Part shown: one piece after another, positions 1 to 64,000 of the stretch
Layout: each line of letters starts with the position of its first letter
How positions within the stretch are numbered: position 1 is the stretch's first letter
Source: a virus
Taxonomy: Duplodnaviria; Caudoviricetes
Strand: one strand, 5' to 3'
Length of the DNA: 64,000 bases
IMG/VR virus record: IMGVR_UViG_3300044305_003112
Coordinates: 9,273-73,272 of that record
Position numbers and translations under genes: made by a program
The notes under the pieces: model-generated
What the model saw: only the letters and a program-made list of their open reading frames with translations
Database searches by the model: none
What the model was told of the DNA's origin: nothing

Positions 1-30
1 GTATTAGTTAGAGTAAAATTAGATTTTTAA
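1..30 (+). CDS. 3' end of an upstream gene (VLVRVKLDF*), probably a baseplate/tail structural protein paralogous to the next ORF
   Basis: Frame 1 reads VLVRVKLDF-TAA. This resembles the C-terminal strand of the next ORF (IIVNLTM). Only 10 codons are visible. Confidence 0.45.
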   Translation, partial: VLVRVKLDF

Positions 31-35
31 AATGA

Positions 36-1361
36 ATGGATGCTTACAAACAACTTACAACCAAAGATGTAGTAATAACCCCCTATGAAACTAATAGACA
101 TATAAAGTTTATTAGTGGTTCAATATCTCAATCTGGAATTGGATTATTTTATGGGTTAAAATCACCTAAAAACAAAGCAGATGTAACTCACACAGACACA
201 CAGTGGGATAACACATCCTATAGTACTGCACAAAAATGGCCAAGTCAATTAGCTTTTTATTATGGTACTGCATCAATTTCTCATGCATCATTTCCTTTAA
301 ATAATAAAACAGGTTTTTCATCACTTGAAGCCCAAAATATATACACTGTTTATAGTAATGTTAGACATCTATATTATACTAATTATGTTTCAAGAAGTTG
401 GGGAGATAGAGCTTATACACAAAGTTTAATACCAGGAGTAAATTCAGCAGGAAATCGTTTTTCAGCAAACCAAATTCATACATGGACAGGCTCATATAAT
501 GCTGCTATGTCTACAAGGTATGAAAATTATAAAATGAATACTATACAACAAGAAAGACATTTTATAGAGCAATATAGATCAAGTTCATATGGTATTCCTC
601 CTATGGGTTCAGTATCTACGGGTTATACAACAAACCTACCGTATGAATGTGCTGTTTTTAGTATTCCTCGTAGATTATATGGTGAAGCAATACAACCAAA
701 ATCTTTTCAATATATAATTACAGGATCTTTTAAATCCCCAGCAGCCGGCGTTTCAAGTGCATATATGACAAAAATATATGATGATGGTGAGGGAAATTTA
801 TATATGGATACATCTGCATCATATGCAACCGCCCCACAGCAACAGGGAGCTGCTAATAGATTATGGTGTGGTAATATTTTTTACCCCCATGGTATAGGTG
901 TTGTATTTGACTCAATGATTTCTAATAACTATGCTATGTATAATAATGCTACCCAATCAGCAGTAGCAGCCGTTGGTTTATACCCACATTTTTCCCAAAA
1001 TACTACAATGAAACCTCATTCATATAATGCAACTTACGCTAATTCTTTCATAAATAATGGCATAGCATCAGCTAGTATTGAATTTTCTTCATCAGTAAGA
1101 TTATGGGAACATCAATATAAAGTCACAATAAAAGATAGTGAATTTAATTACTCTTTAAACCACTCATTGTTAACAGGTAGTGCAGGAGTAAATAACCAAG
1201 TATATTTTGATTTTGCAACAGGCTCTTATTTTTCACCCTATTTAACTACAGTAGGATTATACAATAATGAAAAACAATTAATAGCAGTAGGTAAATTATC
1301 AGTACCTACCAAAATCCCAATTAATTCAGATTTAACTATTATAGTTAATCTTACTATGTAA
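36..1361 (+). CDS. virion structural protein, baseplate/tail-fibre-collar-like C-terminus
   Basis: 441 aa, S/T/Y/G-rich. The C-terminal YLTTVGLYNNEKQLIAVGKLSVP motif resembles tail-collar/baseplate attachment domains. Confidence 0.6.
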   Translation: MDAYKQLTTKDVVITPYETNRHIKFISGSISQSGIGLFYGLKSPKNKADVTHTDTQWDNTSYSTAQKWPSQLAFYYGTASISHASFPLNNKTGFSSLEAQNIYTVYSNVRHLYYTNYVSRSWGDRAYTQSLIPGVNSAGNRFSANQIHTWTGSYNAAMSTRYENYKMNTIQQERHFIEQYRSSSYGIPPMGSVSTGYTTNLPYECAVFSIPRRLYGEAIQPKSFQYIITGSFKSPAAGVSSAYMTKIYDDGEGNLYMDTSASYATAPQQQGAANRLWCGNIFYPHGIGVVFDSMISNNYAMYNNATQSAVAAVGLYPHFSQNTTMKPHSYNATYANSFINNGIASASIEFSSSVRLWEHQYKVTIKDSEFNYSLNHSLLTGSAGVNNQVYFDFATGSYFSPYLTTVGLYNNEKQLIAVGKLSVPTKIPINSDLTIIVNLTM

Positions 1362-1362
1362 T

Positions 1363-1818
1363 ATGAGTTGGACCTATAAAGGAAATAAAATTAAATCAAT
1401 TAATGATTTCGGTAAAGATATTATGGGGTTTGTATACTGTACAACTCACATACCTTCCGGTAAAAGTTATATTGGTAAAAAATTTTTAGTACATACTCAA
1501 AAAAGAAAATTAGCTAAAAAAGATTTAAAAGTATATGAAGGAGCAAAAGGAAGACCACCTAAATATAAGTTAGTCTCAAAAGAATCAGATTGGAAAACAT
1601 ATTATGGTTCCAATAAATACCTTCTAGAATTATTAAAAACAGAAGATAAAAGTAATTTCCAAAGAGAAATACTTCATTTATGTACAAGTAAAAAAAGATT
1701 AACTTATTATGAAATGAAATATCAATTTATTCATGAAGTTTTAGAAAGACCAGATGAATTTTTTAATGATAACATATTAGGTAAGTTTTTTACACGTGAC
1801 TTTGGAGATCCAAAATAA
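1363..1818 (+). CDS. GIY-YIG (T4 Seg-like) nuclease
   Basis: GFVYCTTHIPSGKSYIGKK (GIY-YIG variant), YYGS, and a conserved Glu in LTYYE; 151 aa. Confidence 0.8.
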   Translation: MSWTYKGNKIKSINDFGKDIMGFVYCTTHIPSGKSYIGKKFLVHTQKRKLAKKDLKVYEGAKGRPPKYKLVSKESDWKTYYGSNKYLLELLKTEDKSNFQREILHLCTSKKRLTYYEMKYQFIHEVLERPDEFFNDNILGKFFTRDFGDPK

Positions 1819-1832
1819 TCTTCATACATTAA
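1801..1832 (+). promoter_or_regulatory. Bacteroidota sigma-A-type promoter upstream of primase
   Basis: TTTG(1801-1804)-N20-TACATTAA(1825-1832). Confidence 0.65.
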
Positions 1833-1837
1833 TATTT

Positions 1838-2764
1838 ATGGTTAATGAACTACTTGCAAATTTAACAACATCTGTGTTAGGTACTGGAAAAAGAACAGCA
1901 AGAGGAAATCAAGCTTATAATTGTCCTTTTTGTAATCACCACAAACCTAAATTAGAAGTAAATTTTACTGAAAATAAAAAAGGATTAAATCCTTGGCATT
2001 GTTGGGTTTGTAATACTAAAGGCAATCGCCTTTCAACTTTATTTAAAAAAGTAGGAGCATCCCCAGAAAAATTTCAAGAATTAAAATCATTATCAAAAAC
2101 TGATTATGAGGTTGAAAATATTGTAGTAAAAAAATCATTAAATTTACCAAAAGAATATAAATCATTATTAGAATCAAAAGACATTATTACTAAACATGCT
2201 TTGGTTTATTTAAAAAATAGAGGCATAACTAAAGATGATATTGAAAAATATAATATAGGTTATTGTGAAAATGGAAGATATGCTAAAATGATTATAATAC
2301 CATCTTATGACAGTAAAGGTAATTTAAATTACTTTACAGGTCGTTCATTTGAAAAAGACCCATATGTAAAATACAGAAACCCAGAAGCAAGTAGAGATAT
2401 TATACCTAATGAACATTTAATTAATTGGAATTTACCTTTAGTTATTTGTGAAGGAATGTTTGATGCCATTGCTATTAAACGTAATGCTATTCCCTTATTA
2501 GGTAAAAATATACAATCTACTTTAATGAAAAAAATAGTAACATCAACTATTAAAAAAATATATATTGCATTAGATAAAGATGCACAAAAACAATCGTTAG
2601 ATTTTTGTAAAAAATTTATAGATGAAGGAAAAGAAGTTTATCTTGTTGAATTAAAAGATAAGGATCCCTCAGAAATGGGTTTTGAACAATTTACTAATTT
2701 AATTCAAAATACTCTTCCATTAACATATTCAAATTTAATGGAAAAGAAAATAATGTTAGCATGA
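1838..2764 (+). CDS. gp61: DNA primase (Zn-finger + TOPRIM), T4 gp61-like
   Basis: CPFC..H..WHCWVC Zn finger, ICEGMFDAIA and LDKDA TOPRIM motifs. ATG 1838 is preferred over GTG 1796 because the promoter lies between them. Confidence 0.93.
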   Translation: MVNELLANLTTSVLGTGKRTARGNQAYNCPFCNHHKPKLEVNFTENKKGLNPWHCWVCNTKGNRLSTLFKKVGASPEKFQELKSLSKTDYEVENIVVKKSLNLPKEYKSLLESKDIITKHALVYLKNRGITKDDIEKYNIGYCENGRYAKMIIIPSYDSKGNLNYFTGRSFEKDPYVKYRNPEASRDIIPNEHLINWNLPLVICEGMFDAIAIKRNAIPLLGKNIQSTLMKKIVTSTIKKIYIALDKDAQKQSLDFCKKFIDEGKEVYLVELKDKDPSEMGFEQFTNLIQNTLPLTYSNLMEKKIMLA

Positions 2765-3534
2765 AAAAACCCAATATAAAAAAATCTTACAATAGAATTT
2801 TAGAAATAAGTGAAGATTCAAAACAAATAACGCTACCAGATTCTAGATATTATAGAAGAAATGGTAAATATTATCCATCTATAACTTATGTTTTAAGTTA
2901 TTATCCTAAAGGAAAACATTTCCAAGATTGGTTAAAAAAAGTAGGATACTCAGCCGATTGGATTGTTAAAAAAGCAGGAGAAGAAGGTACTTTAGTACAT
3001 GAAATGTGTGAAGATTATTTAAATGGTAAAGAATTAAAGTTCCTAACAGAATCGGGTAATCCTCAATATAATCCTGATATTTGGCAAATGTTTTTAAGAT
3101 TTGTTGACTTTTGGGAAACACATAACCCAACATTAATAGAAACAGAAGTACATATATTTTCAGATGAATTAAAAGTAGCAGGTACTTGTGATATGATATG
3201 TGAAATAGATGGTGAATTATGGATTATAGATTTTAAAACATCTAACCATTTACAAACAACATATGAATTACAAACAGCAGTTTATGGTAAATGTTATGAA
3301 GAATGTTATGGTAAAAAAGCAGATAGGTATGGTATACTTTGGTTAAAATCTTCTAAAAGAAAACCCAAAGAAGGAATGATACAAGGTAAAGGATGGGAAG
3401 TATATGAATCAAAAAGAACACAAGAAGAAAATATTGATATTTTTAACACAGTTAAAAAATTATTTGATTTAGAAAATCCAAGACATTCTCCATCATTCAC
3501 AGAGTTTAGAACGTCAGCTAAAAGAAATTTATGA
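2761..3534 (+). CDS. PD-(D/E)XK exonuclease (Cas4/RecB-like phage exonuclease)
   Basis: YPSITYVL, GTLVHEMCE, AGTCDMI, IIDFKTS, QTAVY motifs. Confidence 0.88.
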   Translation: MKKPNIKKSYNRILEISEDSKQITLPDSRYYRRNGKYYPSITYVLSYYPKGKHFQDWLKKVGYSADWIVKKAGEEGTLVHEMCEDYLNGKELKFLTESGNPQYNPDIWQMFLRFVDFWETHNPTLIETEVHIFSDELKVAGTCDMICEIDGELWIIDFKTSNHLQTTYELQTAVYGKCYEECYGKKADRYGILWLKSSKRKPKEGMIQGKGWEVYESKRTQEENIDIFNTVKKLFDLENPRHSPSFTEFRTSAKRNL

Positions 3535-3542
3535 TATTTATA
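3535..3542 (+). promoter_or_regulatory. putative late promoter motif TATTTATA
   Basis: 13 nt before ATG 3556; the motif recurs in the gaps before late genes. Confidence 0.55.
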
Positions 3543-3555
3543 ACAAAATTGTATT

Positions 3556-4356
3556 ATGATAAGTTTAACCCAATTATTAAGTGAAGTAGAAAGTGGACCA
3601 AAAGCTATAATTTTAGCAGGAGCACCCGGTGCTGGTAAAGGTTATATTTTAAAAGGATTAGATTTAGGAGGATTAAAAATATTAAATATAGATGATATTT
3701 ATATTCAAAATTTAAAAAATGCAAATGTATCTTTAAATTTAAAAAAATCTTCACCTGAAGAAAGAAGTCTATCAGCCAAAGCAATGGCAGCAGCTAATAA
3801 AGAATTTAAAGGTAATGTTGCTTCTACAATTGAAAATAAAGAATCATTCATATTAGATGGCACAGGCGCTTCATATAATCAAACTGTTAAATTAAAAAAT
3901 GAATTAGAAGAAGCAGGATATAATGTATTTATGCTTTATGTTTATACTGATTTAGAGCGTTCATTAAAACAAAATCAAGATAGATTTGAAAAATCAGGTG
4001 GTAAAGATAGAAGTTTAGCCCCAGCTATAGTAATGCGTACATGGAATTCAGTAACTAAAAATCATAGTCCTTATAAAGAATTATTTGGTAATAATTTTGT
4101 TTCAGTTGCTAATACTTTAGAAGATGAAAAAATGGATAATTTAGAAGATATAATAAAAACCTATTTAGATCCTTTTAAACCTCAAAATACAAAACCTAAA
4201 GATGAAAAAGCTAAAGCAAGATCTGCTAAATCAAAAGCAGAATTAGAAGCAGATTTAAAATTATTATTATCTGACGAAGGGGTAAAAGATATTATAAACA
4301 CATCAGTATCAAGGGAAGAAGCACAATCAAAAATAAAGACATTTTTAACTAGATGA
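3556..4356 (+). CDS. P-loop kinase (zeta-toxin/AAA_33/Pnk-kinase-like) with a short N-terminal leader ending LLSE
   Basis: ILAGAPGAGKG Walker A, LNIDD, FILDGTG, LYVYTDLE..R lid region. Confidence 0.8.
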   Translation: MISLTQLLSEVESGPKAIILAGAPGAGKGYILKGLDLGGLKILNIDDIYIQNLKNANVSLNLKKSSPEERSLSAKAMAAANKEFKGNVASTIENKESFILDGTGASYNQTVKLKNELEEAGYNVFMLYVYTDLERSLKQNQDRFEKSGGKDRSLAPAIVMRTWNSVTKNHSPYKELFGNNFVSVANTLEDEKMDNLEDIIKTYLDPFKPQNTKPKDEKAKARSAKSKAELEADLKLLLSDEGVKDIINTSVSREEAQSKIKTFLTR

Positions 4357-6359
4357 ATGAACTAACAAAAGAATTAGTAAGAGGATTAATGGAAGTAGAT
4401 GATACTAAAGTAGTTGCTCTTTATGGAGGTGGTTTTAAACCCCCCATAAGAGGACACTTTAATGTTGTTAAACAAGCTTTAGCTGAATACCCTGAAATTG
4501 ATGAATTCCGAATTTTTGTTGGAGGATTAGAAAGAGATGGAATAGATCAAACAGAATCTTTATTAATTTGGGACATTTATAAAAATTATTTACCTCAAAA
4601 AGTAAAAATTATACCAGCTAAAAATCCAATTGGAGATATTTATAGAGCTCCTAAAAATGATCCTGAATTAGAATTTTATTGGGTTATAGGAAAAAGAGAA
4701 GGAGAGGAAGATGATGAATATGATATAAAAACAAGATCAGCCCCATTAATAACAAACCCAGATAAATACCCAAATTTAAATTTAAAAACTATAACAACAT
4801 CAGACTCAAATATGAGAGCTAGAAATGCTAGAAAAGCTTTAACATTAGATTCTGATGAGTTTAAAAATTTTTTACCTCATGAATTAAGTGATGAAGATAA
4901 AGAAGAAGTATATAATATAGCATCTACAAAATTAATAAATGAAAATATTACTAAAAATCAATTAGATTCAATTGAATCATATGCTGATGGTTTATTTAAT
5001 AAATTAGGAATTGACATCGATTTTACAAAACATTTTTTTGATAGATTAAATGACATTAGAAATAAAAAACCAATATCAGTAGCTGAATTAATAGGTATAT
5101 TTAAAAAATTATATAAAAAACACGGTAAACCTTTATCAAAAACTGAAGATGATTTAGAAGCTGTTGTAAAAGATTTTAATAAAAATATTAATATTCCTTT
5201 TGTAATTGATGTAGATCAAAATGGAATAGATATGACTGCAAAAACTATAATGAGGAAACAAGATTTTCAAACATCTAATCCAGTTATCCCTTTAGAAGAA
5301 AATGCAACATATTCAGATTATATAGATTATAAAGGAAAAATAAAAGATTTAACTAAACATATGATAAAAATGGGTTTAAATATTTTACCCCTACCTAAAG
5401 TAATATTTTATCATAGTGAAAAATCAAATGCTAAAAATTTTTTCGGAAAAACTGCATATTATAACCCTGAAACTAAAACTATAGTATTATATACTGAAGG
5501 TAGACATCCAAAAGATATAGTAAGATCATTTTCTCATGAAATGATTCATCACATACAAAATTTAGAAGATAGATTAGGTGATATAATGACTACAAATACT
5601 AATGAAGATGATGAATTAGATGCAATAGAAAGAGAAGCATATCAAGAAGGGAATATGATTTTTAGAAATTGGACAGATTCTATTGATGGTGAAATTACTA
5701 CTGACATAGAAGAAGGAGGTTCATTAATTCCTATTAAAGTCGAAAAAACAAAAAAGGATCCATTTGGACTAAATGCTTATGCTTTAGAATTAGCTAAAGG
5801 TTTAGAAGAAACTATTGATTTACCTAACCATGATGGTAAAGCGGCTCCCTATGGATCAGGTTATAAACCTATAACAGAAGATGAAAAATATACTATATAT
5901 TCTGATATGGATGGTGTAATAGCTGATTTTGATACTAGATTTAAACAATTCTCAGATGGAATACCACCATCAGATTATGTAGATAAATTTGGTTTAGAAA
6001 AATTTTGGGAATTAATTGATGACGAAGTAGGAGTTAGATTTTGGACAGGAATTGAATGGATGCCAGGAAGCCAAGAATATTGGGATTACATTAAAAAATA
6101 CAATCCCATATTACTATCAGCTCCCTCACGTAATAATGAATCTAGATTAGGAAAAAGAGTATGGGCAAAACGTAATTTACCGGGTGTTAAATTAATTTTA
6201 GCTTTTGCTAATAATAAAAAAAATTATGCTAATGAAAATTCAATATTAATTGATGATAGAGAAAAAAACATCAATCAATGGAAAGAAGCAGGTGGAATAG
6301 GAATTTTACATACTAGTGTAGCTTCAACTATTGCTCAATTAAAAGAATTAGGTTTATGA
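4353..6359 (+). CDS. multidomain protein: HIGH-family nucleotidyltransferase + FTKHFFDR domain + HExxH metallopeptidase-like domain + HAD 5'(3')-nucleotidase-like domain
   Basis: YGGGFKPPIRGH (aa 24-35), FTKHFFDRLND, FSHEMIHHIQ (H395), IYSDMDGVIADF (D518), ILIDDREKN. Confidence 0.8.
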   Translation: MNELTKELVRGLMEVDDTKVVALYGGGFKPPIRGHFNVVKQALAEYPEIDEFRIFVGGLERDGIDQTESLLIWDIYKNYLPQKVKIIPAKNPIGDIYRAPKNDPELEFYWVIGKREGEEDDEYDIKTRSAPLITNPDKYPNLNLKTITTSDSNMRARNARKALTLDSDEFKNFLPHELSDEDKEEVYNIASTKLINENITKNQLDSIESYADGLFNKLGIDIDFTKHFFDRLNDIRNKKPISVAELIGIFKKLYKKHGKPLSKTEDDLEAVVKDFNKNINIPFVIDVDQNGIDMTAKTIMRKQDFQTSNPVIPLEENATYSDYIDYKGKIKDLTKHMIKMGLNILPLPKVIFYHSEKSNAKNFFGKTAYYNPETKTIVLYTEGRHPKDIVRSFSHEMIHHIQNLEDRLGDIMTTNTNEDDELDAIEREAYQEGNMIFRNWTDSIDGEITTDIEEGGSLIPIKVEKTKKDPFGLNAYALELAKGLEETIDLPNHDGKAAPYGSGYKPITEDEKYTIYSDMDGVIADFDTRFKQFSDGIPPSDYVDKFGLEKFWELIDDEVGVRFWTGIEWMPGSQEYWDYIKKYNPILLSAPSRNNESRLGKRVWAKRNLPGVKLILAFANNKKNYANENSILIDDREKNINQWKEAGGIGILHTSVASTIAQLKELGL

Positions 6360-6931
6360 AAGAAAATATTTTAAAAAAAGAATGGTCAAAAAGAGATGTT
6401 AAACGTGCTCGTAATATTCTATCAGGAAAAACTAACGAACGTACTATTAAAGGAGTAGGTTATTCTAAAAAAAATGAATTCCACAAAGAAGGAGATATTT
6501 GGGAAGAAGATGGTAGAAAATGGACTATTAAAAATGGATTAAAACAAAACATTACTAAATATGATAAAGTAAAAAAAATGGTAAGAACACCTTTATTTTG
6601 TCCTAGTTGTAATAAGTTAATGAAACATAAATTTGATCCTGATTTTTTTAGAGTTCATAAAACATGTTATGAATGTTATTTATATTTTGAATCTGAATTA
6701 AAGCAAAGGGGCGTTTGGGAAGAATATGAAAAAAATATACATAATGGAGAATTAAATGCTTTTATAAATGAATTTAAAAATTGGTTTGAAGATCAATTAA
6801 ATAATGAAACAAATAAATCATTTATTACTGAACAAGGTGATGTAGAAAATTGGAAAGGTGGAATAAATAAATCTAGAGCTTTAGAAAGTTTAGAAAAAAC
6901 AATAAAATATTTAGAAAATTTAAAGAAATAA
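6356..6931 (+). CDS. hypothetical protein with a CxxC...CxxC Zn-binding motif
   Basis: CPSC and CYEC; translationally coupled to the previous gene (ATGA overlap). Confidence 0.8.
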   Translation: MKENILKKEWSKRDVKRARNILSGKTNERTIKGVGYSKKNEFHKEGDIWEEDGRKWTIKNGLKQNITKYDKVKKMVRTPLFCPSCNKLMKHKFDPDFFRVHKTCYECYLYFESELKQRGVWEEYEKNIHNGELNAFINEFKNWFEDQLNNETNKSFITEQGDVENWKGGINKSRALESLEKTIKYLENLKK

Positions 6932-6942
6932 AGAAAAATATA

Positions 6943-6950
6943 TATTTATA
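6943..6950 (+). promoter_or_regulatory. putative late promoter motif TATTTATA
   Basis: in the gap before ATG 6967. Confidence 0.55.
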
Positions 6951-6966
6951 AAATATAACTATAATT

Positions 6967-7602
6967 ATGAGTGATTTTAATATACATAAATGGAATAAAA
7001 GTAGATATTTAAAAGAAGGAAATATCAAAGAAGATAATTATAAGTTAGTTAATAGTATCTCAAATATAGCAGATATGTATTCATATGGTGAAATATTAGA
7101 TGCATTAGAGTCATTTTACATCAAAAATGATGAACAAAAATCTGCTGAAATAGCAAGAAAACATGCTAAAGAATTTAGAGAATTTTTAGGCCCAGATGAA
7201 GAAGAAGATTTATATAATGAATTAAGTAATATAGGCATAAATGAAAAAAAAAACTTAAATGAAAGTAGTAAACACCAATTAAATCAATTAAGTTGGGATT
7301 TTATATTAAGAGCACTGCCTGGATTTGGAGAAGAATGGGATGAACTTCATTTAGAAACACCAACTGACGCTGATAGAGTCGTCAGCAATGAGCGTAGCTT
7401 TGATATGTGGTTAGAAGATATGGTTAAAATGGGATATGGAAAAGAAGAAGTAATTATAGACCCTGAAGGTAAAGATTGGATGGGTAGAGTTAATATACGA
7501 AGTGGAGGTGTTAAAATTGTAGGTGATAAATTTACTAAAGATAAACAAGAATATATTGATGGTAAAGCAGCTACATTAAAAAGTTGGGGTACTACTAATT
7601 AA
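6967..7602 (+). CDS. hypothetical acidic protein, probable capsid-internal protein
   Basis: N-terminal leader ending YLKE, further IKE/INE/LNE sites; located in the head-gene cluster. Confidence 0.7.
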   Translation: MSDFNIHKWNKSRYLKEGNIKEDNYKLVNSISNIADMYSYGEILDALESFYIKNDEQKSAEIARKHAKEFREFLGPDEEEDLYNELSNIGINEKKNLNESSKHQLNQLSWDFILRALPGFGEEWDELHLETPTDADRVVSNERSFDMWLEDMVKMGYGKEEVIIDPEGKDWMGRVNIRSGGVKIVGDKFTKDKQEYIDGKAATLKSWGTTN

Positions 7603-7607
7603 AAAAT

Positions 7608-8255
7608 ATGAAATTTTCATCAACTAAATTACTAAAAGAAAATAAAATAACTCCTAATCAAGAAGATGAGTTAATGGATATGATGTTATCATACATTAAA
7701 GATCCCGATGATGCTGAAAAAAAAATAGAAGATTACTTATATGGTAATTTAAGTAATGATTATACCCCATTTGATATAAGAACCTTTGGAAATATCCCCT
7801 CAGATTTTGAAGATGAAATTATTGCATGGACAAAAAAACATAATTTAAACGAAGCAGAAGAAGGAGAAAATGATAATAGAGTATCTCAAGCTGAATTAAT
7901 TCTTCCTAGAGGTAAAAAAGTTGTTTTACAAGCAGAAGAAAAAGATTATAAAAGAGGATTAATAGTAGAACTAACAGAAGAAGGAGGATATAAAATAAAT
8001 TACTGGTATGGTGATGATGTTAAAGTATACCCCGCTGAAGTATTAGTTGATGGAGAATCTATTAAACCTGATGCCAATGAAGTTTATATAAAATTTCATC
8101 CTGAATTAGAAGAAGGTACTTGTGGGTATGATAAAACAGGAAATATTGACCCAGAAAACACAACATTTAAAACCCCGGGTGGGTTAAAAAGCATACCTGG
8201 TGAAAAAAGAACAGAATTAATTAAAAAAATAATGGAAAAACTTAAATCTAAATAG
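7608..8255 (+). CDS. hypothetical acidic protein, probable capsid-internal protein
   Basis: MKFSSTKLLKE leader, LNE and LEE at apparent segment boundaries. Confidence 0.7.
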   Translation: MKFSSTKLLKENKITPNQEDELMDMMLSYIKDPDDAEKKIEDYLYGNLSNDYTPFDIRTFGNIPSDFEDEIIAWTKKHNLNEAEEGENDNRVSQAELILPRGKKVVLQAEEKDYKRGLIVELTEEGGYKINYWYGDDVKVYPAEVLVDGESIKPDANEVYIKFHPELEEGTCGYDKTGNIDPENTTFKTPGGLKSIPGEKRTELIKKIMEKLKSK

Positions 8256-8264
8256 ATTTTAACA

Positions 8265-8272
8265 TATTTATA
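8265..8272 (+). promoter_or_regulatory. putative late promoter motif TATTTATA(AATA)
   Basis: in the gap before ATG 8290. Confidence 0.55.
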
Positions 8273-8289
8273 AATAAAAATATACAATC

Positions 8290-9147
8290 ATGAGTGAATT
8301 TAACTATAAAGATTATTTAAAAAACAATCCTCTTTTAAAAAATGAAAAAGAGTCTTTAAAAGAAGAAGTTAAAAAGTCTTCATCTAAGATAACAATATCT
8401 GAATTAAAGAAAAAAATTAAAGAAAAAATACTAAAAGAATCTGATGCTGTGTCTTGGAAATATAATAATAATCCAACAAAAGGAGGCACTTTAGATTTAG
8501 ACCCTAAAAAAGTAGGAAAGTCAACAGTACAAGAAGACGAAGAAGTAGAAGATACTGAAAATGTTGATGTTAAAGATACTGAAAACGTTGATGTTGACAC
8601 AGAAACAGACATTGATGTAACAGATGATGAATCTGTAGCAGTTGATGATGAATCATCAGAAGCAGAAACAAATATCGATGTTAAAATGCCTGGTGAAGTA
8701 AATAAAAATGTTGAATTAATTCAAGGTTTACTAACCAAAGCTCAACAAACAGCTGAAAAATTAGGTGATGCTAAATTATTAGATCAAATTGGAAATACTA
8801 TTACTTATTTTACAAGAGCTCATGTTGTAAAATCTAATGTAGAAGAATCACTTGAAGAAGCAGTTGTTGACTTTGAATTACCCGCACCAATAGCAACTAA
8901 AGCAAATCAAATGGTTAAAGATGTTGGTGATATGGCTAGAATAATATTAGCATTAATAGATCAAATATCAGCAAAAGAACAAGTAAATTTTGATAAAAAT
9001 GCATTCTTTAAAATAGCTATACAAAAATTAACTGATTTAGAACAAAAAGACCAAACAAAATCAGGAGAAGAAGAAGAAGTTGAAACAAAAGAAACAGAAA
9101 CAGAAGAAACAGAAACAGTAACGTCATCAGCAACAGAAAAGGTATAA
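8290..9147 (+). CDS. highly acidic hypothetical protein, probable prohead core/internal protein
   Basis: D/E/T low-complexity tracts and many LKE/VEE/LEE sites. Confidence 0.75.
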   Translation: MSEFNYKDYLKNNPLLKNEKESLKEEVKKSSSKITISELKKKIKEKILKESDAVSWKYNNNPTKGGTLDLDPKKVGKSTVQEDEEVEDTENVDVKDTENVDVDTETDIDVTDDESVAVDDESSEAETNIDVKMPGEVNKNVELIQGLLTKAQQTAEKLGDAKLLDQIGNTITYFTRAHVVKSNVEESLEEAVVDFELPAPIATKANQMVKDVGDMARIILALIDQISAKEQVNFDKNAFFKIAIQKLTDLEQKDQTKSGEEEEVETKETETEETETVTSSATEKV

Positions 9148-9148
9148 A

Positions 9149-9997
9149 ATGTTAAAAGAGCGTAAACTTACCAAAGCAGAACTTGATAAGCGTGAGGACA
9201 TCATCATGAATATGAAGAAAAATAAACGCGATTTAGTTAAAAAATATGGTAAGGACGCTGAAGCAGTAATGTATGGTAGAGCTACTAATATAGCTAAAAA
9301 AACAACAGAATCAATGGCAATTAATAATCGATTAAGAGAAATGGTCAAAACAGCTTTATCAACTCCTAAAGTAAAAGAAGCAATAGGTAAGGAAGATGGT
9401 GAAGTAGATGATGATCTATCAGTTGGGGTTTATACTGAAAACCCACCTAAAAAGAAAAAAACTAATGAAGATTTACAATTAGATGAAAATGAACAATTAG
9501 TTCAATCTTGTTATATATCAGAAACTATAAATGAAGGCCATAAAGGAAAATTAGATTTAGAAGGAAAAATGGCTAGAAAGCAATTAGCAAAAATAGCTAA
9601 ATATGCTCAACATTTATTTCATATGTTAGATAATAAATCTCAATTAGAAAGTTGGGTTCAAGCTAAATTAACAAAAGCATCAGATTATATGAGCTCTGTT
9701 AAGCATTATTTAGAAGGTGAAGCATTAACATCAGCACCTCCTGTTATGAATGAAGATGAAGCTATTAAAGATATAGAAGGAAGAGCGCTAAACATTGGTG
9801 ATGTAGTAAAATGCCCAGATAATAATGAGTACCAATGTATGTATTCATATTCTGAAAAATTACCATTTTTATCACCATATGATGGTAAAAAACCTGATTT
9901 AATGAATAAAATGTATTTTAAAGATAAACCAGAATTTGCTAAAAGATTAGAAAAAGTAAAAGATTATTCTCAAACAAAAGGTGGATTTATTAAGTAA
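9149..9997 (+). CDS. modular hypothetical protein, probable capsid-internal protein
   Basis: A basic N-terminal module (ERKLTK...VMYGRATNIAKK) and a helical EGKMARKQL..LESWVQAKLTKASDYM module, separated by xKE/xNE linkers. Confidence 0.75.
   Translation: MLKERKLTKAELDKREDIIMNMKKNKRDLVKKYGKDAEAVMYGRATNIAKKTTESMAINNRLREMVKTALSTPKVKEAIGKEDGEVDDDLSVGVYTENPPKKKKTNEDLQLDENEQLVQSCYISETINEGHKGKLDLEGKMARKQLAKIAKYAQHLFHMLDNKSQLESWVQAKLTKASDYMSSVKHYLEGEALTSAPPVMNEDEAIKDIEGRALNIGDVVKCPDNNEYQCMYSYSEKLPFLSPYDGKKPDLMNKMYFKDKPEFAKRLEKVKDYSQTKGGFIK
9485..9517 (+). repeat. 33-bp dispersed repeat, copy 1 (encodes ENEQLVQSCYI)
   Basis: 31/33 nt identical to 11982-12014. Confidence 0.8.
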
Positions 9998-9999
9998 AT

Positions 10000-10470
10000 A
10001 TGACACGACAAGAGTTAAAAGACAAACTACGCTTGTTAATAAAACAAGTTTACCCTGCTGTAATGCAATCCGAAACAGCAGTATTAGAGTATGATGAATT
10101 AACAAAATTCCCGGAACTTAAAGCAGTAATTATCGATCTTTTAACTTATGAGTTCGATAATTTTTTAGCATCTATAGATTGGGTTGCACCTCGTCCTAGT
10201 ACATTTAGAATTAATTTAAAAAATGGTGAACTTTTTTATCTAATTTATAATGGTAGAAGTTGGGTAGCTCAAGTAGAAGGGAAAAATTATTATTTATTAA
10301 ATCTTCCTGAAGAAGAACAAGCAGCTATGGCAATAGCTAGAATATTAAGATATGGCTCTCCTGATGCTGAAACTGAAGAAGTAGAGACTACAGAAACAGA
10401 AACTGAAGAAACAGAAACAGAAGAAACAACTGAAGAACCAGCAGAAGAGCCAGCAGCAGAAGAAGCATAA
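10000..10470 (+). CDS. hypothetical protein with an acidic ETEE tail
   Basis: 156 aa with a folded-looking core and a low-complexity C-terminus. Confidence 0.8.
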   Translation: MTRQELKDKLRLLIKQVYPAVMQSETAVLEYDELTKFPELKAVIIDLLTYEFDNFLASIDWVAPRPSTFRINLKNGELFYLIYNGRSWVAQVEGKNYYLLNLPEEEQAAMAIARILRYGSPDAETEEVETTETETEETETEETTEEPAEEPAAEEA

Positions 10471-11558
10471 TGGATTCAATAACTACATTTTTAAATAAAA
10501 TATCTTATAAATTTCCAAAAGGTTACCCGGATATGAATAACCCAAAGGATAAAAATTTATTATTTGAAATAATAACAGGTGTTGTAAAAGAAAATGAAGA
10601 AATAGATATTGATGAAGTAAGAAGTGAAATAGAAAGTTTAATAAAAAACATATCTGATCCTGAAGAATTAAAACAAATAGCTAAATATGCTAAAAACGTA
10701 GGTTTTGGGAATTCAATGAAGAAACATTTAGCTGATAAAAATTTAAGTTCAAAAGATATTTTATTTTTTCAATCACTTTTATCTGAATTAGGTAAGACAG
10801 GAGATTTTGCAAAATTATCTGAAAATCCACCTACATTTGATTTAACTAAAAATAATTACTTTGACCAAATACCAGGATTTGACAATACAGATTTAAAATC
10901 TTTATATAGTGATATGAAAGATTCTATTCAAGGAACAGTTTCATTAGGACCTGGAGAAGCATTTTTATCTGTATTTTTTAATAATGTTAAAAAAGCAGAA
11001 TCAAAGGGGGACTTAAATATAGGAGGTAAAGAAGTTGAATTAAAATCTAGAACAGGAGCATCAGGGGCAATGGTTGCTCCTAAATATGTTGTAAGAGGTA
11101 AAGCGGATGATATAATAAAAGAAATGGAAAAATTAATTAATACTTTTGATTTAGAAGATGTTCAAAAAGAAGAATTAAAAAATTTAATTAGACCTAAAGG
11201 AACCTCTTGGCCTTATAAAATTGATAAATTATTTAAATCTGCTTTAGAATTAGGTATAGATAACAAAAAATTAACAAAAGATTTATCAGATGAAATTAGT
11301 TCTTGGTATAAAAATAAATTACCAATGAATTTTGAGTCATATTTTACAGATAATGAATTTGAAGCTAAAAAGTTTATCGATAATTTAGCTACAACTTTAG
11401 CAAAAGATTATTTTGAAGAACATGGGTTTGATGGTTTTATGATATCTGATAATGTAGGAAATTTTAAATATTATGATGGAGGTGATTTTATAGATGCTAT
11501 TGGTAATGATATAATAGTTTCTAACCCTTCTGACTTAGTTCCTAGAATAAAAGTATAA
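10470..11558 (+). CDS. putative PD-(D/E)XK (restriction-endonuclease-like) nuclease
   Basis: SLGPGEAFL...KGDLNIGGKEVELKS matches the E...D-x(7-8)-E-x-K active-site layout. Confidence 0.55.
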   Translation: MDSITTFLNKISYKFPKGYPDMNNPKDKNLLFEIITGVVKENEEIDIDEVRSEIESLIKNISDPEELKQIAKYAKNVGFGNSMKKHLADKNLSSKDILFFQSLLSELGKTGDFAKLSENPPTFDLTKNNYFDQIPGFDNTDLKSLYSDMKDSIQGTVSLGPGEAFLSVFFNNVKKAESKGDLNIGGKEVELKSRTGASGAMVAPKYVVRGKADDIIKEMEKLINTFDLEDVQKEELKNLIRPKGTSWPYKIDKLFKSALELGIDNKKLTKDLSDEISSWYKNKLPMNFESYFTDNEFEAKKFIDNLATTLAKDYFEEHGFDGFMISDNVGNFKYYDGGDFIDAIGNDIIVSNPSDLVPRIKV

Positions 11559-11565
11559 TTTTTAA

Positions 11566-11573
11566 TATGTATA
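11566..11573 (+). promoter_or_regulatory. late-promoter variant TATGTATA
   Basis: 3 nt before ATG 11577. Confidence 0.35.
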
Positions 11574-11576
11574 ATC

Positions 11577-12674
11577 ATGAGCAAAAACACAGGTAAAAAA
11601 GATTGCAATTGTGGATGTGGTGGGTGTAAAACTAAATCTATAGGTCCTATATTGAGGGAAAATAAAGTATTTAGTACTCCATTGTCTAATGATTTAAAAT
11701 TTCATATAGACAATAATATACCGTTAAACGAAACAAAACATCGTGTGGGTTCTAAAAAATTTAAAAAATTAATTAATGAAGCTTCTGCATTATACTCACG
11801 TTTTATTTTAGATTTAAATAAAAAAGATGAAAAGATAATAAAAGAAGGAGTTGGATTTGGAAATAAAATGGGGGGTAATAATTTTACACCACAAAAAGAA
11901 ATACCTAGAGATAGATCTAGAAAAGATAATATAGGCAGATTAAAACCAAATATGTCAACACCAGGAATAAAATCATTATCAGAAAATGAAAAATTAATTC
12001 AATCTTGTTATATAAAAGAAGATAAAGATTATTATGAAAAAGCAAAAGATTTAGAGGGAAAAAAACAATCAATAATAGATCAACTAGAAAAATTATTAGA
12101 CTCTTTAACACCCCCAACATCAGATAATTTAGAAGCAAGACAAGGTTTAAAAGCAGCTTTAAAAAGTAATAATGTAGTAATGATGAAAAAAGCTTTAGAT
12201 CATTGGAGAGAAAAATTAGATCCTAGATCAAGTTTTACAGATGATGATTGGGAAAATTTTTATGCAGATTATGATTTACCTGAAGGTAAAATAAAAGAAT
12301 CACAAGATTTAGAAACAGAAGCTAAACAATATTTTTTAAAAAAGTTTATGGATGGTGAAATTAAAAAATTACCTGATCTTAAAGATGTTAAAGCAGCTTA
12401 TATGAAATTAAAATTAAAAGGAGAGGTAAATGAAGCTGAAGAAGATGAAAAAGAAGGAAAAAAAGTTACTGTTGATGGTGAACCATTTAAAAAACATAAC
12501 ATAAAAAATCTTCAAGAAATGGACCCAGTAAAATGGGATTTACAAAATGGAATAGCAGCTCAATGGGTTCCTGACAAAGTAGGTCATACAGCTGATGGAG
12601 ATATAACTGATGATCCTGGAGATGGATATGATACTAACAATAAAGATACTATAAACGAAAAATTAATCAATTAA
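11577..12674 (+). CDS. modular hypothetical protein, probable capsid-internal protein
   Basis: N-terminal CNCGCGGC cluster and many LRE/LNE/IKE/LSE/VNE/LQE/INE sites. Confidence 0.75.
   Translation: MSKNTGKKDCNCGCGGCKTKSIGPILRENKVFSTPLSNDLKFHIDNNIPLNETKHRVGSKKFKKLINEASALYSRFILDLNKKDEKIIKEGVGFGNKMGGNNFTPQKEIPRDRSRKDNIGRLKPNMSTPGIKSLSENEKLIQSCYIKEDKDYYEKAKDLEGKKQSIIDQLEKLLDSLTPPTSDNLEARQGLKAALKSNNVVMMKKALDHWREKLDPRSSFTDDDWENFYADYDLPEGKIKESQDLETEAKQYFLKKFMDGEIKKLPDLKDVKAAYMKLKLKGEVNEAEEDEKEGKKVTVDGEPFKKHNIKNLQEMDPVKWDLQNGIAAQWVPDKVGHTADGDITDDPGDGYDTNNKDTINEKLIN
11982..12014 (+). repeat. 33-bp dispersed repeat, copy 2 (encodes ENEKLIQSCYI)
   Basis: 31/33 nt identical to 9485-9517. Confidence 0.8.
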
Positions 12675-12688
12675 TAAAAAATAAAAAA

Positions 12689-12775
12689 ATGAAAAAATTT
12701 ATATGTAATTTAATCTGTATTTTAACTTTTAATAAAGTTTGTATAGGTTGGTGCAACCTAAAATGTTGCAAGTAA
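12689..12775 (+). CDS. 28-aa Cys-rich basic peptide MKKFICNLICILTFNKVCIGWCNLKCCK (below the ORF-track cutoff)
   Basis: A-rich translation initiation region (aaataaaaaaATG), 6 Cys, last gene before a terminator. Confidence 0.6.
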   Translation: MKKFICNLICILTFNKVCIGWCNLKCCK

Positions 12776-12820
12776 AAATCTGATTCATAGCCAGATACCC
12801 TTTATGGGTTTTTTATATAG

Positions 12821-12860
12821 AGAGCTGTGGCCTCATTTTGGAGCCACGGCTCTTTTTTTG
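12821..12860 (+). terminator. rho-independent terminator
   Basis: stem AGAGCTGTGGC / GCCACGGCTCT (one G-U pair) followed by a T run. Confidence 0.8.
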
Positions 12861-12868
12861 TATATTTA
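12837..12868 (+). promoter_or_regulatory. Bacteroidota sigma-A-type promoter overlapping the terminator
   Basis: TTTG(12837-40, in the hairpin loop)-N20-TATATTTA(12861-68). Confidence 0.55.
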
Positions 12869-12887
12869 ATTAATAAAAAATCTAAAG

Positions 12888-14174
12888 ATGAAACAAATAG
12901 TAATTATAGGAGCAGGAGTAGCAGGTGTTAATGCTGCTACAAAATTAGTTGATAACAATTATAAAGGTAAAATTACCATAATTGATATGGGTAATGATCC
13001 CTTTAAACGTAAACCTGAAGAAGTAATGACGGGTTTTATGGGAGCCGGAGGTTGGTCAGATGGTAAATTGACATATCATACTTCTATTGGTGGTCATTTA
13101 TCAAAATATTGTGGTGAAGATAAAGCTATGGAGTTAATGGATCAAGTTATTAATAATTTTAGAAGATTTCACCCTAAACCTGAAGTAATACAATGTTCAC
13201 ATCCTGTAGAAGAACCAGAATTTATTAAACCTTATTTTGGTTTGCGATTATTTCCTGTATGGCATATAGGAACTGATTATCTACATGAAATTGGTAAAAA
13301 TTGGTATACATATTTAACTGATAACGGTGTAGAATTTTTATGGAATACTAAAGTAGATGATATTAATTTTGATACTAATTTAGTTTATGGAGAAAACATT
13401 CCATCAGGAAGAATATATTATGATAAATTAATATTTGGAGTAGGTAAATCAGGGATTGATTTTGGAAAACAATTAGCTGAAAAATACGAATTACCAACAG
13501 AACCAAAACCAGTACAAATAGGAGTTAGATTTGAAGCACCACAAAAACATTTTCAAAAATTAATTGACATATCATATGATTTTAAGTTATATAAAAAGTT
13601 TGATAATGTAAGTTTAAGAACATTTTGTACAAACAATAATGCTGCTTATGTTGCTTTAGAAAAAACTTATGGTGATCATTCTTATAATGGACATGCTAAA
13701 AAAGATGAAGCATATAGAAATAACATGACTAATTTTGGTATATTAATGGAAATTAGAGGTATAGATAAACCATTTGATTGGTCAAGAGAAGCAGTTAAAA
13801 AATTACAATGTAGTGGAACAGGCACATATTATTCCCCAGGTAATAGATTACCATCTAAAACATCAGAAGGTGATTTTGTTAGATGTGTTGTAGTAGAAAA
13901 TATGGAACCTTTATTTGAATCATTAGGAGAAGAAAATGCTCAATATATAGAAGATTTCATTACAGAAATGCAAATAGTATTCCCAACATTAAAAGATGAT
14001 TGGGGTATTTATATGCCTGAAGTAAAATACCTATCACCTGAACCTTTAGTAAATTATGAAGATTTAAGTCTTACTAGATTTTCTGATGTCTATTTTGTAG
14101 GTGATGCGTTATCAGCAAGAGGTATAACAGTATCTGGGGCACAAGGTACTTATGTAGCTGAAAGTATATTATGA
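12888..14174 (+). CDS. FAD-dependent oxidoreductase (COG2509-like)
   Basis: IVIIGAGVAG Rossmann motif, GAGGWSDGKLT, QIGVRFE, RTFCTN, YFVGD..G..GI..SG. Confidence 0.85.
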   Translation: MKQIVIIGAGVAGVNAATKLVDNNYKGKITIIDMGNDPFKRKPEEVMTGFMGAGGWSDGKLTYHTSIGGHLSKYCGEDKAMELMDQVINNFRRFHPKPEVIQCSHPVEEPEFIKPYFGLRLFPVWHIGTDYLHEIGKNWYTYLTDNGVEFLWNTKVDDINFDTNLVYGENIPSGRIYYDKLIFGVGKSGIDFGKQLAEKYELPTEPKPVQIGVRFEAPQKHFQKLIDISYDFKLYKKFDNVSLRTFCTNNNAAYVALEKTYGDHSYNGHAKKDEAYRNNMTNFGILMEIRGIDKPFDWSREAVKKLQCSGTGTYYSPGNRLPSKTSEGDFVRCVVVENMEPLFESLGEENAQYIEDFITEMQIVFPTLKDDWGIYMPEVKYLSPEPLVNYEDLSLTRFSDVYFVGDALSARGITVSGAQGTYVAESIL

Positions 14175-14557
14175 AAAGTTTAATACTTAATAATAAAATA
14201 GAAGTTAGAAAAAGTAAAATTCATGGATATGGGGTTTTTGCTAAAGAAAAAATAAAAAAAGGTGAAATATTAGAAGAATGTCATATTATATCTTTTCCTA
14301 AAGAATATTATGATTTAGTACCTTTATATAGAAATGCTTATGTTTTTCCTAGAAAGGATAATTATAAAGAAATTGTCTTACCTTTAGGATATGGGTGTAT
14401 ATATAATTCCTCATCTAATCCAAATGCGGATTGGACAACAGATGAAAAGAGAAGATTAATTATCTTTAAAAGTATAGAAGAAATAGAGAAAAATGAAGAA
14501 ATATGTTGGGATTATGAAGTAAATATTGTATATTGTATAAAAAATAATTTAATATGA
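14171..14557 (+). CDS. SET-domain protein (putative lysine methyltransferase)
   Basis: KSKIHGYGVFAKEKIKKGE, IYNSSSNPN (NHS replaced by NSS), IEKNEEICWDY. Confidence 0.85.
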   Translation: MKSLILNNKIEVRKSKIHGYGVFAKEKIKKGEILEECHIISFPKEYYDLVPLYRNAYVFPRKDNYKEIVLPLGYGCIYNSSSNPNADWTTDEKRRLIIFKSIEEIEKNEEICWDYEVNIVYCIKNNLI

Positions 14558-15084
14558 AAATAGGTTTTTGTGGAACAATGAGTGTAGGTAAAACTACATT
14601 AGTAAATGCATTAAAAAATGAACCAGAATTTAAAGATTATAAATTTGCAACAGAACGTAGTAAATATTTAAGTTCATTAGGAATACCTTTAAACACAGAT
14701 AGTACTTTAAAAGGCCAATTGGTATTCGCAGCTGAAAGAGCAGCAGAATTAATGCAAGAAAAAATGATAACAGATAGAACTATTATTGATGTAATGGCTT
14801 TTTGTGAATTATCTGATTCTATGAGTGAAGCTGAAAAACAACATATAAGTGGGGTTTTATGGCATCTTATAAAAGAATATGACATTATATTTCATATAGA
14901 TGATCTTTCTGTTCCTATTGAAGACAATGGAGTTAGAGAAACAAATAAAAATTACAGATTGGATATTCATAAAAAAATATCATCTATATTAGGAATGCAT
15001 AGGTGGATGCCTGGTAAAGTAGTTAAAATTTCCGGCACAACTGAAGAACGCATAAACCAGGTGAAAGCTTCACTTTCTTTATGA
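14554..15084 (+). CDS. P-loop NTPase/kinase (AAA_28, NadR/nucleotide-kinase-like)
   Basis: IGFCGTMSVGKTT Walker A, ITDRTIID, EDNGVRET. Confidence 0.8.
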   Translation: MKIGFCGTMSVGKTTLVNALKNEPEFKDYKFATERSKYLSSLGIPLNTDSTLKGQLVFAAERAAELMQEKMITDRTIIDVMAFCELSDSMSEAEKQHISGVLWHLIKEYDIIFHIDDLSVPIEDNGVRETNKNYRLDIHKKISSILGMHRWMPGKVVKISGTTEERINQVKASLSL

Positions 15085-15092
15085 TATTTATA
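15085..15092 (+). promoter_or_regulatory. putative late promoter motif TATTTATA(AATA)
   Basis: in the gap before ATG 15107. Confidence 0.55.
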
Positions 15093-15106
15093 AATAAAAA
15101 TATCTC

Positions 15107-15622
15107 ATGAAAAAATCCCAACTTAAAGCAGCTATCAAAGAAGAAATTAAATTAGCTTTAAATGAAGCAGACCCCAAAGATATTCAAAATCAGGATGCTA
15201 TTAATAAAGCATTAGAAACAACTAAAAAAATGATGGATGATATTAATGCAACAGAAGATTCAGTTAGTTTAGCAGAAGCAGATCCTGAAGATGTAAAAAG
15301 TCAAAAAGAACTTAATAAATCATTAGAAAAAACATTAGATGCTGCTAAAGAATTAAAATCAATAGAATTATCTGAATTTAAAAACAAAATAAGGGAAGAA
15401 ATTATATCTGTTTTAAAAGAAGATGAAGAACCAACAGCATCCCAATTATCAGGAGATAGTGTAGCTGTTTTAGCTTCTAAACTTCAAGACACTACATCAG
15501 AAATGAAATCTACTGCTAATAAAATGAAAAAAACAGAAGATGTAACAGAAAAAGAAAAATTAATGGATAGATTAAAAACATTAAATAGAATAAAAAAAGA
15601 AATAGAATCAATGTTAGAATAA
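15107..15622 (+). CDS. coiled-coil hypothetical protein, probable prohead core/internal protein
   Basis: MKKSQLKAAIKEEIKLALNE leader, repeated internally as KIREEIISVLKE; duplicated EADP(K/E)D(I/V) module. Confidence 0.75.
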   Translation: MKKSQLKAAIKEEIKLALNEADPKDIQNQDAINKALETTKKMMDDINATEDSVSLAEADPEDVKSQKELNKSLEKTLDAAKELKSIELSEFKNKIREEIISVLKEDEEPTASQLSGDSVAVLASKLQDTTSEMKSTANKMKKTEDVTEKEKLMDRLKTLNRIKKEIESMLE

Positions 15623-15623
15623 T

Positions 15624-15950
15624 ATGAAAAAATTTTGGAAAATAATTCTAGGTATCGGAGCAGTAATAGCAGGTATCCTAGCATTAACAGCAAATAAAGG
15701 TAGTAAAAAACAATTTAAAAAAGATCTTAAAGATAATAAAAAGAAACTAGATACTGTTAAAAAGAAACAAAAAGAATTAGATAAAAAAGAAAAAGAGATA
15801 AAAAATAAAATAGATTCAAAAGACAAAGATATAAAAGCTAACAAGAAAAAAATAAAATCAACAAAATCAGCTAAAAAAACAATTTCTGATTTTGAGAAAA
15901 AATACAGAAAAAGTAAATTTAAAAAATCAGTAAAAAAAGCAAAAAAATAA
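15624..15950 (+). CDS. N-terminal TM helix + Lys-rich coiled coil (i-spanin-like topology)
   Basis: FWKIILGIGAVIAGILALTA followed by a highly charged coiled coil. Confidence 0.6.
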   Translation: MKKFWKIILGIGAVIAGILALTANKGSKKQFKKDLKDNKKKLDTVKKKQKELDKKEKEIKNKIDSKDKDIKANKKKIKSTKSAKKTISDFEKKYRKSKFKKSVKKAKK

Positions 15951-16327
15951 TGAAAAAAATTTTATATATATTAATATTATTATTTACATTTAATGTTTTT
16001 AGTCAAGATAAAATAGTTAAAATACCACAATCAGAACTTGATGCTTTCTTTTTAGCCATAGATACACTACAATATCAAGATTCTATTAAGTCAGTTTTAA
16101 TAGCAGACTTACAATTACAAAACACTAATTTTTTTAATTTACGTGTTAATGATATGGCTAAATTTGCAGCTAAAGATGAAGAAATTTTATTACTAAATAA
16201 CCAAATTAAATTATATGAAGATAGATTAAAAATTACAGATAGGTGGTATAATAAAAGATGGTTTGGTGTAGTTGTAGGTGTTGTAGGAACATCAACGGCA
16301 ATTTATTTAGCTGGACAAATTAAATAA
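15950..16327 (+). CDS. secreted coiled-coil protein with a C-terminal membrane anchor (candidate lysis/spanin partner)
   Basis: SPI-type signal MKKILYILILLFTFNVFS|Q and C-terminal WFGVVVGVVGTSTAIYLAG. Confidence 0.6.
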   Translation: MKKILYILILLFTFNVFSQDKIVKIPQSELDAFFLAIDTLQYQDSIKSVLIADLQLQNTNFFNLRVNDMAKFAAKDEEILLLNNQIKLYEDRLKITDRWYNKRWFGVVVGVVGTSTAIYLAGQIK

Positions 16328-16328
16328 A

Positions 16329-17903
16329 ATGAGTCAGGATTTAAAAAAAATAATAAGACAAGAATACATAAGATGTGCAAAAGATCCTGTTCATTTTATG
16401 AAAAAGTATTGTTATATTCAACATCCTCAAAGAGGAAGAATACAATTTAGTTTATATCCTTTCCAAGAAAGAGTATTAGGTTTATTTAAAGATAATCCTT
16501 ATTCAATAATTCTTAAATCTAGACAATTAGGTATTTCAACATTAACTGCTGCTTATTCTTTATGGATGATGTTATTTCATAAAGATAAAAATGTTCTTTG
16601 TATAGCAACTAAACAAGAAACAGCTAAAAATATGGTTACTAAGGTAAAATTTATGTATGAAAATTTACCTTCTTGGTTATCTATAGATTACATAGAAAAT
16701 AATAAATTAACATTAAGATTAAATAATGGCTCACAAATTAAAGCAACGTCAGCTTCAAGTGATGCAGGTAGATCTGAAGCAGTTTCTTTATTATTAATTG
16801 ATGAAGCTGCATTTATTGAAAATATAGCAGAAATATGGGCATCAGCTCAACAAACATTAGCAACTGGTGGGGGGTGTATTGCTTTAAGTACACCATATGG
16901 AACTGGAGGATGGTTTCATCAAACATGGGTTAAAGCTGAAGCAAAAGAAAATGAATTTTTACCAATTAAATTACCTTGGTTTGTACACCCTGAAAGAGAT
17001 AAAGAATGGAGAGCAAGACAAGATGAATTGTTAGGAGATCCTAGAATAGCAGCACAAGAATGTGATTGTGATTTTAGTACATCCGGAGATATAGTCTTCT
17101 ACTCAGAATGGTTAGATTTTATTAAAGAAACAACAATAAAAGAACCATTAGAAAGAAGAGGAGTAGACCAAAATTTGTGGATTTGGGAACCAGCTGATTA
17201 TTCAAGAGAATATATGATAACAGCAGATGTAGCTAGAGGTGATAGTAAAGATTTCTCGGCTTGTCATGTTATTGACATTGAAACAAATGTTCAAGTAGCA
17301 GAATATAAAGGTCAAATGCCTCCAAAAGAATTTGGTTATTTTTTAGTAGGTTTAGCATCTGAATATAATAATGCTTTGTTAGTAGTTGAAAATGCTAATA
17401 TAGGTTGGGCTACATTAGATGCTATTATAGAAAGAGGTTATAGAAATTTATACCAATCACCAAAATCAGATCAACTTACTGCAGAATCATACTTAAGAGT
17501 ATTTGAAGGAAACTCAGAAATGACTCCAGGATTTACAATGTCAATGAGAACTCGACCTTTAGTAATTAATAAATTTAGAGAATTTGTTGGTGATAGAAGT
17601 ACAACAATCCAATCAAAACGTTTATTAGAAGAAATGAAAGTATTTATTTGGAAAAATGGAAGACCAGAAGCTCAAACAGGCTACAACGATGACTTGGTTA
17701 TGTCATTTGGGATTGGTATGTTCCTACGTGATACTTCATTAAAGTTTCAACAACAGGGATTAGATAGTGCTAGAGCAGCACTAAAAAATGTAACAAGCAC
17801 AAAACCTAACTTTAAAGGAGTATATACTAACAATGCAGTAGAAAATCCTTATAAAATGAAAATTAATGGAAAAGATGAAAGCATTGATTGGTTGTTAAGA
17901 TAA
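16329..17903 (+). CDS. terL: terminase large subunit (T4 gp17-like)
   Basis: LKSRQLGIST Walker A, LLLIDEAAF Walker B, ALSTP coupling motif, ADVARG nuclease Asp, NDDLVMS. Confidence 0.97.
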   Translation: MSQDLKKIIRQEYIRCAKDPVHFMKKYCYIQHPQRGRIQFSLYPFQERVLGLFKDNPYSIILKSRQLGISTLTAAYSLWMMLFHKDKNVLCIATKQETAKNMVTKVKFMYENLPSWLSIDYIENNKLTLRLNNGSQIKATSASSDAGRSEAVSLLLIDEAAFIENIAEIWASAQQTLATGGGCIALSTPYGTGGWFHQTWVKAEAKENEFLPIKLPWFVHPERDKEWRARQDELLGDPRIAAQECDCDFSTSGDIVFYSEWLDFIKETTIKEPLERRGVDQNLWIWEPADYSREYMITADVARGDSKDFSACHVIDIETNVQVAEYKGQMPPKEFGYFLVGLASEYNNALLVVENANIGWATLDAIIERGYRNLYQSPKSDQLTAESYLRVFEGNSEMTPGFTMSMRTRPLVINKFREFVGDRSTTIQSKRLLEEMKVFIWKNGRPEAQTGYNDDLVMSFGIGMFLRDTSLKFQQQGLDSARAALKNVTSTKPNFKGVYTNNAVENPYKMKINGKDESIDWLLR

Positions 17904-17905
17904 TA

Positions 17906-17913
17906 TATTTATA
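17906..17913 (+). promoter_or_regulatory. putative late promoter motif TATTTATA
   Basis: in the gap before the portal ATG 17927. Confidence 0.55.
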
Positions 17914-17926
17914 AAAATAAAACAAA

Positions 17927-19786
17927 ATGGCAGATAAAGGCTTATTTTCAAGATTAAGAAGATTATTCGGAACAGACGTATTAATTCGTAACGTAGGGGG
18001 TAATCAACTTAAGGTTATGGATGTCAATCAGATACAAATGTCTGGTGATCTAGAAACTAACTCATTAATAGATAGATTTAATAGAGTTTATACAAACTCT
18101 CCAAATTCATTATATGGTCAACAAACAAATTTTAACTATCAAACGTTAAGACCATATCTTTATTCAGAATATGACGCAATGGATACTGATGCTATAGTTG
18201 CATCAGCACTCGATATTTTAGCAGATGAATCTACATTAAAAAATGATATGGGAGAAGTTCTTCATATTAAAAGTTCAGATGAAAATATTCAAAAAATATT
18301 ATATAATTTATTTTATGATGTAATGAATATTGAATTTAATTTATGGCCTTGGATTAGAAATATGGCTAAATATGGAGATTTCTTTTTAAAATTAGAAATA
18401 GCAGAAAAGTTTGGGGTATATAATGTAATTCCTTATACGGCGTTTCATATTGAAAGACAAGAAGGTTGGAATCAAGAAAACCCACAAGAAATAAGATTTA
18501 GATATGATCCTGACGGTATAGCAACATCTGATTATGGTTATTTTAATGTTCCTAATTCTGGTGAACAAGCAAATAATATATTTTTTGATAATTATGAAAT
18601 GGCTCATTTTAGACTATTAACAGATATGAATTTTTTACCTTATGGAAGATCATATATAGAACCTGCTCGAAAATTATTTAAACAATATACTTTAATGGAA
18701 GATGCTATGTTAATTCATAGAGTTGTTAGAGCACCTGAAAAAAGAATATTTTACATGAATGTTGGTTCTATTCCTCCTAATGAAGTAGATGCATTTATGG
18801 AAAAAACCATAACAAAATTAAAGCGTACTCCTCATATGGACGAAAATACAGGTGAGTATAATCTAAAATATAACCTTCAAAACTTATTAGAAGATTTTTA
18901 TATACCAGTTAGGGGTAATGACACAGCTACAAAAATAGAAAATTTAGGAGGACTACAATTTGATGGAATTCAAGATGTAGAGTATATGAGAGAAAAATTA
19001 TTTGCAGCTTTAAAAGTTCCAAAAGCATTTATGGGTTATGATGCTAATTTAGAAGGTAAAGCAACTTTAGCTGCCCAAGATATTAGATTTGCAAGAACTA
19101 TAGAAAGAATCCAAAGAATATTTACATCAGAGTTATATAAAATAGCTTTAATTCATCTATACACTCAGGGCTATAGAGATGCGAGTTTAACTAATTTTGA
19201 AATATCGTTAACAACTCCATCAATAATATATGATCAAGAAAGAATAGCATTAATGACTGAAAAAATGACATTAGCTCAATCAATGATAGATAGTAAATTA
19301 ATTCCATCTGATTGGATTTATGAAAATATATTCCACTTTAGTGAGGATGAATATGAAGAATACAGAGATTTAATTAAAAATGATGTTAAGCGTACATTTA
19401 GATTAACACAGATAGAAGGAGAAGGAAATGACCCATTAGAAACAGGACAATCATATGGAACTCCACATGATTTAGCTGCATTATATGGTAAAGGAAGAAT
19501 GTACTCAGATCCATCTAATATACCAGCAGGTTATGATGAAGGTACAACTAAAAAAGTACCATTAGGTCGTCCTAAAAAACAATTAACAAAACGTAATAAA
19601 CAAGAAGATAATTTAGGAAAAGATAGATTAGGAGTAAAAAGAATGAAAGATGATAAAAGTGTTAATGAAACAACTGCTAATCAAATAATGAATAAGTATG
19701 AAAGTATGTTGAAAAACATTCCTTATAGCGAGAAAAAAATTATAACTGAAAAAAAAGTTAAAAAAAGTAAAAAAACTAAAAAATAA
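17927..19786 (+). CDS. gp20: portal protein (T4 gp20-like)
   Basis: LMEDAMLIHRVVRAPEKRIFYMNVG, EDFYIPVRG, KLFAALKVP, DIRFARTI. Confidence 0.96.
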   Translation: MADKGLFSRLRRLFGTDVLIRNVGGNQLKVMDVNQIQMSGDLETNSLIDRFNRVYTNSPNSLYGQQTNFNYQTLRPYLYSEYDAMDTDAIVASALDILADESTLKNDMGEVLHIKSSDENIQKILYNLFYDVMNIEFNLWPWIRNMAKYGDFFLKLEIAEKFGVYNVIPYTAFHIERQEGWNQENPQEIRFRYDPDGIATSDYGYFNVPNSGEQANNIFFDNYEMAHFRLLTDMNFLPYGRSYIEPARKLFKQYTLMEDAMLIHRVVRAPEKRIFYMNVGSIPPNEVDAFMEKTITKLKRTPHMDENTGEYNLKYNLQNLLEDFYIPVRGNDTATKIENLGGLQFDGIQDVEYMREKLFAALKVPKAFMGYDANLEGKATLAAQDIRFARTIERIQRIFTSELYKIALIHLYTQGYRDASLTNFEISLTTPSIIYDQERIALMTEKMTLAQSMIDSKLIPSDWIYENIFHFSEDEYEEYRDLIKNDVKRTFRLTQIEGEGNDPLETGQSYGTPHDLAALYGKGRMYSDPSNIPAGYDEGTTKKVPLGRPKKQLTKRNKQEDNLGKDRLGVKRMKDDKSVNETTANQIMNKYESMLKNIPYSEKKIITEKKVKKSKKTKK

Positions 19787-19811
19787 AATTAAAGGATGAA
19801 AAATCCTTATA

Positions 19812-19819
19812 TATTTATA
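19812..19819 (+). promoter_or_regulatory. putative late promoter motif TATTTATA
   Basis: in the gap before ATG 19837. Confidence 0.55.
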
Positions 19820-19836
19820 AAAAAATCATATAATTA

Positions 19837-20697
19837 ATGCGTGTAAAACATTCAAAGTTCAAAAATACAGGTCTTTTATTTGAGCTTTTAGTAAGAAAGA
19901 TTACGTCTGATACTTTAAATGGTAAAGATTCACCAGCAGTAAATATTTTAAAAAAATATTTTGTTAATACTGAATTAGGTAAAGAATATAAACTATATGA
20001 AACAGTATTTAAAAAATCCGTGGTTGTAACTGAAAGTAAAGCAAATATTGTATTAAATACAGTATTAGAAACATCAAGAAAATTAAATAGAAGTTCTTTA
20101 AAAAGAGAAAAATATAATATAATTAGAGAATTAAGGGAAAAATACAATATAGAGGATTTATTTAAGATGAATATAAGTAATTATAAACCTTTAGCAGCTC
20201 TATATACATTATTTGAAATTTACAACTCACAAGATATAACAGACCCAAATCAAATAGTAGATAATAAAGTAACTCTTTTAGAACATTTAACATCTAAAGA
20301 AGTTAACAAATCAGAAGTTAAACACGATATTATAGAAGAATTTAAATCATATGATAAAGATTTAAGAATTCTTACTTACAGAGTATTATTAGAAAAATTT
20401 AATGATAAATATTCTGACTTAAATAAGTCCCAAAAATCAATTTTAAGAGAATTTATTAATAATGTAGATAATACTAATAAATTAAAAGAATTTTATAATA
20501 ATAAAATAATTGAATTAAAAAGGAATATTTTATTAGAAACTAAAAAAGTAAAAGATAGAGCTACAAAAATAAAATTATTAGAAGTTAACAAATACATTGT
20601 TGAAATTGATAAAAGAAAAAAAATCAATAATAATAATTTAGTAGATTTATTACAATATTATAGTCTTTTTGAAGAATTACAAAAGTCAAATGGGTAA
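19837..20697 (+). CDS. helical hypothetical protein in the head module
   Basis: 286-aa ORF directly after the portal gene, with its own late motif. Confidence 0.85.
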   Translation: MRVKHSKFKNTGLLFELLVRKITSDTLNGKDSPAVNILKKYFVNTELGKEYKLYETVFKKSVVVTESKANIVLNTVLETSRKLNRSSLKREKYNIIRELREKYNIEDLFKMNISNYKPLAALYTLFEIYNSQDITDPNQIVDNKVTLLEHLTSKEVNKSEVKHDIIEEFKSYDKDLRILTYRVLLEKFNDKYSDLNKSQKSILREFINNVDNTNKLKEFYNNKIIELKRNILLETKKVKDRATKIKLLEVNKYIVEIDKRKKINNNNLVDLLQYYSLFEELQKSNG

Positions 20698-21970
20698 ATT
20701 TAAATTTAAATTAAAAGAAGCCGAACCAGGAGATGAAATAATTTTCATTGAACCTAGACCTGAAGCCGAAAGAGGTGTTGATGATGAACCTGGAGGTAAA
20801 ATAATTTATGTTGATGATGAAAGAGTTCCTAAAGAATTATTATTAAAAATCCAAGAAAAATATGGTCCAATTCCTAAAGGAAGTTATTTCACAGATAATT
20901 TTTCAATGTATTGGGAAAAATACGAACCAGATTATGGGGGTGAAGTAAATACAGGAACTAGATTAGTAACTAAACAATACAGATTACCTAATATTAATAA
21001 TGTATTTAAATCATTTGTAAAACTTAATAATGAAATTGAATGGTTAGAAAAAAATGAAGATATTAAAAAAGATGAGAGACTAACTGAAATTTTACAACAA
21101 ATAAGAAAAGCATTTAACGCTTATCGTACCCATATCAGGAAAGAATACCCAGAATTATATAAAGGTTTAAGGAATATAAGTGAAGATGAAATAGAAGAAA
21201 TTTCAACAACAGGAGGAGGTGCAGGGGCAGCTTCATTTACACCTGGTACCGGGGGACAATATGCAACCCCAAATGCTTTTAGAAAAAATAAAAAGGCAAA
21301 AGGTACTGATGATGATATATTAACTAAAAAATTTGGTTATAAGTTAGCAGAAAATAAAAAAGAAGAAGAAAAAGATTCTAAAGATAAAGAAACCAAAGAT
21401 TCTAAAGATTCCAAAGATAAAGAAGAAAAAAACGAAAAAAGAGAAAAACTTTTAAAACAAAAAGAAGAAATTGAAAAATTACTTAAAAAAGATCCAAAAG
21501 ATTTAGATGATAAAGAAATAAAAAGTTTTGATGACATGTATAAAGCAGCCCCATCATATGAAGAACTAGGACAGTTTTGGGAAAGTTTAAATGAAGGAGT
21601 AGGAGCTATATTAGGACCAGGCCCTAAAGCAGGTCCTGATGGGGTAAAAGATAATTACTATGTAAGTAATTTTAAATATAAATTAGTTCCAAAAAAAATT
21701 AAAGGATCTGGAATATATAATGATGGGAGTGTAAAGCAATTATGGGAGGATGAAGATAATGATTCCAAAAAAAACTTTCAAAAAACAAGAATAGACGCAT
21801 TTAATTCAATTGAGAAAGATCTTAACCATATTTATAAGGCGATATCGAATGCTAAAAATGAGACAATAAAACATTATAAAAATAATCCTGATTCATATAA
21901 AGTTTTAAAACCAACAGATTTAATTAGTGATTATTTAAAAGATATAAAAAATTTAATAGGACAAGAATGA
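20690..21970 (+). CDS. modular acidic/charged protein, probable capsid-internal protein
   Basis: MGKFKFKLKE leader (ATG 20690 preferred), KDSKD low-complexity tract, ISE/IEE/LAE/LNE/LWE boundaries. Confidence 0.75.
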   Translation: MGKFKFKLKEAEPGDEIIFIEPRPEAERGVDDEPGGKIIYVDDERVPKELLLKIQEKYGPIPKGSYFTDNFSMYWEKYEPDYGGEVNTGTRLVTKQYRLPNINNVFKSFVKLNNEIEWLEKNEDIKKDERLTEILQQIRKAFNAYRTHIRKEYPELYKGLRNISEDEIEEISTTGGGAGAASFTPGTGGQYATPNAFRKNKKAKGTDDDILTKKFGYKLAENKKEEEKDSKDKETKDSKDSKDKEEKNEKREKLLKQKEEIEKLLKKDPKDLDDKEIKSFDDMYKAAPSYEELGQFWESLNEGVGAILGPGPKAGPDGVKDNYYVSNFKYKLVPKKIKGSGIYNDGSVKQLWEDEDNDSKKNFQKTRIDAFNSIEKDLNHIYKAISNAKNETIKHYKNNPDSYKVLKPTDLISDYLKDIKNLIGQE

Positions 21971-22563
21971 AATCATTACAAGAACAATACAACCAAATAA
22001 AAAAAGGTAAAGGCCATAAAGATGTTTTTTTGAAAGAAGCAAAACGTCTTTTTCCTAATATGATAAGTAATCTAAATACTTTTGATCAAGCAACAACTAT
22101 TTTAAAACAACGTAATGTTATACAAGAAAACATTGCAGGATTAGGTATAGTAACTGATGCTAAATCAAATTCTCCTGATTGGCATAAAATTTTTGAAGAT
22201 AATCTTAATAAAAATAATTATGATTACACAGATCAAAAAGCAATAGATAATCAAAATTGGGCAGAAAGAGAAAAAGGTGTATATTTTGAAATGGAAAAAG
22301 TAAGAGATCTTATAACTGATCAAAATATAGGAGATTTATTAGCAAAAGCAAAAAACACAGTTACTAAAAATTTAGCAAAAGATCCCTTATATTACATAAA
22401 AAATGCAGCATTTTCAGTAGATAAATTAGGATATTCAGCTGATAGACCTGGATTAAAACCTACACAAATAAAAGGAAAACATGTTGGTAGTGGTTATGGT
22501 AATCCTTCAAAGTCAAAAATCAAACCAGGAGAACCTGGAACCGGATATACACCTGTTAAATAA
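21967..22563 (+). CDS. hypothetical head-module protein
   Basis: MKSLQEQY leader; coupled to neighbouring genes. Confidence 0.8.
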   Translation: MKSLQEQYNQIKKGKGHKDVFLKEAKRLFPNMISNLNTFDQATTILKQRNVIQENIAGLGIVTDAKSNSPDWHKIFEDNLNKNNYDYTDQKAIDNQNWAEREKGVYFEMEKVRDLITDQNIGDLLAKAKNTVTKNLAKDPLYYIKNAAFSVDKLGYSADRPGLKPTQIKGKHVGSGYGNPSKSKIKPGEPGTGYTPVK

Positions 22564-22566
22564 GAT

Positions 22567-23172
22567 ATGAAAAAAATTTTAATAGAAACATTACCATTTG
22601 TACCTTCTAAAATTTCATTAACAGAAGGTAAAAAATCAGAAAGAGGAAATCCTATAGTTGAGGGTATTTTAGCTACTTGTGAAGTTAAAAATGGAAATGG
22701 AAGATATTATTCAAAAGATCTTTGGCAAAGAGAAATGGATAAATATCAAGAAGTAATAAATGATAATAGAGCAGTAGGAGAATTAGATCATCCTGAATCA
22801 TCTGTTGTTAATTTAAAAAATGTTTCACATAACATTACTGATACTTGGTGGGATGGAGACAATGTAATGGGTAAAATAGAAATACTTCCTACTCCATCAG
22901 GTAATATTTTAAAATCACTTATTGATAGTGGTATAACAGTGGGTGTTTCTTCAAGAGGAATGGGTTCATTAAAACCAATGGGGGAAGTTCAAGAAGTACA
23001 AGATGATTTTGAATTATTATGTTGGGATTTTGTTTCAACTCCTTCAAACCCAGGTTCATATATGCAATTAGTAAAAGAAGGTCTTGATTTTTCTTCAAAA
23101 AACCAATATGAAAAATTAAATTCTATTATTTATGAAATCCTTTGCTCAAAAGGAAGTTGTCCAATTTCATAA
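22567..23172 (+). CDS. gp21: prohead protease (T4 gp21-like)
   Basis: NGNGRYY, AVGELDHPE, NVSH (catalytic His), GVSSRGMGS (catalytic Ser), WDFVSTPS. Confidence 0.96.
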   Translation: MKKILIETLPFVPSKISLTEGKKSERGNPIVEGILATCEVKNGNGRYYSKDLWQREMDKYQEVINDNRAVGELDHPESSVVNLKNVSHNITDTWWDGDNVMGKIEILPTPSGNILKSLIDSGITVGVSSRGMGSLKPMGEVQEVQDDFELLCWDFVSTPSNPGSYMQLVKEGLDFSSKNQYEKLNSIIYEILCSKGSCPIS

Positions 23173-23190
23173 TTTGTAATAATCCTCATA

Positions 23191-23198
23191 TACGTATA
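23191..23198 (+). promoter_or_regulatory. late-promoter variant TACGTATA ahead of the scaffold/capsid operon
   Basis: aligns with the TATTTATA/TATGTATA sites; followed by a 99-nt leader. Confidence 0.45.
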
Positions 23199-23297
23199 AT
23201 CGTAAATATGTTATTTTCTGATATAACATTAATTTAAGTATTAATTCCGATTACGTTTTCTAATAAGCGTACTTTCCAAACAAAAATTTTAGGAAAA

Positions 23298-24779
23298 ATG
23301 AATAGAGATTTTTTAAAAGAGGCTATTGCCGACGCTAAAGCTGTAAAGGAATCAGCTATCGCGAATGCTAAAGCTGCTTTGGAGGAATCATTTACACCAC
23401 ATCTGAAAAACATGTTATCTATGAAATTACAAGAAATGGATAAAGAAGATGATGTCAAAGAAATGATGTCAAAATCATATGAAGAAGATGATGTAAATGA
23501 AGCCAAAGAAGAAGAAGAAGCAAAAAAAGCTAAAAATGAAGCTAAAATGTCAAATCCAGTAATGAGAAAAGGTTTAAAGGGAGACGATCCTGCAGAACTT
23601 GAAACCGAAAAAGATCGTTTAAAAAAGGAAGACATGAATTTAGATGAAATTTTAGCAGAATTAGAATCTGACACAGTCAATGAAGACGCTAGAACAGATG
23701 CTGAAGAAGAAGGATACAAAGATGGTATCAAAGACGCTAAAGCAGATATTAAAAAAGCTGTCGACGATGTTAAATTACAAGAAGACGAACGTACAGACGC
23801 TGAAGAAGAGGGATATGAAGATGGGATGAAAGATGAAAAAGAAGACCTTGAAGGTGATGTAGGTGAGGAAGAAGTAATAGATATCGAAGATATGACTGAT
23901 GAAGATTTAAAAGGATTTATCGAAGACGTTATTGAAGACATGGTTACTGCTGGTGAATTAGAAGCTGGTGGTGATACTGTTGAAATGTCCGATGAAGAAG
24001 AAGAAGTTGACGTAGACGTAGATGTTGATGTTGATACTGAAGAAACAGAAGAAACAGAAACTGAAGTTGAAGTCACTGAAGAAATGAAAAGTAAAGAAGA
24101 AGTTAAAGAAATAGTTGGAGTAGCTGCTGGTTTTGCAGGTTTATTTGCTGCCGCAGGCGGTATGGCTGCACTACAAATGGCTATGGAAAACCCAGAAACT
24201 GCTGCTAAATATCCAAAAGTTTCGGCTTTATTGGATATATTAAGTGATGTAGGTGCAGAAGCATCTAAAGCAAAATTTTCAGAAGCAACAGGAGAAGAAG
24301 TAGCTTCCGAAGAACACTTAAGTGCAATTGAGGATAAGCTTGGCGGTATATTTGAAAACGCTAGAACAGATGCTGAAGAAGAAGGATACAAAGATGGTAT
24401 GAAAGACGCTAAAGCAGATATGAAAGAAGCTTATTCAACAATTAAAACATTAAAAAGTGAACTTAATGAAATTAACTTACTGAATGCTAAATTGTTGTAT
24501 ACCAATAAGATTTTTAAATCAAAAACATTAAATGAGAATCAAAAGGTTAAAGTATTAACTGCTTTTGACAAAGCTGAAACTGTAAAAGAAGCAAAATTAG
24601 TTTATGAAACTTTACAAGATGGATTAAAAGCTAAATTAAAAGCTAAAGGTTCAATCAAAGAAAGTAGAATAGGCAGAGCTTCAAAAACTCTTCATGCTCC
24701 TAAAAAAGCAAATAAAAAACCTATCGTTGAATCAAATCAAATGGTTGATAGATTTAAAAAACTAGCAGGAATAATTTAA
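23298..24779 (+). CDS. prohead scaffold/core protein (gp22-like), very acidic
   Basis: Lies between protease and MCP; coiled-coil ends, acidic repeats, C-terminal RFKKLAGII capsid-binding-type tail. Confidence 0.88.
   Translation: MNRDFLKEAIADAKAVKESAIANAKAALEESFTPHLKNMLSMKLQEMDKEDDVKEMMSKSYEEDDVNEAKEEEEAKKAKNEAKMSNPVMRKGLKGDDPAELETEKDRLKKEDMNLDEILAELESDTVNEDARTDAEEEGYKDGIKDAKADIKKAVDDVKLQEDERTDAEEEGYEDGMKDEKEDLEGDVGEEEVIDIEDMTDEDLKGFIEDVIEDMVTAGELEAGGDTVEMSDEEEEVDVDVDVDVDTEETEETETEVEVTEEMKSKEEVKEIVGVAAGFAGLFAAAGGMAALQMAMENPETAAKYPKVSALLDILSDVGAEASKAKFSEATGEEVASEEHLSAIEDKLGGIFENARTDAEEEGYKDGMKDAKADMKEAYSTIKTLKSELNEINLLNAKLLYTNKIFKSKTLNENQKVKVLTAFDKAETVKEAKLVYETLQDGLKAKLKAKGSIKESRIGRASKTLHAPKKANKKPIVESNQMVDRFKKLAGII
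23686..23749 (+). repeat. 64-bp direct repeat, copy 1, in the scaffold gene (ARTDAEEEGYKDGIKDAKAD)
   Basis: 63/64 nt identical to 24358-24421; a third, diverged copy lies near 23781-23835. Confidence 0.9.
24358..24421 (+). repeat. 64-bp direct repeat, copy 2, in the scaffold gene
   Basis: 63/64 nt identical to 23686-23749. Confidence 0.9.
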
Positions 24780-24812
24780 CAATAATTTTATAATTTTAAA
24801 AACCGATTAGAC

Positions 24813-26483
24813 ATGAGTCAATTAAATCAATTATTAGAAAGCGCTAATCCGTATAAATCACTACAAAGTGATGCGGCTAGATTAGCAAACAAGTGGGCTA
24901 AGACAGGCTTACTTGAAGGCTTGGATAATGAAACATCGAAAAATAATATGTCGATGTTATTAGAAAACCAAGCAAAACAATTGGTGACGGAAGCTTCTAA
25001 TACTGGAGGAGGATCAGGTGCTGGTACATTTACTGCTGGTACAGGTGCTCAATGGGCAGGTGTTGCTTTACCATTGGTAAGAAAAGTATTTGGACAAATC
25101 GCAGCGAAGGAATTCGTTTCGGTTCAACCAATGAACTTACCTTCTGGTCTAGTATTTTACCTAGACTTCCAGTATGGAACTAACCACTCACCATTTACAA
25201 GCGGAAATTCACTTTATGGTGATACTTCAGCAAACTTTGGAAATACTAACACAGGTGGTCTTTATGGAGCTGGTAGATTTAACTATTCTACAAACCAAAC
25301 AAGCTCTATACAAGTAGCAGCTGCAAGTGTATATTCAGCTTCATGGTCAGACTTAAATTTTGATGGACAGTATTCAGCTTCAGCTGTTGCTGATGAATTT
25401 GACATAGTTCAATTCCCAGTCGCTAATTTAACTAGCTATGATGAAGAAGCAGTTAGAGCATTCCAATTATTTTCACAATCAGGTGATGGTAATACAAATA
25501 TTACAGCTTACCCACAATTTACAAGAATTAGTGGTACTAACTTACTATTTGTTATAACATCATCTCATGCTACAACAGAAACAGGCGGAAACGCTACATT
25601 AGCTTGTAATGTTTCTTACTCTTTAGCACCAACTATGGCAGATATTGGTGATTTTGAAGAAGGTAACACTAATTTAAATGGTGATAATAATCCAATTACT
25701 ATCCCTCAAATTAATGTTCAGTTGAGAAGTGAAGCAATTGTTGCTAAAACTAAAAAGTTAAAAGCTGTTTGGACTCCTGAGTTCGCTCAAGATTTAAATG
25801 CTTACCATTCATTAGATGCAGAAGCTGAATTAACTTCTATTATGAGTGAGTATATTTCATTAGAAATAGACTTAGAAATTTTAGATATGTTGATTGAATC
25901 AGCAGCTGCTGGAACAGAAATATGGTCAGCTAAAAATAATAGAGCGATCACAGCAGGTGGTACAACAGATGCACAACATATATCAGCTAATGGTGTATTC
26001 TCTGATCTTGGATTCTATAATTCACAAGGACAATGGTTCCAAACTTTAGGAACTAAAATCCAAAAGTTGAGTAATATTATTCATCAGAAAACACTTAGAG
26101 GTGGTGCTAATTTCTTAGTATGTTCTCCATCAGTAGGTACAATCTTAGAATCAATTCCAGGATTTGCTGCTAATACAGATGGTGATGCTGCTAAAATGAA
26201 TTATGCATTTGGTGTGCAAAAAGTTGGACAATTAAATGGTAGATATCAAGTTTACAAGAACCCATATATGACTGAAAACCAAATTTTACTTGGATTCAGA
26301 GGTTCTCAATTCTTGGAAGCAGGTGCAGTATTCTCACCTTACGTACCATTAATTATGACTCCAATGGTGTACGATCCAAATACTTTCGTACCAAGAAAAG
26401 GTCTATTAACTCGTTATGCGAAGAAAATGCTAAGACCTGAATTCTACGGTATAATTAAAGTAGCTGATTTAGATACTATATAA
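24813..26483 (+). CDS. gp23: major capsid protein (T4 gp23-like)
   Basis: KWAKTGLLEGL, LLENQ, PLVRKVF, VSVQPMNLPSGLVFYLDF, KLKAVWTPEFAQDLNAYH, YVPL, GLLTRYA. Confidence 0.98.
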   Translation: MSQLNQLLESANPYKSLQSDAARLANKWAKTGLLEGLDNETSKNNMSMLLENQAKQLVTEASNTGGGSGAGTFTAGTGAQWAGVALPLVRKVFGQIAAKEFVSVQPMNLPSGLVFYLDFQYGTNHSPFTSGNSLYGDTSANFGNTNTGGLYGAGRFNYSTNQTSSIQVAAASVYSASWSDLNFDGQYSASAVADEFDIVQFPVANLTSYDEEAVRAFQLFSQSGDGNTNITAYPQFTRISGTNLLFVITSSHATTETGGNATLACNVSYSLAPTMADIGDFEEGNTNLNGDNNPITIPQINVQLRSEAIVAKTKKLKAVWTPEFAQDLNAYHSLDAEAELTSIMSEYISLEIDLEILDMLIESAAAGTEIWSAKNNRAITAGGTTDAQHISANGVFSDLGFYNSQGQWFQTLGTKIQKLSNIIHQKTLRGGANFLVCSPSVGTILESIPGFAANTDGDAAKMNYAFGVQKVGQLNGRYQVYKNPYMTENQILLGFRGSQFLEAGAVFSPYVPLIMTPMVYDPNTFVPRKGLLTRYAKKMLRPEFYGIIKVADLDTI

Positions 26484-26513
26484 TTTTTATTAATTAGTAT
26501 TTAGTCTTTTAAG

Positions 26514-26541
26514 AGCCCCGCAATAGCGGGGCTTTTTTTTT
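26514..26541 (+). terminator. rho-independent terminator after MCP
   Basis: AGCCCCGC-AATA-GCGGGGCT followed by a T run. Confidence 0.93.
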
Positions 26542-26573
26542 ACTTAACTTGTATATTTAGTAGGTAGTTAGTA

Positions 26574-26581
26574 TATGTATA
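26574..26581 (+). promoter_or_regulatory. late-promoter variant TATGTATA
   Basis: between the MCP terminator and ATG 26604. Confidence 0.5.
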
Positions 26582-26603
26582 AGCATAATATAAAAGTTAA
26601 AAT

Positions 26604-27521
26604 ATGAAAGAGACACCTTCTCAGTTGCCTTTTCCAAGTTTTGTTATGAATTTTCCGTTTTCGTTTTCCACAGAAAATCCAAATAACATATGGATGCAAG
26701 AAATGTCCTCTGAAGAATTAGAAGTAAACAGAGGAAAAGCTTACAAACAATTTATGGACTTATACAATTTTGTATCAGGTGCAGGATTTGTATGTAATTT
26801 ACCAAGCCATGGTAATAAATTTCAAGATTTAGTATATGTTGCTAATATGGGGATTTATCTACCACATATAAAAGATAGTAATAATATTATTATGTCTAAT
26901 TTTACTTCCCCTCCTAGACAGGGTGAAGAATTAGTAGGAAAACCATTTTTTGAATTAATGAATTATAATACTTATGATTGTCCTTATAAATTTGAAGGAG
27001 AAGCTGATTTAAAGTATTTATATGGTAATAATTTTATAGGAGGATATGGCATAAGATCAGAAAAAGAAGCTTTTGAATGGATGGAAGAAAAATTTAATAT
27101 GAATATTATTAAATTAGAAATGGTAGATGAATATCTTTATCATTTAGATTGTAATATTTTTCCATTAACAAAAGAAAAAACATTAGTATGCCCTGAATTT
27201 CACCTCCCAGAAGAAATTAAAGAAATAGAAAAATATACTGAAATAGTAGAAGTAAGTTCTAATGCGGTTTATAATGGAATTTGCAATTCAGCACGTGTAG
27301 GAAATATGATTTTATGTGCTTCAAATATATCTGAATTATCTATAAATGATGAAACATATGACGCTGAAAAACATAAAATACACGCGTTAGAAAAAATATG
27401 TTACAATGAAGGATTAGAACCTATTATATTTAATATATCAGAGTTTATGAAATCAGGTGCAATGTTATCTTGTATGATTATGCATTTGAATTATGTTGAT
27501 TATGAAAGAAGTTTATTATAA
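26604..27521 (+). CDS. amidinotransferase/pentein-superfamily hydrolase (ArgZ/DDAH-like)
   Basis: QDLVYVANMG, FEGEAD, YLYHLDCNIFPL, SEFMKSGAMLSC with the C-terminal catalytic Cys. Confidence 0.85.
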   Translation: MKETPSQLPFPSFVMNFPFSFSTENPNNIWMQEMSSEELEVNRGKAYKQFMDLYNFVSGAGFVCNLPSHGNKFQDLVYVANMGIYLPHIKDSNNIIMSNFTSPPRQGEELVGKPFFELMNYNTYDCPYKFEGEADLKYLYGNNFIGGYGIRSEKEAFEWMEEKFNMNIIKLEMVDEYLYHLDCNIFPLTKEKTLVCPEFHLPEEIKEIEKYTEIVEVSSNAVYNGICNSARVGNMILCASNISELSINDETYDAEKHKIHALEKICYNEGLEPIIFNISEFMKSGAMLSCMIMHLNYVDYERSLL

Positions 27522-28256
27522 ATGGCACAAAAATTAGAAGACTGGTTAAATACAGAAGTTGAAGAGTTATCAAAATTACCTGTTGGTGATTTATCAAATA
27601 CATTCTTTTTTAGGGACCCTATGCGTCCTAATTATATAGATTATAAACATTTTTACTCACCAGCAGATGGAGTAATTTTATATCAAAAAATAATAGAAGA
27701 TGTAAACGATCCTGTTGTTGAAATTAAAGGAAGAAATTATACTTTACCAGATGTAATGGGTGATAAAAACTATAATAAACCTTCTTTAGTTATAGGAATT
27801 TTTATGACATTTTATGATGTTCATATAAATAGAATACCATATCCTGGAGTTTTAAATTTTAAACCTTTAGATCCTATTGAGTCTGTAAATAAACCTATGT
27901 TAGCTGTTGAAAAAGATATTTTAGAAATGGCTATAAACCCAAATAGTATGGGTTATTTACATTATAATCAAAGGATGTGGAATAAAATATATTGTCCTAG
28001 TATAAATTATACTTATTATTTAATACAAATAGCAGATGAAGATGTAAATGTAATAGCTCCTTTTGTAAATCATCAATATGAAATGATGGAACAAAATTCA
28101 AGATTTTCTCTTATACGATGGGGTTCACAAGTAGATTTAGTATTACCATTAGATGAGAGATTTAATTTTGAATTATTGTTAGAAAATGAAATGCATGTAA
28201 ATGCAGGTTTAGACAAGTTAATCAAAATAAATTTCACAAATAATGACAAAATCTAA
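27522..28256 (+). CDS. phosphatidylserine-decarboxylase-fold pyruvoyl-dependent decarboxylase proenzyme
   Basis: FFFRDP.R, FYSPADG (D49), DVHINRIP (H101), IRWG|SQVDL (G201-S202 autocleavage site). Confidence 0.85.
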   Translation: MAQKLEDWLNTEVEELSKLPVGDLSNTFFFRDPMRPNYIDYKHFYSPADGVILYQKIIEDVNDPVVEIKGRNYTLPDVMGDKNYNKPSLVIGIFMTFYDVHINRIPYPGVLNFKPLDPIESVNKPMLAVEKDILEMAINPNSMGYLHYNQRMWNKIYCPSINYTYYLIQIADEDVNVIAPFVNHQYEMMEQNSRFSLIRWGSQVDLVLPLDERFNFELLLENEMHVNAGLDKLIKINFTNNDKI

Positions 28257-28908
28257 TATGGAAAAATCCCCACCTAAAGGATCAGTAAGATTCTCTCTAT
28301 CTTTATCTCCTGAACAAAAAAAAGCAAAAACTGAAATATTAAAACATCCTTTTAATTTTATTGTAGGAAAAGCTGGAAGTGGAAAAACATTACTAGCAGT
28401 TCAAGTTGCATTAGATCAATTTTTTAAAAGAGAATTTAATAAAATTATTATAACAAGACCTACTATTTCAACAGAAGATAATGGATTTCTACCAGGTTCA
28501 GAAAGAGAAAAAATGGAACCATGGTTAGTTCCTATTAGAAGTAATATGAGAAAAGTTTATAATAAACCTAACATATTACAAAAAATGGAATCTAATGAAC
28601 AAATTGAATTAGTCTCATTAGCTCACTTTAGGGGTAGAACATTTGATAACTCAATAGTAATAGTGGATGAATTTCAAAATTTAACAAGATCACAATTAGC
28701 AATGGCTGTTGGAAGATTAGGTAAAGATTCAAAAATGTTATTTTGTGGAGATTCATACCAAATTGATTTAAAAGATAAAAATTATTCAGCATATCATGAC
28801 ATGGCTAAATTAGTAAATTCAGATTATGTTTTTAAATGTGTGTTAAATGATTCTCATAGACATGATGCTATAGATAATTTATTAGAATTATTAAATGGAT
28901 ATCATTAA
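28243..28908 (+). CDS. phoH: PhoH-family ATPase
   Basis: GKAGSGKT, ITRP, GFLPG..EKM.PW, FRGRTF, IVDEFQN, LGKDSKMLFCGD..QIDL, RH. Confidence 0.95.
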   Translation: MTKSNMEKSPPKGSVRFSLSLSPEQKKAKTEILKHPFNFIVGKAGSGKTLLAVQVALDQFFKREFNKIIITRPTISTEDNGFLPGSEREKMEPWLVPIRSNMRKVYNKPNILQKMESNEQIELVSLAHFRGRTFDNSIVIVDEFQNLTRSQLAMAVGRLGKDSKMLFCGDSYQIDLKDKNYSAYHDMAKLVNSDYVFKCVLNDSHRHDAIDNLLELLNGYH

Positions 28909-28926
28909 TTTCCCAATACTTTTTTA

Positions 28927-28934
28927 TATTTATA
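28927..28934 (+). promoter_or_regulatory. putative late promoter motif TATTTATA(AATA)
   Basis: in the gap before ATG 28945. Confidence 0.55.
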
Positions 28935-28944
28935 AATAAAACTT

Positions 28945-29352
28945 ATGGCAGCAGGAAAATATAATTTTGTAATAGAACAAGGATCTACAGTAGATTTTGA
29001 AATCCAATATAAGGATTCAGCATCAGTTCCCGTAGATTTATACAGTCATCATGCTAAAATGCAATTAAGATCGGGTTATGGTAGTGATGCTAAATTATAT
29101 TTAACTCTTAGTAGTAGTTTAGACACTTGTGGTGGAGGATTAAATTTAAGTGGATCAAAAAGTGATTCAACTTATCCTAAACCTCTAGCATCAGGAGCTA
29201 TTGGGATATATATTACTGGATACTCATCTTCATTTTTAGATTTTAATGAAGCATATTATGATTTAGAATTATATTCTGGTAGTGGAACATGTCAAACTGT
29301 TACTAGAGTGCTCGAAGGTAAAATAAAATTATCTAAAGAAGTAACAGTATAA
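28945..29352 (+). CDS. tail-fibre attachment/BppU-N-like beta-sandwich protein
   Basis: YNFVIEQGST, VPVDL...AKMQLR, AYYDLEL, TRVLEGKIKLSKEVT; precedes the fibre gene. Confidence 0.6.
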   Translation: MAAGKYNFVIEQGSTVDFEIQYKDSASVPVDLYSHHAKMQLRSGYGSDAKLYLTLSSSLDTCGGGLNLSGSKSDSTYPKPLASGAIGIYITGYSSSFLDFNEAYYDLELYSGSGTCQTVTRVLEGKIKLSKEVTV

Positions 29353-29355
29353 ATA

Positions 29356-32300
29356 ATGGCTGTAAATATAAATCCAAAAAATACTAATGTACAGGTAAAT
29401 TCTGCTAAAAATGTAATCACTATTACTAACAAAACTAGTAATAAAAGTGTTTTAGTCCAACCAGAAACAACCAAAATAGTCCAAGTAAATACTCCTGGAC
29501 CAATGGGTCCATCATTTGGAGGTACCTTAACAGGTTCTTTAAACATATCAGGTTCATCTGATTTTTCTGGTGATGTTTTAATAGAAGGAAATTTAAAAGT
29601 AGAGGGTTCATCTTCATTTGAAGGAAATATATCTTCATCAGGAGGAACTATAAGTGGAAGTAAATATTTAGTTTCAACTAATATAACAGGAAGTAGTGCA
29701 AGTTTTGATGGATATTATTTTAATAATCAATGGGGTAAAAGAAATGCATCAATATTTGTAACTGATCGGTTTGGAAATACAGGTGGAACCTATCCATCTT
29801 CATCTAATTCTAGTAGTAATTACATTAATATAGGTCAAAAAGATAGTCTTTCTAGTGGTATAGTACTTAATGCAAAGTACTTTAGTATAACATCTTCGGG
29901 TATATTTTCTTCAAGTGATTATTTTGTAGCACCTAAATATTTTGTCCAACAAAGTACTGGAATAGGTCTTTCTAATTTTACTGCTGGTGGGGGTTCTGCT
30001 GGTGATTATTTACAATTAAGAAATACAACTCATTCGAATGACCAAATAGAATTTATCTCTGCACCAGCAGGACAAATGATTCGTAATAGATCAAGATCTT
30101 TTAATATTGTATTGGATTCTCAAAACGCAACAACTTCTTCTCGTTTTAATATATTTAGAGATTTTCAACAACCAAGTGTCATTTTCCCAGGCCTTGGAGC
30201 AGATTTAATGTTTTCTGTAGATAATTGGGGTAATGTAACTGCAAGTCGAGGAGGAAAAGGAAGTGGAGGTAGTGCTACTGATTTACAAAATAGTGGTAAT
30301 ATTAGTGCAAGTGGATTTATGTATGCTTCAAAATATTTTGGGGATGATGATAGTAATATAGGTACTTATAGTAGGGTTTCTACTCAAACAACATATGGAA
30401 ATACAAATAAACCAACAATAATCCAAGGTGAAGTAACAATGTCTGAACCGGGAGGTTTACTAGTAAACAGTAATATAAGTGCAAGTGGTGATGTAATTAC
30501 ATCTAATATAAGTGCAAGCGGTTATGTAAGTGCATCTCAATTTATAGGTTCTTTTTCGGGAAGTATAAATAATGCTGTTACAGCTTCATATTCAATATCT
30601 TCATCATATGCAGAATCATCAGATCATTTTACAGCATCATTTATTAGTTCAAGCGGTTATGTTTCTGCATCTCAATTTATAGGCTCTCTTACGGGATCAA
30701 TTACTCCATCATCATTACCAAGTGGTATAATTTCAGGATCTTCTCAATTACCAAGCGGTATAATATCTAGTTCAACCCAATTACCAAGTGGAATAATATC
30801 AAGCTCTCTTCAATTACCTTCTGGCATAATATCTGGTTCTGATCATATATTTACAGCAATAACATCATCAGGTAATATTAGTGCAAGTGGTTATATAAGT
30901 GCAAGTGAGTTTAGTGGTTTATTTACTGGATCTTTATTTGGATCTTCATCATATGCTACAACTTCATCTTTCGCAATGACTGCATCTTACGCACACTCTG
31001 CATCAATTGAAATTACTCATGAAGTATCTTCATCATATGCAGAATCAGCATCATTTGCCCAACATTCTGACATCTTTACAGCATCTATTGTAAGCGCAAG
31101 TGGTACAGTAATAGGTAATACAATGGTTGTTAATACTGACACACCAGCTGAAGATATGGAATTTACTGTTGTAGGTGATATGAGTGCAAGTGGATATAAT
31201 TATACTAATCTTGGATTATTTGTAAACCAAACCCAATCTGTTGTAAGTGTGGGATTGGTTCTTCCTCATTTAGGGTTAGCATTTGGAAATAGCAACCATG
31301 CATCATCTTTAATAGGAAATATAATTAATTTAGGTAGTAATGATGACCAACACACAACAGCATCAGGTAATATAAGTGCAAGTGGTAATATATTTGGGAA
31401 TGTTGGAACATTTAATGATTTAGGAAATATAACAGCATCAGGCAATATAAGTTCAAGCGGCTATGTTTCTGCATCTCAATTTATAGGCTCTTTTACAGGA
31501 TCATTTTTTGGAACAATAGAATCATCATCATATGCTACAACAGCATCATTTGCTCAACATTCTGATAATTTTACAGCATCTATAGTAAGTGCAAGTGCTC
31601 AAATGTTTTCACCTAAATATTCAATAGATAATCAAAATTATTTTGATAAAACACAAATAGCCTTTACAAACACAGGAGATAATCTTGCTCTTAGAGCAGG
31701 TTTATCAGGTGTAGATCAAGGACAACCTTTAATGGATTCTGTTGGTGGTTTTTCTTTTATGTTAGATAGTAATGGTGCAGGTAATGATGCATTTTTTAAT
31801 TTATATAAAGGGGGCACTATTCCAGCATTAGGAACTCAAATATTTCATATAGATAATAGTGGTAATATAACAGCATCAAGTAATATGAGTGCAAGTGGTT
31901 ATATTTCTGCATCTCAATTTATAGGTTCTTTTACAGGATCAATTTCAGGAGTAGAATCATCATCATATGCTACAACTGCATCTTTTGCCCAACATTCTGA
32001 TAATTTTACAGCATCTATTGTAACAGCATCTCTATTTGTAGGGGCAGAGTCTTATTATGCAGTAGGTCAACAAATTTTAGCTTATATACCAGCATATTCT
32101 ACATTTTATTTTGGTAATAATTCATTTAAAACTCAAGTCCAAGGTACAAACATATTATTAAATGCACCCGTAACAGCATCAGGTAATGTAAGTTCAAGTG
32201 GCACAATACGAAGTCAAGATTTAATAGTAGATAGAAATATAACAACAAATATAAGTTTAAATGTAAATGGATTAACAACATTTAGTGGATCATATGGAAA

Positions 32301-34086
32301 TTATAATACCCCTGCACTTGGAAGTGGACAATTAACAGCAGCTGTAGTAACAGGATCAATAATTCCACAAGTTGATGTACCTTATAATGGTACACATGAA
32401 TTAGGAAGTAAATCAAATCCATGGAGAAAAGTATGGGTTGCAGGAGCATCATTAGAATTTGTTAGTGCTTCTTCAGAAGGTACCAATGTTGTATCTGAAT
32501 CTTTTACATATGCTAATATTAATAGATTACAAGAAGGAAAAACACTTGCTACACAATCTATAGGTTCATTGGGAACAGATTATGCAAAATACGCAGCATG
32601 GATTCATCCCCAAACTGATACTTCATATCAAAAATTAGATTCAGATAGATATCAATTTGTAATATTAGGTTCAGAAGTATTTGATCTTCAAGCAGGAACT
32701 ACAACCGTATCTACTAATAATTTTGTAGCTAAATCTATAAGTGCAAGTGGTCATATAACATCATCAAATGTAAGTGCAAGTGGAAATATCTTTGGTAAAG
32801 ATGCACAATTTGGGAGTAATACTGTGATTATAGATGGTGATGGTGGTCATATAACAGCCTCAGGTAATATAAGTGCAAGTAATAATGTATATGGTAAAGA
32901 AATATGGTTTAAAGATAAACTTCAACCTACAGCAGGAAATGATTTAGATGATCGCATATTATATAATCCTGAACCAAATAGATATTTAGCTTTTTCTCTT
33001 GATGGTGCTGATTATTTTAGAGTTTATAATGGAACAATGACTTTTGGTGACATTGATAATGTTACTGGTGCTGACTTTGCTATGAATGGAAATTTCAGTG
33101 CTAGTGGTACTGTATATACTAATAAAATTCGTACTAAAAGAGTAGGTGCTTCTGATGTTAGCAACAATTTAGAATTATTTGCATTAACATCTCAAGGATA
33201 TATAGGTTATACAATATCAAGTTCAGGTAATGCTCTTGTTCCTCAAAATTCCACTACAAGATTAGGATTAGGATCAACTAAACTACCAGCAGTAGGTTCA
33301 AGATTAGACCTAACTGGAGATATGATAATAACAGGAAGTATAACATCTTCAGGTGGTGATATAAGTGCAAGTAGTCACATACATGGACTTACACATTATG
33401 GCTCTACATTTCAACCACTACCAGGAAATACATCAGTAGGTATTGGTTCAATAAGCACAACTTCTCAAAACTTTACTATAACTATAGGCCATCATACAAA
33501 TCCTGCACCACTTACAATAAATTCAGATATAACAGCATCAGGTAACATAAGTGGTAGTGCAACTACATCTAATTTTATAGCAGCAACAGGTTCATTCCAA
33601 AAATTAACAGGAGATACAACCCAAGCAACAGCATTAGAAGTTGAAGGATATGTAAGTGCAAGTTACTTTACAGGTAATATATTATACCAAACAGGCTCTG
33701 TATCATCAGGTGCAATACAAGGAGAAGGAGAGATAATTTATTTTGGTAATACTAATGTAACAGCTGGAGAAATATATACTATTAATCCTGCAGGAGGATG
33801 GACGCAAGCTACTTACCAAACTGCAGCAGCAGCAACCGGATCTTTAGCATTAGCATTAGGAACAAATTCAACAACCCATGGGATGTTATTAAAAGGTACA
33901 GCAAAAGTAGCAAGCAACCCCGGTAGTGTAAGTGTAGGAGCACCATTATATTTATTTTCAGCTGGGAGAGCAAATAAAGAATTTGCATATTCCTCAGGAG
34001 AAATAGCTAGAATAGTAGGATACTATTTAAAATCAGATGGAACAATTTTATTTGATCCTGACAAAACATGGGTAGTTGTAAGTTAA
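29356..34086 (+). CDS. giant S/G/T/A-rich repetitive tail fibre / virion appendage protein
   Basis: 1576 aa with many ITASGNISASG, SASQFIGSFTGS and SSYATTASFAQHSD repeats. Confidence 0.8.
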   Translation: MAVNINPKNTNVQVNSAKNVITITNKTSNKSVLVQPETTKIVQVNTPGPMGPSFGGTLTGSLNISGSSDFSGDVLIEGNLKVEGSSSFEGNISSSGGTISGSKYLVSTNITGSSASFDGYYFNNQWGKRNASIFVTDRFGNTGGTYPSSSNSSSNYINIGQKDSLSSGIVLNAKYFSITSSGIFSSSDYFVAPKYFVQQSTGIGLSNFTAGGGSAGDYLQLRNTTHSNDQIEFISAPAGQMIRNRSRSFNIVLDSQNATTSSRFNIFRDFQQPSVIFPGLGADLMFSVDNWGNVTASRGGKGSGGSATDLQNSGNISASGFMYASKYFGDDDSNIGTYSRVSTQTTYGNTNKPTIIQGEVTMSEPGGLLVNSNISASGDVITSNISASGYVSASQFIGSFSGSINNAVTASYSISSSYAESSDHFTASFISSSGYVSASQFIGSLTGSITPSSLPSGIISGSSQLPSGIISSSTQLPSGIISSSLQLPSGIISGSDHIFTAITSSGNISASGYISASEFSGLFTGSLFGSSSYATTSSFAMTASYAHSASIEITHEVSSSYAESASFAQHSDIFTASIVSASGTVIGNTMVVNTDTPAEDMEFTVVGDMSASGYNYTNLGLFVNQTQSVVSVGLVLPHLGLAFGNSNHASSLIGNIINLGSNDDQHTTASGNISASGNIFGNVGTFNDLGNITASGNISSSGYVSASQFIGSFTGSFFGTIESSSYATTASFAQHSDNFTASIVSASAQMFSPKYSIDNQNYFDKTQIAFTNTGDNLALRAGLSGVDQGQPLMDSVGGFSFMLDSNGAGNDAFFNLYKGGTIPALGTQIFHIDNSGNITASSNMSASGYISASQFIGSFTGSISGVESSSYATTASFAQHSDNFTASIVTASLFVGAESYYAVGQQILAYIPAYSTFYFGNNSFKTQVQGTNILLNAPVTASGNVSSSGTIRSQDLIVDRNITTNISLNVNGLTTFSGSYGNYNTPALGSGQLTAAVVTGSIIPQVDVPYNGTHELGSKSNPWRKVWVAGASLEFVSASSEGTNVVSESFTYANINRLQEGKTLATQSIGSLGTDYAKYAAWIHPQTDTSYQKLDSDRYQFVILGSEVFDLQAGTTTVSTNNFVAKSISASGHITSSNVSASGNIFGKDAQFGSNTVIIDGDGGHITASGNISASNNVYGKEIWFKDKLQPTAGNDLDDRILYNPEPNRYLAFSLDGADYFRVYNGTMTFGDIDNVTGADFAMNGNFSASGTVYTNKIRTKRVGASDVSNNLELFALTSQGYIGYTISSSGNALVPQNSTTRLGLGSTKLPAVGSRLDLTGDMIITGSITSSGGDISASSHIHGLTHYGSTFQPLPGNTSVGIGSISTTSQNFTITIGHHTNPAPLTINSDITASGNISGSATTSNFIAATGSFQKLTGDTTQATALEVEGYVSASYFTGNILYQTGSVSSGAIQGEGEIIYFGNTNVTAGEIYTINPAGGWTQATYQTAAAATGSLALALGTNSTTHGMLLKGTAKVASNPGSVSVGAPLYLFSAGRANKEFAYSSGEIARIVGYYLKSDGTILFDPDKTWVVVS
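30715..30840 (+). repeat. 33-bp tandem repeat, about 3.8 copies (LPSGIISxSxQ)
   Basis: units start with TTACC at 30715, 30748, 30781 and 30814. Confidence 0.85.
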
Positions 34087-34101
34087 TAAAAAATTAAGAT
34101 T

Positions 34102-34479
34102 ATGGCAGATTATACACTTGAAGAATTACAACAAATGCTTGCTGAAAAGCAAGAAGAAGAAGCAATAGCTAATGATACACCAACTGCTTTTGAAATATAT
34201 GAAAGAAGTATTGTAGAAGCTAGTGATTATGAAGAAATCTACATTTATTATACAGGTTCTTTTAATACTAAATTAGGTTATATTGCAAAATCTCAAACAG
34301 AAGATAAAAAAATAGTATGGCAAACTTACTATATAAATGAAATGAGAAATGGAAAGTTAGTAGGAAGAAGTCCTCAAAATAGAGTTTCAACAACTGGCTC
34401 TTATAATAGTGTTATACCTAATCCTACTCTACAAATTATAGGTTCACGTGAAGTTGACACAACAGTAATGAAAGGATAA
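34102..34479 (+). CDS. hypothetical protein in the fibre cassette (possible fibre chaperone)
   Basis: 125-aa ORF directly after the fibre gene. Confidence 0.7.
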   Translation: MADYTLEELQQMLAEKQEEEAIANDTPTAFEIYERSIVEASDYEEIYIYYTGSFNTKLGYIAKSQTEDKKIVWQTYYINEMRNGKLVGRSPQNRVSTTGSYNSVIPNPTLQIIGSREVDTTVMKG

Positions 34480-34481
34480 TT

Positions 34482-36140
34482 ATGGCAGTATATTATGTAA
34501 GTAAATATGGAGATGATAATAATAATGGAAGTTTAAACCTACCATTTTTAACTATAGATTATGCAGATACTCAAATATCAGCTGGTGATACAATTTATAT
34601 AGCTCCAGGAATATATAGAGAAAAAGTTCAATTCTCAGTAGGAGGTGCAGCAGGTAATCATGTTAGATGGATAGGAGACCCAGATTTAAATCAATTTTCA
34701 CAAGCCAACCTACCAGCAGGTTCTGCATCTTATGAAAAAGGTGTAATTAGAGTTACGTCAGCTAATGAAAATGAACAATATGATGGTGATGCTAATTGCT
34801 ATGCTCTTTATACTTATACTAAAACTTACATAGAATTTCACAACATTCATGCTGATGGTGGAGGATCAAAAACAGGAACAAATTCAGCAAGAAACTCTTA
34901 TTCTTTTAGAGGATATAATGACGTATATGATATATATGCTTTTAATTGTTTAGCTCAAGGATCATCACATGGTTTTTATAGAATATCTACGGCTAATTGT
35001 TTGGCTATATCTTGTGGAGCGTATGGTTTTTATCAAGGTGAAAAACAGGTAAATTCAATAGCAATAGGAGGATATTCTGGTTTTTACCAAAGTGATCTTT
35101 GTGTAGATTGTATAGCTATTGGTGGAGGAGTAGGAGGTTTTTGGAATGTAGATAAAATGGTTAATTGTGCAACAATTGGAGGAGCTGTAGGTTTTAGATG
35201 TTATGATCAAAATGATTATGTCTACGATAGTATAGCAATAGGGGCATCAACAGGATTCCAATCTTCATTTAATACACAAGCTCAAGGAACAGTAATAAGT
35301 GGAAGTTTTGCCCAAGGGAATTATGGTATAACATATAGAGGAAATATATCAAATTTTAGATGGGGAGCAGGAAATTATAGATTTGTATCTAACACTAATG
35401 GTTATCCTTATGGTTGGGATGGTAGTGCTCCTGGTTTTCAAAATATATCAACTGGAGATGTAGGGTTATTATGGTCTTATAATAAATTAATTGATATAGC
35501 AGAAGTATTAAAACCTACACTTTTAAATAAAATGGTACGAGGAGCATCAGATTCTAACCATGATAGTGATAGAGCACAGCAAGATTCTTCACTTGAAGGA
35601 CCCTATACTGATTATGAATTACAAGATATAGCAAATTCCCCAAGATTATTAGGTGAAAGAACAGCAAGTTTTCATTTAAATGATAATGGATTATCTAAAA
35701 GAGACTTAGGTCCTTGGGAATTTTCAACTACAGAAATAACTAGTTCTATTAATTTTTCAGCTGTTTCTCAAAGCACACCAGGATTTAGAATTTTAGGAGA
35801 AGGAATAAAATATTTTAAAATAGGTCAACCTTCAGGAAGTGCTATAACAGCAAGCGTTAATGTTTATTATACTTCAAGTGCAACAATGAAACCATCAATT
35901 TCATTTAAGTATTTTAAGACAATGCCATCTTCATCAACATATAATGGTAATCTTTTTGCATATTCAACAGGTTCCCAATTAGATATACAAACAACAATAG
36001 CAACAGCTAATCAAAATACGTGGACTAATGTAGCAGTTTCTGCAAGTCCATCATCAAATGATCAAGTTTTACAACTTCAATTATATGCTAGATCAACAGG
36101 TTCAGCAACAGCTTCATTTAGTGATATATTAATACAATGA
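34482..36140 (+). CDS. right-handed beta-helix (pectin-lyase-like/DUF1565-type) virion protein, candidate tailspike/depolymerase
   Basis: YYVSKYGDDNNNGSLNLPFLTI..GDTIYIAPGIYRE start, C/A-I-A-I-G-G helical repeats, DLGPWE cap. Confidence 0.7.
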   Translation: MAVYYVSKYGDDNNNGSLNLPFLTIDYADTQISAGDTIYIAPGIYREKVQFSVGGAAGNHVRWIGDPDLNQFSQANLPAGSASYEKGVIRVTSANENEQYDGDANCYALYTYTKTYIEFHNIHADGGGSKTGTNSARNSYSFRGYNDVYDIYAFNCLAQGSSHGFYRISTANCLAISCGAYGFYQGEKQVNSIAIGGYSGFYQSDLCVDCIAIGGGVGGFWNVDKMVNCATIGGAVGFRCYDQNDYVYDSIAIGASTGFQSSFNTQAQGTVISGSFAQGNYGITYRGNISNFRWGAGNYRFVSNTNGYPYGWDGSAPGFQNISTGDVGLLWSYNKLIDIAEVLKPTLLNKMVRGASDSNHDSDRAQQDSSLEGPYTDYELQDIANSPRLLGERTASFHLNDNGLSKRDLGPWEFSTTEITSSINFSAVSQSTPGFRILGEGIKYFKIGQPSGSAITASVNVYYTSSATMKPSISFKYFKTMPSSSTYNGNLFAYSTGSQLDIQTTIATANQNTWTNVAVSASPSSNDQVLQLQLYARSTGSATASFSDILIQ

Positions 36141-36358
36141 TAATAAAAAACGGCGAAATATTTGGTATAAGTATTAAAAAAAATACTAATAGACAATCTA
36201 AAATAATTGTTAAAAATGGTGATATAACAGGGTTAATAGGATTTGAAAAAACACCAGTTATAGCTCCATCAGGATATGCAAATACAATAATAGGGGTTAA
36301 TATAAGTAGTATTATAAATGTAGCAACAGCAAATGTTTCTAACGTTATAGGAGTTTAA
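36137..36358 (+). CDS. small Ile/Val-rich structural protein
   Basis: 73 aa; ATGA overlap with the previous gene; internal IIxKNGxI duplication. Confidence 0.6.
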   Translation: MIIKNGEIFGISIKKNTNRQSKIIVKNGDITGLIGFEKTPVIAPSGYANTIIGVNISSIINVATANVSNVIGV

Positions 36359-36368
36359 AAATTAAAAT

Positions 36369-36902
36369 ATGGCACAAGTAGATTTACTAATAAGTGGTGT
36401 AATTTCTGAAAATACGGCAACTCCTGCTTCTAATATGGAAAGTGATGATGGTAATACATGTAATTTTTTAAATACACAAATAGCACTAGTAAGTTTAGAT
36501 GATATGCCTTCAAATGTAGATGCAATAACATCAGCAACAATACATATTCAAGGTAATATATCACCTACTAAAACAATTGCAAATGTAGATTTAAAATTAC
36601 TAACCTCGGGTGGTACAATGTTACGAGAAGATGCATTTAATGTTGATGCACCAACTGCTGTTAATTATACATCTGATACATGGACTACTTATATAGATGG
36701 TGGAGCAACTTCAACATGGGATACCACAGTTGTAAATGATATGAGATTGCAAGTTAAACACGCTGGTAATATATCAGGAACACCTACTTTTTTAGCTGAT
36801 TTTGCATTTGTAAGAATTGTTTATACTGAAACAGCTATCCCACCTACTGTAAAATTAACATCAGGTAAGGTTATTATAACAAATGGTAAAGTATCTGTAT
36901 AA
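36369..36902 (+). CDS. beta-sandwich-like structural protein (possible carbohydrate-binding tip)
   Basis: 177 aa; C-terminal VKLTSGKVIITNGKVSV trimer-type motif. Confidence 0.6.
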   Translation: MAQVDLLISGVISENTATPASNMESDDGNTCNFLNTQIALVSLDDMPSNVDAITSATIHIQGNISPTKTIANVDLKLLTSGGTMLREDAFNVDAPTAVNYTSDTWTTYIDGGATSTWDTTVVNDMRLQVKHAGNISGTPTFLADFAFVRIVYTETAIPPTVKLTSGKVIITNGKVSV

Positions 36903-36929
36903 TAAAGGCATCTAAAATCTTTTTTTTCA

Positions 36930-36937
36930 TATTTATA
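36930..36937 (+). promoter_or_regulatory. putative late promoter motif TATTTATA
   Basis: in the gap before ATG 36954. Confidence 0.55.
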
Positions 36938-36953
36938 ATAAAATAATTGACTT

Positions 36954-38123
36954 ATGGCTAAAATCCCAATTTTTCCTGGATCATCATCATTCTTTCCTGG
37001 GGATACTCCTTTTGGTTTTTATGATAATGAAGTAGAATTTCAAAAAGATGCTGATAAAATAACTGTTTTTTGTGCTAGAAGATTAGGATATCCTATTATG
37101 GATGTTGAATTGCAAGATTTAAATTTCTACACAGCATTTGAAGAAGCAGTAACAACATATGGTAATGAATTATATGCTTATAAAGTAAGAGAAGATTATT
37201 TATCTTTGGAGGGTTCAACAACAGGTTCAACTAATAAATTTGGAGAAAAAACAAATATAAATCATTCTTTAATAAGACCTAATTTTGGTCCTATTGTAAG
37301 ATATAGTGAACAATATGGAGAAGAAGCAGGAACAGGAGGAAACACAACATGGCATACAGGATCTATTGGTTTAATTAAAAATAAACAAGTTTATGATTTA
37401 ACTGAATGGGCTGTTAGTCAATCAATAAATGAAGGTGATCTTGAAATTAAAAGAATATTTTATGAAACTCCTCCTGCAATAGTAAAATATTTTGACCCAT
37501 ATGCAGGAACAGGAACAGGAATGATTAATTTAATGGACACTTTTGGTTGGGGTAATTACTCACCTGCAATTAATTTCTTATTAATGCCTGTTAGTTTTGA
37601 TATGCAAAAAATCCAAGCTATTGAATTTAATGACCAAGTTAGAAAATCACAATATTCATTTGAATTAGTAAATAATCAGTTAAGGATATTTCCAATACCA
37701 CAATCATCTACAACATTATATTTTCAATATATTAAAAAATCAGAAAGAAATAATCCTACATCAATATCAAGTTCAGGAGTAATTACTAATGTATCAAATG
37801 TTCCTTATGATAATCCAACATATACTCAAATTAATTCTATAGGAAGACAATGGATTTTTGAATATACGTTAGCATTAGCAAAAGAAATGTTAGGGTATGT
37901 AAGAGGAAAATACTCACAAGTCCCAATACCAGGAGCAGAAGTAACCTTAAATCAAGGTGACTTAGTATCAGCAGGAACAGCAGAAAAAACAGCATTAATT
38001 GAAAGATTAAGAGCTTATTTTGATGAAACTTCTCGTGATAAATTAATGGAAAGAAGAGCATTAGAAACAGAAAATAGAATAAAAGAATTAAACGCGGTAC
38101 CATACCCAATTTATATAGGATAA
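36954..38123 (+). CDS. neck protein / head-tail adaptor (T4 gp13-like)
   Basis: RRLGYPIMDVEL..FEEAV..Y N-terminus; YTLALAKEMLG..RGKY...PG..VTLN C-terminus. Confidence 0.8.
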   Translation: MAKIPIFPGSSSFFPGDTPFGFYDNEVEFQKDADKITVFCARRLGYPIMDVELQDLNFYTAFEEAVTTYGNELYAYKVREDYLSLEGSTTGSTNKFGEKTNINHSLIRPNFGPIVRYSEQYGEEAGTGGNTTWHTGSIGLIKNKQVYDLTEWAVSQSINEGDLEIKRIFYETPPAIVKYFDPYAGTGTGMINLMDTFGWGNYSPAINFLLMPVSFDMQKIQAIEFNDQVRKSQYSFELVNNQLRIFPIPQSSTTLYFQYIKKSERNNPTSISSSGVITNVSNVPYDNPTYTQINSIGRQWIFEYTLALAKEMLGYVRGKYSQVPIPGAEVTLNQGDLVSAGTAEKTALIERLRAYFDETSRDKLMERRALETENRIKELNAVPYPIYIG

Positions 38124-38124
38124 T

Positions 38125-38637
38125 ATGGCTTTATTTGGAGGTGAAAGAGATATAAGTTTATTTAGAAGTATAAACAGAGAATTAATGGGTGATATTATTA
38201 CCCAACAATGTGCTCTTTATAAATTTAAAATAGAAGAAACTAAAGTAAATATTTATGGTGAAGCAGCTGAAGAAAAATATTATATGGGTCCTGTCTTATT
38301 TAATGTATTAATAGAAAGATCAGACCAAGATTTCCCAGACTCAGATCAAGGAGTTGAATTTGCACAAGGTATTACATTTAAATTTTTAAGGGATGATCTA
38401 GTTGACGCAAATACAGTACCTGAAGTAGGTGATATTATTTTATATGAAGAAGGATACCATGAAGTAGATTCAATTGTAAGTAATCAATTATTTGTAGGTA
38501 AAGATCCAAGATATCCTAATAAACCAAATCCATATGAAAATGATTTAGATAAATATGGGTATGATGTTTCAATTATTTGTAAAACACATTCAGTACCATC
38601 AGATAAAGTAGGTATAACTAGAGAAAGATTAGCATAA
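38125..38637 (+). CDS. head-closure/neck protein (T4 gp14-like)
   Basis: YGEA..K.Y..PV, PEVGDII...YHEV; position after the gp13-like gene. Confidence 0.7.
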   Translation: MALFGGERDISLFRSINRELMGDIITQQCALYKFKIEETKVNIYGEAAEEKYYMGPVLFNVLIERSDQDFPDSDQGVEFAQGITFKFLRDDLVDANTVPEVGDIILYEEGYHEVDSIVSNQLFVGKDPRYPNKPNPYENDLDKYGYDVSIICKTHSVPSDKVGITRERLA

Positions 38638-39611
38638 TGGCACCAGAATCATCAAGAGGAAGAAAAGTAACACCAAAATCACAAAGAAAAATAAGTGAAG
38701 GATTACAAACTCCTAAATCCAACCCAAGAACGGGAATTCAAGGATCAAATCCAAATAACGCAGTACAAGACATTTCAAGCAGAAGCAATCAAATTTCATT
38801 TAAAGGAGACTCAGTAAAACCATTTAGTATTGGTTTACAAGATATAGATGGTTCTATATTTTATTATTTTGAAAATGTTATAAAACCATCAGTAATGCAG
38901 AATGGTCAAAGAATAAATGTACCTGTAGTTTATGGTAATGCTGAAAGATGGAAACAAATGCAGAAAGATGGATATTATAGAGATAAAAAAGGGCAAATAA
39001 TGATGCCTTTAATTACTTTTAAAAGAAATAGTATTGAAAAAATTAGAAATTTAGCTAATAAATTAGATGCTAACTTCCCAAATAATTATAATGTTTTTAC
39101 AAAAAAATATAGTAAAAATAATGTTTATGATAAATTTAATATTTTAAATAATAGAAGACCAACAGAAGAAAAATATGCAGTAGTAGTACCTGATTATGTT
39201 ACTTTATCATATGATGTTATAATTTCTACATATTATGTAGAACAAATGAATGGTATAGTAGAAGCTATTAATTATGCATCAGATTCATATTGGGGGGATC
39301 CTGAAAGATTTAAATTTAGAGCAAGAATAGATTCATTTACTACAAATGTAGAATTACCAGCGGGGGCAGAAAGAGTAGTAAAAAGTACTTTTAGTATAAA
39401 AATGTATGGATATATAGTACCTAACATACTTCAAAAAGATTTAAATTCTATTAATAAGTTTAATACTAAAGCTAGATTAATTTTTAATCCTGAAGTAACA
39501 GAAAATTTATCAGAAACATTACCCCCAAAAATAGATAGATTTAAAATTAACCATGGTGGATTTACCTCTTTTACAGACCCACCAACAACTCGAAAACCAA
39601 GAGGGTTATAA
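38637..39611 (+). CDS. tail terminator/sheath stabiliser (T4 gp15-like)
   Basis: VPVVYGNAERW, PDYVTLSYDVII, QMNGIVEAI; position before the sheath genes. Confidence 0.7.
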   Translation: MAPESSRGRKVTPKSQRKISEGLQTPKSNPRTGIQGSNPNNAVQDISSRSNQISFKGDSVKPFSIGLQDIDGSIFYYFENVIKPSVMQNGQRINVPVVYGNAERWKQMQKDGYYRDKKGQIMMPLITFKRNSIEKIRNLANKLDANFPNNYNVFTKKYSKNNVYDKFNILNNRRPTEEKYAVVVPDYVTLSYDVIISTYYVEQMNGIVEAINYASDSYWGDPERFKFRARIDSFTTNVELPAGAERVVKSTFSIKMYGYIVPNILQKDLNSINKFNTKARLIFNPEVTENLSETLPPKIDRFKINHGGFTSFTDPPTTRKPRGL

Positions 39612-39634
39612 AACATTTTTAATAAAAGTATGTA

Positions 39635-39642
39635 TATTTATA
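39635..39642 (+). promoter_or_regulatory. putative late promoter motif TATTTATA
   Basis: in the gap before sheath 1. Confidence 0.55.
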
Positions 39643-39676
39643 ATAGTATTTCACAAATAAATTAGAATAAAATAAA

Positions 39677-41872
39677 ATGGCAGATATTTTACTTTCTCCC
39701 GGAGTCGCAACAAGAGAATTCGATAAATCACAATTAACAAAACAACCAATTCAATATGGTGGTGCTATAATAGGTCCTACAGTAAAAGGTATAAAAAATA
39801 TACCTAAATTAGTAACCAATTATTCTGAGTATCAAGCTCATTTTGGTGGTGCCTTTACAAGTGGATCTTTTGATTACACATATTTTACATCAATTTCAGC
39901 ATATAACTACTTCCAAAATGGAGGAAGATCTTTGTTAGTAACAAGGGTCTCAGATAAAGCATTTTCAGAAGCAACATCAACACGAATTCAAAGTGGAGAT
40001 AAGTCATTATTATCAACAGCATCATTATATTCAGGGGGTTTAGACATTCAACCTTTCTTTACAGAAGCAACAACACATACATCAGCTTCATTTACATTAA
40101 ATGGAATAGAATTTAAATTAACTAGTAGTACAACAGCTCAGGATTGGGCTACAGAAAACACATCTACACAAATAATAGTTCCAATAAAATCAACAGTTCC
40201 TTTAACAGCTTATGAATTTTCAACTTTTTTAAATGCAAGTCAATCTGTTTCTACTTACTCAATTTTAAATGGATTAACAGCTAGTCAAGCTGGTGATTGG
40301 TTAAATATAACGTCTACATTAACAGGAAGTAATTATGGTTTTTATGGTAATTCAAGCTATATTACATCTCAAAGCGCAACACAATATTTTATATCTGGTT
40401 CAAGTAGAGCTTCTTTTGAATTAGAAACATTAGGCCAAGGAGAAATAATGAATAATGATAATACTACTTTAGGTAATTATCCTGATGGTACTTATTTTGC
40501 TAATACCATAGGCATCACAACACCATCAGCTCAAAATCCTTTAGGTGCCCAAAATTCTTTAGTAAGTGGCTCAAAAGATAATTTAAGATGGGAAATTACA
40601 AATCCTGATGTTAAAAAAGGAGTATTTAGTGTTGTTATTAGACAAGGTAATGATAAACAAAAAGCAAAAACAATATTAGAAACATTTGCTAATGTTTCAT
40701 TAGATCCTAAAGCTTCAAATTACATTGAAAGAATAATAGGTAATCAAAAACATACTTTGATGGGATCTGGGGCAAATGTTTATTTACAAGTAACGGGTAG
40801 TTACAAAAATGCATCAGATTATGTAAGAGTTAAAAAAGTATACATGAAAACTCCTGACTATCTTGATAGTGATGGGGTAGCAAAAACAAAATACACAGCA
40901 TCCATACCAATAGCTCAAAGTGGGGCATTTGGGGGTGCAACAGGACGTTTATTTACAGAAGGAGCAACAGCTAAATATTATAATAACATTACTAATACTA
41001 ACACTCAAGGTATAACAGCAGCTAGTTACACAGATGCTATAAATTTATTAGCTAACCAAGATGACTATAAGTATAATCTAATAACAACACCTGGTTTAAT
41101 TAAATCAGAAACAGCTCACTCTACAGTATTAAATACTTTACTTTCAAATACAAAAGAAAGAGGAGATACAATGGCTTTAATAGACCCTGTATTATACAAC
41201 TCAACAATGGCATCAGCAATTACACAAGCTGAAAGTGTAAATTCATCATACGCTGCTATGTATTGGCCTTGGTTACAAGTAACAGATCCTGACACAGGAC
41301 AATTAGTTTGGGTACCAGCATCAGTAATGGTTCCTGGAGCTTATGCTTATAATGATAAAATAGGTCAACCTTGGACAGCACCAGCAGGTAAAAAAAGAGG
41401 AAAATTAGGATCTGTTAGACAAACAGAAAGAAAGTTAACTAATGCTAATAGAGATACTTTGTATGTAGGTAAAGTTAATCCAATAGCAACATTCCCCGCA
41501 GCAGGGGTAGTTGTGTTTGGACAAAAAACATTACAAACTAAATCATCAGCACTTGATAGAATAAATGTTAGAAGATTATTAATTGCACTTAAAAGTTTTA
41601 TATCTCAAGTAGCGGATACATTAGTATTTGAACAGAATTCAATCCCAACTAGAAATTCATTTTTATCAAAAGTAAATCCATATTTAGAATTTGTAAAGCA
41701 AAAACAGGGATTATATTCATATAAGTTAGTGATGGATGAAAGTAATAATACAGCAGATGTGATTGATAGAAATCAGATGGTAGGACAAATATTTATTCAA
41801 CCAACAAAAACAGCAGAATTTATTTATTTAGATTTTAATATATTACCAACGGGAGCAACATTCCCATCATAA
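39677..41872 (+). CDS. gp18: tail sheath protein 1 (gp18-like, 731 aa)
   Basis: SPGVATREFD, YFQNGG, YWPWL, WTAPAG, VNPI..FP..GVVVFGQKTL, RINVRRLLI, LVFEQN. Confidence 0.95.
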   Translation: MADILLSPGVATREFDKSQLTKQPIQYGGAIIGPTVKGIKNIPKLVTNYSEYQAHFGGAFTSGSFDYTYFTSISAYNYFQNGGRSLLVTRVSDKAFSEATSTRIQSGDKSLLSTASLYSGGLDIQPFFTEATTHTSASFTLNGIEFKLTSSTTAQDWATENTSTQIIVPIKSTVPLTAYEFSTFLNASQSVSTYSILNGLTASQAGDWLNITSTLTGSNYGFYGNSSYITSQSATQYFISGSSRASFELETLGQGEIMNNDNTTLGNYPDGTYFANTIGITTPSAQNPLGAQNSLVSGSKDNLRWEITNPDVKKGVFSVVIRQGNDKQKAKTILETFANVSLDPKASNYIERIIGNQKHTLMGSGANVYLQVTGSYKNASDYVRVKKVYMKTPDYLDSDGVAKTKYTASIPIAQSGAFGGATGRLFTEGATAKYYNNITNTNTQGITAASYTDAINLLANQDDYKYNLITTPGLIKSETAHSTVLNTLLSNTKERGDTMALIDPVLYNSTMASAITQAESVNSSYAAMYWPWLQVTDPDTGQLVWVPASVMVPGAYAYNDKIGQPWTAPAGKKRGKLGSVRQTERKLTNANRDTLYVGKVNPIATFPAAGVVVFGQKTLQTKSSALDRINVRRLLIALKSFISQVADTLVFEQNSIPTRNSFLSKVNPYLEFVKQKQGLYSYKLVMDESNNTADVIDRNQMVGQIFIQPTKTAEFIYLDFNILPTGATFPS
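40674..40749 (+). repeat. 76-bp tract identical between the two sheath genes, copy 1
   Basis: base-for-base identical to 42752-42827. Confidence 0.92.
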
Positions 41873-41882
41873 AAATAAAAAA

Positions 41883-42134
41883 ATGGAAACAAAAGTTTTA
41901 ACAAAAGAAGAATTAAAAGAATTAAAAGAATTAAAAACAAAATTTATAGAGTTAACAAATTCAATTGGAGAAATAGAAATTCACATAATGAGTTTAAAAA
42001 ATAGAAAAAAAACATTAAGTGATGAAATTGAAAAATTAAATGAAGGAGAAACAGCTTTAGCTAAAAGATTACAAGATAAATATGGTCAGGGTACTATTTC
42101 TCTAGAAACAGGTGAAATTTCCTTAACTAATTAA
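41883..42134 (+). CDS. small coiled-coil protein between the sheath paralogues
   Basis: 83 aa; A-rich initiation region; ends KYGQGTISLETGEI. Confidence 0.8.
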   Translation: METKVLTKEELKELKELKTKFIELTNSIGEIEIHIMSLKNRKKTLSDEIEKLNEGETALAKRLQDKYGQGTISLETGEISLTN

Positions 42135-42154
42135 ATTTTTAGAAAAAAATAATA

Positions 42155-42162
42155 TATTTATC
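42155..42162 (+). promoter_or_regulatory. late-promoter variant TATTTATC
   Basis: in the gap before sheath 2. Confidence 0.45.
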
Positions 42163-42180
42163 ATAAAAACATAACATAAA

Positions 42181-43971
42181 ATGGCAGAAACTTTAATATC
42201 ACCGGGTGTATTAGCAAGAGAAAATGATCAATCCCAAATAACGGCTCAACCAGTTCAAGCAGGTGCTGCTATAATAGGTCCTACAGTAAAAGGCCAAAAA
42301 TATATTCCAAAATTAGTAACTAGTTATTCTGAATATTTAGCAAATTTTGGAAGTACTTTTATTAGTGGATCAGATCAATTTTCTTTCTTTACATCAATAT
42401 CAGCATATAATTACTTCCAAAATGGAGGAGCTTCATTATTAGTAACAAGAGTTAATTCAGGTTCATTTACAGCTGCTACTAGTTCGTTTATTAGTGGTAG
42501 TTCAGGAAGTCAAAATATATTTCTACTAGAAACTCTAGGTCAAGGAACATTATTAAATAATGATGATGGTACTTATGTATCTTCAACAGCGGGAACAGTT
42601 AATGGTTCTCCTACAACAACAGGTTCAAATAATACACTATCAAGTGGATCAGCAGACAATGTAAGATGGGAAATAGCTAATCCAAGTATTAATAATGGAG
42701 TATTTAGTGTTATTATTAGACGAGGTGATGATACTAAAGAATCTCCTACAGTATTAGAAACATTTGCTAATGTTTCATTAGATCCTAAAGCTTCAAATTA
42801 CATTGAAAGAATAATAGGTAATCAAAAGAAAGAAAAAAGAGGAAGTGGAACTGATATATATCTTCAAACAACAGGTAGTTATAGAAATGCTTCAAATTAT
42901 GTAAGAGTTAAGGAGGTAAAAGTTAAAACACCTGATTATTTTAATAATGCAGGAACTCCAAAAGCAAAATATACAGCATCAATACCATTAGCTCAAAGTG
43001 GAGCGTTTGGTGCAGCATCAGGAGATATATTTTATGCTGGGGTACAAGCTAGATTTTATGATCAAATAACAGCAACAAATACACAAGGACAAAATGCAAC
43101 AGATTATTATGATGCTGTTAATTTGTTAGCAAATAGAGATGACTTTAGATATAATTTAATATCAGCACCTGGATTAGTACATTCCTTCTCAACAGTACCA
43201 GCAGGAGGATATAGCCATGCTACTATTTTAAATACTTTAATTTCAAATACAGAAAATAGAGGAGATAATATAGTAGTACTTGATGTTTCAGGTTATAATT
43301 CATCAGTAGCAGCTACAGTAACAAATGCTTCATCTATTGATTCTTCATATGCTGCAACATATTGGCCTTGGTTACAAATAAGTGAACCAGATACAGGACA
43401 ATTAGTTTGGGTACCAGCTTCAACAATGATACCAGGAGTTTATGCTTACAATGATAATGCTGGAGAAGCTTGGTTTGCACCCGCAGGTATCAATAGAGGT
43501 GGATTAGGAACAGTCCAAATGGCAGAAAGAAAATTAACTCAGAAAAATAGAGATAGTTTATATGTAGGTAAAGTTAATCCAATAGCAACATTCCCAGGAA
43601 GTGGTGTTGTAGTATTTGGACAGAAAACTTTACAAACAAAAGCAAGTGCTTTAGATAGAGTAAATGTTAGAAGATTATTAATAACATTAAAGAATTTTAT
43701 TTCGCAAATAGCTGACACATTAGTATTTGAACAAAATACATCAGCAACAAGAAATCAATTTTTATCACAGGTAAATCCATATTTAGAAAGTGTACAACAA
43801 AGACAAGGATTGTATGCATTTAAAGTAGTAATGGATGAAAGTAATAATACAGCAGATGTAATAGATAGAAACCAATTAATAGGTGCTATTTATTTACAAC
43901 CTACTAAAACAGCTGAATTTATTTACTTAGATTTCAATATTTTACCAACAGGAGCAACATTCCCGGCATAA
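42181..43971 (+). CDS. gp18: tail sheath protein 2 (gp18-like, 596 aa)
   Basis: SPGVLAREND, YWPWL, WFAPAGINRG, GQKTL, RVNVRRLLI, LVFEQN. Confidence 0.96.
   Translation: MAETLISPGVLARENDQSQITAQPVQAGAAIIGPTVKGQKYIPKLVTSYSEYLANFGSTFISGSDQFSFFTSISAYNYFQNGGASLLVTRVNSGSFTAATSSFISGSSGSQNIFLLETLGQGTLLNNDDGTYVSSTAGTVNGSPTTTGSNNTLSSGSADNVRWEIANPSINNGVFSVIIRRGDDTKESPTVLETFANVSLDPKASNYIERIIGNQKKEKRGSGTDIYLQTTGSYRNASNYVRVKEVKVKTPDYFNNAGTPKAKYTASIPLAQSGAFGAASGDIFYAGVQARFYDQITATNTQGQNATDYYDAVNLLANRDDFRYNLISAPGLVHSFSTVPAGGYSHATILNTLISNTENRGDNIVVLDVSGYNSSVAATVTNASSIDSSYAATYWPWLQISEPDTGQLVWVPASTMIPGVYAYNDNAGEAWFAPAGINRGGLGTVQMAERKLTQKNRDSLYVGKVNPIATFPGSGVVVFGQKTLQTKASALDRVNVRRLLITLKNFISQIADTLVFEQNTSATRNQFLSQVNPYLESVQQRQGLYAFKVVMDESNNTADVIDRNQLIGAIYLQPTKTAEFIYLDFNILPTGATFPA
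42752..42827 (+). repeat. 76-bp tract identical between the two sheath genes, copy 2
   Basis: base-for-base identical to 40674-40749. Confidence 0.92.
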
Positions 43972-43987
43972 AAGTTGAAAAGATTAA

Positions 43988-43995
43988 TATTTATA
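43988..43995 (+). promoter_or_regulatory. putative late promoter motif TATTTATA
   Basis: in the gap before the tube gene. Confidence 0.55.
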
Positions 43996-44024
43996 AATGA
44001 TAACAAAATAAAAATAAAATAAAA

Positions 44025-44513
44025 ATGGCAGTATTAGACCCAAATGAAATATTTTTTACGGCGTTTGAACCCAAACAAGCAAATAGATTTATTCTATATG
44101 TAGATGGAATACCTTCTTATGTTATTAAAGGTGTAAGTGGTATGGGTTTTTCTCAAGAAGAAATCGTATTAAATCATATCAATGTTTATAGAAAAATAAA
44201 AGGTAAATTAAGATGGAATGATTTAACCTTAACATTATTTGATCCAATTACACCATCAGGTGCACAAGCTGTAATGGAATGGACAAGATTACACCATGAA
44301 TCTGTTACAGGTAGAGATGGTTACTCAGATTTTTACAAGAAAGATTTAACTATTGATGTTTTAGGACCAGTAGGAGATATCGTATCTGAGTGGATTGTTA
44401 AAGGGGCATTCATAAAATCATCAACATTTGGCGATTACAATTGGGATGAAGATACAACTGCCATAAATTTATCTATTGTAATTGGAATGGATTACTGTAT
44501 ATTAAATTTCTAA
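44025..44513 (+). CDS. gp19: tail tube protein (gp19-like)
   Basis: EPKQANRF, WNDLTLTLFDPI, EW.RL..ES.TG, LGPVG..V.EW...GAF; follows the sheath genes. Confidence 0.9.
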   Translation: MAVLDPNEIFFTAFEPKQANRFILYVDGIPSYVIKGVSGMGFSQEEIVLNHINVYRKIKGKLRWNDLTLTLFDPITPSGAQAVMEWTRLHHESVTGRDGYSDFYKKDLTIDVLGPVGDIVSEWIVKGAFIKSSTFGDYNWDEDTTAINLSIVIGMDYCILNF

Positions 44514-44540
44514 ATATACTTTTTTATATTATTTTTAAAT

Positions 44541-44568
44541 AGAGCTTGGCTTTCGTCAAGCTCTTTTG
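44541..44568 (+). terminator. rho-independent terminator after the tube gene
   Basis: AGAGCTTG-GCTTTCGT-CAAGCTCT-TTTT. Confidence 0.85.
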
Positions 44569-44577
44569 TATTATATA

Positions 44578-44585
44578 TATTTATA
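44578..44585 (+). promoter_or_regulatory. putative late promoter motif TATTTATA
   Basis: after the terminator, before ATG 44619. Confidence 0.5.
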
Positions 44586-44618
44586 CACATAAAATAAAGT
44601 TATTAACAAATAAAAACT

Positions 44619-45359
44619 ATGGATACAGCTAAATTTAAATTCCCTACAGAAATAGTAGAATTACCCAGTAAAGGATTAATATATCCTGAAGAAAATCCTC
44701 TTTCAAAAGGAGAAGTAGAAATGAAATATATGACTGCTAAAGAAGAAGATATTTTAACTAATCAAAATTACATTAAAGACGGAAGTGTTTTAGATAGATT
44801 ATTACAAGCACTTATAGTTACACCTGGTGTTAATTATGATGACTTAATAGTAGGAGATAAAAATGCAATTATGGTCGCAGCAAGAATATTAGGTTATGGA
44901 AAAGATTATAATTTTAAATATGGTGATAAAGAAGTAACAGTTGATTTATCAAAAATTGAATCTAGATACTTAAATGAAGAACATTTAGAACAAAAAGGTG
45001 TAAATAATTTTTCATTTAAATTACCTACAACTGAAGCTAAAGTTACATATAAACTTTTAACAGGTAAAGATGATAAAGCAATTAAACAAGAAATTAAAGG
45101 TTTACAAAAAATAAACAAAAATGCATCCCCAGAATTATCAACAAGATGGAAATATATGCTTACATCAATTGATGGTAATGGAGATAAAAAAGCAATTAGA
45201 GAATTTGTAGATACTTATTTTTTAGCTCGAGATTCTAAAGCCCTTAGAGATCATTTAACTGCAACTCAACCTAACATAGACTTAACATTTACTCCTGAAG
45301 ATTCAGAAAAAGAAGTAAGCATCCCAATTGGAGCAAATTTTTTCTGGCCCGACATTTAG
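44619..45359 (+). CDS. tail assembly chaperone / baseplate hub assembly protein (gp26-like)
   Basis: LPSKG..YP, MTAKEEDIL, D..AIMVAARILGYG, ends FFWPDI; lies between tube and tape measure. Confidence 0.8.
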   Translation: MDTAKFKFPTEIVELPSKGLIYPEENPLSKGEVEMKYMTAKEEDILTNQNYIKDGSVLDRLLQALIVTPGVNYDDLIVGDKNAIMVAARILGYGKDYNFKYGDKEVTVDLSKIESRYLNEEHLEQKGVNNFSFKLPTTEAKVTYKLLTGKDDKAIKQEIKGLQKINKNASPELSTRWKYMLTSIDGNGDKKAIREFVDTYFLARDSKALRDHLTATQPNIDLTFTPEDSEKEVSIPIGANFFWPDI

Positions 45360-45365
45360 TTGGGC
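45335..45365 (+). promoter_or_regulatory. -1 programmed ribosomal frameshift signal
   Basis: In-frame A_AAT_TTT heptamer (45335-41), overlapping T_TTT_TTC, 5-nt spacer, hairpin GCCCGAC-ATTTA-GTTGGGC (45347-65). Confidence 0.75.
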
Positions 45366-45658
45366 AGTATCGAAAACAATTATTTGAATCTATCCACGAT
45401 ATAGTTTACCATGGAGGTGGTGGATTTACTTGGTATGATGTATATTCAATGCCTATATGGTTAAGAAAATTAACATATACTCGGATAAGAGATGCTAAAG
45501 AAGAAGAAGCAGAAGCTTACAAAAATGCAGGTAATAAGTCAAAAGGAAAAGGTAGAAATAAAAGTACTACTAATATAGACTTGGCTAATATGGCAGATAA
45601 AAAGAAAATGCCAAAAAGACCACATTATGTATCTAAATCTTCGATGAAAAAACGTTAA
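45341..45658 (+). CDS. -1 frame extension of the chaperone (G-T-like product); includes the ORF-track ORF 45449-45658
   Basis: The -1 frame is open from 45299 to 45658 and reads FLARHLVGQYRKQLFESIHDIVYHGGGGFTWYDVYSMPIWLRK..., with no ATG before 45449. Confidence 0.7.
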   Translation, partial: FLARHLVGQYRKQLFESIHDIVYHGGGGFTWYDVYSMPIWLRKLTYTRIRDAKEEEAEAYKNAGNKSKGKGRNKSTTNIDLANMADKKKMPKRPHYVSKSSMKKR

Positions 45659-45665
45659 TATTTAA

Positions 45666-45673
45666 TATTTATA
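45666..45673 (+). promoter_or_regulatory. putative late promoter motif TATTTATA
   Basis: in the gap before the tape measure gene. Confidence 0.55.
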
Positions 45674-45686
45674 ACCAAAACATTAA

Positions 45687-48218
45687 ATGTTAGATCCTAA
45701 AAAAGCAAAACAATACGCAGATAATATGGAGAGAGCGGCAAAAGCCGCAAAACAACTCCAAGGAACATTTGGTTCAACAAAATCTGATGTTGACGATATG
45801 TTTAGTGGCCTACAGTCTATAACAGATGAAATAACAGGTCAAGCTCAGGGATATAGTTTAGCAAAAAAAGCAGTAACTAATTTATCTGGAATTTTAGGAA
45901 AAGTTAAAGATGCTACAGATGATATTTCTCAAACTAGTTCTAAAGATCTAAAGACACTTCTTCAAAAAGCACAAGCTGAAAAGAAAAATTTAATAGAATC
46001 TCAAAGATTACTTTCTTCAAAAGCAGATATGGGAAAAGCTTCCCAAAAAGAATTAATTACATTAGAAAATATAACAGGTATTTTAGGTAAAACTGATGGA
46101 TTATTTGGCCAGATAACAGCTTCTATAGGTAAAGCTGCAAAGAATGAAAAAATGCTAGAACAATCAACAGGGTTGTTAGGTGATGCCGCAGGTGCAGTTG
46201 ATGGTATTTTTAGAAAAATGGGTGGTGGGAAATTAGCAGATAGAATGGGTATGAAAGATGCGTTAAAAAGTACCCAAGATATGGTAAAAGGCGCAGGTGG
46301 AGGTGTTAGTAAATTTAAGTCTATGTCTCACTTTGCTAAAGGATTAGGTAAAAACCTACTTAAATCATTTGGTTGGGTAGGAGCGATACTGGCTTTAGTT
46401 CAAAAATTAGTAGAAGCATTTAAATTCCTTGATGGAGCAGGAGCAGAAATAGCTAAAAACTTTGGTATATCAGCAGCAGAAGGTAGAGAAGTTGCTAAAC
46501 AAGCAAGACTACAAGCAGTAGAATATGGTAATGTTTTAGTAACTCAAAAAGACTTTATAAAGGGACAAACATCCCTTAATTCACTTTTAGGAACATCAGT
46601 TAACTTTACATCACAAATGGCAGGAGAAACTGCTGAAATAGCAAAATACTCAGGTCTTAGTGCTGATGCTCAAAAGTTTTTTGCTCAACAAATGATTATA
46701 ACGGGTAAATCTCAAAAATCTCTACTTAATGATATTTCTCTCCAAACAATGGAGTTAAACCATCAAACAGGATTAAATTTAAGTTTTAAAGAAGTCCAAG
46801 AAGGAATAGCAAGTTCATCAAAAGCTACTTTATTAACTATGAAAGCCCAAGGCCAATCAATGGCTAATATGGTATTTCAACAAAAAATGTTAGGAGCTTC
46901 TCAACAACAATTAGAAAGTATAGGAGGAAATTTACTTGATTTTCAATCATCTATAGAAGCAGAAATGAAAGCTGAGTTATTAACAGGAAAACAACTTAAT
47001 TTAGAAAAAGCAAGACAATATGCTTTAGAAGGAAAGATAGGAAAATTAGCAGAAGAAATAAGAAAAGAAATAGGGACAGCTGCTGAATTTGGTGAAATGA
47101 ATGTTATTCAACAACAAGCATTAGCAGCATCATTAGGTATGTCACGTGAAGAAATGTCAGAAATGTTGTATGCTCAAGAACAAGCAGAAGCATTAGCAGA
47201 AGCTTTTAAGGGACACACAGATGAAAATGGTGAGGCAATTACTACAATGTCTCAAGCTCAAGCAAAATATAATGCTTTAAGAGCAGAGGGACTATCAGCT
47301 GAAGCAGCAGCAAAAGAATTGGGGGATGAAGCATTAGCAAATCAATTAGAATCAGCAAGTATACAAGATAGAATGGCAGCTATAACAGAGCAAATGCAGT
47401 CATTATTTGTAGCTATGGTAGAACCTTTAATGCCAGCTTTTGAATATATAGCTAATTTATTGGGAGAAACTATAATGCCTATGATAAGAGAAATGCAACC
47501 AATTTTTGATGCTGTTGGACAAGTTTTATCAGGTATTATGAGACCCATATTTGCAGTAATAGGAGAAATAATAGATGCTTGGAATCAAGTATTTCAATCA
47601 ATAAGTGATACTTTTAATGAAATATTTGGAACAGCAGAAGGCACAGCAGACGTATTTGGAACTATTGGTGAAATTATTGGGTGGGCTATTAAACGACCAT
47701 TAGAATTTGTTTTAAATAATGTCTTAAATTATATACTACCAGTAGTAGAATCTATTGGAAAAATGTTTAAAGGAGTTGGAAAAATTTTAAATGGTGATAT
47801 ATTAGAAGGATTACAAATGATTGGAGAAGGTATTTTAGGATATATGATAGCACCTTTTAATGCAGTTATAAATGGTATTATAACAGGTATAAACTGGTTA
47901 ATTGAAGGAATTAATTTCTTCTTAGATCCTTTAGGATGGGGAATTGGATTAATTCCAAGTGTTGATTTAGCAGGAATGGTTGGATTAGCTGAGGGTGGTA
48001 TAGTTGATACACCTACAACAGCCTTAATTGGTGAAGGAGGAGAACCTGAAGCTGTTATACCATTAAGTAAAGCAGGAGAAATGGGATTTGGGGGAGACCC
48101 AAAATTTATGGCGGCAATAATAGGATTATTAAAAAAGATAGCTGGAAAAGATACAAGCATTAGTATGAATGGAAGTAAAGTGGGAAAAATGCTATCTTTA
48201 GTAACTTCTAGAATGTAA
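45687..48218 (+). CDS. tape measure protein
   Basis: 843 aa, helical A/G/Q-rich; SIEAEMKAELLTGKQLNLEKAR motif; C-terminal GLAEGGIVDTPTTALIGEGGEPEAVIPL. Confidence 0.9.
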   Translation: MLDPKKAKQYADNMERAAKAAKQLQGTFGSTKSDVDDMFSGLQSITDEITGQAQGYSLAKKAVTNLSGILGKVKDATDDISQTSSKDLKTLLQKAQAEKKNLIESQRLLSSKADMGKASQKELITLENITGILGKTDGLFGQITASIGKAAKNEKMLEQSTGLLGDAAGAVDGIFRKMGGGKLADRMGMKDALKSTQDMVKGAGGGVSKFKSMSHFAKGLGKNLLKSFGWVGAILALVQKLVEAFKFLDGAGAEIAKNFGISAAEGREVAKQARLQAVEYGNVLVTQKDFIKGQTSLNSLLGTSVNFTSQMAGETAEIAKYSGLSADAQKFFAQQMIITGKSQKSLLNDISLQTMELNHQTGLNLSFKEVQEGIASSSKATLLTMKAQGQSMANMVFQQKMLGASQQQLESIGGNLLDFQSSIEAEMKAELLTGKQLNLEKARQYALEGKIGKLAEEIRKEIGTAAEFGEMNVIQQQALAASLGMSREEMSEMLYAQEQAEALAEAFKGHTDENGEAITTMSQAQAKYNALRAEGLSAEAAAKELGDEALANQLESASIQDRMAAITEQMQSLFVAMVEPLMPAFEYIANLLGETIMPMIREMQPIFDAVGQVLSGIMRPIFAVIGEIIDAWNQVFQSISDTFNEIFGTAEGTADVFGTIGEIIGWAIKRPLEFVLNNVLNYILPVVESIGKMFKGVGKILNGDILEGLQMIGEGILGYMIAPFNAVINGIITGINWLIEGINFFLDPLGWGIGLIPSVDLAGMVGLAEGGIVDTPTTALIGEGGEPEAVIPLSKAGEMGFGGDPKFMAAIIGLLKKIAGKDTSISMNGSKVGKMLSLVTSRM

Positions 48219-48221
48219 CAA

Positions 48222-48229
48222 TATTTATA
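48222..48229 (+). promoter_or_regulatory. putative late promoter motif TATTTATA(AATA)
   Basis: in the gap before ATG 48251. Confidence 0.55.
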
Positions 48230-48250
48230 AATAAAATAAAAAATAAAATT

Positions 48251-48610
48251 ATGTCAACATTATTACAAAAATTACAAACAGATGGATCTGGATTGTCATT
48301 TAATGGAAATGAACCAGACATTCCAAATTTTGAAGGATCAAAATTACATGATACATATTCTATTACAGGTGAACCTGAAGTATTAGGAATGCCTGAACCA
48401 TCATTTTTAGATATGGATAATACTAGTGTAAGTCCTAATGGAGCAATGGGTTTTTTACCTTTAACTTTATCGTTAATGCAAGGCCCTAACACAGCACCCT
48501 CAAATGTAGAAGGTATAACAGGTTTATCTTACACACCAGGCACATTTATATCGGGTCTTTCATTTGATAATACTGAAGAATTAGGTACTTTTGATTTAGG
48601 AGAACAATAA
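48251..48610 (+). CDS. small acidic P/G-rich virion protein
   Basis: 119 aa; N-terminus TLLQKLQTDGS resembles the next gene. Confidence 0.7.
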   Translation: MSTLLQKLQTDGSGLSFNGNEPDIPNFEGSKLHDTYSITGEPEVLGMPEPSFLDMDNTSVSPNGAMGFLPLTLSLMQGPNTAPSNVEGITGLSYTPGTFISGLSFDNTEELGTFDLGEQ

Positions 48611-48622
48611 AATTAATATATT

Positions 48623-49090
48623 ATGCCAGACCCACAATTTGGAACATTATATCAAATACTAGAAGGTGATGGTTCTCAATATAGTACTTTATTAGAACCT
48701 GTAGGAATAGCTTTACCTATTCTAGAAATGCTTTATGTAAATCAAGGTGGATTACCAGCAATGCCAACAGATCTTAATTTAGATTCGATTGAGATAAGTA
48801 ATCATGGTAATTGGAATGGACAAATAAAATTTACGGGAACACCCTTACCATATACAGAACATGTAGAAGTAGAAGCAGCTAGTCCTGTTTCTAGATTAGA
48901 AGATATGATGTTAAATGATTCAACAACATCAAATCTTGGTATGATTTCACCTACGGAAGGTAGTTATATTGGGGGAGTAACGTTTGCAACACCTATATCA
49001 GGACAATATGAAGGAGGAGCATCTAGATTAGATGATTTAACACCTCCAATGCCTTGGACTGATTGGATAGCTAATAATCAACCTTTATAA
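48623..49090 (+). CDS. small acidic P/G-rich virion protein, probable paralogue of 48251
   Basis: TLYQILEGDGS; internal SRLED/SRLDD duplication. Confidence 0.7.
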   Translation: MPDPQFGTLYQILEGDGSQYSTLLEPVGIALPILEMLYVNQGGLPAMPTDLNLDSIEISNHGNWNGQIKFTGTPLPYTEHVEVEAASPVSRLEDMMLNDSTTSNLGMISPTEGSYIGGVTFATPISGQYEGGASRLDDLTPPMPWTDWIANNQPL

Positions 49091-49101
49091 AATTTTAGCG
49101 T

Positions 49102-51024
49102 ATGCCTTTAATAGATTTTCAAACAAATTTAAAAGGATTAGGATTTGGAAGAGATATGCCTTATGGAGGTAGTAGTAAAGAACCTTTTATAAGAAAAGAA
49201 ATCCCAAATCAAAGACCAGTAAAGTCAGGTCCTGATTTTATATTAAGAAATGGTTTTTTAGCACCTGTATCAGCTTTTACTGACGTAAAAAGATTAGCTA
49301 AATTTTTTGGAACAATGAGAGGAATACTTTTTGCTGTCAAGCAAAATGTATTATCTAGAACATCAGTACAAACACAAACATCTTGGGGTGCTGGAACTGT
49401 AGGAGGTCTTATAAATCAAGGAGTTTATACACCTCTAAGTACTTTAATGCAAGCAGGAACAGGATGGGCAGGCATACATTTAAATGAAAAAGGATTAGAC
49501 CCTACAGGATTAATAAAAAAAATAGCATTAAAAGAATATTCACAAGTTATTAATCCTATAAATGAACAAAAAGCATGGAATAGATTAACTAGATTACAAT
49601 TAAATTCATATAATGGTAGAGGATTAGGAGTAACAAATAAAGAATATTGGAACGGTAGAAAAGGCTTCCCAGTATCTGATGGTGCTTCTGAAGGAATATA
49701 TAGAATTAAATATGGTGTTGATTTAGCTAGTCAATTATTATTTAAATATTCAGGAGGTCCTGGTGCTATTTTAGGAATTGGAAATACTAAAATTTTTAGA
49801 TACAATGATTATTTTAATGCCATTAGGTCTACAATGGGTCATGGGGTTATACCTAAAAACTTAATGGATCAATATGTTTTGAATTGGCATGCTACTTATT
49901 TTTGGAAAAGAGGAATAAGTGGTCATGATTTTCCTACAGATTTTAGAAAAAATATATTAAAACAACGTAATTTAGATAAATATGAACATGGAGATGCAAC
50001 AGATGATGTAGTTGTTACTAACGATCAAGTAATATCAAAATCCCCAGGTTATAGAACTAAAAACAGACATGTTCGTACAAATTTAGGGGATCCAGGAAGT
50101 AAAAATAATATAACTTATGGATTAACAAAGAATGTATATGATTATGGTTATACAGCTTCTTTGATGAACGCCTTAGATAAAATAACAGCACAACCCATGT
50201 ATACAGGTTCTGCTGTTGATAATACAAAAGCAGTTAATGATTTAGTACAATTTAGAATAGCTGCTATATTTAATGATGAAACAGATACAACGGGGAAAAA
50301 TGCGGTTTATATGCATTTTAGAGCGTATTTAGATGATTTTTCAGATAATTACACAGCTACGTGGAATCCTATAACTTATGTTGGTAGAGCAGAGCAATTG
50401 TATAATTATAGTGCATTTGAAAGAACAATGGATATCGGATTTACAGTGCATGCAACTTCAAAAGCAGAATTAGTTCCAATGTATAGAAAATTAAATTATT
50501 TAGCTTCAACTTTAGCACCAGATTATGGAGATAATGGATTTATGAAAGGTAATATGCATAGAATAACAGTTGGAGGTTATTTATATGAAGTTCCTGGTAT
50601 TATACAAAATTTATCATATAACATTAGTATGGAGAGTGGGTGGGAAATAGCTATAGATGCTGATGGAAATAAAGACTCATCTGTAGCAGAACTTCCTCAT
50701 GGTATAGTAGTAAAAATGCAATTTACCCCAGTTCATGAATTCTTAGTAGAAAGAAATAAAAACTTCCAAAAACCATCAGCAAGATTTATTAGCTTACAAA
50801 GTGGAGATGGTGGATTAAAAGATTCATTATATGCTAAATTTGGAAGTTATAAACAATATGCAGCTCAACAAGAGTTTGCTGAAGATGATTTAAATGAAGA
50901 AGAAATAGTAGATAATAACCCAGTAGAACCTGTAACACCAGAAGAAGAAGAGTGGGATGACTTTAATGATTGGGATGATGGAGAATTTGAAGAAGAATGG
51001 GAGGACATACCACCAATTGATTAA
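49102..51024 (+). CDS. baseplate tail-tube initiator-like protein (gp48/54- or P2 gpU-like C-terminal domain)
   Basis: FRAYLDDFSDNYTATW...YVGRAE..Y.Y..FER.....F, KLNYLAS, RITVG; acidic tail. Confidence 0.7.
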   Translation: MPLIDFQTNLKGLGFGRDMPYGGSSKEPFIRKEIPNQRPVKSGPDFILRNGFLAPVSAFTDVKRLAKFFGTMRGILFAVKQNVLSRTSVQTQTSWGAGTVGGLINQGVYTPLSTLMQAGTGWAGIHLNEKGLDPTGLIKKIALKEYSQVINPINEQKAWNRLTRLQLNSYNGRGLGVTNKEYWNGRKGFPVSDGASEGIYRIKYGVDLASQLLFKYSGGPGAILGIGNTKIFRYNDYFNAIRSTMGHGVIPKNLMDQYVLNWHATYFWKRGISGHDFPTDFRKNILKQRNLDKYEHGDATDDVVVTNDQVISKSPGYRTKNRHVRTNLGDPGSKNNITYGLTKNVYDYGYTASLMNALDKITAQPMYTGSAVDNTKAVNDLVQFRIAAIFNDETDTTGKNAVYMHFRAYLDDFSDNYTATWNPITYVGRAEQLYNYSAFERTMDIGFTVHATSKAELVPMYRKLNYLASTLAPDYGDNGFMKGNMHRITVGGYLYEVPGIIQNLSYNISMESGWEIAIDADGNKDSSVAELPHGIVVKMQFTPVHEFLVERNKNFQKPSARFISLQSGDGGLKDSLYAKFGSYKQYAAQQEFAEDDLNEEEIVDNNPVEPVTPEEEEWDDFNDWDDGEFEEEWEDIPPID

Positions 51025-51035
51025 AATAAAATAAT

Positions 51036-51371
51036 ATGCCAACAAATAGTAGATATTCAGATTTAACTCCTTTAACAACTCTAACAGATCAGTTTAGAAA
51101 TAAAGGAACTAATTATCTTCCTGTAGTTAAATATCCTGAAATTCAAAAAAAAGATACTGATGTGTATATAATAACAGAATGGGGAGATCGACTTGATAAT
51201 TTAGCTCATCAATTTTATAATGACATTAAATTGTATTGGATAATTGTAGCAGCTAATCCAAATAAATTAAATTTTGGTTCATATTTTCCACCTGTAGGGG
51301 CTCAACTTAGATTACCCCAAGACATTACAGATATAAAAGATTCATACAATGAATTAAATCAAATAATATAA
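51036..51371 (+). CDS. LysM-like baseplate protein (P2 gpX-like)
   Basis: GDRLDNLAHQFYND..LYWIIVAAN...G.QLRLP. Confidence 0.85.
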   Translation: MPTNSRYSDLTPLTTLTDQFRNKGTNYLPVVKYPEIQKKDTDVYIITEWGDRLDNLAHQFYNDIKLYWIIVAANPNKLNFGSYFPPVGAQLRLPQDITDIKDSYNELNQII

Positions 51372-51380
51372 AATAAAGTT

Positions 51381-54300
51381 ATGAGTAATATAATAGGAGA
51401 AGCTTTTAGTGAGTATGTAACAAAACAGATTCAAGCAAGACAAAAATCTTTATCTAAAATACAACCTACACAAGCTGATTTAAAATATAGAACAACTAAA
51501 GCTCCATGGATTCGATTAGCTAGTGCTGTGGATTTAGTAGGAACAAGAAAAGGAACAGCGTATAATAAGTTAAGAGCAATACTACCTGAAGAAACATTAA
51601 AATCTGATTTTGCAGGTTCTAGTTTAGCAAGAAATTTTGTTCTTCAAGGAACTCCTTTACAATATTTTAAAAAAGGTGATCCTGTTCCTGGAAGTCCTTC
51701 AGAAACATTTGAAAAAAATACTTGGCAAAAACCTGCTGGTGGGCTAGTTCAGGGAAATAATATATTTAATGGAACTTATGGTTGGGGAGGAATAAAAGAA
51801 AGAGGTTATGTACCTCCACCAGGCATTACTAATGCTTCTATAGATTATTTTAGTGATGGTGCTTTAACAAAAACAACAGTAAATATAAAATGTTATTCAA
51901 CTTTACAATTTTCAATAATTGATATATTATTTTTAAGACCTGGTTATACATCTTTGTTAGAATGGGGATGGTCATCTTATTTAAATAATGATGGGGGATT
52001 TGAAACAAAAGATATGATTAACACTAAAGCTTTTAATTATTTATTTAACCCCAAAACAACATCAGGACAATATGGTCAATATGCTATAGGAGCTAAAATT
52101 GAAGCAAGTAGAAAATTAATGTATGGTAATTATGATGCTGTATATGGAAAAGTATCTAAATTTAGTTGGACATTTAACCCTGATGGAAGTTATGATATTA
52201 TAATGGAAATGATTGGAATGGGTAGTGTAATTCAAGGTTTAAAGATGAATGTAGCTGCTCCAACTGAAGAAAATGAACAAGAAGAGGATAAAGAAAATCC
52301 TGCAACACCCTTAATGACCTCTAAAAATTTAACATTTCTTAATAAATATATTTATGATTTAGCAGCATCATTACATAAACATGCTATTAAAGAAGCTAAA
52401 GATGGAAAAGATTCGGAGGGTTATGCATGGTCATCATCTTGGGATTTATATCTTAATGATTGTTACTATGATGGAAATCCTAAAGGTACAAAACTTAGGG
52501 TACCTAATGGGGCAGGAATAGTATCATGCACTCATCCTAATAATGGAGTTAATAATGTAACAGAAGCAGGAAAGATATCAGGATTTCAATATTTTATGAA
52601 ATTAGGAGCTTTATTAGCTTTTATAGAAGGTAAATGTGGTGCGTTTACTACTACATCAAAAGGAAAAGTACCTTTAATAGCATTTGACTTTAAATATGAG
52701 GGAATGCATTGTGCCTCAAAAGATGATGAAGAAGATGGAATACCTAAAAAAGTAGGAGGAAATACCAAAGAAGGTAGTAGAAAAGGAAGAGGTAAAAATA
52801 AATTAATGAGAAGAGATAGAAATTATATGCTTTATATTCCTAATAATTTATCAGCAGATCCTAATGTTTGTATGGTAGATTGGAAAGCTATGAATATAGG
52901 AGGAATGGGTAAAGTTAAGTATCCATTTTCAGATGGTTATACTATTCAAAAAACATTCCTTAGTAAAACAAATTTTCTTATTAGCTCAGAACCATATTTA
53001 GGAAGAATGGCAAATGTAATGGTTAATTTAAATTATATATCTGAAAAATTAACTAATATGGATAGAAATGATGATGGTTCTATATCTATATTTGATTTTA
53101 TTCAAGAAATATTAGATGGAATTTCAGAAGCAATGGGGAGTATAAATAGTTTTACAATGATGTATGATGAAGGTACAGGTAAAATTAAAATATATGATGA
53201 TATACCCCCTACATATAAAACTAATATTGGAAAATTAGGAGATGAAATTTGCAAAATAAATACTTTTGGGTTAAAACCTGGAGTAGAAGGAAGTTTTGTT
53301 AAAGCAGTAAATTTAAATGCTGAATTAAGTGATGAATTTGCATCTATGATAGCTATTGGTGCCCAAGCTTCTGGTAATCAACTAAATGGTAATGCTACTT
53401 CTTTTTCAATGTATAATAAAGGATTAGAAGATAGAATGCTTCCCGATAAACTAGATTACCACACAGCAAATAAAGATGCAGATGATCCTGAAAAATCCCA
53501 TGAAGAATTATTAGTTGAAAATTGGGATAATAATATAAATTTAGGTGCTGTCAATAATCAGATTAAAAATGGGACAAAAGCATTATTATCAAGAGTTTAT
53601 GGTAGAGGTGGAGATGGTTATCAGTGGACTGATGATTATATAAAAGATTTTGTAAATCATATGACAACTCATGTTCAATTATTGCAAGGAATAATGACAG
53701 AAAATAAAAAGAAACTAGCAGCTCCTTTCTTTATACCTTTTAACTTACAATTAGATTTAGATGGAATATCTGGAATAAGAATGTATGAAAAATTTAAGAT
53801 GAATGATAATATACTCCCTCCTTCATACACAAAAGGTGGAGTTGATATTATTGTAAAAGCAATAAATCATGCAATTGACCCTACAGGATGGACAACTAAA
53901 TTAGAAACAATTTCTGTACCATCTCATGATGTTGAAGATGTAAAAAAACAAGAAGAAGAAGATAAAAAAGAAACTGAAAAAGAAAGAGAAAAAGTAGAAG
54001 AATTATATGAAGAAGAAGAATTAGAAACTTCAGAAGTCCCAACAGAAGGATCTGTTGAAGATGCTAAATTAAGAATGAGAGTAACACGGGTTATGGATGA
54101 TGGAAGGCAAACATTGGGAGTAATGGAACTTATTGCTGAAGATGAAAAAACAACAGTCTTTCGTTTAGCTACTAATGAATTGCCTTGGTTAAATAATAAA
54201 AATGATGTAAGTTGTGTTCCACCTGGAAGATATTGGGTTAGAACTAGATATCATAGTAGTAATAAAAAACACGGTAAATGTTTTATTTTAATGGGAAGAG

Positions 54301-54947
54301 AATCAGATAATTGGGGTAAAAAAGATTCTACATGGAAAAATACTGGGGGTCTGTCTTCACCAGCAGCCGGAGATATACGATATGGTGGTTATAAAAGAAA
54401 ATATATATTAATCCATAGATGTTTTTATGCTGTAGATTGGTTAAAAGGATGTATAGGTATGGGATTTGCTTTTAACACTCATCAACTAACAAGGGATAAC
54501 CCAAAAGGAACAGCAACCCCAGAAGCAATTAACAATAGAGGACCAGATCAAGGTAAAATGCCTTCTAAATATTTAGAAAAAGGATATACAAAATCAGCAA
54601 TGAAAGAGTCTCTTCAAGCTATGAGTATGATAAGAAGATTTTTTAATTGGGATGAAATACATGAAAAAAATAGTATTGGTTTCTTTTTAGATATAAGATT
54701 AGAAACATCTCCAGGAGTTTATTCAGATTCACCTGAGGGTTATAAAGGTGAAAAAAATAATGGTATTCCTAAAAAGTGGGTTAATTCTGAAGGCCCAAAT
54801 TATCAATCTTTATATTTTAAAGATGATACCCAAAAGGATATGGCTGAAAAATATTTTAAAGATAACGATTTAGCTTACATAGCAGCGGGTACACAAGGGG
54901 ATGATGTAAATAAATCAGGAACAAGATGGAACCCTAATGATATATAA
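51381..54947 (+). CDS. baseplate hub protein (gp27-like) with a C-terminal L,D-transpeptidase-like (DUF5675-type) domain
   Basis: PPPGIT, LRPGYTSLLEWG, LDGISGIRM...LP..Y hub motifs; after an acidic linker, ELPWLNN...SCVPPGRY...ILIH...KGCIG. Confidence 0.75.
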   Translation: MSNIIGEAFSEYVTKQIQARQKSLSKIQPTQADLKYRTTKAPWIRLASAVDLVGTRKGTAYNKLRAILPEETLKSDFAGSSLARNFVLQGTPLQYFKKGDPVPGSPSETFEKNTWQKPAGGLVQGNNIFNGTYGWGGIKERGYVPPPGITNASIDYFSDGALTKTTVNIKCYSTLQFSIIDILFLRPGYTSLLEWGWSSYLNNDGGFETKDMINTKAFNYLFNPKTTSGQYGQYAIGAKIEASRKLMYGNYDAVYGKVSKFSWTFNPDGSYDIIMEMIGMGSVIQGLKMNVAAPTEENEQEEDKENPATPLMTSKNLTFLNKYIYDLAASLHKHAIKEAKDGKDSEGYAWSSSWDLYLNDCYYDGNPKGTKLRVPNGAGIVSCTHPNNGVNNVTEAGKISGFQYFMKLGALLAFIEGKCGAFTTTSKGKVPLIAFDFKYEGMHCASKDDEEDGIPKKVGGNTKEGSRKGRGKNKLMRRDRNYMLYIPNNLSADPNVCMVDWKAMNIGGMGKVKYPFSDGYTIQKTFLSKTNFLISSEPYLGRMANVMVNLNYISEKLTNMDRNDDGSISIFDFIQEILDGISEAMGSINSFTMMYDEGTGKIKIYDDIPPTYKTNIGKLGDEICKINTFGLKPGVEGSFVKAVNLNAELSDEFASMIAIGAQASGNQLNGNATSFSMYNKGLEDRMLPDKLDYHTANKDADDPEKSHEELLVENWDNNINLGAVNNQIKNGTKALLSRVYGRGGDGYQWTDDYIKDFVNHMTTHVQLLQGIMTENKKKLAAPFFIPFNLQLDLDGISGIRMYEKFKMNDNILPPSYTKGGVDIIVKAINHAIDPTGWTTKLETISVPSHDVEDVKKQEEEDKKETEKEREKVEELYEEEELETSEVPTEGSVEDAKLRMRVTRVMDDGRQTLGVMELIAEDEKTTVFRLATNELPWLNNKNDVSCVPPGRYWVRTRYHSSNKKHGKCFILMGRESDNWGKKDSTWKNTGGLSSPAAGDIRYGGYKRKYILIHRCFYAVDWLKGCIGMGFAFNTHQLTRDNPKGTATPEAINNRGPDQGKMPSKYLEKGYTKSAMKESLQAMSMIRRFFNWDEIHEKNSIGFFLDIRLETSPGVYSDSPEGYKGEKNNGIPKKWVNSEGPNYQSLYFKDDTQKDMAEKYFKDNDLAYIAAGTQGDDVNKSGTRWNPNDI

Positions 54948-54949
54948 TT

Positions 54950-56056
54950 ATGTATTATCCTAAATCTCAAATACAAACAAATATATACACAGATGGGACA
55001 GAACTTACTTATGCTGATGGCCCCCAAAAAGGTGTAGCTTATAGAGGTTATTATTATAAATTATCAAATGGAGAAATGTGGACAGGAAAAACTCCAGAAG
55101 ATCCACCTAATGACAGATTAGAATTACCTCCAGTTACTCTCGATGAAAAATTCTCAGGAGAAACTTTAACTGTAAATTTGTGGTATAATTCTCAAGAAAG
55201 AATAGATGATGGGTGGGATGGACCTATTCCAGGGGATAATGGTGTTTATAATGGAGGAAATGAGTTTCAGCAAACAAATGTAATGAGTGATTATTTAAGT
55301 ATAAGAGAAGGATATGATCCAGTTCTTACAACTCCAAACTATCCCCAACTCCCACAAGTTTTTGTAACTAAACCAACTGAAGATAATTATAAAAAAGGAA
55401 ATTTCAAAAGATATTTTTGTGTAAAAACTAATGAAAATATATATAAAGAAATTTCAAAAGAAACTTATGATAAAATTCTCAATCGAGATCCTTCTATAAT
55501 TTGGAGTTATTGGGAACCTTTTATGATAGATTGGGTATTAATAGGAAAGATAGGAGAAGTATATTCAACAAATCGTAATTTAACTGAATTATATCAAATA
55601 AGAAATAATAGAATAGGTTTTGACCGTTATTTAAAATTCGTATATAGTAATTACTTCAGATATGATGGAGAGTTAGATGATAGATATTACCCACAATCGG
55701 AAGAATTAGTTCCTACAGACTTACCCCCAGCTTATGGTTATCCACAAAACACACTTCAGAATTGTGGTAATTGTGTTTTTAATAAACAAAATCATTGTCA
55801 AAAATGGAAAAATGCAAGAATAAAAACAGATTATTGGTGTGCGTCATGGAGTAATGTTCACCCTGAAGAAAAAGCATCATCCCAAAGACGGGTCCCAGAT
55901 TTTTCACCATCAAAAGAAGGAATTATAAGAGGTATACAAGCACGACAAGCTAAAAACACTTCTAATCAAGCTTATGGTAATAATGCATCAATGGAAGCTC
56001 CTGAATCACCAACACCAAGTAGGGGACAATCACGTTCTCCTGGAAGTACCTATTAA
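54950..56056 (+). CDS. tail-module protein with a C-terminal 4-Cys HiPIP-like motif
   Basis: MYYPKSQI start; CGNCVF..NHCQKW......YWCASW. Confidence 0.7.
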   Translation: MYYPKSQIQTNIYTDGTELTYADGPQKGVAYRGYYYKLSNGEMWTGKTPEDPPNDRLELPPVTLDEKFSGETLTVNLWYNSQERIDDGWDGPIPGDNGVYNGGNEFQQTNVMSDYLSIREGYDPVLTTPNYPQLPQVFVTKPTEDNYKKGNFKRYFCVKTNENIYKEISKETYDKILNRDPSIIWSYWEPFMIDWVLIGKIGEVYSTNRNLTELYQIRNNRIGFDRYLKFVYSNYFRYDGELDDRYYPQSEELVPTDLPPAYGYPQNTLQNCGNCVFNKQNHCQKWKNARIKTDYWCASWSNVHPEEKASSQRRVPDFSPSKEGIIRGIQARQAKNTSNQAYGNNASMEAPESPTPSRGQSRSPGSTY

Positions 56057-56057
56057 A

Positions 56058-56089
56058 TTTGGATATTTAAAATATTTTTCGTATTTTAA
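56058..56089 (+). promoter_or_regulatory. Bacteroidota sigma-A-type promoter for the replication block
   Basis: TTTG(56058-61)-N20-TATTTTAA(56082-89). Confidence 0.65.
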
Positions 56090-56100
56090 AAATAAAAGTT

Positions 56101-64000: not shown

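What the first reader, a model, noticed from the sequence alone, without database searches (positions are those of the whole stretch)
4353..6359. Four-domain polyprotein whose domain boundaries coincide with (L/I)-x-E protease sites
Seen: leader-LME14 | HIGH-type nucleotidyltransferase | INE197 | FTKHFFDRLND domain | LEE316 | HEMIH metallopeptidase-like domain | IEE454, LEE486 and ITE509 around short spacers | HAD nucleotidase-like domain (DMDG at 518). Unrelated enzymes are strung together with a gp21-type site at every junction. Inference: one gene loads several separate enzymes into the head, and maturation releases them. This is a viral polyprotein strategy in a tailed phage, possibly for nucleotide/NAD manipulation or anti-defence at entry. 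The FTKHFFDR domain may be an RNase-like fold (speculative).
Basis: partly seen in the sequence, partly recalled or inferred. Interest (0 to 1): 0.8.

Follow-up and report, generated by a model that had tools for sequence, protein, structure and literature searches.

The report
Phage head-cargo polyprotein with protease-site junctions
A marine T4-like phage strings four unrelated enzymes into one protein whose joints all carry the cutting motif of the phage's head-maturation protease. Thousands of relatives shuffle such modules at exactly these joints, which suggests enzymes are packed into the head as one chain and cut apart there, though no cleavage or packaging has been shown.

Summary
ORF 4353-6359 encodes a 668-aa protein with this layout:
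- a leader helix
- a PPAT/NMNAT-fold nucleotidyltransferase
- a RelE/RegB-like domain
- a Wss1/SprT/ArdC-like zincin
- two short spacer peptides
- a 5'(3')-deoxyribonucleotidase-like HAD domain

All six cited [LI]xE sites fall in predicted linkers. The total number of sites (9) is what chance gives (9.6). The signal lies in where the sites sit and how they are conserved.

The family has more than 8000 metagenomic members and is hyper-modular. The nucleotidyltransferase and the zincin form the backbone, and other modules are inserted, swapped or deleted exactly at ...[LIV]xE| junctions. Of 117 representatives, 90 carry a conserved leader (MNQLTKFLVDGILNE|). Single modules that occur as separate genes carry their own short leader ending in [LI]xE, and several of these resemble the T4 capsid-targeting sequence.

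The phage encodes a gp21-type (S77) protease. The operon is preceded by the intergenic motif that also precedes the portal, sheath and tube genes.

Best reading (about 0.6): a head-packaged polyvalent protein cut into separate effectors by the prohead protease. No packaging or cleavage data exist. I rate it a new variant of known kinds (polyvalent proteins, T4 internal proteins). The same stretch and the surrounding cluster were already noted by first-stage readers of this scan.

The parts
3535..3544 (+). Late-type promoter-like motif (TATTTATAA) in the 21-nt gap before the kinase-polyprotein operon
   Evidence: The same motif precedes the portal, adaptor, sheath, tube, hub and tape-measure genes, but not the SSB or exonuclease genes. 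It is conserved before the kinase gene of relative L004, and a near match precedes the immuto operon.
3556..4356 (+). Zeta-toxin/AAA_33-like P-loop kinase with leader MISLTQLLSE|, translationally coupled (ATGA) to the polyprotein. It is fused to the polyprotein in relative P0261.
   Evidence: Pfam Zeta_toxin E 1.9e-15; leader; fusion in P0261; same synteny in L004/L005.
4353..6359 (+). The 668-aa polyprotein (P0001)
   Evidence: more than 8000 homologs.
4353..4394 (+). Leader, residues 1-14 (MNELTKELVRGLME|): amphipathic helix ending in LME
   Evidence: Helix 2-12 in the AF2 model. A homologous 14-17 aa leader ending in [LIV]xE is present in 90 of 117 representatives.
4410..4925 (+). HIGH-type nucleotidyltransferase domain, residues 20-191 (GGGFKPPIRGH), PPAT/NMNAT fold
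   Evidence: Foldseek against PPAT: E 5e-6, TMt 0.74-0.79. Profile hits to PPAT/NMNAT. P0001's clade has MRARNAR where the family has MSGTNAR.
4935..4943 (+). Junction site INE197
   Evidence: Lies in loop 192-200. E197 is invariant. It is an insertion/deletion point in relatives.
4953..5240 (+). Domain 2, residues 201-296 (FTKHFFDRLND ... AKTIMRK): BECR-like (RelE/RegB-like) fold, candidate RNase
   Evidence: AF2 pLDDT above 90. VIA-align: RelE Z 6.3, P. horikoshii RelE Z 6.0, T4 RegB Z 5.9, YafQ Z 5.2, HigB2 Z 5.1. Three relatives hit Pfam REGB_T4 weakly. PHROGs 23027 and 14518.
5292..5300 (+). Junction site LEE316
   Evidence: Lies in the disordered stretch 306-319. E316 is nearly invariant across 49 sequences. 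It is an insertion point in relatives.
5328..5684 (+). Zincin metallopeptidase-like domain, residues 326-444 (HEMIH at 395-399; E426/E428). It is the most conserved module of the family.
   Evidence: VIA-align: Wss1 Z 7.8, SPRTN Z 6.9, ArdC Z 6.7, jannalysin Z 6.0. Present in 146 of 150 representatives. One relative hits MPTase-PolyVal at E 0.002.
5706..5714 (+). Site IEE454. It probably stands in for the family's LNE site at the end of the zincin domain.
   Evidence: Lies in the disordered stretch 446-472. Relatives have WTDSLNE|.
5748..5810 (+). Mini-module KDPFGLNAYALELAKGLEE| (residues 466-486): conserved helix ending in LEE486
   Evidence: Helix 473-485. E479 and E486 are invariant. Present in 57 of 150 representatives.
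5811..5879 (+). Mini-module TIDLPNHDGKAAPYGSGYKPITE| (residues 487-509), ending in ITE509
   Evidence: The recurrent peptide DGKAAPYGSGY is followed by [LIV]xE in 18 of 18 occurrences and is usually also preceded by a site.
5892..6356 (+). HAD 5'(3')-deoxyribonucleotidase-like domain, residues 514-668 (DMDG at 518-521)
   Evidence: PHROG 2643 E 3.7e-26. Foldseek to human cdN/mdN E about 2e-5. It is a separate gene with its own leader in phage immuto.
22567..23172 (+). gp21-type prohead serine protease (Peptidase_S77), the proposed processing enzyme acting in trans
   Evidence: Pfam PF03420, 109 bits against a cut-off of 27. PHROG 207 E 7e-60.
24813..26483 (+). Gp23-type major capsid protein with [LIV]xE sites (LLE51|N, VTE60|A) before the conserved fold. 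It serves as a reference substrate.
   Evidence: Pfam Gp23 E 7e-76 starting at residue 79; sequence.

Best explanation
P0001 is a polyvalent cargo protein of an uncultured marine T4-like phage (an IMG/VR contig, about 45% complete).

Proposed sequence of events:
1. It is made late, together with the upstream Zeta-like kinase.
2. It is taken into the assembling prohead core through its N-terminal capsid-targeting-type leader. This step is inferred.
3. The phage's gp21-type serine protease then cuts it after Glu of the [L/I/V]-x-E motifs that sit in every inter-domain linker. This step is inferred.

Cleavage would release four enzymes of 14-21 kDa, the size class of T4 internal proteins: a PPAT/NMNAT-fold nucleotidyltransferase, a RelE/RegB-like putative RNase, a small zincin peptidase and a dNMP-type HAD phosphatase. 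It would also release three short peptides.

The pieces would stay in the head and enter the next host with the DNA, acting before any phage gene is expressed. Host takeover or counter-defence is the likely role; the targets are unknown.

Because every module carries its own ...[LIV]xE| end, modules can be inserted, deleted or split into separate leader-bearing genes without loss of processing. This would explain the extreme modularity of the family.

Shown here: domain folds, linker positions, motif conservation and modularity, leaders, presence of the protease, and the shared promoter-like motif.
Inferred: late transcription, packaging, cleavage, injection and the enzyme activities.
For: 1. 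Position. Six of nine [LI]xE sites lie in linkers, which make up about 15% of the residues. The other three lie inside folded elements.

2. Conservation. E197, E316 and E486 are invariant in same-architecture relatives, while neighbouring linker residues vary.

3. Modularity at the motif.
- In 55 distinct insertion events, the inserted modules are flanked by [LIV]xE on both sides.
- Loss of domain 2 in P0006 joins ...LINE|NATY... exactly at the Glu.
- The 30-aa flanks of cores defined from AF2 secondary structure contain [LI]xE in 70-93% of 150 representatives, against 32% background. [LI]xD and [LI]xK are not enriched, and the exceptions are mostly V/M-x-E.
- Architecture breakpoints carry [LI]xE in 41% of cases against 9% expected.
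- Junction logo: P3 L58/I22/V15, P1 E, variable P1'.

4. This is the published specificity of T4 gp21, L/I-X-E with cleavage after Glu (PMC9026906). The window encodes a Peptidase_S77 protease (109 bits). Its capsid and scaffold proteins carry the same motif at the expected places.

5. Leader. Ninety of 117 representatives start with a conserved 14-17 aa helix, MNQLTKFLVDGILNE|.

6. Independent test. Single modules encoded as separate genes have their own short leader ending in the motif.
- Domain 2: 28 of 31. Examples are PANV1 GD1_42 MKSFEQYIEE|, P0309 MITFREYLAE| and P0311 MLTFKQFIIE|, against the T4 CTS MKTYQEFIAE (PMC8442874).
- Zincin: 46 of 50, for example MVKLSQLLKE|.
- HAD in phage immuto: MKKVMGNLADLLLE|.
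- Upstream kinase: MISLTQLLSE|.

7. The S77 protease is also present in immuto, PANV1 and phiM12.

8. The operon is preceded by the ATATTTATAA-type motif shared with the portal, adaptor, sheath, tube, hub and tape-measure genes and absent before the SSB and exonuclease genes. The same holds in L004 and, approximately, in immuto.

9. The domain repertoire matches known packaged effectors: MPTase-like zincin, BECR-like domain, Zeta kinase and sub-threshold ART-PolyVal in relatives (PMC5512222).

10. Codons at the junctions differ between loci, so the constraint acts on the protein.
Against: - There is no direct evidence of packaging or cleavage for any member.
- The gene sits beside the primase and exonuclease genes, 12-18 kb from the head genes.
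- Twenty-five of 117 representatives lack the leader. One checked case is genuine.
- The leader-like helix is retained internally when another domain is fused upstream (P0227, P0261), so it could be part of the nucleotidyltransferase module.
- phiM12 gp159, which ends in a domain-2 homolog, is not annotated as a virion protein although its neighbour gp157 is.
- A dNMP phosphatase and a PPAT/NMNAT-like enzyme are classic cytoplasmic metabolic functions.
- The promoter assignment rests on motif sharing only.
- P0001's own clade has lost the Ser and Thr of the ISxTxxR-like motif.
Confidence: 0.6

Rival explanations
1. Self-processing polyvalent protein. The embedded zincin (MPTase-like) domain cuts the chain at the junctions, before packaging, inside the head or after injection, as proposed in general for polyvalent proteins.
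For: The zincin is the most conserved module and is present in 146 of 150 representatives. The HExxH motif and a downstream Glu are intact. The fold is that of Wss1/SPRTN/ArdC, enzymes known for self-cleavage or found in polyvalent proteins (PMC5512222).
Against: - The conserved positions are P3 (aliphatic) and P1 (Glu), with variable P1'. That is the gp21 pattern (PMC9026906). By my own knowledge, zincins typically select on P1'.
- Stand-alone kinase, HAD and domain-2 genes carry the same leader and site with no zincin in cis.
- Stand-alone zincins themselves carry a cleavable-looking leader.
- The high share of zincin-bearing members is partly a retrieval bias, because hits were ranked by similarity to a query that contains this domain.
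Confidence: 0.12
2. A late cytoplasmic polyprotein. The prohead protease cuts it at the junctions in the cytoplasm or at the prohead surface, releasing enzymes that act late in the same infected cell (nucleotide recycling, RNA turnover). Nothing is packaged.
For: The T4 prohead protease cleaves a cytoplasmic host CD-NTase late in infection (PMC12991175), so its activity is not strictly confined to cargo. The HAD and nucleotidyltransferase functions fit metabolism. The gene neighbours replication genes. Some members lack a leader.
Against: The conserved leaders, and especially the T4-CTS-like leaders on stand-alone modules, have no role in this model. Splitting into separate genes would achieve the same end without a protease.
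Confidence: 0.1
3. An uncleaved multi-domain enzyme. The [LIV]xE motifs are a structural or evolutionary feature of the linkers, for example inherited module ends that ease recombination, and are not cleavage sites.
For: The total number of motifs is at chance level. Multi-domain fusions of nucleotide-metabolism enzymes are common. Some polyvalent proteins are delivered whole, for example the N4 virion RNA polymerase and ArdC (PMC5512222).
Against: - The motif is specific: neither [LI]xD nor [LI]xK is enriched. It recurs at the ends of unrelated modules.
- Codons differ between loci.
- The motif also ends the N-terminal leaders of stand-alone genes, where no linker exists.
Confidence: 0.15

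Closest known systems
Polyvalent proteins of phages and conjugative elements (Iyer, Burroughs, Anand, de Souza, Aravind 2017; PMC5512222)
   Same: Several unrelated effector-type domains sit in one polypeptide, with a zincin MPTase-like domain as hub and a BECR-type putative RNase. Zeta-kinase and ART modules occur in relatives. Domain shuffling between orthologs is extreme. The predicted role is delivery with the DNA, and the authors draw an explicit analogy to RNA-virus polyproteins.
   Different: In that work, release is attributed to embedded peptidases, and no junction grammar is described in the sections I read. Here every junction carries the trans-acting prohead-protease motif, and an N-terminal targeting-type leader is present. 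The backbone (HIGH nucleotidyltransferase plus zincin) and the HAD nucleotidase are not among the domains I found discussed there. Pfam's PolyVal models do not reach threshold on P0001.
T4 internal proteins IPI/IPII/IPIII and Alt (CTS plus gp21 processing; PMC9026906, PMC8442874)
   Same: A short N-terminal leader ends in L/I-x-E. A gp21-type protease is present in the genome. The predicted products are 14-21 kDa. The genes lie away from the head module, and the cargo is diverse and fast-evolving. Stand-alone domain-2 homologs have leaders close to MKTYQEFIAE.
   Different: T4 cargo proteins are single proteins cut once, next to the leader. Here up to four enzymes in P0001, and more modules in relatives of up to about 1400 aa, would be released from one chain by cuts at every junction, along with conserved short peptides.
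Prohead-protease substrates of giant phages (phiKZ gp175, SPN3US gp245; PMC10052503)
   Same: Many head and ejection proteins are cut after Glu at a three-residue motif by a gp21 homolog, and propeptides carry multiple cuts.
   Different: The motif there is A/S-x-E. Apart from the protease's own self-cleavage, all mapped cleavages remove N-terminal propeptides (PMC10052503). They do not release several folded enzymes from one chain.
Flavobacterium phage vB_FspM_immuto gp088 ('NMN adenylyltransferase') plus gp087 ('5'-3' deoxyribonucleotidase'), NC_055915
   Same: This is the closest cultured relative (36% identity over 88% of the query). The synteny is the same: primase, exonuclease, then this locus. 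It also has an S77 protease and a late-type motif upstream.
   Different: It has an extra Pol-beta-type N-terminal domain and other inserts. The HAD domain is a separate gene with its own leader. It is annotated as an ordinary metabolic enzyme.

Membership tests
Polyvalent proteins (PMC5512222) | Two to fifteen unrelated, mostly enzymatic, conflict-type domains in one polypeptide | tested here: met
   Four folded domains of different superfamilies plus two mini-modules. Relatives reach 1421 aa with further modules.
Polyvalent proteins (PMC5512222) | Zincin-like MPTase domain: N-terminal helix, three-stranded sheet, HExxH helix, second helix with Glu | tested here: met
   The secondary-structure order is H326-339, E349-353, E368-371, E376-380, H386-404 (HEMIH), H420-444 (E426/E428). 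VIA-align gives ArdC Z 6.7 and Wss1 Z 7.8. Pfam MPTase-PolyVal is hit by only 1 of 45 relatives, at E 0.002, so it is not a member of that particular Pfam model.
Polyvalent proteins (PMC5512222) | Encoded in a phage with a portal-terminase system and packaged into the virion | not testable with these tools
   Portal, terminase and a late-type upstream motif are present. Packaging itself needs virion proteomics.
PBECR / BECR-fold RNases (RelE, RegB, colicin D) | N-terminal helix followed by a 4-5 stranded sheet; His in the helix and Ser/Thr in the last strand | tested here: inconclusive
   VIA-align: RelE Z 6.3 (75 aa, 2.8 A), RegB Z 5.9 (112 aa), YafQ Z 5.2, HigB2 Z 5.1. These are middling Z-scores. 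H227 in a helix and T298 after the last strand are invariant. No Pfam PBECR hit was found, and REGB_T4 is hit weakly by 3 of 45 relatives.
T4-type capsid-targeted internal proteins | Short N-terminal leader ending in L/I-x-E, directly before the mature protein | tested here: met
   MNELTKELVRGLME|, with helix 2-12. It is conserved in 90 of 117 representatives. The resemblance of P0001's own leader to MKTYQEFIAE is weak, but it is strong for stand-alone domain-2 homologs.
T4-type capsid-targeted internal proteins | gp21-type (S77) prohead protease encoded by the same phage | tested here: met
   PF03420, 109 bits, at 22567-23172. Also present in immuto, PANV1 and phiM12.
T4-type capsid-targeted internal proteins | Present in the mature head in processed form and ejected with the DNA | not testable with these tools
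   No proteomic data were found for any phage carrying a member.
HIGH-superfamily nucleotidyltransferases (PPAT/NMNAT) | Rossmann-like fold with an N-terminal (H/T)xGH motif | tested here: met
   GGGFKPPIRGH. Foldseek to PPAT gives E 5e-6 and TMt 0.74-0.79. Pfam CTP_transf_like is sub-threshold in 30 of 45 relatives.
HIGH-superfamily nucleotidyltransferases (PPAT/NMNAT) | C-terminal ISxTxxR-type nucleotide-binding motif | tested here: not met
   P0001 and its close clade have MR[AG]RNAR. About 175 other members have [MVI]SGTNAR. Activity or substrate may therefore differ in this clade.
HAD 5'(3')-deoxyribonucleotidases (NT5C) | DxDG(V/T) motif I and the HAD fold with the NT5C-type cap | tested here: met
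   D518-M-D520-G-V. PHROG 2643 E 3.7e-26. Foldseek to cdN/mdN gives E about 2e-5 and TMt 0.55-0.65. Pfam NT5C scores 17.9 bits, below the 24.8 cut-off.

The most novel reading that the evidence does not exclude
Marine T4-like phages use a general 'cargo grammar': any module that ends in [L/I/V]-x-E| can be spliced into a head-targeted polyprotein or split off behind a 10-15 aa leader. This would create a plug-and-play library of thousands of injected effector combinations (nucleotidyltransferase, RNase-like domain, zincin, kinase, ART, GNAT, plastocyanin-like and many unknown modules), released by the capsid maturation protease. The conserved excised peptides (DGKAAPYGSGY, the KDPFGLN helix) would be packaging signals or bioactive products.
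Probability: 0.5. Interest if true: 0.85.

Novelty: new variant of a known kind. Interest (0 to 1): 0.74.

Why it matters
If the reading is right, it extends the T4 'expression-packaging-processing' principle from single internal proteins to natural multi-enzyme polyproteins.

It would also give polyvalent proteins a concrete, testable release mechanism: a prohead protease acting in trans, with a simple junction code.

It flags a very large and diverse family (more than 8000 hits at E <= 0.001 among 50%-identity representatives). These proteins come from abundant marine phages, are mostly unannotated or, in the one cultured relative checked, named as a metabolic enzyme, and are candidate first-minute host-takeover or anti-defence effectors.

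The junction rule allows mature products to be predicted from sequence alone. It also points to a cultured model, Flavobacterium phage immuto, in which it can be tested by ordinary virion mass spectrometry.

Tried and rejected
- Counting motifs: [LI]xE is not over-represented in P0001 (9 against 9.6 expected), so enrichment in number is rejected as evidence.
- T4 late promoter TATAAATA: it is not enriched (29 against 23 expected) and is absent upstream of the operon. The motif that matters is its near-complement, TATTTATAA, on the coding strand.
- Megablast of 20 kb of the window against the phage collection found no close cultured relative.
- Pfam on P0001 gave only sub-threshold hits. A PDB sequence search with P0001 found nothing useful. 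A profile search against PDB hit only PPAT/NMNAT through the N-terminal motif.
- Foldseek found nothing for domain 2 and only weak minigluzincin/IrrE rows for the zincin. VIA-align was needed.
- The ESM Atlas returned only unnamed viral clusters, with Peptidase_M78 on 14% of the members of one zincin-like cluster.
- The idea that the leader and the KDPF helix are alternative targeting signals is rejected: eight representatives have neither, and there is no complementarity.
- Virion proteomics for immuto or PANV1: none found in the library.
- A fixed DNA recombination signal at junctions looks unlikely, because the junction codons differ among the three loci compared.
- Complex prediction, sequencing-run look-ups and read mapping were not used. 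None would show cleavage or packaging.


Full report
**1. What is there**

ORF 4353-6359(+) encodes a 668-aa protein, P0001. Its ATG overlaps the stop codon of the upstream gene (ATGA). The window is part of a 73-kb IMG/VR viral contig estimated to be about 45% complete.

The phage is T4-like. The window holds these genes, all on the + strand:
- large terminase at 16329
- portal at 17927
- Peptidase_S77 (gp21-type) prohead protease at 22567-23172 (109 bits)
- Gp23-type capsid protein at 24813
- two tail sheath genes, tail tube, baseplate hub and tape measure

P0001 lies downstream of a GIY-YIG-type gene, the primase, a PD-(D/E)XK exonuclease and a Zeta-toxin/AAA_33-like kinase. The same gene order occurs in a relative at 56% identity (L004/L005) and in the closest cultured phage, Flavobacterium phage immuto (36% identity).

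**2. Domains**

An AlphaFold2 model built with a 49-sequence alignment (mean pLDDT 79) gives:
- a helix at 2-12
- four folded domains at 20-191, 201-296, 326-444 and 514-668
- a short helix at 473-485
- low-confidence linkers at 192-200, 306-319, 446-472 and 486-510

Fold searches identify the domains as follows.
- Domain 1 has the PPAT/NMNAT fold (E 5e-6, TMt 0.74-0.79).
- Domain 4 resembles 5'(3')-deoxyribonucleotidases. It also matches PHROG 2643 (E 3.7e-26).

A second model covering residues 198-447 (pLDDT 88.8) was searched with VIA-align.
- Domain 3 is a small zincin: Wss1 Z 7.8, SPRTN Z 6.9, ArdC Z 6.7, jannalysin Z 6.0. Its order of secondary-structure elements matches the published MPTase core (PMC5512222).
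- Domain 2 matches a coherent set of BECR-fold RNases: RelE Z 6.3, P. horikoshii RelE Z 6.0, T4 RegB Z 5.9 over 112 residues, YafQ Z 5.2 and HigB2 Z 5.1. These Z-scores are middling. Three relatives hit Pfam REGB_T4 weakly. The RNase-like reading is therefore likely but not secure.

One detail concerns the nucleotidyltransferase. P0001's small clade has MR[AG]RNAR where about 175 other members have [MVI]SGTNAR, the ISxTxxR-type motif.

**3. The sites**

P0001 has nine [LI]xE motifs, and chance predicts 9.6. Their number is therefore not a signal.

Their position is. The six cited sites all lie in linkers, which make up about 15% of the residues. The other three lie inside folded elements.

Conservation in ten same-architecture relatives:
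- E197, E316 and E486 are invariant, and P3 is L, I or V.
- IEE454 is not conserved. Relatives carry WTDSLNE| at the end of the zincin domain, where P0001 has IDGE, so IEE454 probably substitutes for that site.
- ITE509 belongs to a recurrent 20-25 aa mini-module, DGKAAPYGSGYxx[LIV]xE|, which keeps its terminal site in 18 of 18 occurrences.

**4. The family**

The word-indexed search scored 5193 proteins at E <= 0.001. The exhaustive search found 8492 among 50%-identity representatives. Lengths run from about 380 to 1421 aa.

Among the 150 best representatives, the modules occur as follows:

| Module | Representatives (of 150) |
|---|---|
| Zincin | 146 |
| Nucleotidyltransferase | 138 |
| HAD | 63 |
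| KDPF helix | 57 |
| Domain 2 | 28 |

Variable cassettes sit between and after the two backbone domains. The cassettes include plastocyanin-like Copper-bind, DUF5661, DUF6934, GNAT, sub-threshold ART-PolyVal and, fused at the N-terminus in P0261, the Zeta-like kinase that is a separate upstream gene in the window.

Insertions and deletions relative to P0001 fall at positions about 197, 316, 446-454 and 486-509.
- In 55 distinct events, the inserted segment is flanked by the motif on both sides, for example ...ALEE|ELTQ...KLYE|NTTY and ...VVNE|AKDP...NVNE|EITK.
- Deletion of domain 2 joins ...LINE|NATY... exactly at the Glu.

The core limits were taken from AF2 secondary structure, not from the motif. 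With those limits:
- The 30 residues flanking each conserved core contain [LI]xE in 70-93% of representatives, against 32% for random 30-mers.
- [LI]xD and [LI]xK are not enriched, and most exceptions are V/M-x-E.

Breakpoints of all-against-all alignments carry [LI]xE in 41% of cases against 9% expected, while the control motifs stay at expectation.

The junction logo from 419 distinct contexts is P3 L58/I22/V15/M3, P2 N37/K17, P1 E, with P1' variable (N26, E11, G10, S10).

Codons at homologous junctions differ between loci, so the constraint acts on the protein.

**5. Link to the prohead protease**

T4 gp21 cuts after Glu in L/I-X-E. T4 internal proteins are targeted to the prohead core by a 10-aa leader, MKTYQEFIAE, which is removed at such a site (PMC9026906, PMC8442874).

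The phage's own capsid protein has LLE51|N and VTE60|A just before the conserved Gp23 fold. From memory, this resembles T4's LTE|AEIGG. The scaffold-like protein carries LNE|, IKE| and IVE| sites.

Ninety of 117 representatives with an N-terminal nucleotidyltransferase begin with a conserved 14-17 aa leader (consensus MNQLTKFLVDGILNE|). Twenty-five have none, and one such case was checked on its contig and is genuine.

**6. An independent prediction that held**

If the modules are head cargo, a module encoded as a separate gene needs its own leader and site. The results:
- Domain 2 alone: 28 of 31 distinct N-termini have the motif before the core. At least ten start like the T4 CTS, for example PANV1 GD1_42 MKSFEQYIEE|, MITFREYLAE|, MLTFKQFIIE| and MLTFKEFKLLNE|.
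- Zincin alone: 46 of 50, typically MVKLSQLLKE|IYAEP or MKPITE|NSTY.
- HAD as a separate gene in immuto: MKKVMGNLADLLLE|.
- The upstream kinase: MISLTQLLSE|.

Immuto, PANV1 and phiM12 all encode an S77 protease.

**7. Expression class**

A motif, (A)TATTTATAA, lies 11-35 nt upstream of the portal, adaptor, sheath, tube, hub and tape-measure genes, several unknown genes, and the kinase-P0001 operon. Thirteen of its 21 + strand occurrences are intergenic, although intergenic DNA makes up only about 3% of the window.

The SSB and exonuclease genes are preceded instead by a TTTCGTAT-type sequence. The pattern repeats in L004 and, approximately, in immuto. That the operon is late is an inference from motif sharing; there are no transcript data.

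**8. Interpretation and rivals**

The most economical reading is a head-targeted polyvalent protein cut at every junction by the prohead protease, releasing enzymes of internal-protein size for injection (confidence about 0.6).

The rivals are:
- Self-processing by the embedded zincin (0.12). This is the general proposal for polyvalent proteins in PMC5512222. It fits the P3/P1 specificity poorly and does not explain leader-bearing stand-alone genes that have no zincin.
- Late cytoplasmic processing without packaging (0.10). It is made plausible by gp21 cleavage of a host CD-NTase (PMC12991175).
- No cleavage at all (0.15).

Evidence against the preferred reading:
- the location next to replication genes
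- members without a leader
- retention of the leader-like helix internally in two fusions
- phiM12 gp159 not being annotated as a virion protein
- the complete lack of proteomic or biochemical data

**9. Novelty**

Two elements are already published:
- Phage multi-enzyme proteins delivered with the DNA and released by proteolysis, with the analogy to RNA-virus polyproteins (PMC5512222).
- Leader-targeted, gp21-processed head cargo (T4 IPs and Alt).

In giant phages, mapped prohead-protease cuts remove N-terminal propeptides only (PMC10052503).

Three things appear new:
- A strict junction code that matches the trans-acting prohead protease at every module boundary.
- Use of that code across a very large, hyper-modular family of marine T4-like phages.
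- The predicted release of several folded enzymes and conserved short peptides from one chain.

I did not find this family described in the library searched. First-stage readers of this scan had already flagged the same stretch and the surrounding cargo-like cluster.

Noticed in passing
window 19837-20697: A 286-aa protein between the portal and the protease has 16 [LI]xE motifs against 5.1 expected. It is conserved in immuto (284 aa, same position). It is probably a prohead core protein that is degraded at maturation.
   Followed up: partly
window 11577-12674: A 365-aa protein of unknown function has 10 [LI]xE motifs against 4.2 expected and a Cys-rich N-terminus (CNCGCGGC). It may be another processed cargo protein of the same cluster.
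   Followed up: no
window 3535, 6943, 8265, 15085, 17906, 19812, 28927, 36930, 39635, 43988, 44578, 45666, 48222: There are two classes of intergenic motif. (A)TATTTATAA lies before structural genes and the cargo-like operons. TTTCGTAT-type sequences lie before replication genes (56057-56100, 59800-59849). They are candidate late and early/middle promoters of this phage group, and the same pattern is seen in immuto and L004.
   Followed up: partly
window 39677-41872 and 42181-43971: Two adjacent paralogous tail sheath genes (731 and 596 aa) both match PHROG 23 strongly.
   Followed up: no
window 1363-1818: PHROG labels this ORF 'NAD synthetase'. The syntenic gene in L004 hits Pfam SegE_GIY-YIG, and the ORF also matches homing-endonuclease PHROGs, so it is probably a mobile endonuclease gene.
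   Followed up: partly
relative P0014, residues 209-291: A plastocyanin/azurin-type copper-binding domain (Pfam Copper-bind, E 3.6e-16) is inserted as a cassette between junction sites of a family member. This is an unexpected cargo type.
   Followed up: no
window 5811-5879 (P0001 residues 487-509) and 18 sites in relatives: A conserved peptide, NxxDGKAAPYGSGY, is flanked by protease-type sites. It would be released as a free peptide of about 22 aa. Its function is unknown.
   Followed up: partly
window 4812-4832 (P0001 residues 154-160): P0001 and its nearest relatives (P0002-P0006, P0119, P0121) have MR[AG]RNAR in place of the family's MSGTNAR nucleotide-binding motif. This is a clade-specific change in the nucleotidyltransferase.
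   Followed up: partly
window 24813-24842, 3556-3585; stand-alone zincins P0347-P0376: The N-termini of the capsid protein (MSQLNQLLES), the kinase (MISLTQLLSE) and the stand-alone zincins (MVKLSQLLKE) resemble one another. They may represent a shared targeting peptide of this phage group.
   Followed up: no

What the first reader, a model, noticed from the sequence alone, without database searches (positions are those of the whole stretch)
26604..28908. Pentein hydrolase + soluble PSD-fold pyruvoyl decarboxylase + PhoH: candidate new Arg->ornithine->putrescine route
Seen: a tightly coupled operon (TAA-ATG adjacency, then a 14-nt overlap) right after the MCP terminator, with a late-type motif. 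Gene 1 has the QDLVYVANMG/FEGEAD/YHLDC/EFMKSG..C motifs, matching the PDMVFTANAG-type penteins that include the cyanobacterial arginine dihydrolase ArgZ domain (Arg to ornithine). Gene 2 keeps the PSD Asp-His-Ser self-cleavage triad (D49, H101, G201|S202), but its N-terminus is acidic and lacks a membrane anchor, which suits a soluble substrate. Inference: ornithine decarboxylation by a PSD fold, giving polyamine for packing a large genome or for DNA modification. Known pyruvoyl ornithine/arginine decarboxylases belong to other folds. Alternative: amino-lipid remodelling under phosphate limitation, given the PhoH link.
Basis: partly seen in the sequence, partly recalled or inferred. Interest (0 to 1): 0.82.

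Follow-up and report, generated by a model that had tools for sequence, protein, structure and literature searches.

The report
Phage arginine-to-putrescine enzyme pair
Right after its capsid gene, this uncultured T4-like phage carries an arginine-dihydrolase-like enzyme and a soluble relative of phosphatidylserine decarboxylase; the same uncharacterised gene pair is widespread in phages and bacteria and most likely turns arginine into the polyamine precursor putrescine.

Summary
Three intact, tightly packed genes lie at 26604-28908: a 305-aa pentein, a 244-aa PSD-family protein with D49, H101 and G201|S202, and PhoH. They sit behind a strong terminator and a recurrent promoter-type motif.

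The pentein models onto the cyanobacterial arginine dihydrolase ArgZ (TM 0.80/0.90). It keeps ArgZ's catalytic residues and both arginines that hold the substrate carboxylate in related enzymes. The PSD-like protein has the PSD fold but no membrane segment. In bacteria it is a paralog beside a canonical PSD.

The two genes are adjacent in every related viral contig long enough, in either order, and in 75 of 80 bacterial loci. In three other lineages the pentein is fused or adjacent to a SpeD-fold pyruvoyl decarboxylase instead, and phage members of that family are published ornithine/arginine decarboxylases.

Best reading (about 0.5): Arg to ornithine to putrescine. Rival orders via agmatine or citrulline remain open. 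A lipid role is unlikely.

A PSD-fold arginine decarboxylase (Ao-ADC1) is already published, and PhoH is only a local neighbour. No paper on the pair was found. Other agents of this scan reached the same reading on related phages.

The parts
26511..26536 (+). Intrinsic terminator after the major capsid gene
   Evidence: 11-bp stem with 7 GC pairs, followed by a T-run. Relatives show compensatory changes in the stem.
26572..26581 (+). Promoter-type motif TATATGTATA, a one-base variant of TATATTTATA
   Evidence: All 7 window matches are on the + strand, intergenic, 11-35 nt before a start codon. The motif is conserved at this place in 11 of 14 diverged relatives. Promoter function is inferred.
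26604..27521 (+). Pentein (guanidino-group-modifying) enzyme, ArgZ-like; proposed L-arginine dihydrolase
   Evidence: PDB sequence search gives AgrE/ArgZ at E 5e-17. The AF2 model (pLDDT 95.7) matches ArgZ 6jv1 at E 5e-22, TM 0.80/0.90, rmsd 2.3 A. D75, N81, R105, E131, D135, R151, H180, D182 and C290 are kept.
27522..28256 (+). Soluble PSD-family pyruvoyl proenzyme; proposed ornithine (or arginine) decarboxylase
   Evidence: PF02666 at 76.9 bits. The AF2 model (pLDDT 89.9) matches E. coli PSD at Z 11.9, PsiD at 9.7 and Ao-ADC1 at 9.5. D49, H101, G201 and S202 are invariant in 41 sequences. There is no TM segment.
28243..28908 (+). PhoH-like ATPase, co-transcribed neighbour; not part of the conserved pair
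   Evidence: PF02562 at 168 bits. It lies downstream of the pair only in the window's clade.
28925..28934 (+). Next copy of the promoter-type motif (TATATTTATA), marking the end of the cassette
   Evidence: it lies 11 nt before the start of the next gene at 28945.

Best explanation
The first two genes form a self-contained, soluble two-enzyme module that makes putrescine from L-arginine. Gene 1 is an ArgZ-type arginine dihydrolase: a Cys290 thiolate attacks the guanidino carbon, and two hydrolytic rounds release 2 NH3 and CO2 and leave L-ornithine. Gene 2 is a PSD-fold proenzyme that cleaves itself between G201 and S202, creating an N-terminal pyruvoyl group on a 43-aa alpha chain. It then decarboxylates ornithine to putrescine through a Schiff base. 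The cassette has its own promoter-type motif, shared with structural genes, so the diamine would be made late, when DNA is packaged and translation demand is high. The host would convert putrescine onward to spermidine. What is shown: gene integrity, folds, residue conservation, gene linkage, paralogy with canonical PSD, and partner swapping with the SpeD fold. What is inferred: both substrates, the order of the steps, the timing and the physiological purpose.
For: Pentein: (1) It is closest to the ArgZ/AgrE arginine dihydrolase by sequence (E 5e-17) and by structure (E 5e-22, TM 0.80/0.90). DDAH scores about 1e-12, amidinotransferases 1e-9 to 1e-11 and C. jejuni agmatine deiminase 1e-8. (2) It keeps the equivalents of ArgZ D65, N71, R90, E118, D122, R139, H168, D170 and C264 (my count through the alignment). 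N71 and C264 are the residues mutated in the deposited structures 6juz, 6jv1 and 6lrh. (3) R105 and R151 are 96-97% conserved in 92 diverse homologs. In ADI and DDAH the equivalent pair binds the substrate carboxylate, and the H-x-D form (not DDAH's H-x-K) fits an unsubstituted guanidine (PMC11659421). This argues for an amino-acid substrate and against agmatine. PSD-like protein: (4) It has the PSD fold and an invariant D/H/GS set. It lacks the TM-like N-terminal segment of canonical short PSDs from the same bacterial genomes (max KD19 about 1.0 against 1.8-2.3). (5) In 4 of 5 bacterial genomes it is a second, lower-scoring PSD-family gene beside a canonical PSD. (6) PSD-family enzymes acting on free amino acids are published: PsiD (PMC11929908) and Ao-ADC1 (PMC12904898). 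Linkage: (7) The two genes are adjacent in all viral contigs long enough, with the order swapped in L039, and they co-occur in Campylobacter Fletchervirus and Bacteroides DAC phages. (8) They are adjacent in 75 of 80 bacterial loci, and no third gene recurs. Partner swapping: (9) In three separate pentein branches the partner is an AdoMet_dc (SpeD)-fold pyruvoyl enzyme instead, fused in P0172 and directly upstream in L042 and L125. Phage SpeD homologs are proven ornithine or arginine decarboxylases (PMC9992855). (10) These partners lack the proline that marks true AdoMetDC and carry Gln/Thr/Phe/Tyr as reported for the ODC type (PMC10407285). (11) PSD-carrying phages have no AdoMet_dc gene (0 of 5 genomes). 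Other context: (12) In L013 an agmatine-deiminase-family gene sits between the pair.
Against: No biochemical data exist for any member of either subfamily. No PSD-fold enzyme is known to act on ornithine, and the nearest published soluble examples use arginine or tryptophan, so the agmatine-first order cannot be excluded. Both proteins score far below the NCBIfam equivalog cut-offs (79 against 450 bits; 63 against 183 bits). The role of R105 and R151 is inferred by homology; I could not read the ArgZ/AgrE papers or inspect coordinates. The SpeD-fused pentein P0172 has Phe at the R151 position. Some actinomycete copies beside a PSD-like gene have lost the Cys and His, so the decarboxylase can be kept without pentein catalysis. 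In Fletchervirus the two genes lie 43 kb apart. None of five complete phage genomes encodes spermidine synthase, carboxyspermidine dehydrogenase or carboxyspermidine decarboxylase. Neighbours such as Tet/JBP in L039 and a GMP-reductase-like gene in DAC19 leave some room for a nucleic-acid-related role.
Confidence: 0.5

Rival explanations
1. Same end product, reverse order. The PSD-like enzyme is a pyruvoyl arginine decarboxylase (as Ao-ADC1 is) that makes agmatine. The pentein then hydrolyses agmatine to putrescine (an agmatine dihydrolase) or to N-carbamoylputrescine.
For: Ao-ADC1 shows that the PSD fold can decarboxylate arginine (PMC12904898), and the model matches it at Z 9.5. L013 carries an agmatine-deiminase-family gene between the two genes. 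Some phage SpeD homologs are arginine decarboxylases (PMC9992855).
Against: The pentein keeps both arginines that bind the alpha-carboxylate in ADI and DDAH, at 96-97% conservation, which agmatine does not need. It is structurally far closer to ArgZ than to agmatine deiminase (5e-22 against 1e-8). Identity to Ao-ADC1 is only 14%, and the fungal N-terminal helical region is absent.
Confidence: 0.17
2. The pentein stops at citrulline, acting as a deiminase. The PSD-like enzyme decarboxylates citrulline to N-carbamoylputrescine, and the host's N-carbamoylputrescine amidohydrolase finishes the conversion to putrescine.
For: From general knowledge, the known hosts of isolate phages carrying the pair (Campylobacter, Bacteroides) make putrescine via N-carbamoylputrescine. 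In L013 the inserted agmatine-deiminase-like enzyme would feed the same intermediate.
Against: The Asn equivalent to ArgZ N71 is kept in 88% of homologs. The N71S mutation traps a reaction intermediate in ArgZ (6juz title). Nearly all bacterial loci carry only the two genes. No citrulline decarboxylase of any fold is known to me.
Confidence: 0.08
3. The pair acts on another guanidino or amino compound. It would then make a specialised amine for a natural product, a virion component or a DNA modification, and not bulk putrescine.
For: Actinomycetes carry extra, partly inactive copies. The GenBank note on Fletchervirus gp085 cites similarity to AF210249_12, which I recall as an ORF of the bleomycin cluster record. 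One pentein relative sits beside a YqcI/YcgG protein. Tet/JBP neighbours the pair in L039 and a GMP-reductase-like gene lies near it in DAC19. Fletcherviruses have dI-substituted DNA (PMC13091555).
Against: The pair is a stand-alone unit in 75 of 80 bacterial loci across many phyla, with no recurrent tailoring, carrier or DNA-modifying partner. Its swapping with SpeD-fold decarboxylases points to ordinary basic amino acids.
Confidence: 0.15
4. Gene 2 is a genuine phosphatidylserine decarboxylase that remodels host membrane lipid, and the pentein and PhoH are unrelated neighbours.
For: The Pfam PS_Dcarbxylase hit is above the gathering score. The best NCBIfam hits are short-type PSDs, and the FFRD, PADG, DVHxNR and GS motifs are shared with them.
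Against: There is no hydrophobic segment where short PSDs have one. It is a paralog beside a canonical PSD in 4 of 5 bacterial genomes. It is near-obligately linked to a guanidino hydrolase. In other lineages it is replaced by a soluble SpeD-fold decarboxylase. Its scores are far below every PSD equivalog cut-off.
Confidence: 0.04

Closest known systems
ArgZ (Synechocystis Sll1336) and AgrE (Anabaena Alr4995) arginine dihydrolase domains, PDB 6juy/6jv0/6jv1/6lrf
   Same: Same pentein fold (TM 0.80/0.90, rmsd 2.3 A). Same catalytic Cys/His/acid set, the N71 equivalent, and both conserved arginines.
   Different: Only 22-24% identity in the structural alignment. It is a stand-alone 305-aa protein with no ornithine cyclodeaminase-like C-terminal domain. 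It is paired with a pyruvoyl decarboxylase. It scores far below the NCBIfam Arg_dihydro cut-off (79 against 450 bits).
Aspergillus oryzae Ao-ADC1, a PSD-family pyruvoyl arginine decarboxylase (PDB 9JER; PMC12904898)
   Same: PSD-family catalytic domain, self-cleavage at Gly-Ser to a pyruvoyl group, a free amino acid as substrate, and no PSD activity.
   Different: Ao-ADC1 has 483 aa with an N-terminal helical region and a GGST site. Identity to the model is 14% at Z 9.5. It has an acidic pH optimum. No pentein partner is mentioned in the review I read.
PsiD, L-tryptophan decarboxylase of Psilocybe (PDB 8x4q/8zia; PMC11929908)
   Same: Soluble PSD-fold pyruvoyl enzyme acting on a free amino acid; Z 9.7.
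   Different: 439 aa, with a hydrophobic pocket for indole. It is fungal and belongs to a secondary-metabolite cluster.
Canonical phosphatidylserine decarboxylase: E. coli PSD (6l06/7cnw) and the short bacterial/archaeal type
   Same: Same fold (Z 11.9) and the Asp/His/Gly-Ser self-processing set. The FFRD...PADG...DVHxNR motifs are shared with the short type.
   Different: No membrane-binding segment. It is a separate paralog in genomes that also hold a canonical PSD, and it has an invariant acidic IADxDV motif.
Phage SpeD-derived pyruvoyl ornithine/arginine decarboxylases, SpeDC/SpeDA (PMC9992855, PMC10407285)
   Same: Phage-borne pyruvoyl decarboxylases that make putrescine or agmatine. They occupy the same position next to, or fused with, the pentein in other lineages.
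   Different: An unrelated fold (AdoMet_dc). Those papers do not mention the pentein partner or any PSD-fold enzyme.
Chlorovirus PBCV-1 arginine-to-putrescine pathway: ADC, agmatine iminohydrolase and N-carbamoylputrescine amidohydrolase (PMC9992855)
   Same: A virus-encoded route from arginine to putrescine.
   Different: Three steps through agmatine with PLP, pentein (agmatine-type) and nitrilase enzymes. Here there are two steps with other enzyme types.

Membership tests
ArgZ/AgrE-type arginine dihydrolase (pentein superfamily) | Five-fold alpha/beta propeller pentein fold closest to ArgZ | tested here: met
   AF2 model pLDDT 95.7. ArgZ 6jv1 matches at E 5e-22, TM 0.80/0.90, rmsd 2.3 A, ten orders of magnitude better than DDAH.
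ArgZ/AgrE-type arginine dihydrolase (pentein superfamily) | Catalytic Cys (C264), His (H168) and acid residues (E118, D170), plus the Asn71 needed for the second hydrolysis | tested here: met
   C290, H180, E131, D182 and N81 align to them (alignment, counted by me). They are 88-95% conserved in 92 homologs.
ArgZ/AgrE-type arginine dihydrolase (pentein superfamily) | Two arginines that bind the substrate alpha-carboxylate | tested here: met
   R105 and R151 align with AgrE R90 and R139 and are 96-97% conserved. Their role is taken from ADI and DDAH (PMC11659421) and was not seen directly here.
ArgZ/AgrE-type arginine dihydrolase (pentein superfamily) | Score above the curated NCBIfam equivalog cut-off | tested here: not met
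   Arg_dihydro NF052232 scores 79.4 bits against a cut-off of 450. It is a distinct subfamily, not an ortholog.
ArgZ/AgrE-type arginine dihydrolase (pentein superfamily) | Converts L-arginine to L-ornithine, 2 NH3 and CO2 | not testable with these tools
   Needs an enzyme assay.
DDAH (dimethylarginine dimethylaminohydrolase) | Lys two residues after the catalytic His (H-x-K), which makes room for the methylated guanidine | tested here: not met
   The protein has H180-L-D182, the ADI/ArgZ form. This holds although Pfam DDAH_eukar passes its cut-off (28.4 against 23 bits).
Agmatine deiminase (PF04371) | Match to the PAD_porph profile, and a pocket without carboxylate-binding arginines | tested here: not met
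   No PF04371 hit at E 0.1. C. jejuni AguA 6b10 matches only at E 1e-8. Both arginines are retained.
Phosphatidylserine decarboxylase family (PF02666), fold level | PSD fold, with the Asp/His/Ser self-processing residues and a Gly-Ser cleavage site | tested here: met
   PF02666 at 76.9 bits against a cut-off of 22. Z 11.9 to E. coli PSD. D49, H101, G201 and S202 are invariant in 41 sequences. Which E. coli histidine (H144 or H147) H101 matches is ambiguous in the pairwise alignment.
Genuine phosphatidylserine decarboxylase (lipid enzyme) | Membrane-binding or transmembrane N-terminal segment | tested here: not met
   Max KD19 is 0.96 in the window protein and the subfamily median is 1.0, against 1.8-2.3 in canonical short PSDs of the same genomes. 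The segment before FFRD is a fixed 28 aa and acidic.
Genuine phosphatidylserine decarboxylase (lipid enzyme) | Is the organism's PSD, scoring above the equivalog cut-offs | tested here: not met
   The best NCBIfam PSD equivalog scores 63 bits against a cut-off of 183. In 4 of 5 bacterial genomes a separate canonical PSD is present.
Ao-ADC1-type PSD-family arginine decarboxylase | Close relationship to the fungal ADC clade; activity on arginine | tested here: inconclusive
   Z 9.5 at 14% identity, no closer than PsiD or E. coli PSD. Activity is not testable here.
PhoH-like ATPase | PhoH P-loop domain | tested here: met
   PF02562 at 168.4 bits; phrog_170.

The most novel reading that the evidence does not exclude
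The pair is a previously undescribed, widespread two-step route from arginine to putrescine. A stand-alone ArgZ-type arginine dihydrolase feeds a soluble PSD-fold pyruvoyl ornithine decarboxylase. This would be a new substrate class for the PSD fold and a further independent origin of ornithine decarboxylase. The route is used by many bacterial phyla and by abundant marine T4-like phages, Bacteroides phages and Campylobacter phages. A SpeD-fold decarboxylase is an interchangeable second step.
Probability: 0.45. Interest if true: 0.75.

Novelty: new variant of a known kind. Interest (0 to 1): 0.62.

Why it matters
Polyamines are needed for phage replication and DNA packaging, and the published survey of virus-encoded polyamine enzymes (PMC9992855) does not include this pair. 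If the reading holds, several things follow:
- It adds a route to putrescine that avoids arginase, PLP-dependent decarboxylases and the agmatine branch.
- It corrects thousands of database entries now labelled 'phosphatidylserine decarboxylase' or 'amidinotransferase'. These labels feed lipid-metabolism claims in viral auxiliary-gene surveys.
- It assigns a function to PHROGs 12759 and 12670.
- It gives a clean case of non-homologous replacement, PSD fold for SpeD fold, at one pathway step.

The claim can be tested directly with two small soluble proteins.

Tried and rejected
- **Ralstonia phage RSL1:** I guessed that the unlisted Ralstonia phage hit was RSL1, which encodes homospermidine synthase. 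RSL1 has no pentein, and the Ralstonia and Xanthomonas hits remain unidentified.
- **Profile scan for distant penteins:** A 36-sequence profile was too diverse for a viral-contig scan. The 10-sequence profile returned only the close clade. Single queries P0169 and P0141 found nothing or little. The SpeD-pentein link therefore rests on three contigs.
- **ArgZ and AgrE structure papers:** They are not held, so contact residues are inferred from ADI and DDAH.
- **SpeDC diagnostic residues:** Their positions are given only in a figure, and the supplement has no sequences. The ODC-type call for the SpeD partners is unverified.
- **Small upstream genes:** The 106-aa protein upstream of P0152 is not SpeD-like and has no Pfam hit. 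The 260-aa protein upstream of P0160 is not PSD-like and looks like another pentein.
- **T4 late promoter:** TATAAATA is not enriched in the window.
- **Neighbour clustering:** The first all-against-all run timed out and was repeated on a smaller set.
- **Residue mapping:** The first mapping was off by one and was redone.
- **Not attempted:** complex prediction (no binding claim is made), read mapping, and a survey of whether module-bearing bacteria lack other ADC or ODC genes.
Full report
**Where the window comes from.** The window is part of a 73-kb IMG/VR viral contig estimated at about 45% complete. GC content is about 29% and all genes lie on one strand. The gene upstream of the finding is a T4-type Gp23 capsid protein. 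Its nearest isolates are the Flavobacterium 'immuto' phages at 57% identity, and those did not appear among the hits for either enzyme. Complete relatives of the window's clade are 166-172 kb.

**The observation.** The three ORFs are at the stated coordinates.
- The first junction is TAA|ATG.
- The 14-nt overlap with PhoH depends on using the first ATG; an ATG at 28258 is also possible.
- A strong terminator follows the capsid gene, and its stem shows compensatory changes among relatives.
- The 'late motif' is not the T4 TATAAATA, which is not enriched. A motif TATAT[T/G]TATA occurs seven times in the window, always on the coding strand in an intergenic gap 11-35 nt before a start codon. Two of these copies bracket the cassette, at 26572 and 28925. 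The motif is kept in 11 of 14 diverged relatives.

The cassette is therefore a transcription unit that shares a signal with structural genes. Late expression is an inference.

**Gene 1.** Pfam gives only a weak DDAH_eukar hit. NCBIfam points to arginine dihydrolase, mycobacterial DDAH and ArgZ at about 79 bits, far below the cut-offs. PHROGs places it in a family of unknown function.
- The best solved relatives are AgrE and ArgZ (E 5e-17).
- A confident model (pLDDT 95.7) superposes on the ArgZ dihydrolase domain at TM 0.80/0.90 and rmsd 2.3 A (E 5e-22). DDAH scores about 1e-12, amidinotransferases 1e-9 to 1e-11 and C. jejuni agmatine deiminase 1e-8.
- Counting through the AgrE alignment, D75, N81, R105, E131, D135, R151, H180, D182 and C290 match AgrE D65, N71, R90, E118, D122, R139, H168, D170 and C264. 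N71 and C264 are the residues mutated in the deposited structures.
- These residues are 88-97% conserved in 92 diverse homologs and intact in the Fletchervirus, DAC19, L013, L039 and bacterial proteins.
- In ADI and DDAH the two arginines bind the substrate carboxylate. H-x-D marks an unsubstituted guanidine, whereas DDAH has H-x-K (PMC11659421).

I conclude that gene 1 is an arginine-type hydrolase of the ArgZ kind. It is neither a DDAH nor an agmatine deiminase. Activity is inferred.

**Gene 2.** It passes the Pfam PSD threshold but no PSD equivalog threshold.
- The model (pLDDT 89.9) matches E. coli PSD (Z 11.9), PsiD (Z 9.7) and Ao-ADC1 (Z 9.5).
- D49, H101, G201 and S202 are invariant.
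- Canonical short PSDs from the same bacterial genomes have a TM-like stretch before the shared FFRD motif (KD 1.8-2.3). This subfamily instead has a fixed 28-residue acidic segment, with a median maximum KD of 1.0.
- Four of five bacterial genomes with the module also hold a higher-scoring canonical PSD, so this gene is a paralog with another task.
- Published precedents show that the PSD fold can act on free tryptophan (PsiD, PMC11929908) and free arginine (Ao-ADC1, PMC12904898).

**Linkage.**
- Both genes hit the same isolate phages. In Campylobacter Fletchervirus they lie at separate loci. In the Bacteroides DAC/SJC phages they are adjacent.
- In IMG/VR they are adjacent in every contig long enough. 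The order is swapped in L039, and an agmatine-deiminase-family gene is inserted between them in L013.
- The PSD-like subfamily is also widespread in bacteria, including Actinomycetota, Acidobacteriota, Gemmatimonadota, Verrucomicrobiota, Campylobacterota and Proteobacteria.
- A pentein lies immediately downstream in 75 of 80 bacterial loci, and 62 of these keep every key residue.
- No third gene recurs. Occasional neighbours are a MATE transporter, a solute-binding protein and an amino-acid kinase.
- PhoH follows the pair only in the window's clade.

**Partner swapping.** The pentein family is large: 1018 representatives at E < 1e-3, some carrying inteins. In three separate branches the neighbour is an AdoMet_dc (SpeD)-fold pyruvoyl enzyme instead. 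It is fused in P0172 and directly upstream in L042 and L125.
- Phage SpeD homologs are proven pyruvoyl ornithine or arginine decarboxylases (PMC9992855).
- These partners lack the proline diagnostic of true AdoMetDC. They carry residue types reported for the ornithine type (PMC10407285), but I could not verify the positions.
- Their nearest isolate relatives are Sinorhizobium phage proteins, which that paper places in the ODC-type clade.
- Five complete genomes with the PSD-like gene have no AdoMet_dc gene and no downstream polyamine enzymes.

Two unrelated soluble pyruvoyl decarboxylases alternating beside one arginine-type hydrolase is the strongest argument for a small-molecule basic-amino-acid pathway.

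**Mechanism and odds.**
- Arginine to ornithine to putrescine is favoured, at about 0.5. The pentein keeps the carboxylate-binding pair and the dihydrolase Asn.
- Agmatine first: about 0.17.
- Citrulline to N-carbamoylputrescine: about 0.08.
- A specialised amine or a nucleic-acid-related role: about 0.15.
- A true lipid PSD: about 0.04.

Inactive pentein copies beside PSD-like genes in some actinomycetes, and the Phe at the R151 position in P0172, are not explained by the main reading.

**Novelty.** Library searches found no paper on this pair, and the polyamine virosphere papers do not mention it. Earlier notes of this scan on related phages (e1-5848349, e1-5848358) reached the same reading. 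They are unchecked AI notes, and I re-derived the claims here. I rate the finding as a new variant of known kinds of enzyme and pathway, with moderate to high interest.

Noticed in passing
P0202, P0223, P0249, P0252, P0270 (pentein homologs from the representative search): Several pentein homologs of 590-942 aa are interrupted by inteins with LAGLIDADG homing endonucleases, which is unusual for a metabolic gene.
   Followed up: partly
L132:5001-7185 (Campylobacter phage NCTC12673 gp085/gp084): The Fletchervirus PSD-like gene is overlapped at its 3' end by a Hef-type homing endonuclease gene, and the same arrangement is annotated in most Fletchervirus records.
   Followed up: no
L133:8747-9694; also L176, L178, L181-L184, L189: Extra copies of the module in Allokutzneria and Streptoalloteichus keep an intact-looking PSD-like gene, but the adjacent pentein has lost the catalytic Cys, His or R151. 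These are possible pseudoenzyme partners.
   Followed up: partly
L124:3-2456: A degenerate pentein (P0160, which lacks the His and Cys) sits between another pentein-like ORF and a YqcI/YcgG-family protein. From memory, that family includes arginine N-hydroxylating haem enzymes.
   Followed up: no
P0141 (L042:3987-5309): A pentein is fused at its C-terminus to an InPase (PF18823, inorganic pyrophosphatase) domain and preceded by a 106-aa SpeD-like gene.
   Followed up: no
L039:6960-8339 and L001:9895-10866: A Tet/JBP dioxygenase gene directly follows the pair in one viral contig. In Bacteroides phage DAC19 an IMPDH/GMP-reductase-like gene lies about 2 kb downstream. This is of interest because the other isolate group with the pair, Fletchervirus, replaces dG with dI (PMC13091555).
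   Followed up: no
window 29356-34086: A 1576-aa Ser/Gly/Thr-rich protein carries many copies of a motif like SASGYVSASQFIGSFTGS. It is probably a fibre or decoration protein with an internal repeat architecture.
   Followed up: no
window 23234-24391 (- strand) against 23298-24779 (+ strand): A 385-aa Ser-rich antisense ORF overlaps the acidic, scaffold-like gene. It is almost certainly a compositional artefact of the Glu/Asp/Lys-rich sense frame.
   Followed up: no
window 6941, 17904, 19810, 26572, 28925, 39633, 44576: The motif TATAT[T/G]TATA occurs only on the coding strand, in gaps just upstream of genes. It is a candidate late promoter consensus for this phage group and differs from the T4 TATAAATA.
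   Followed up: partly
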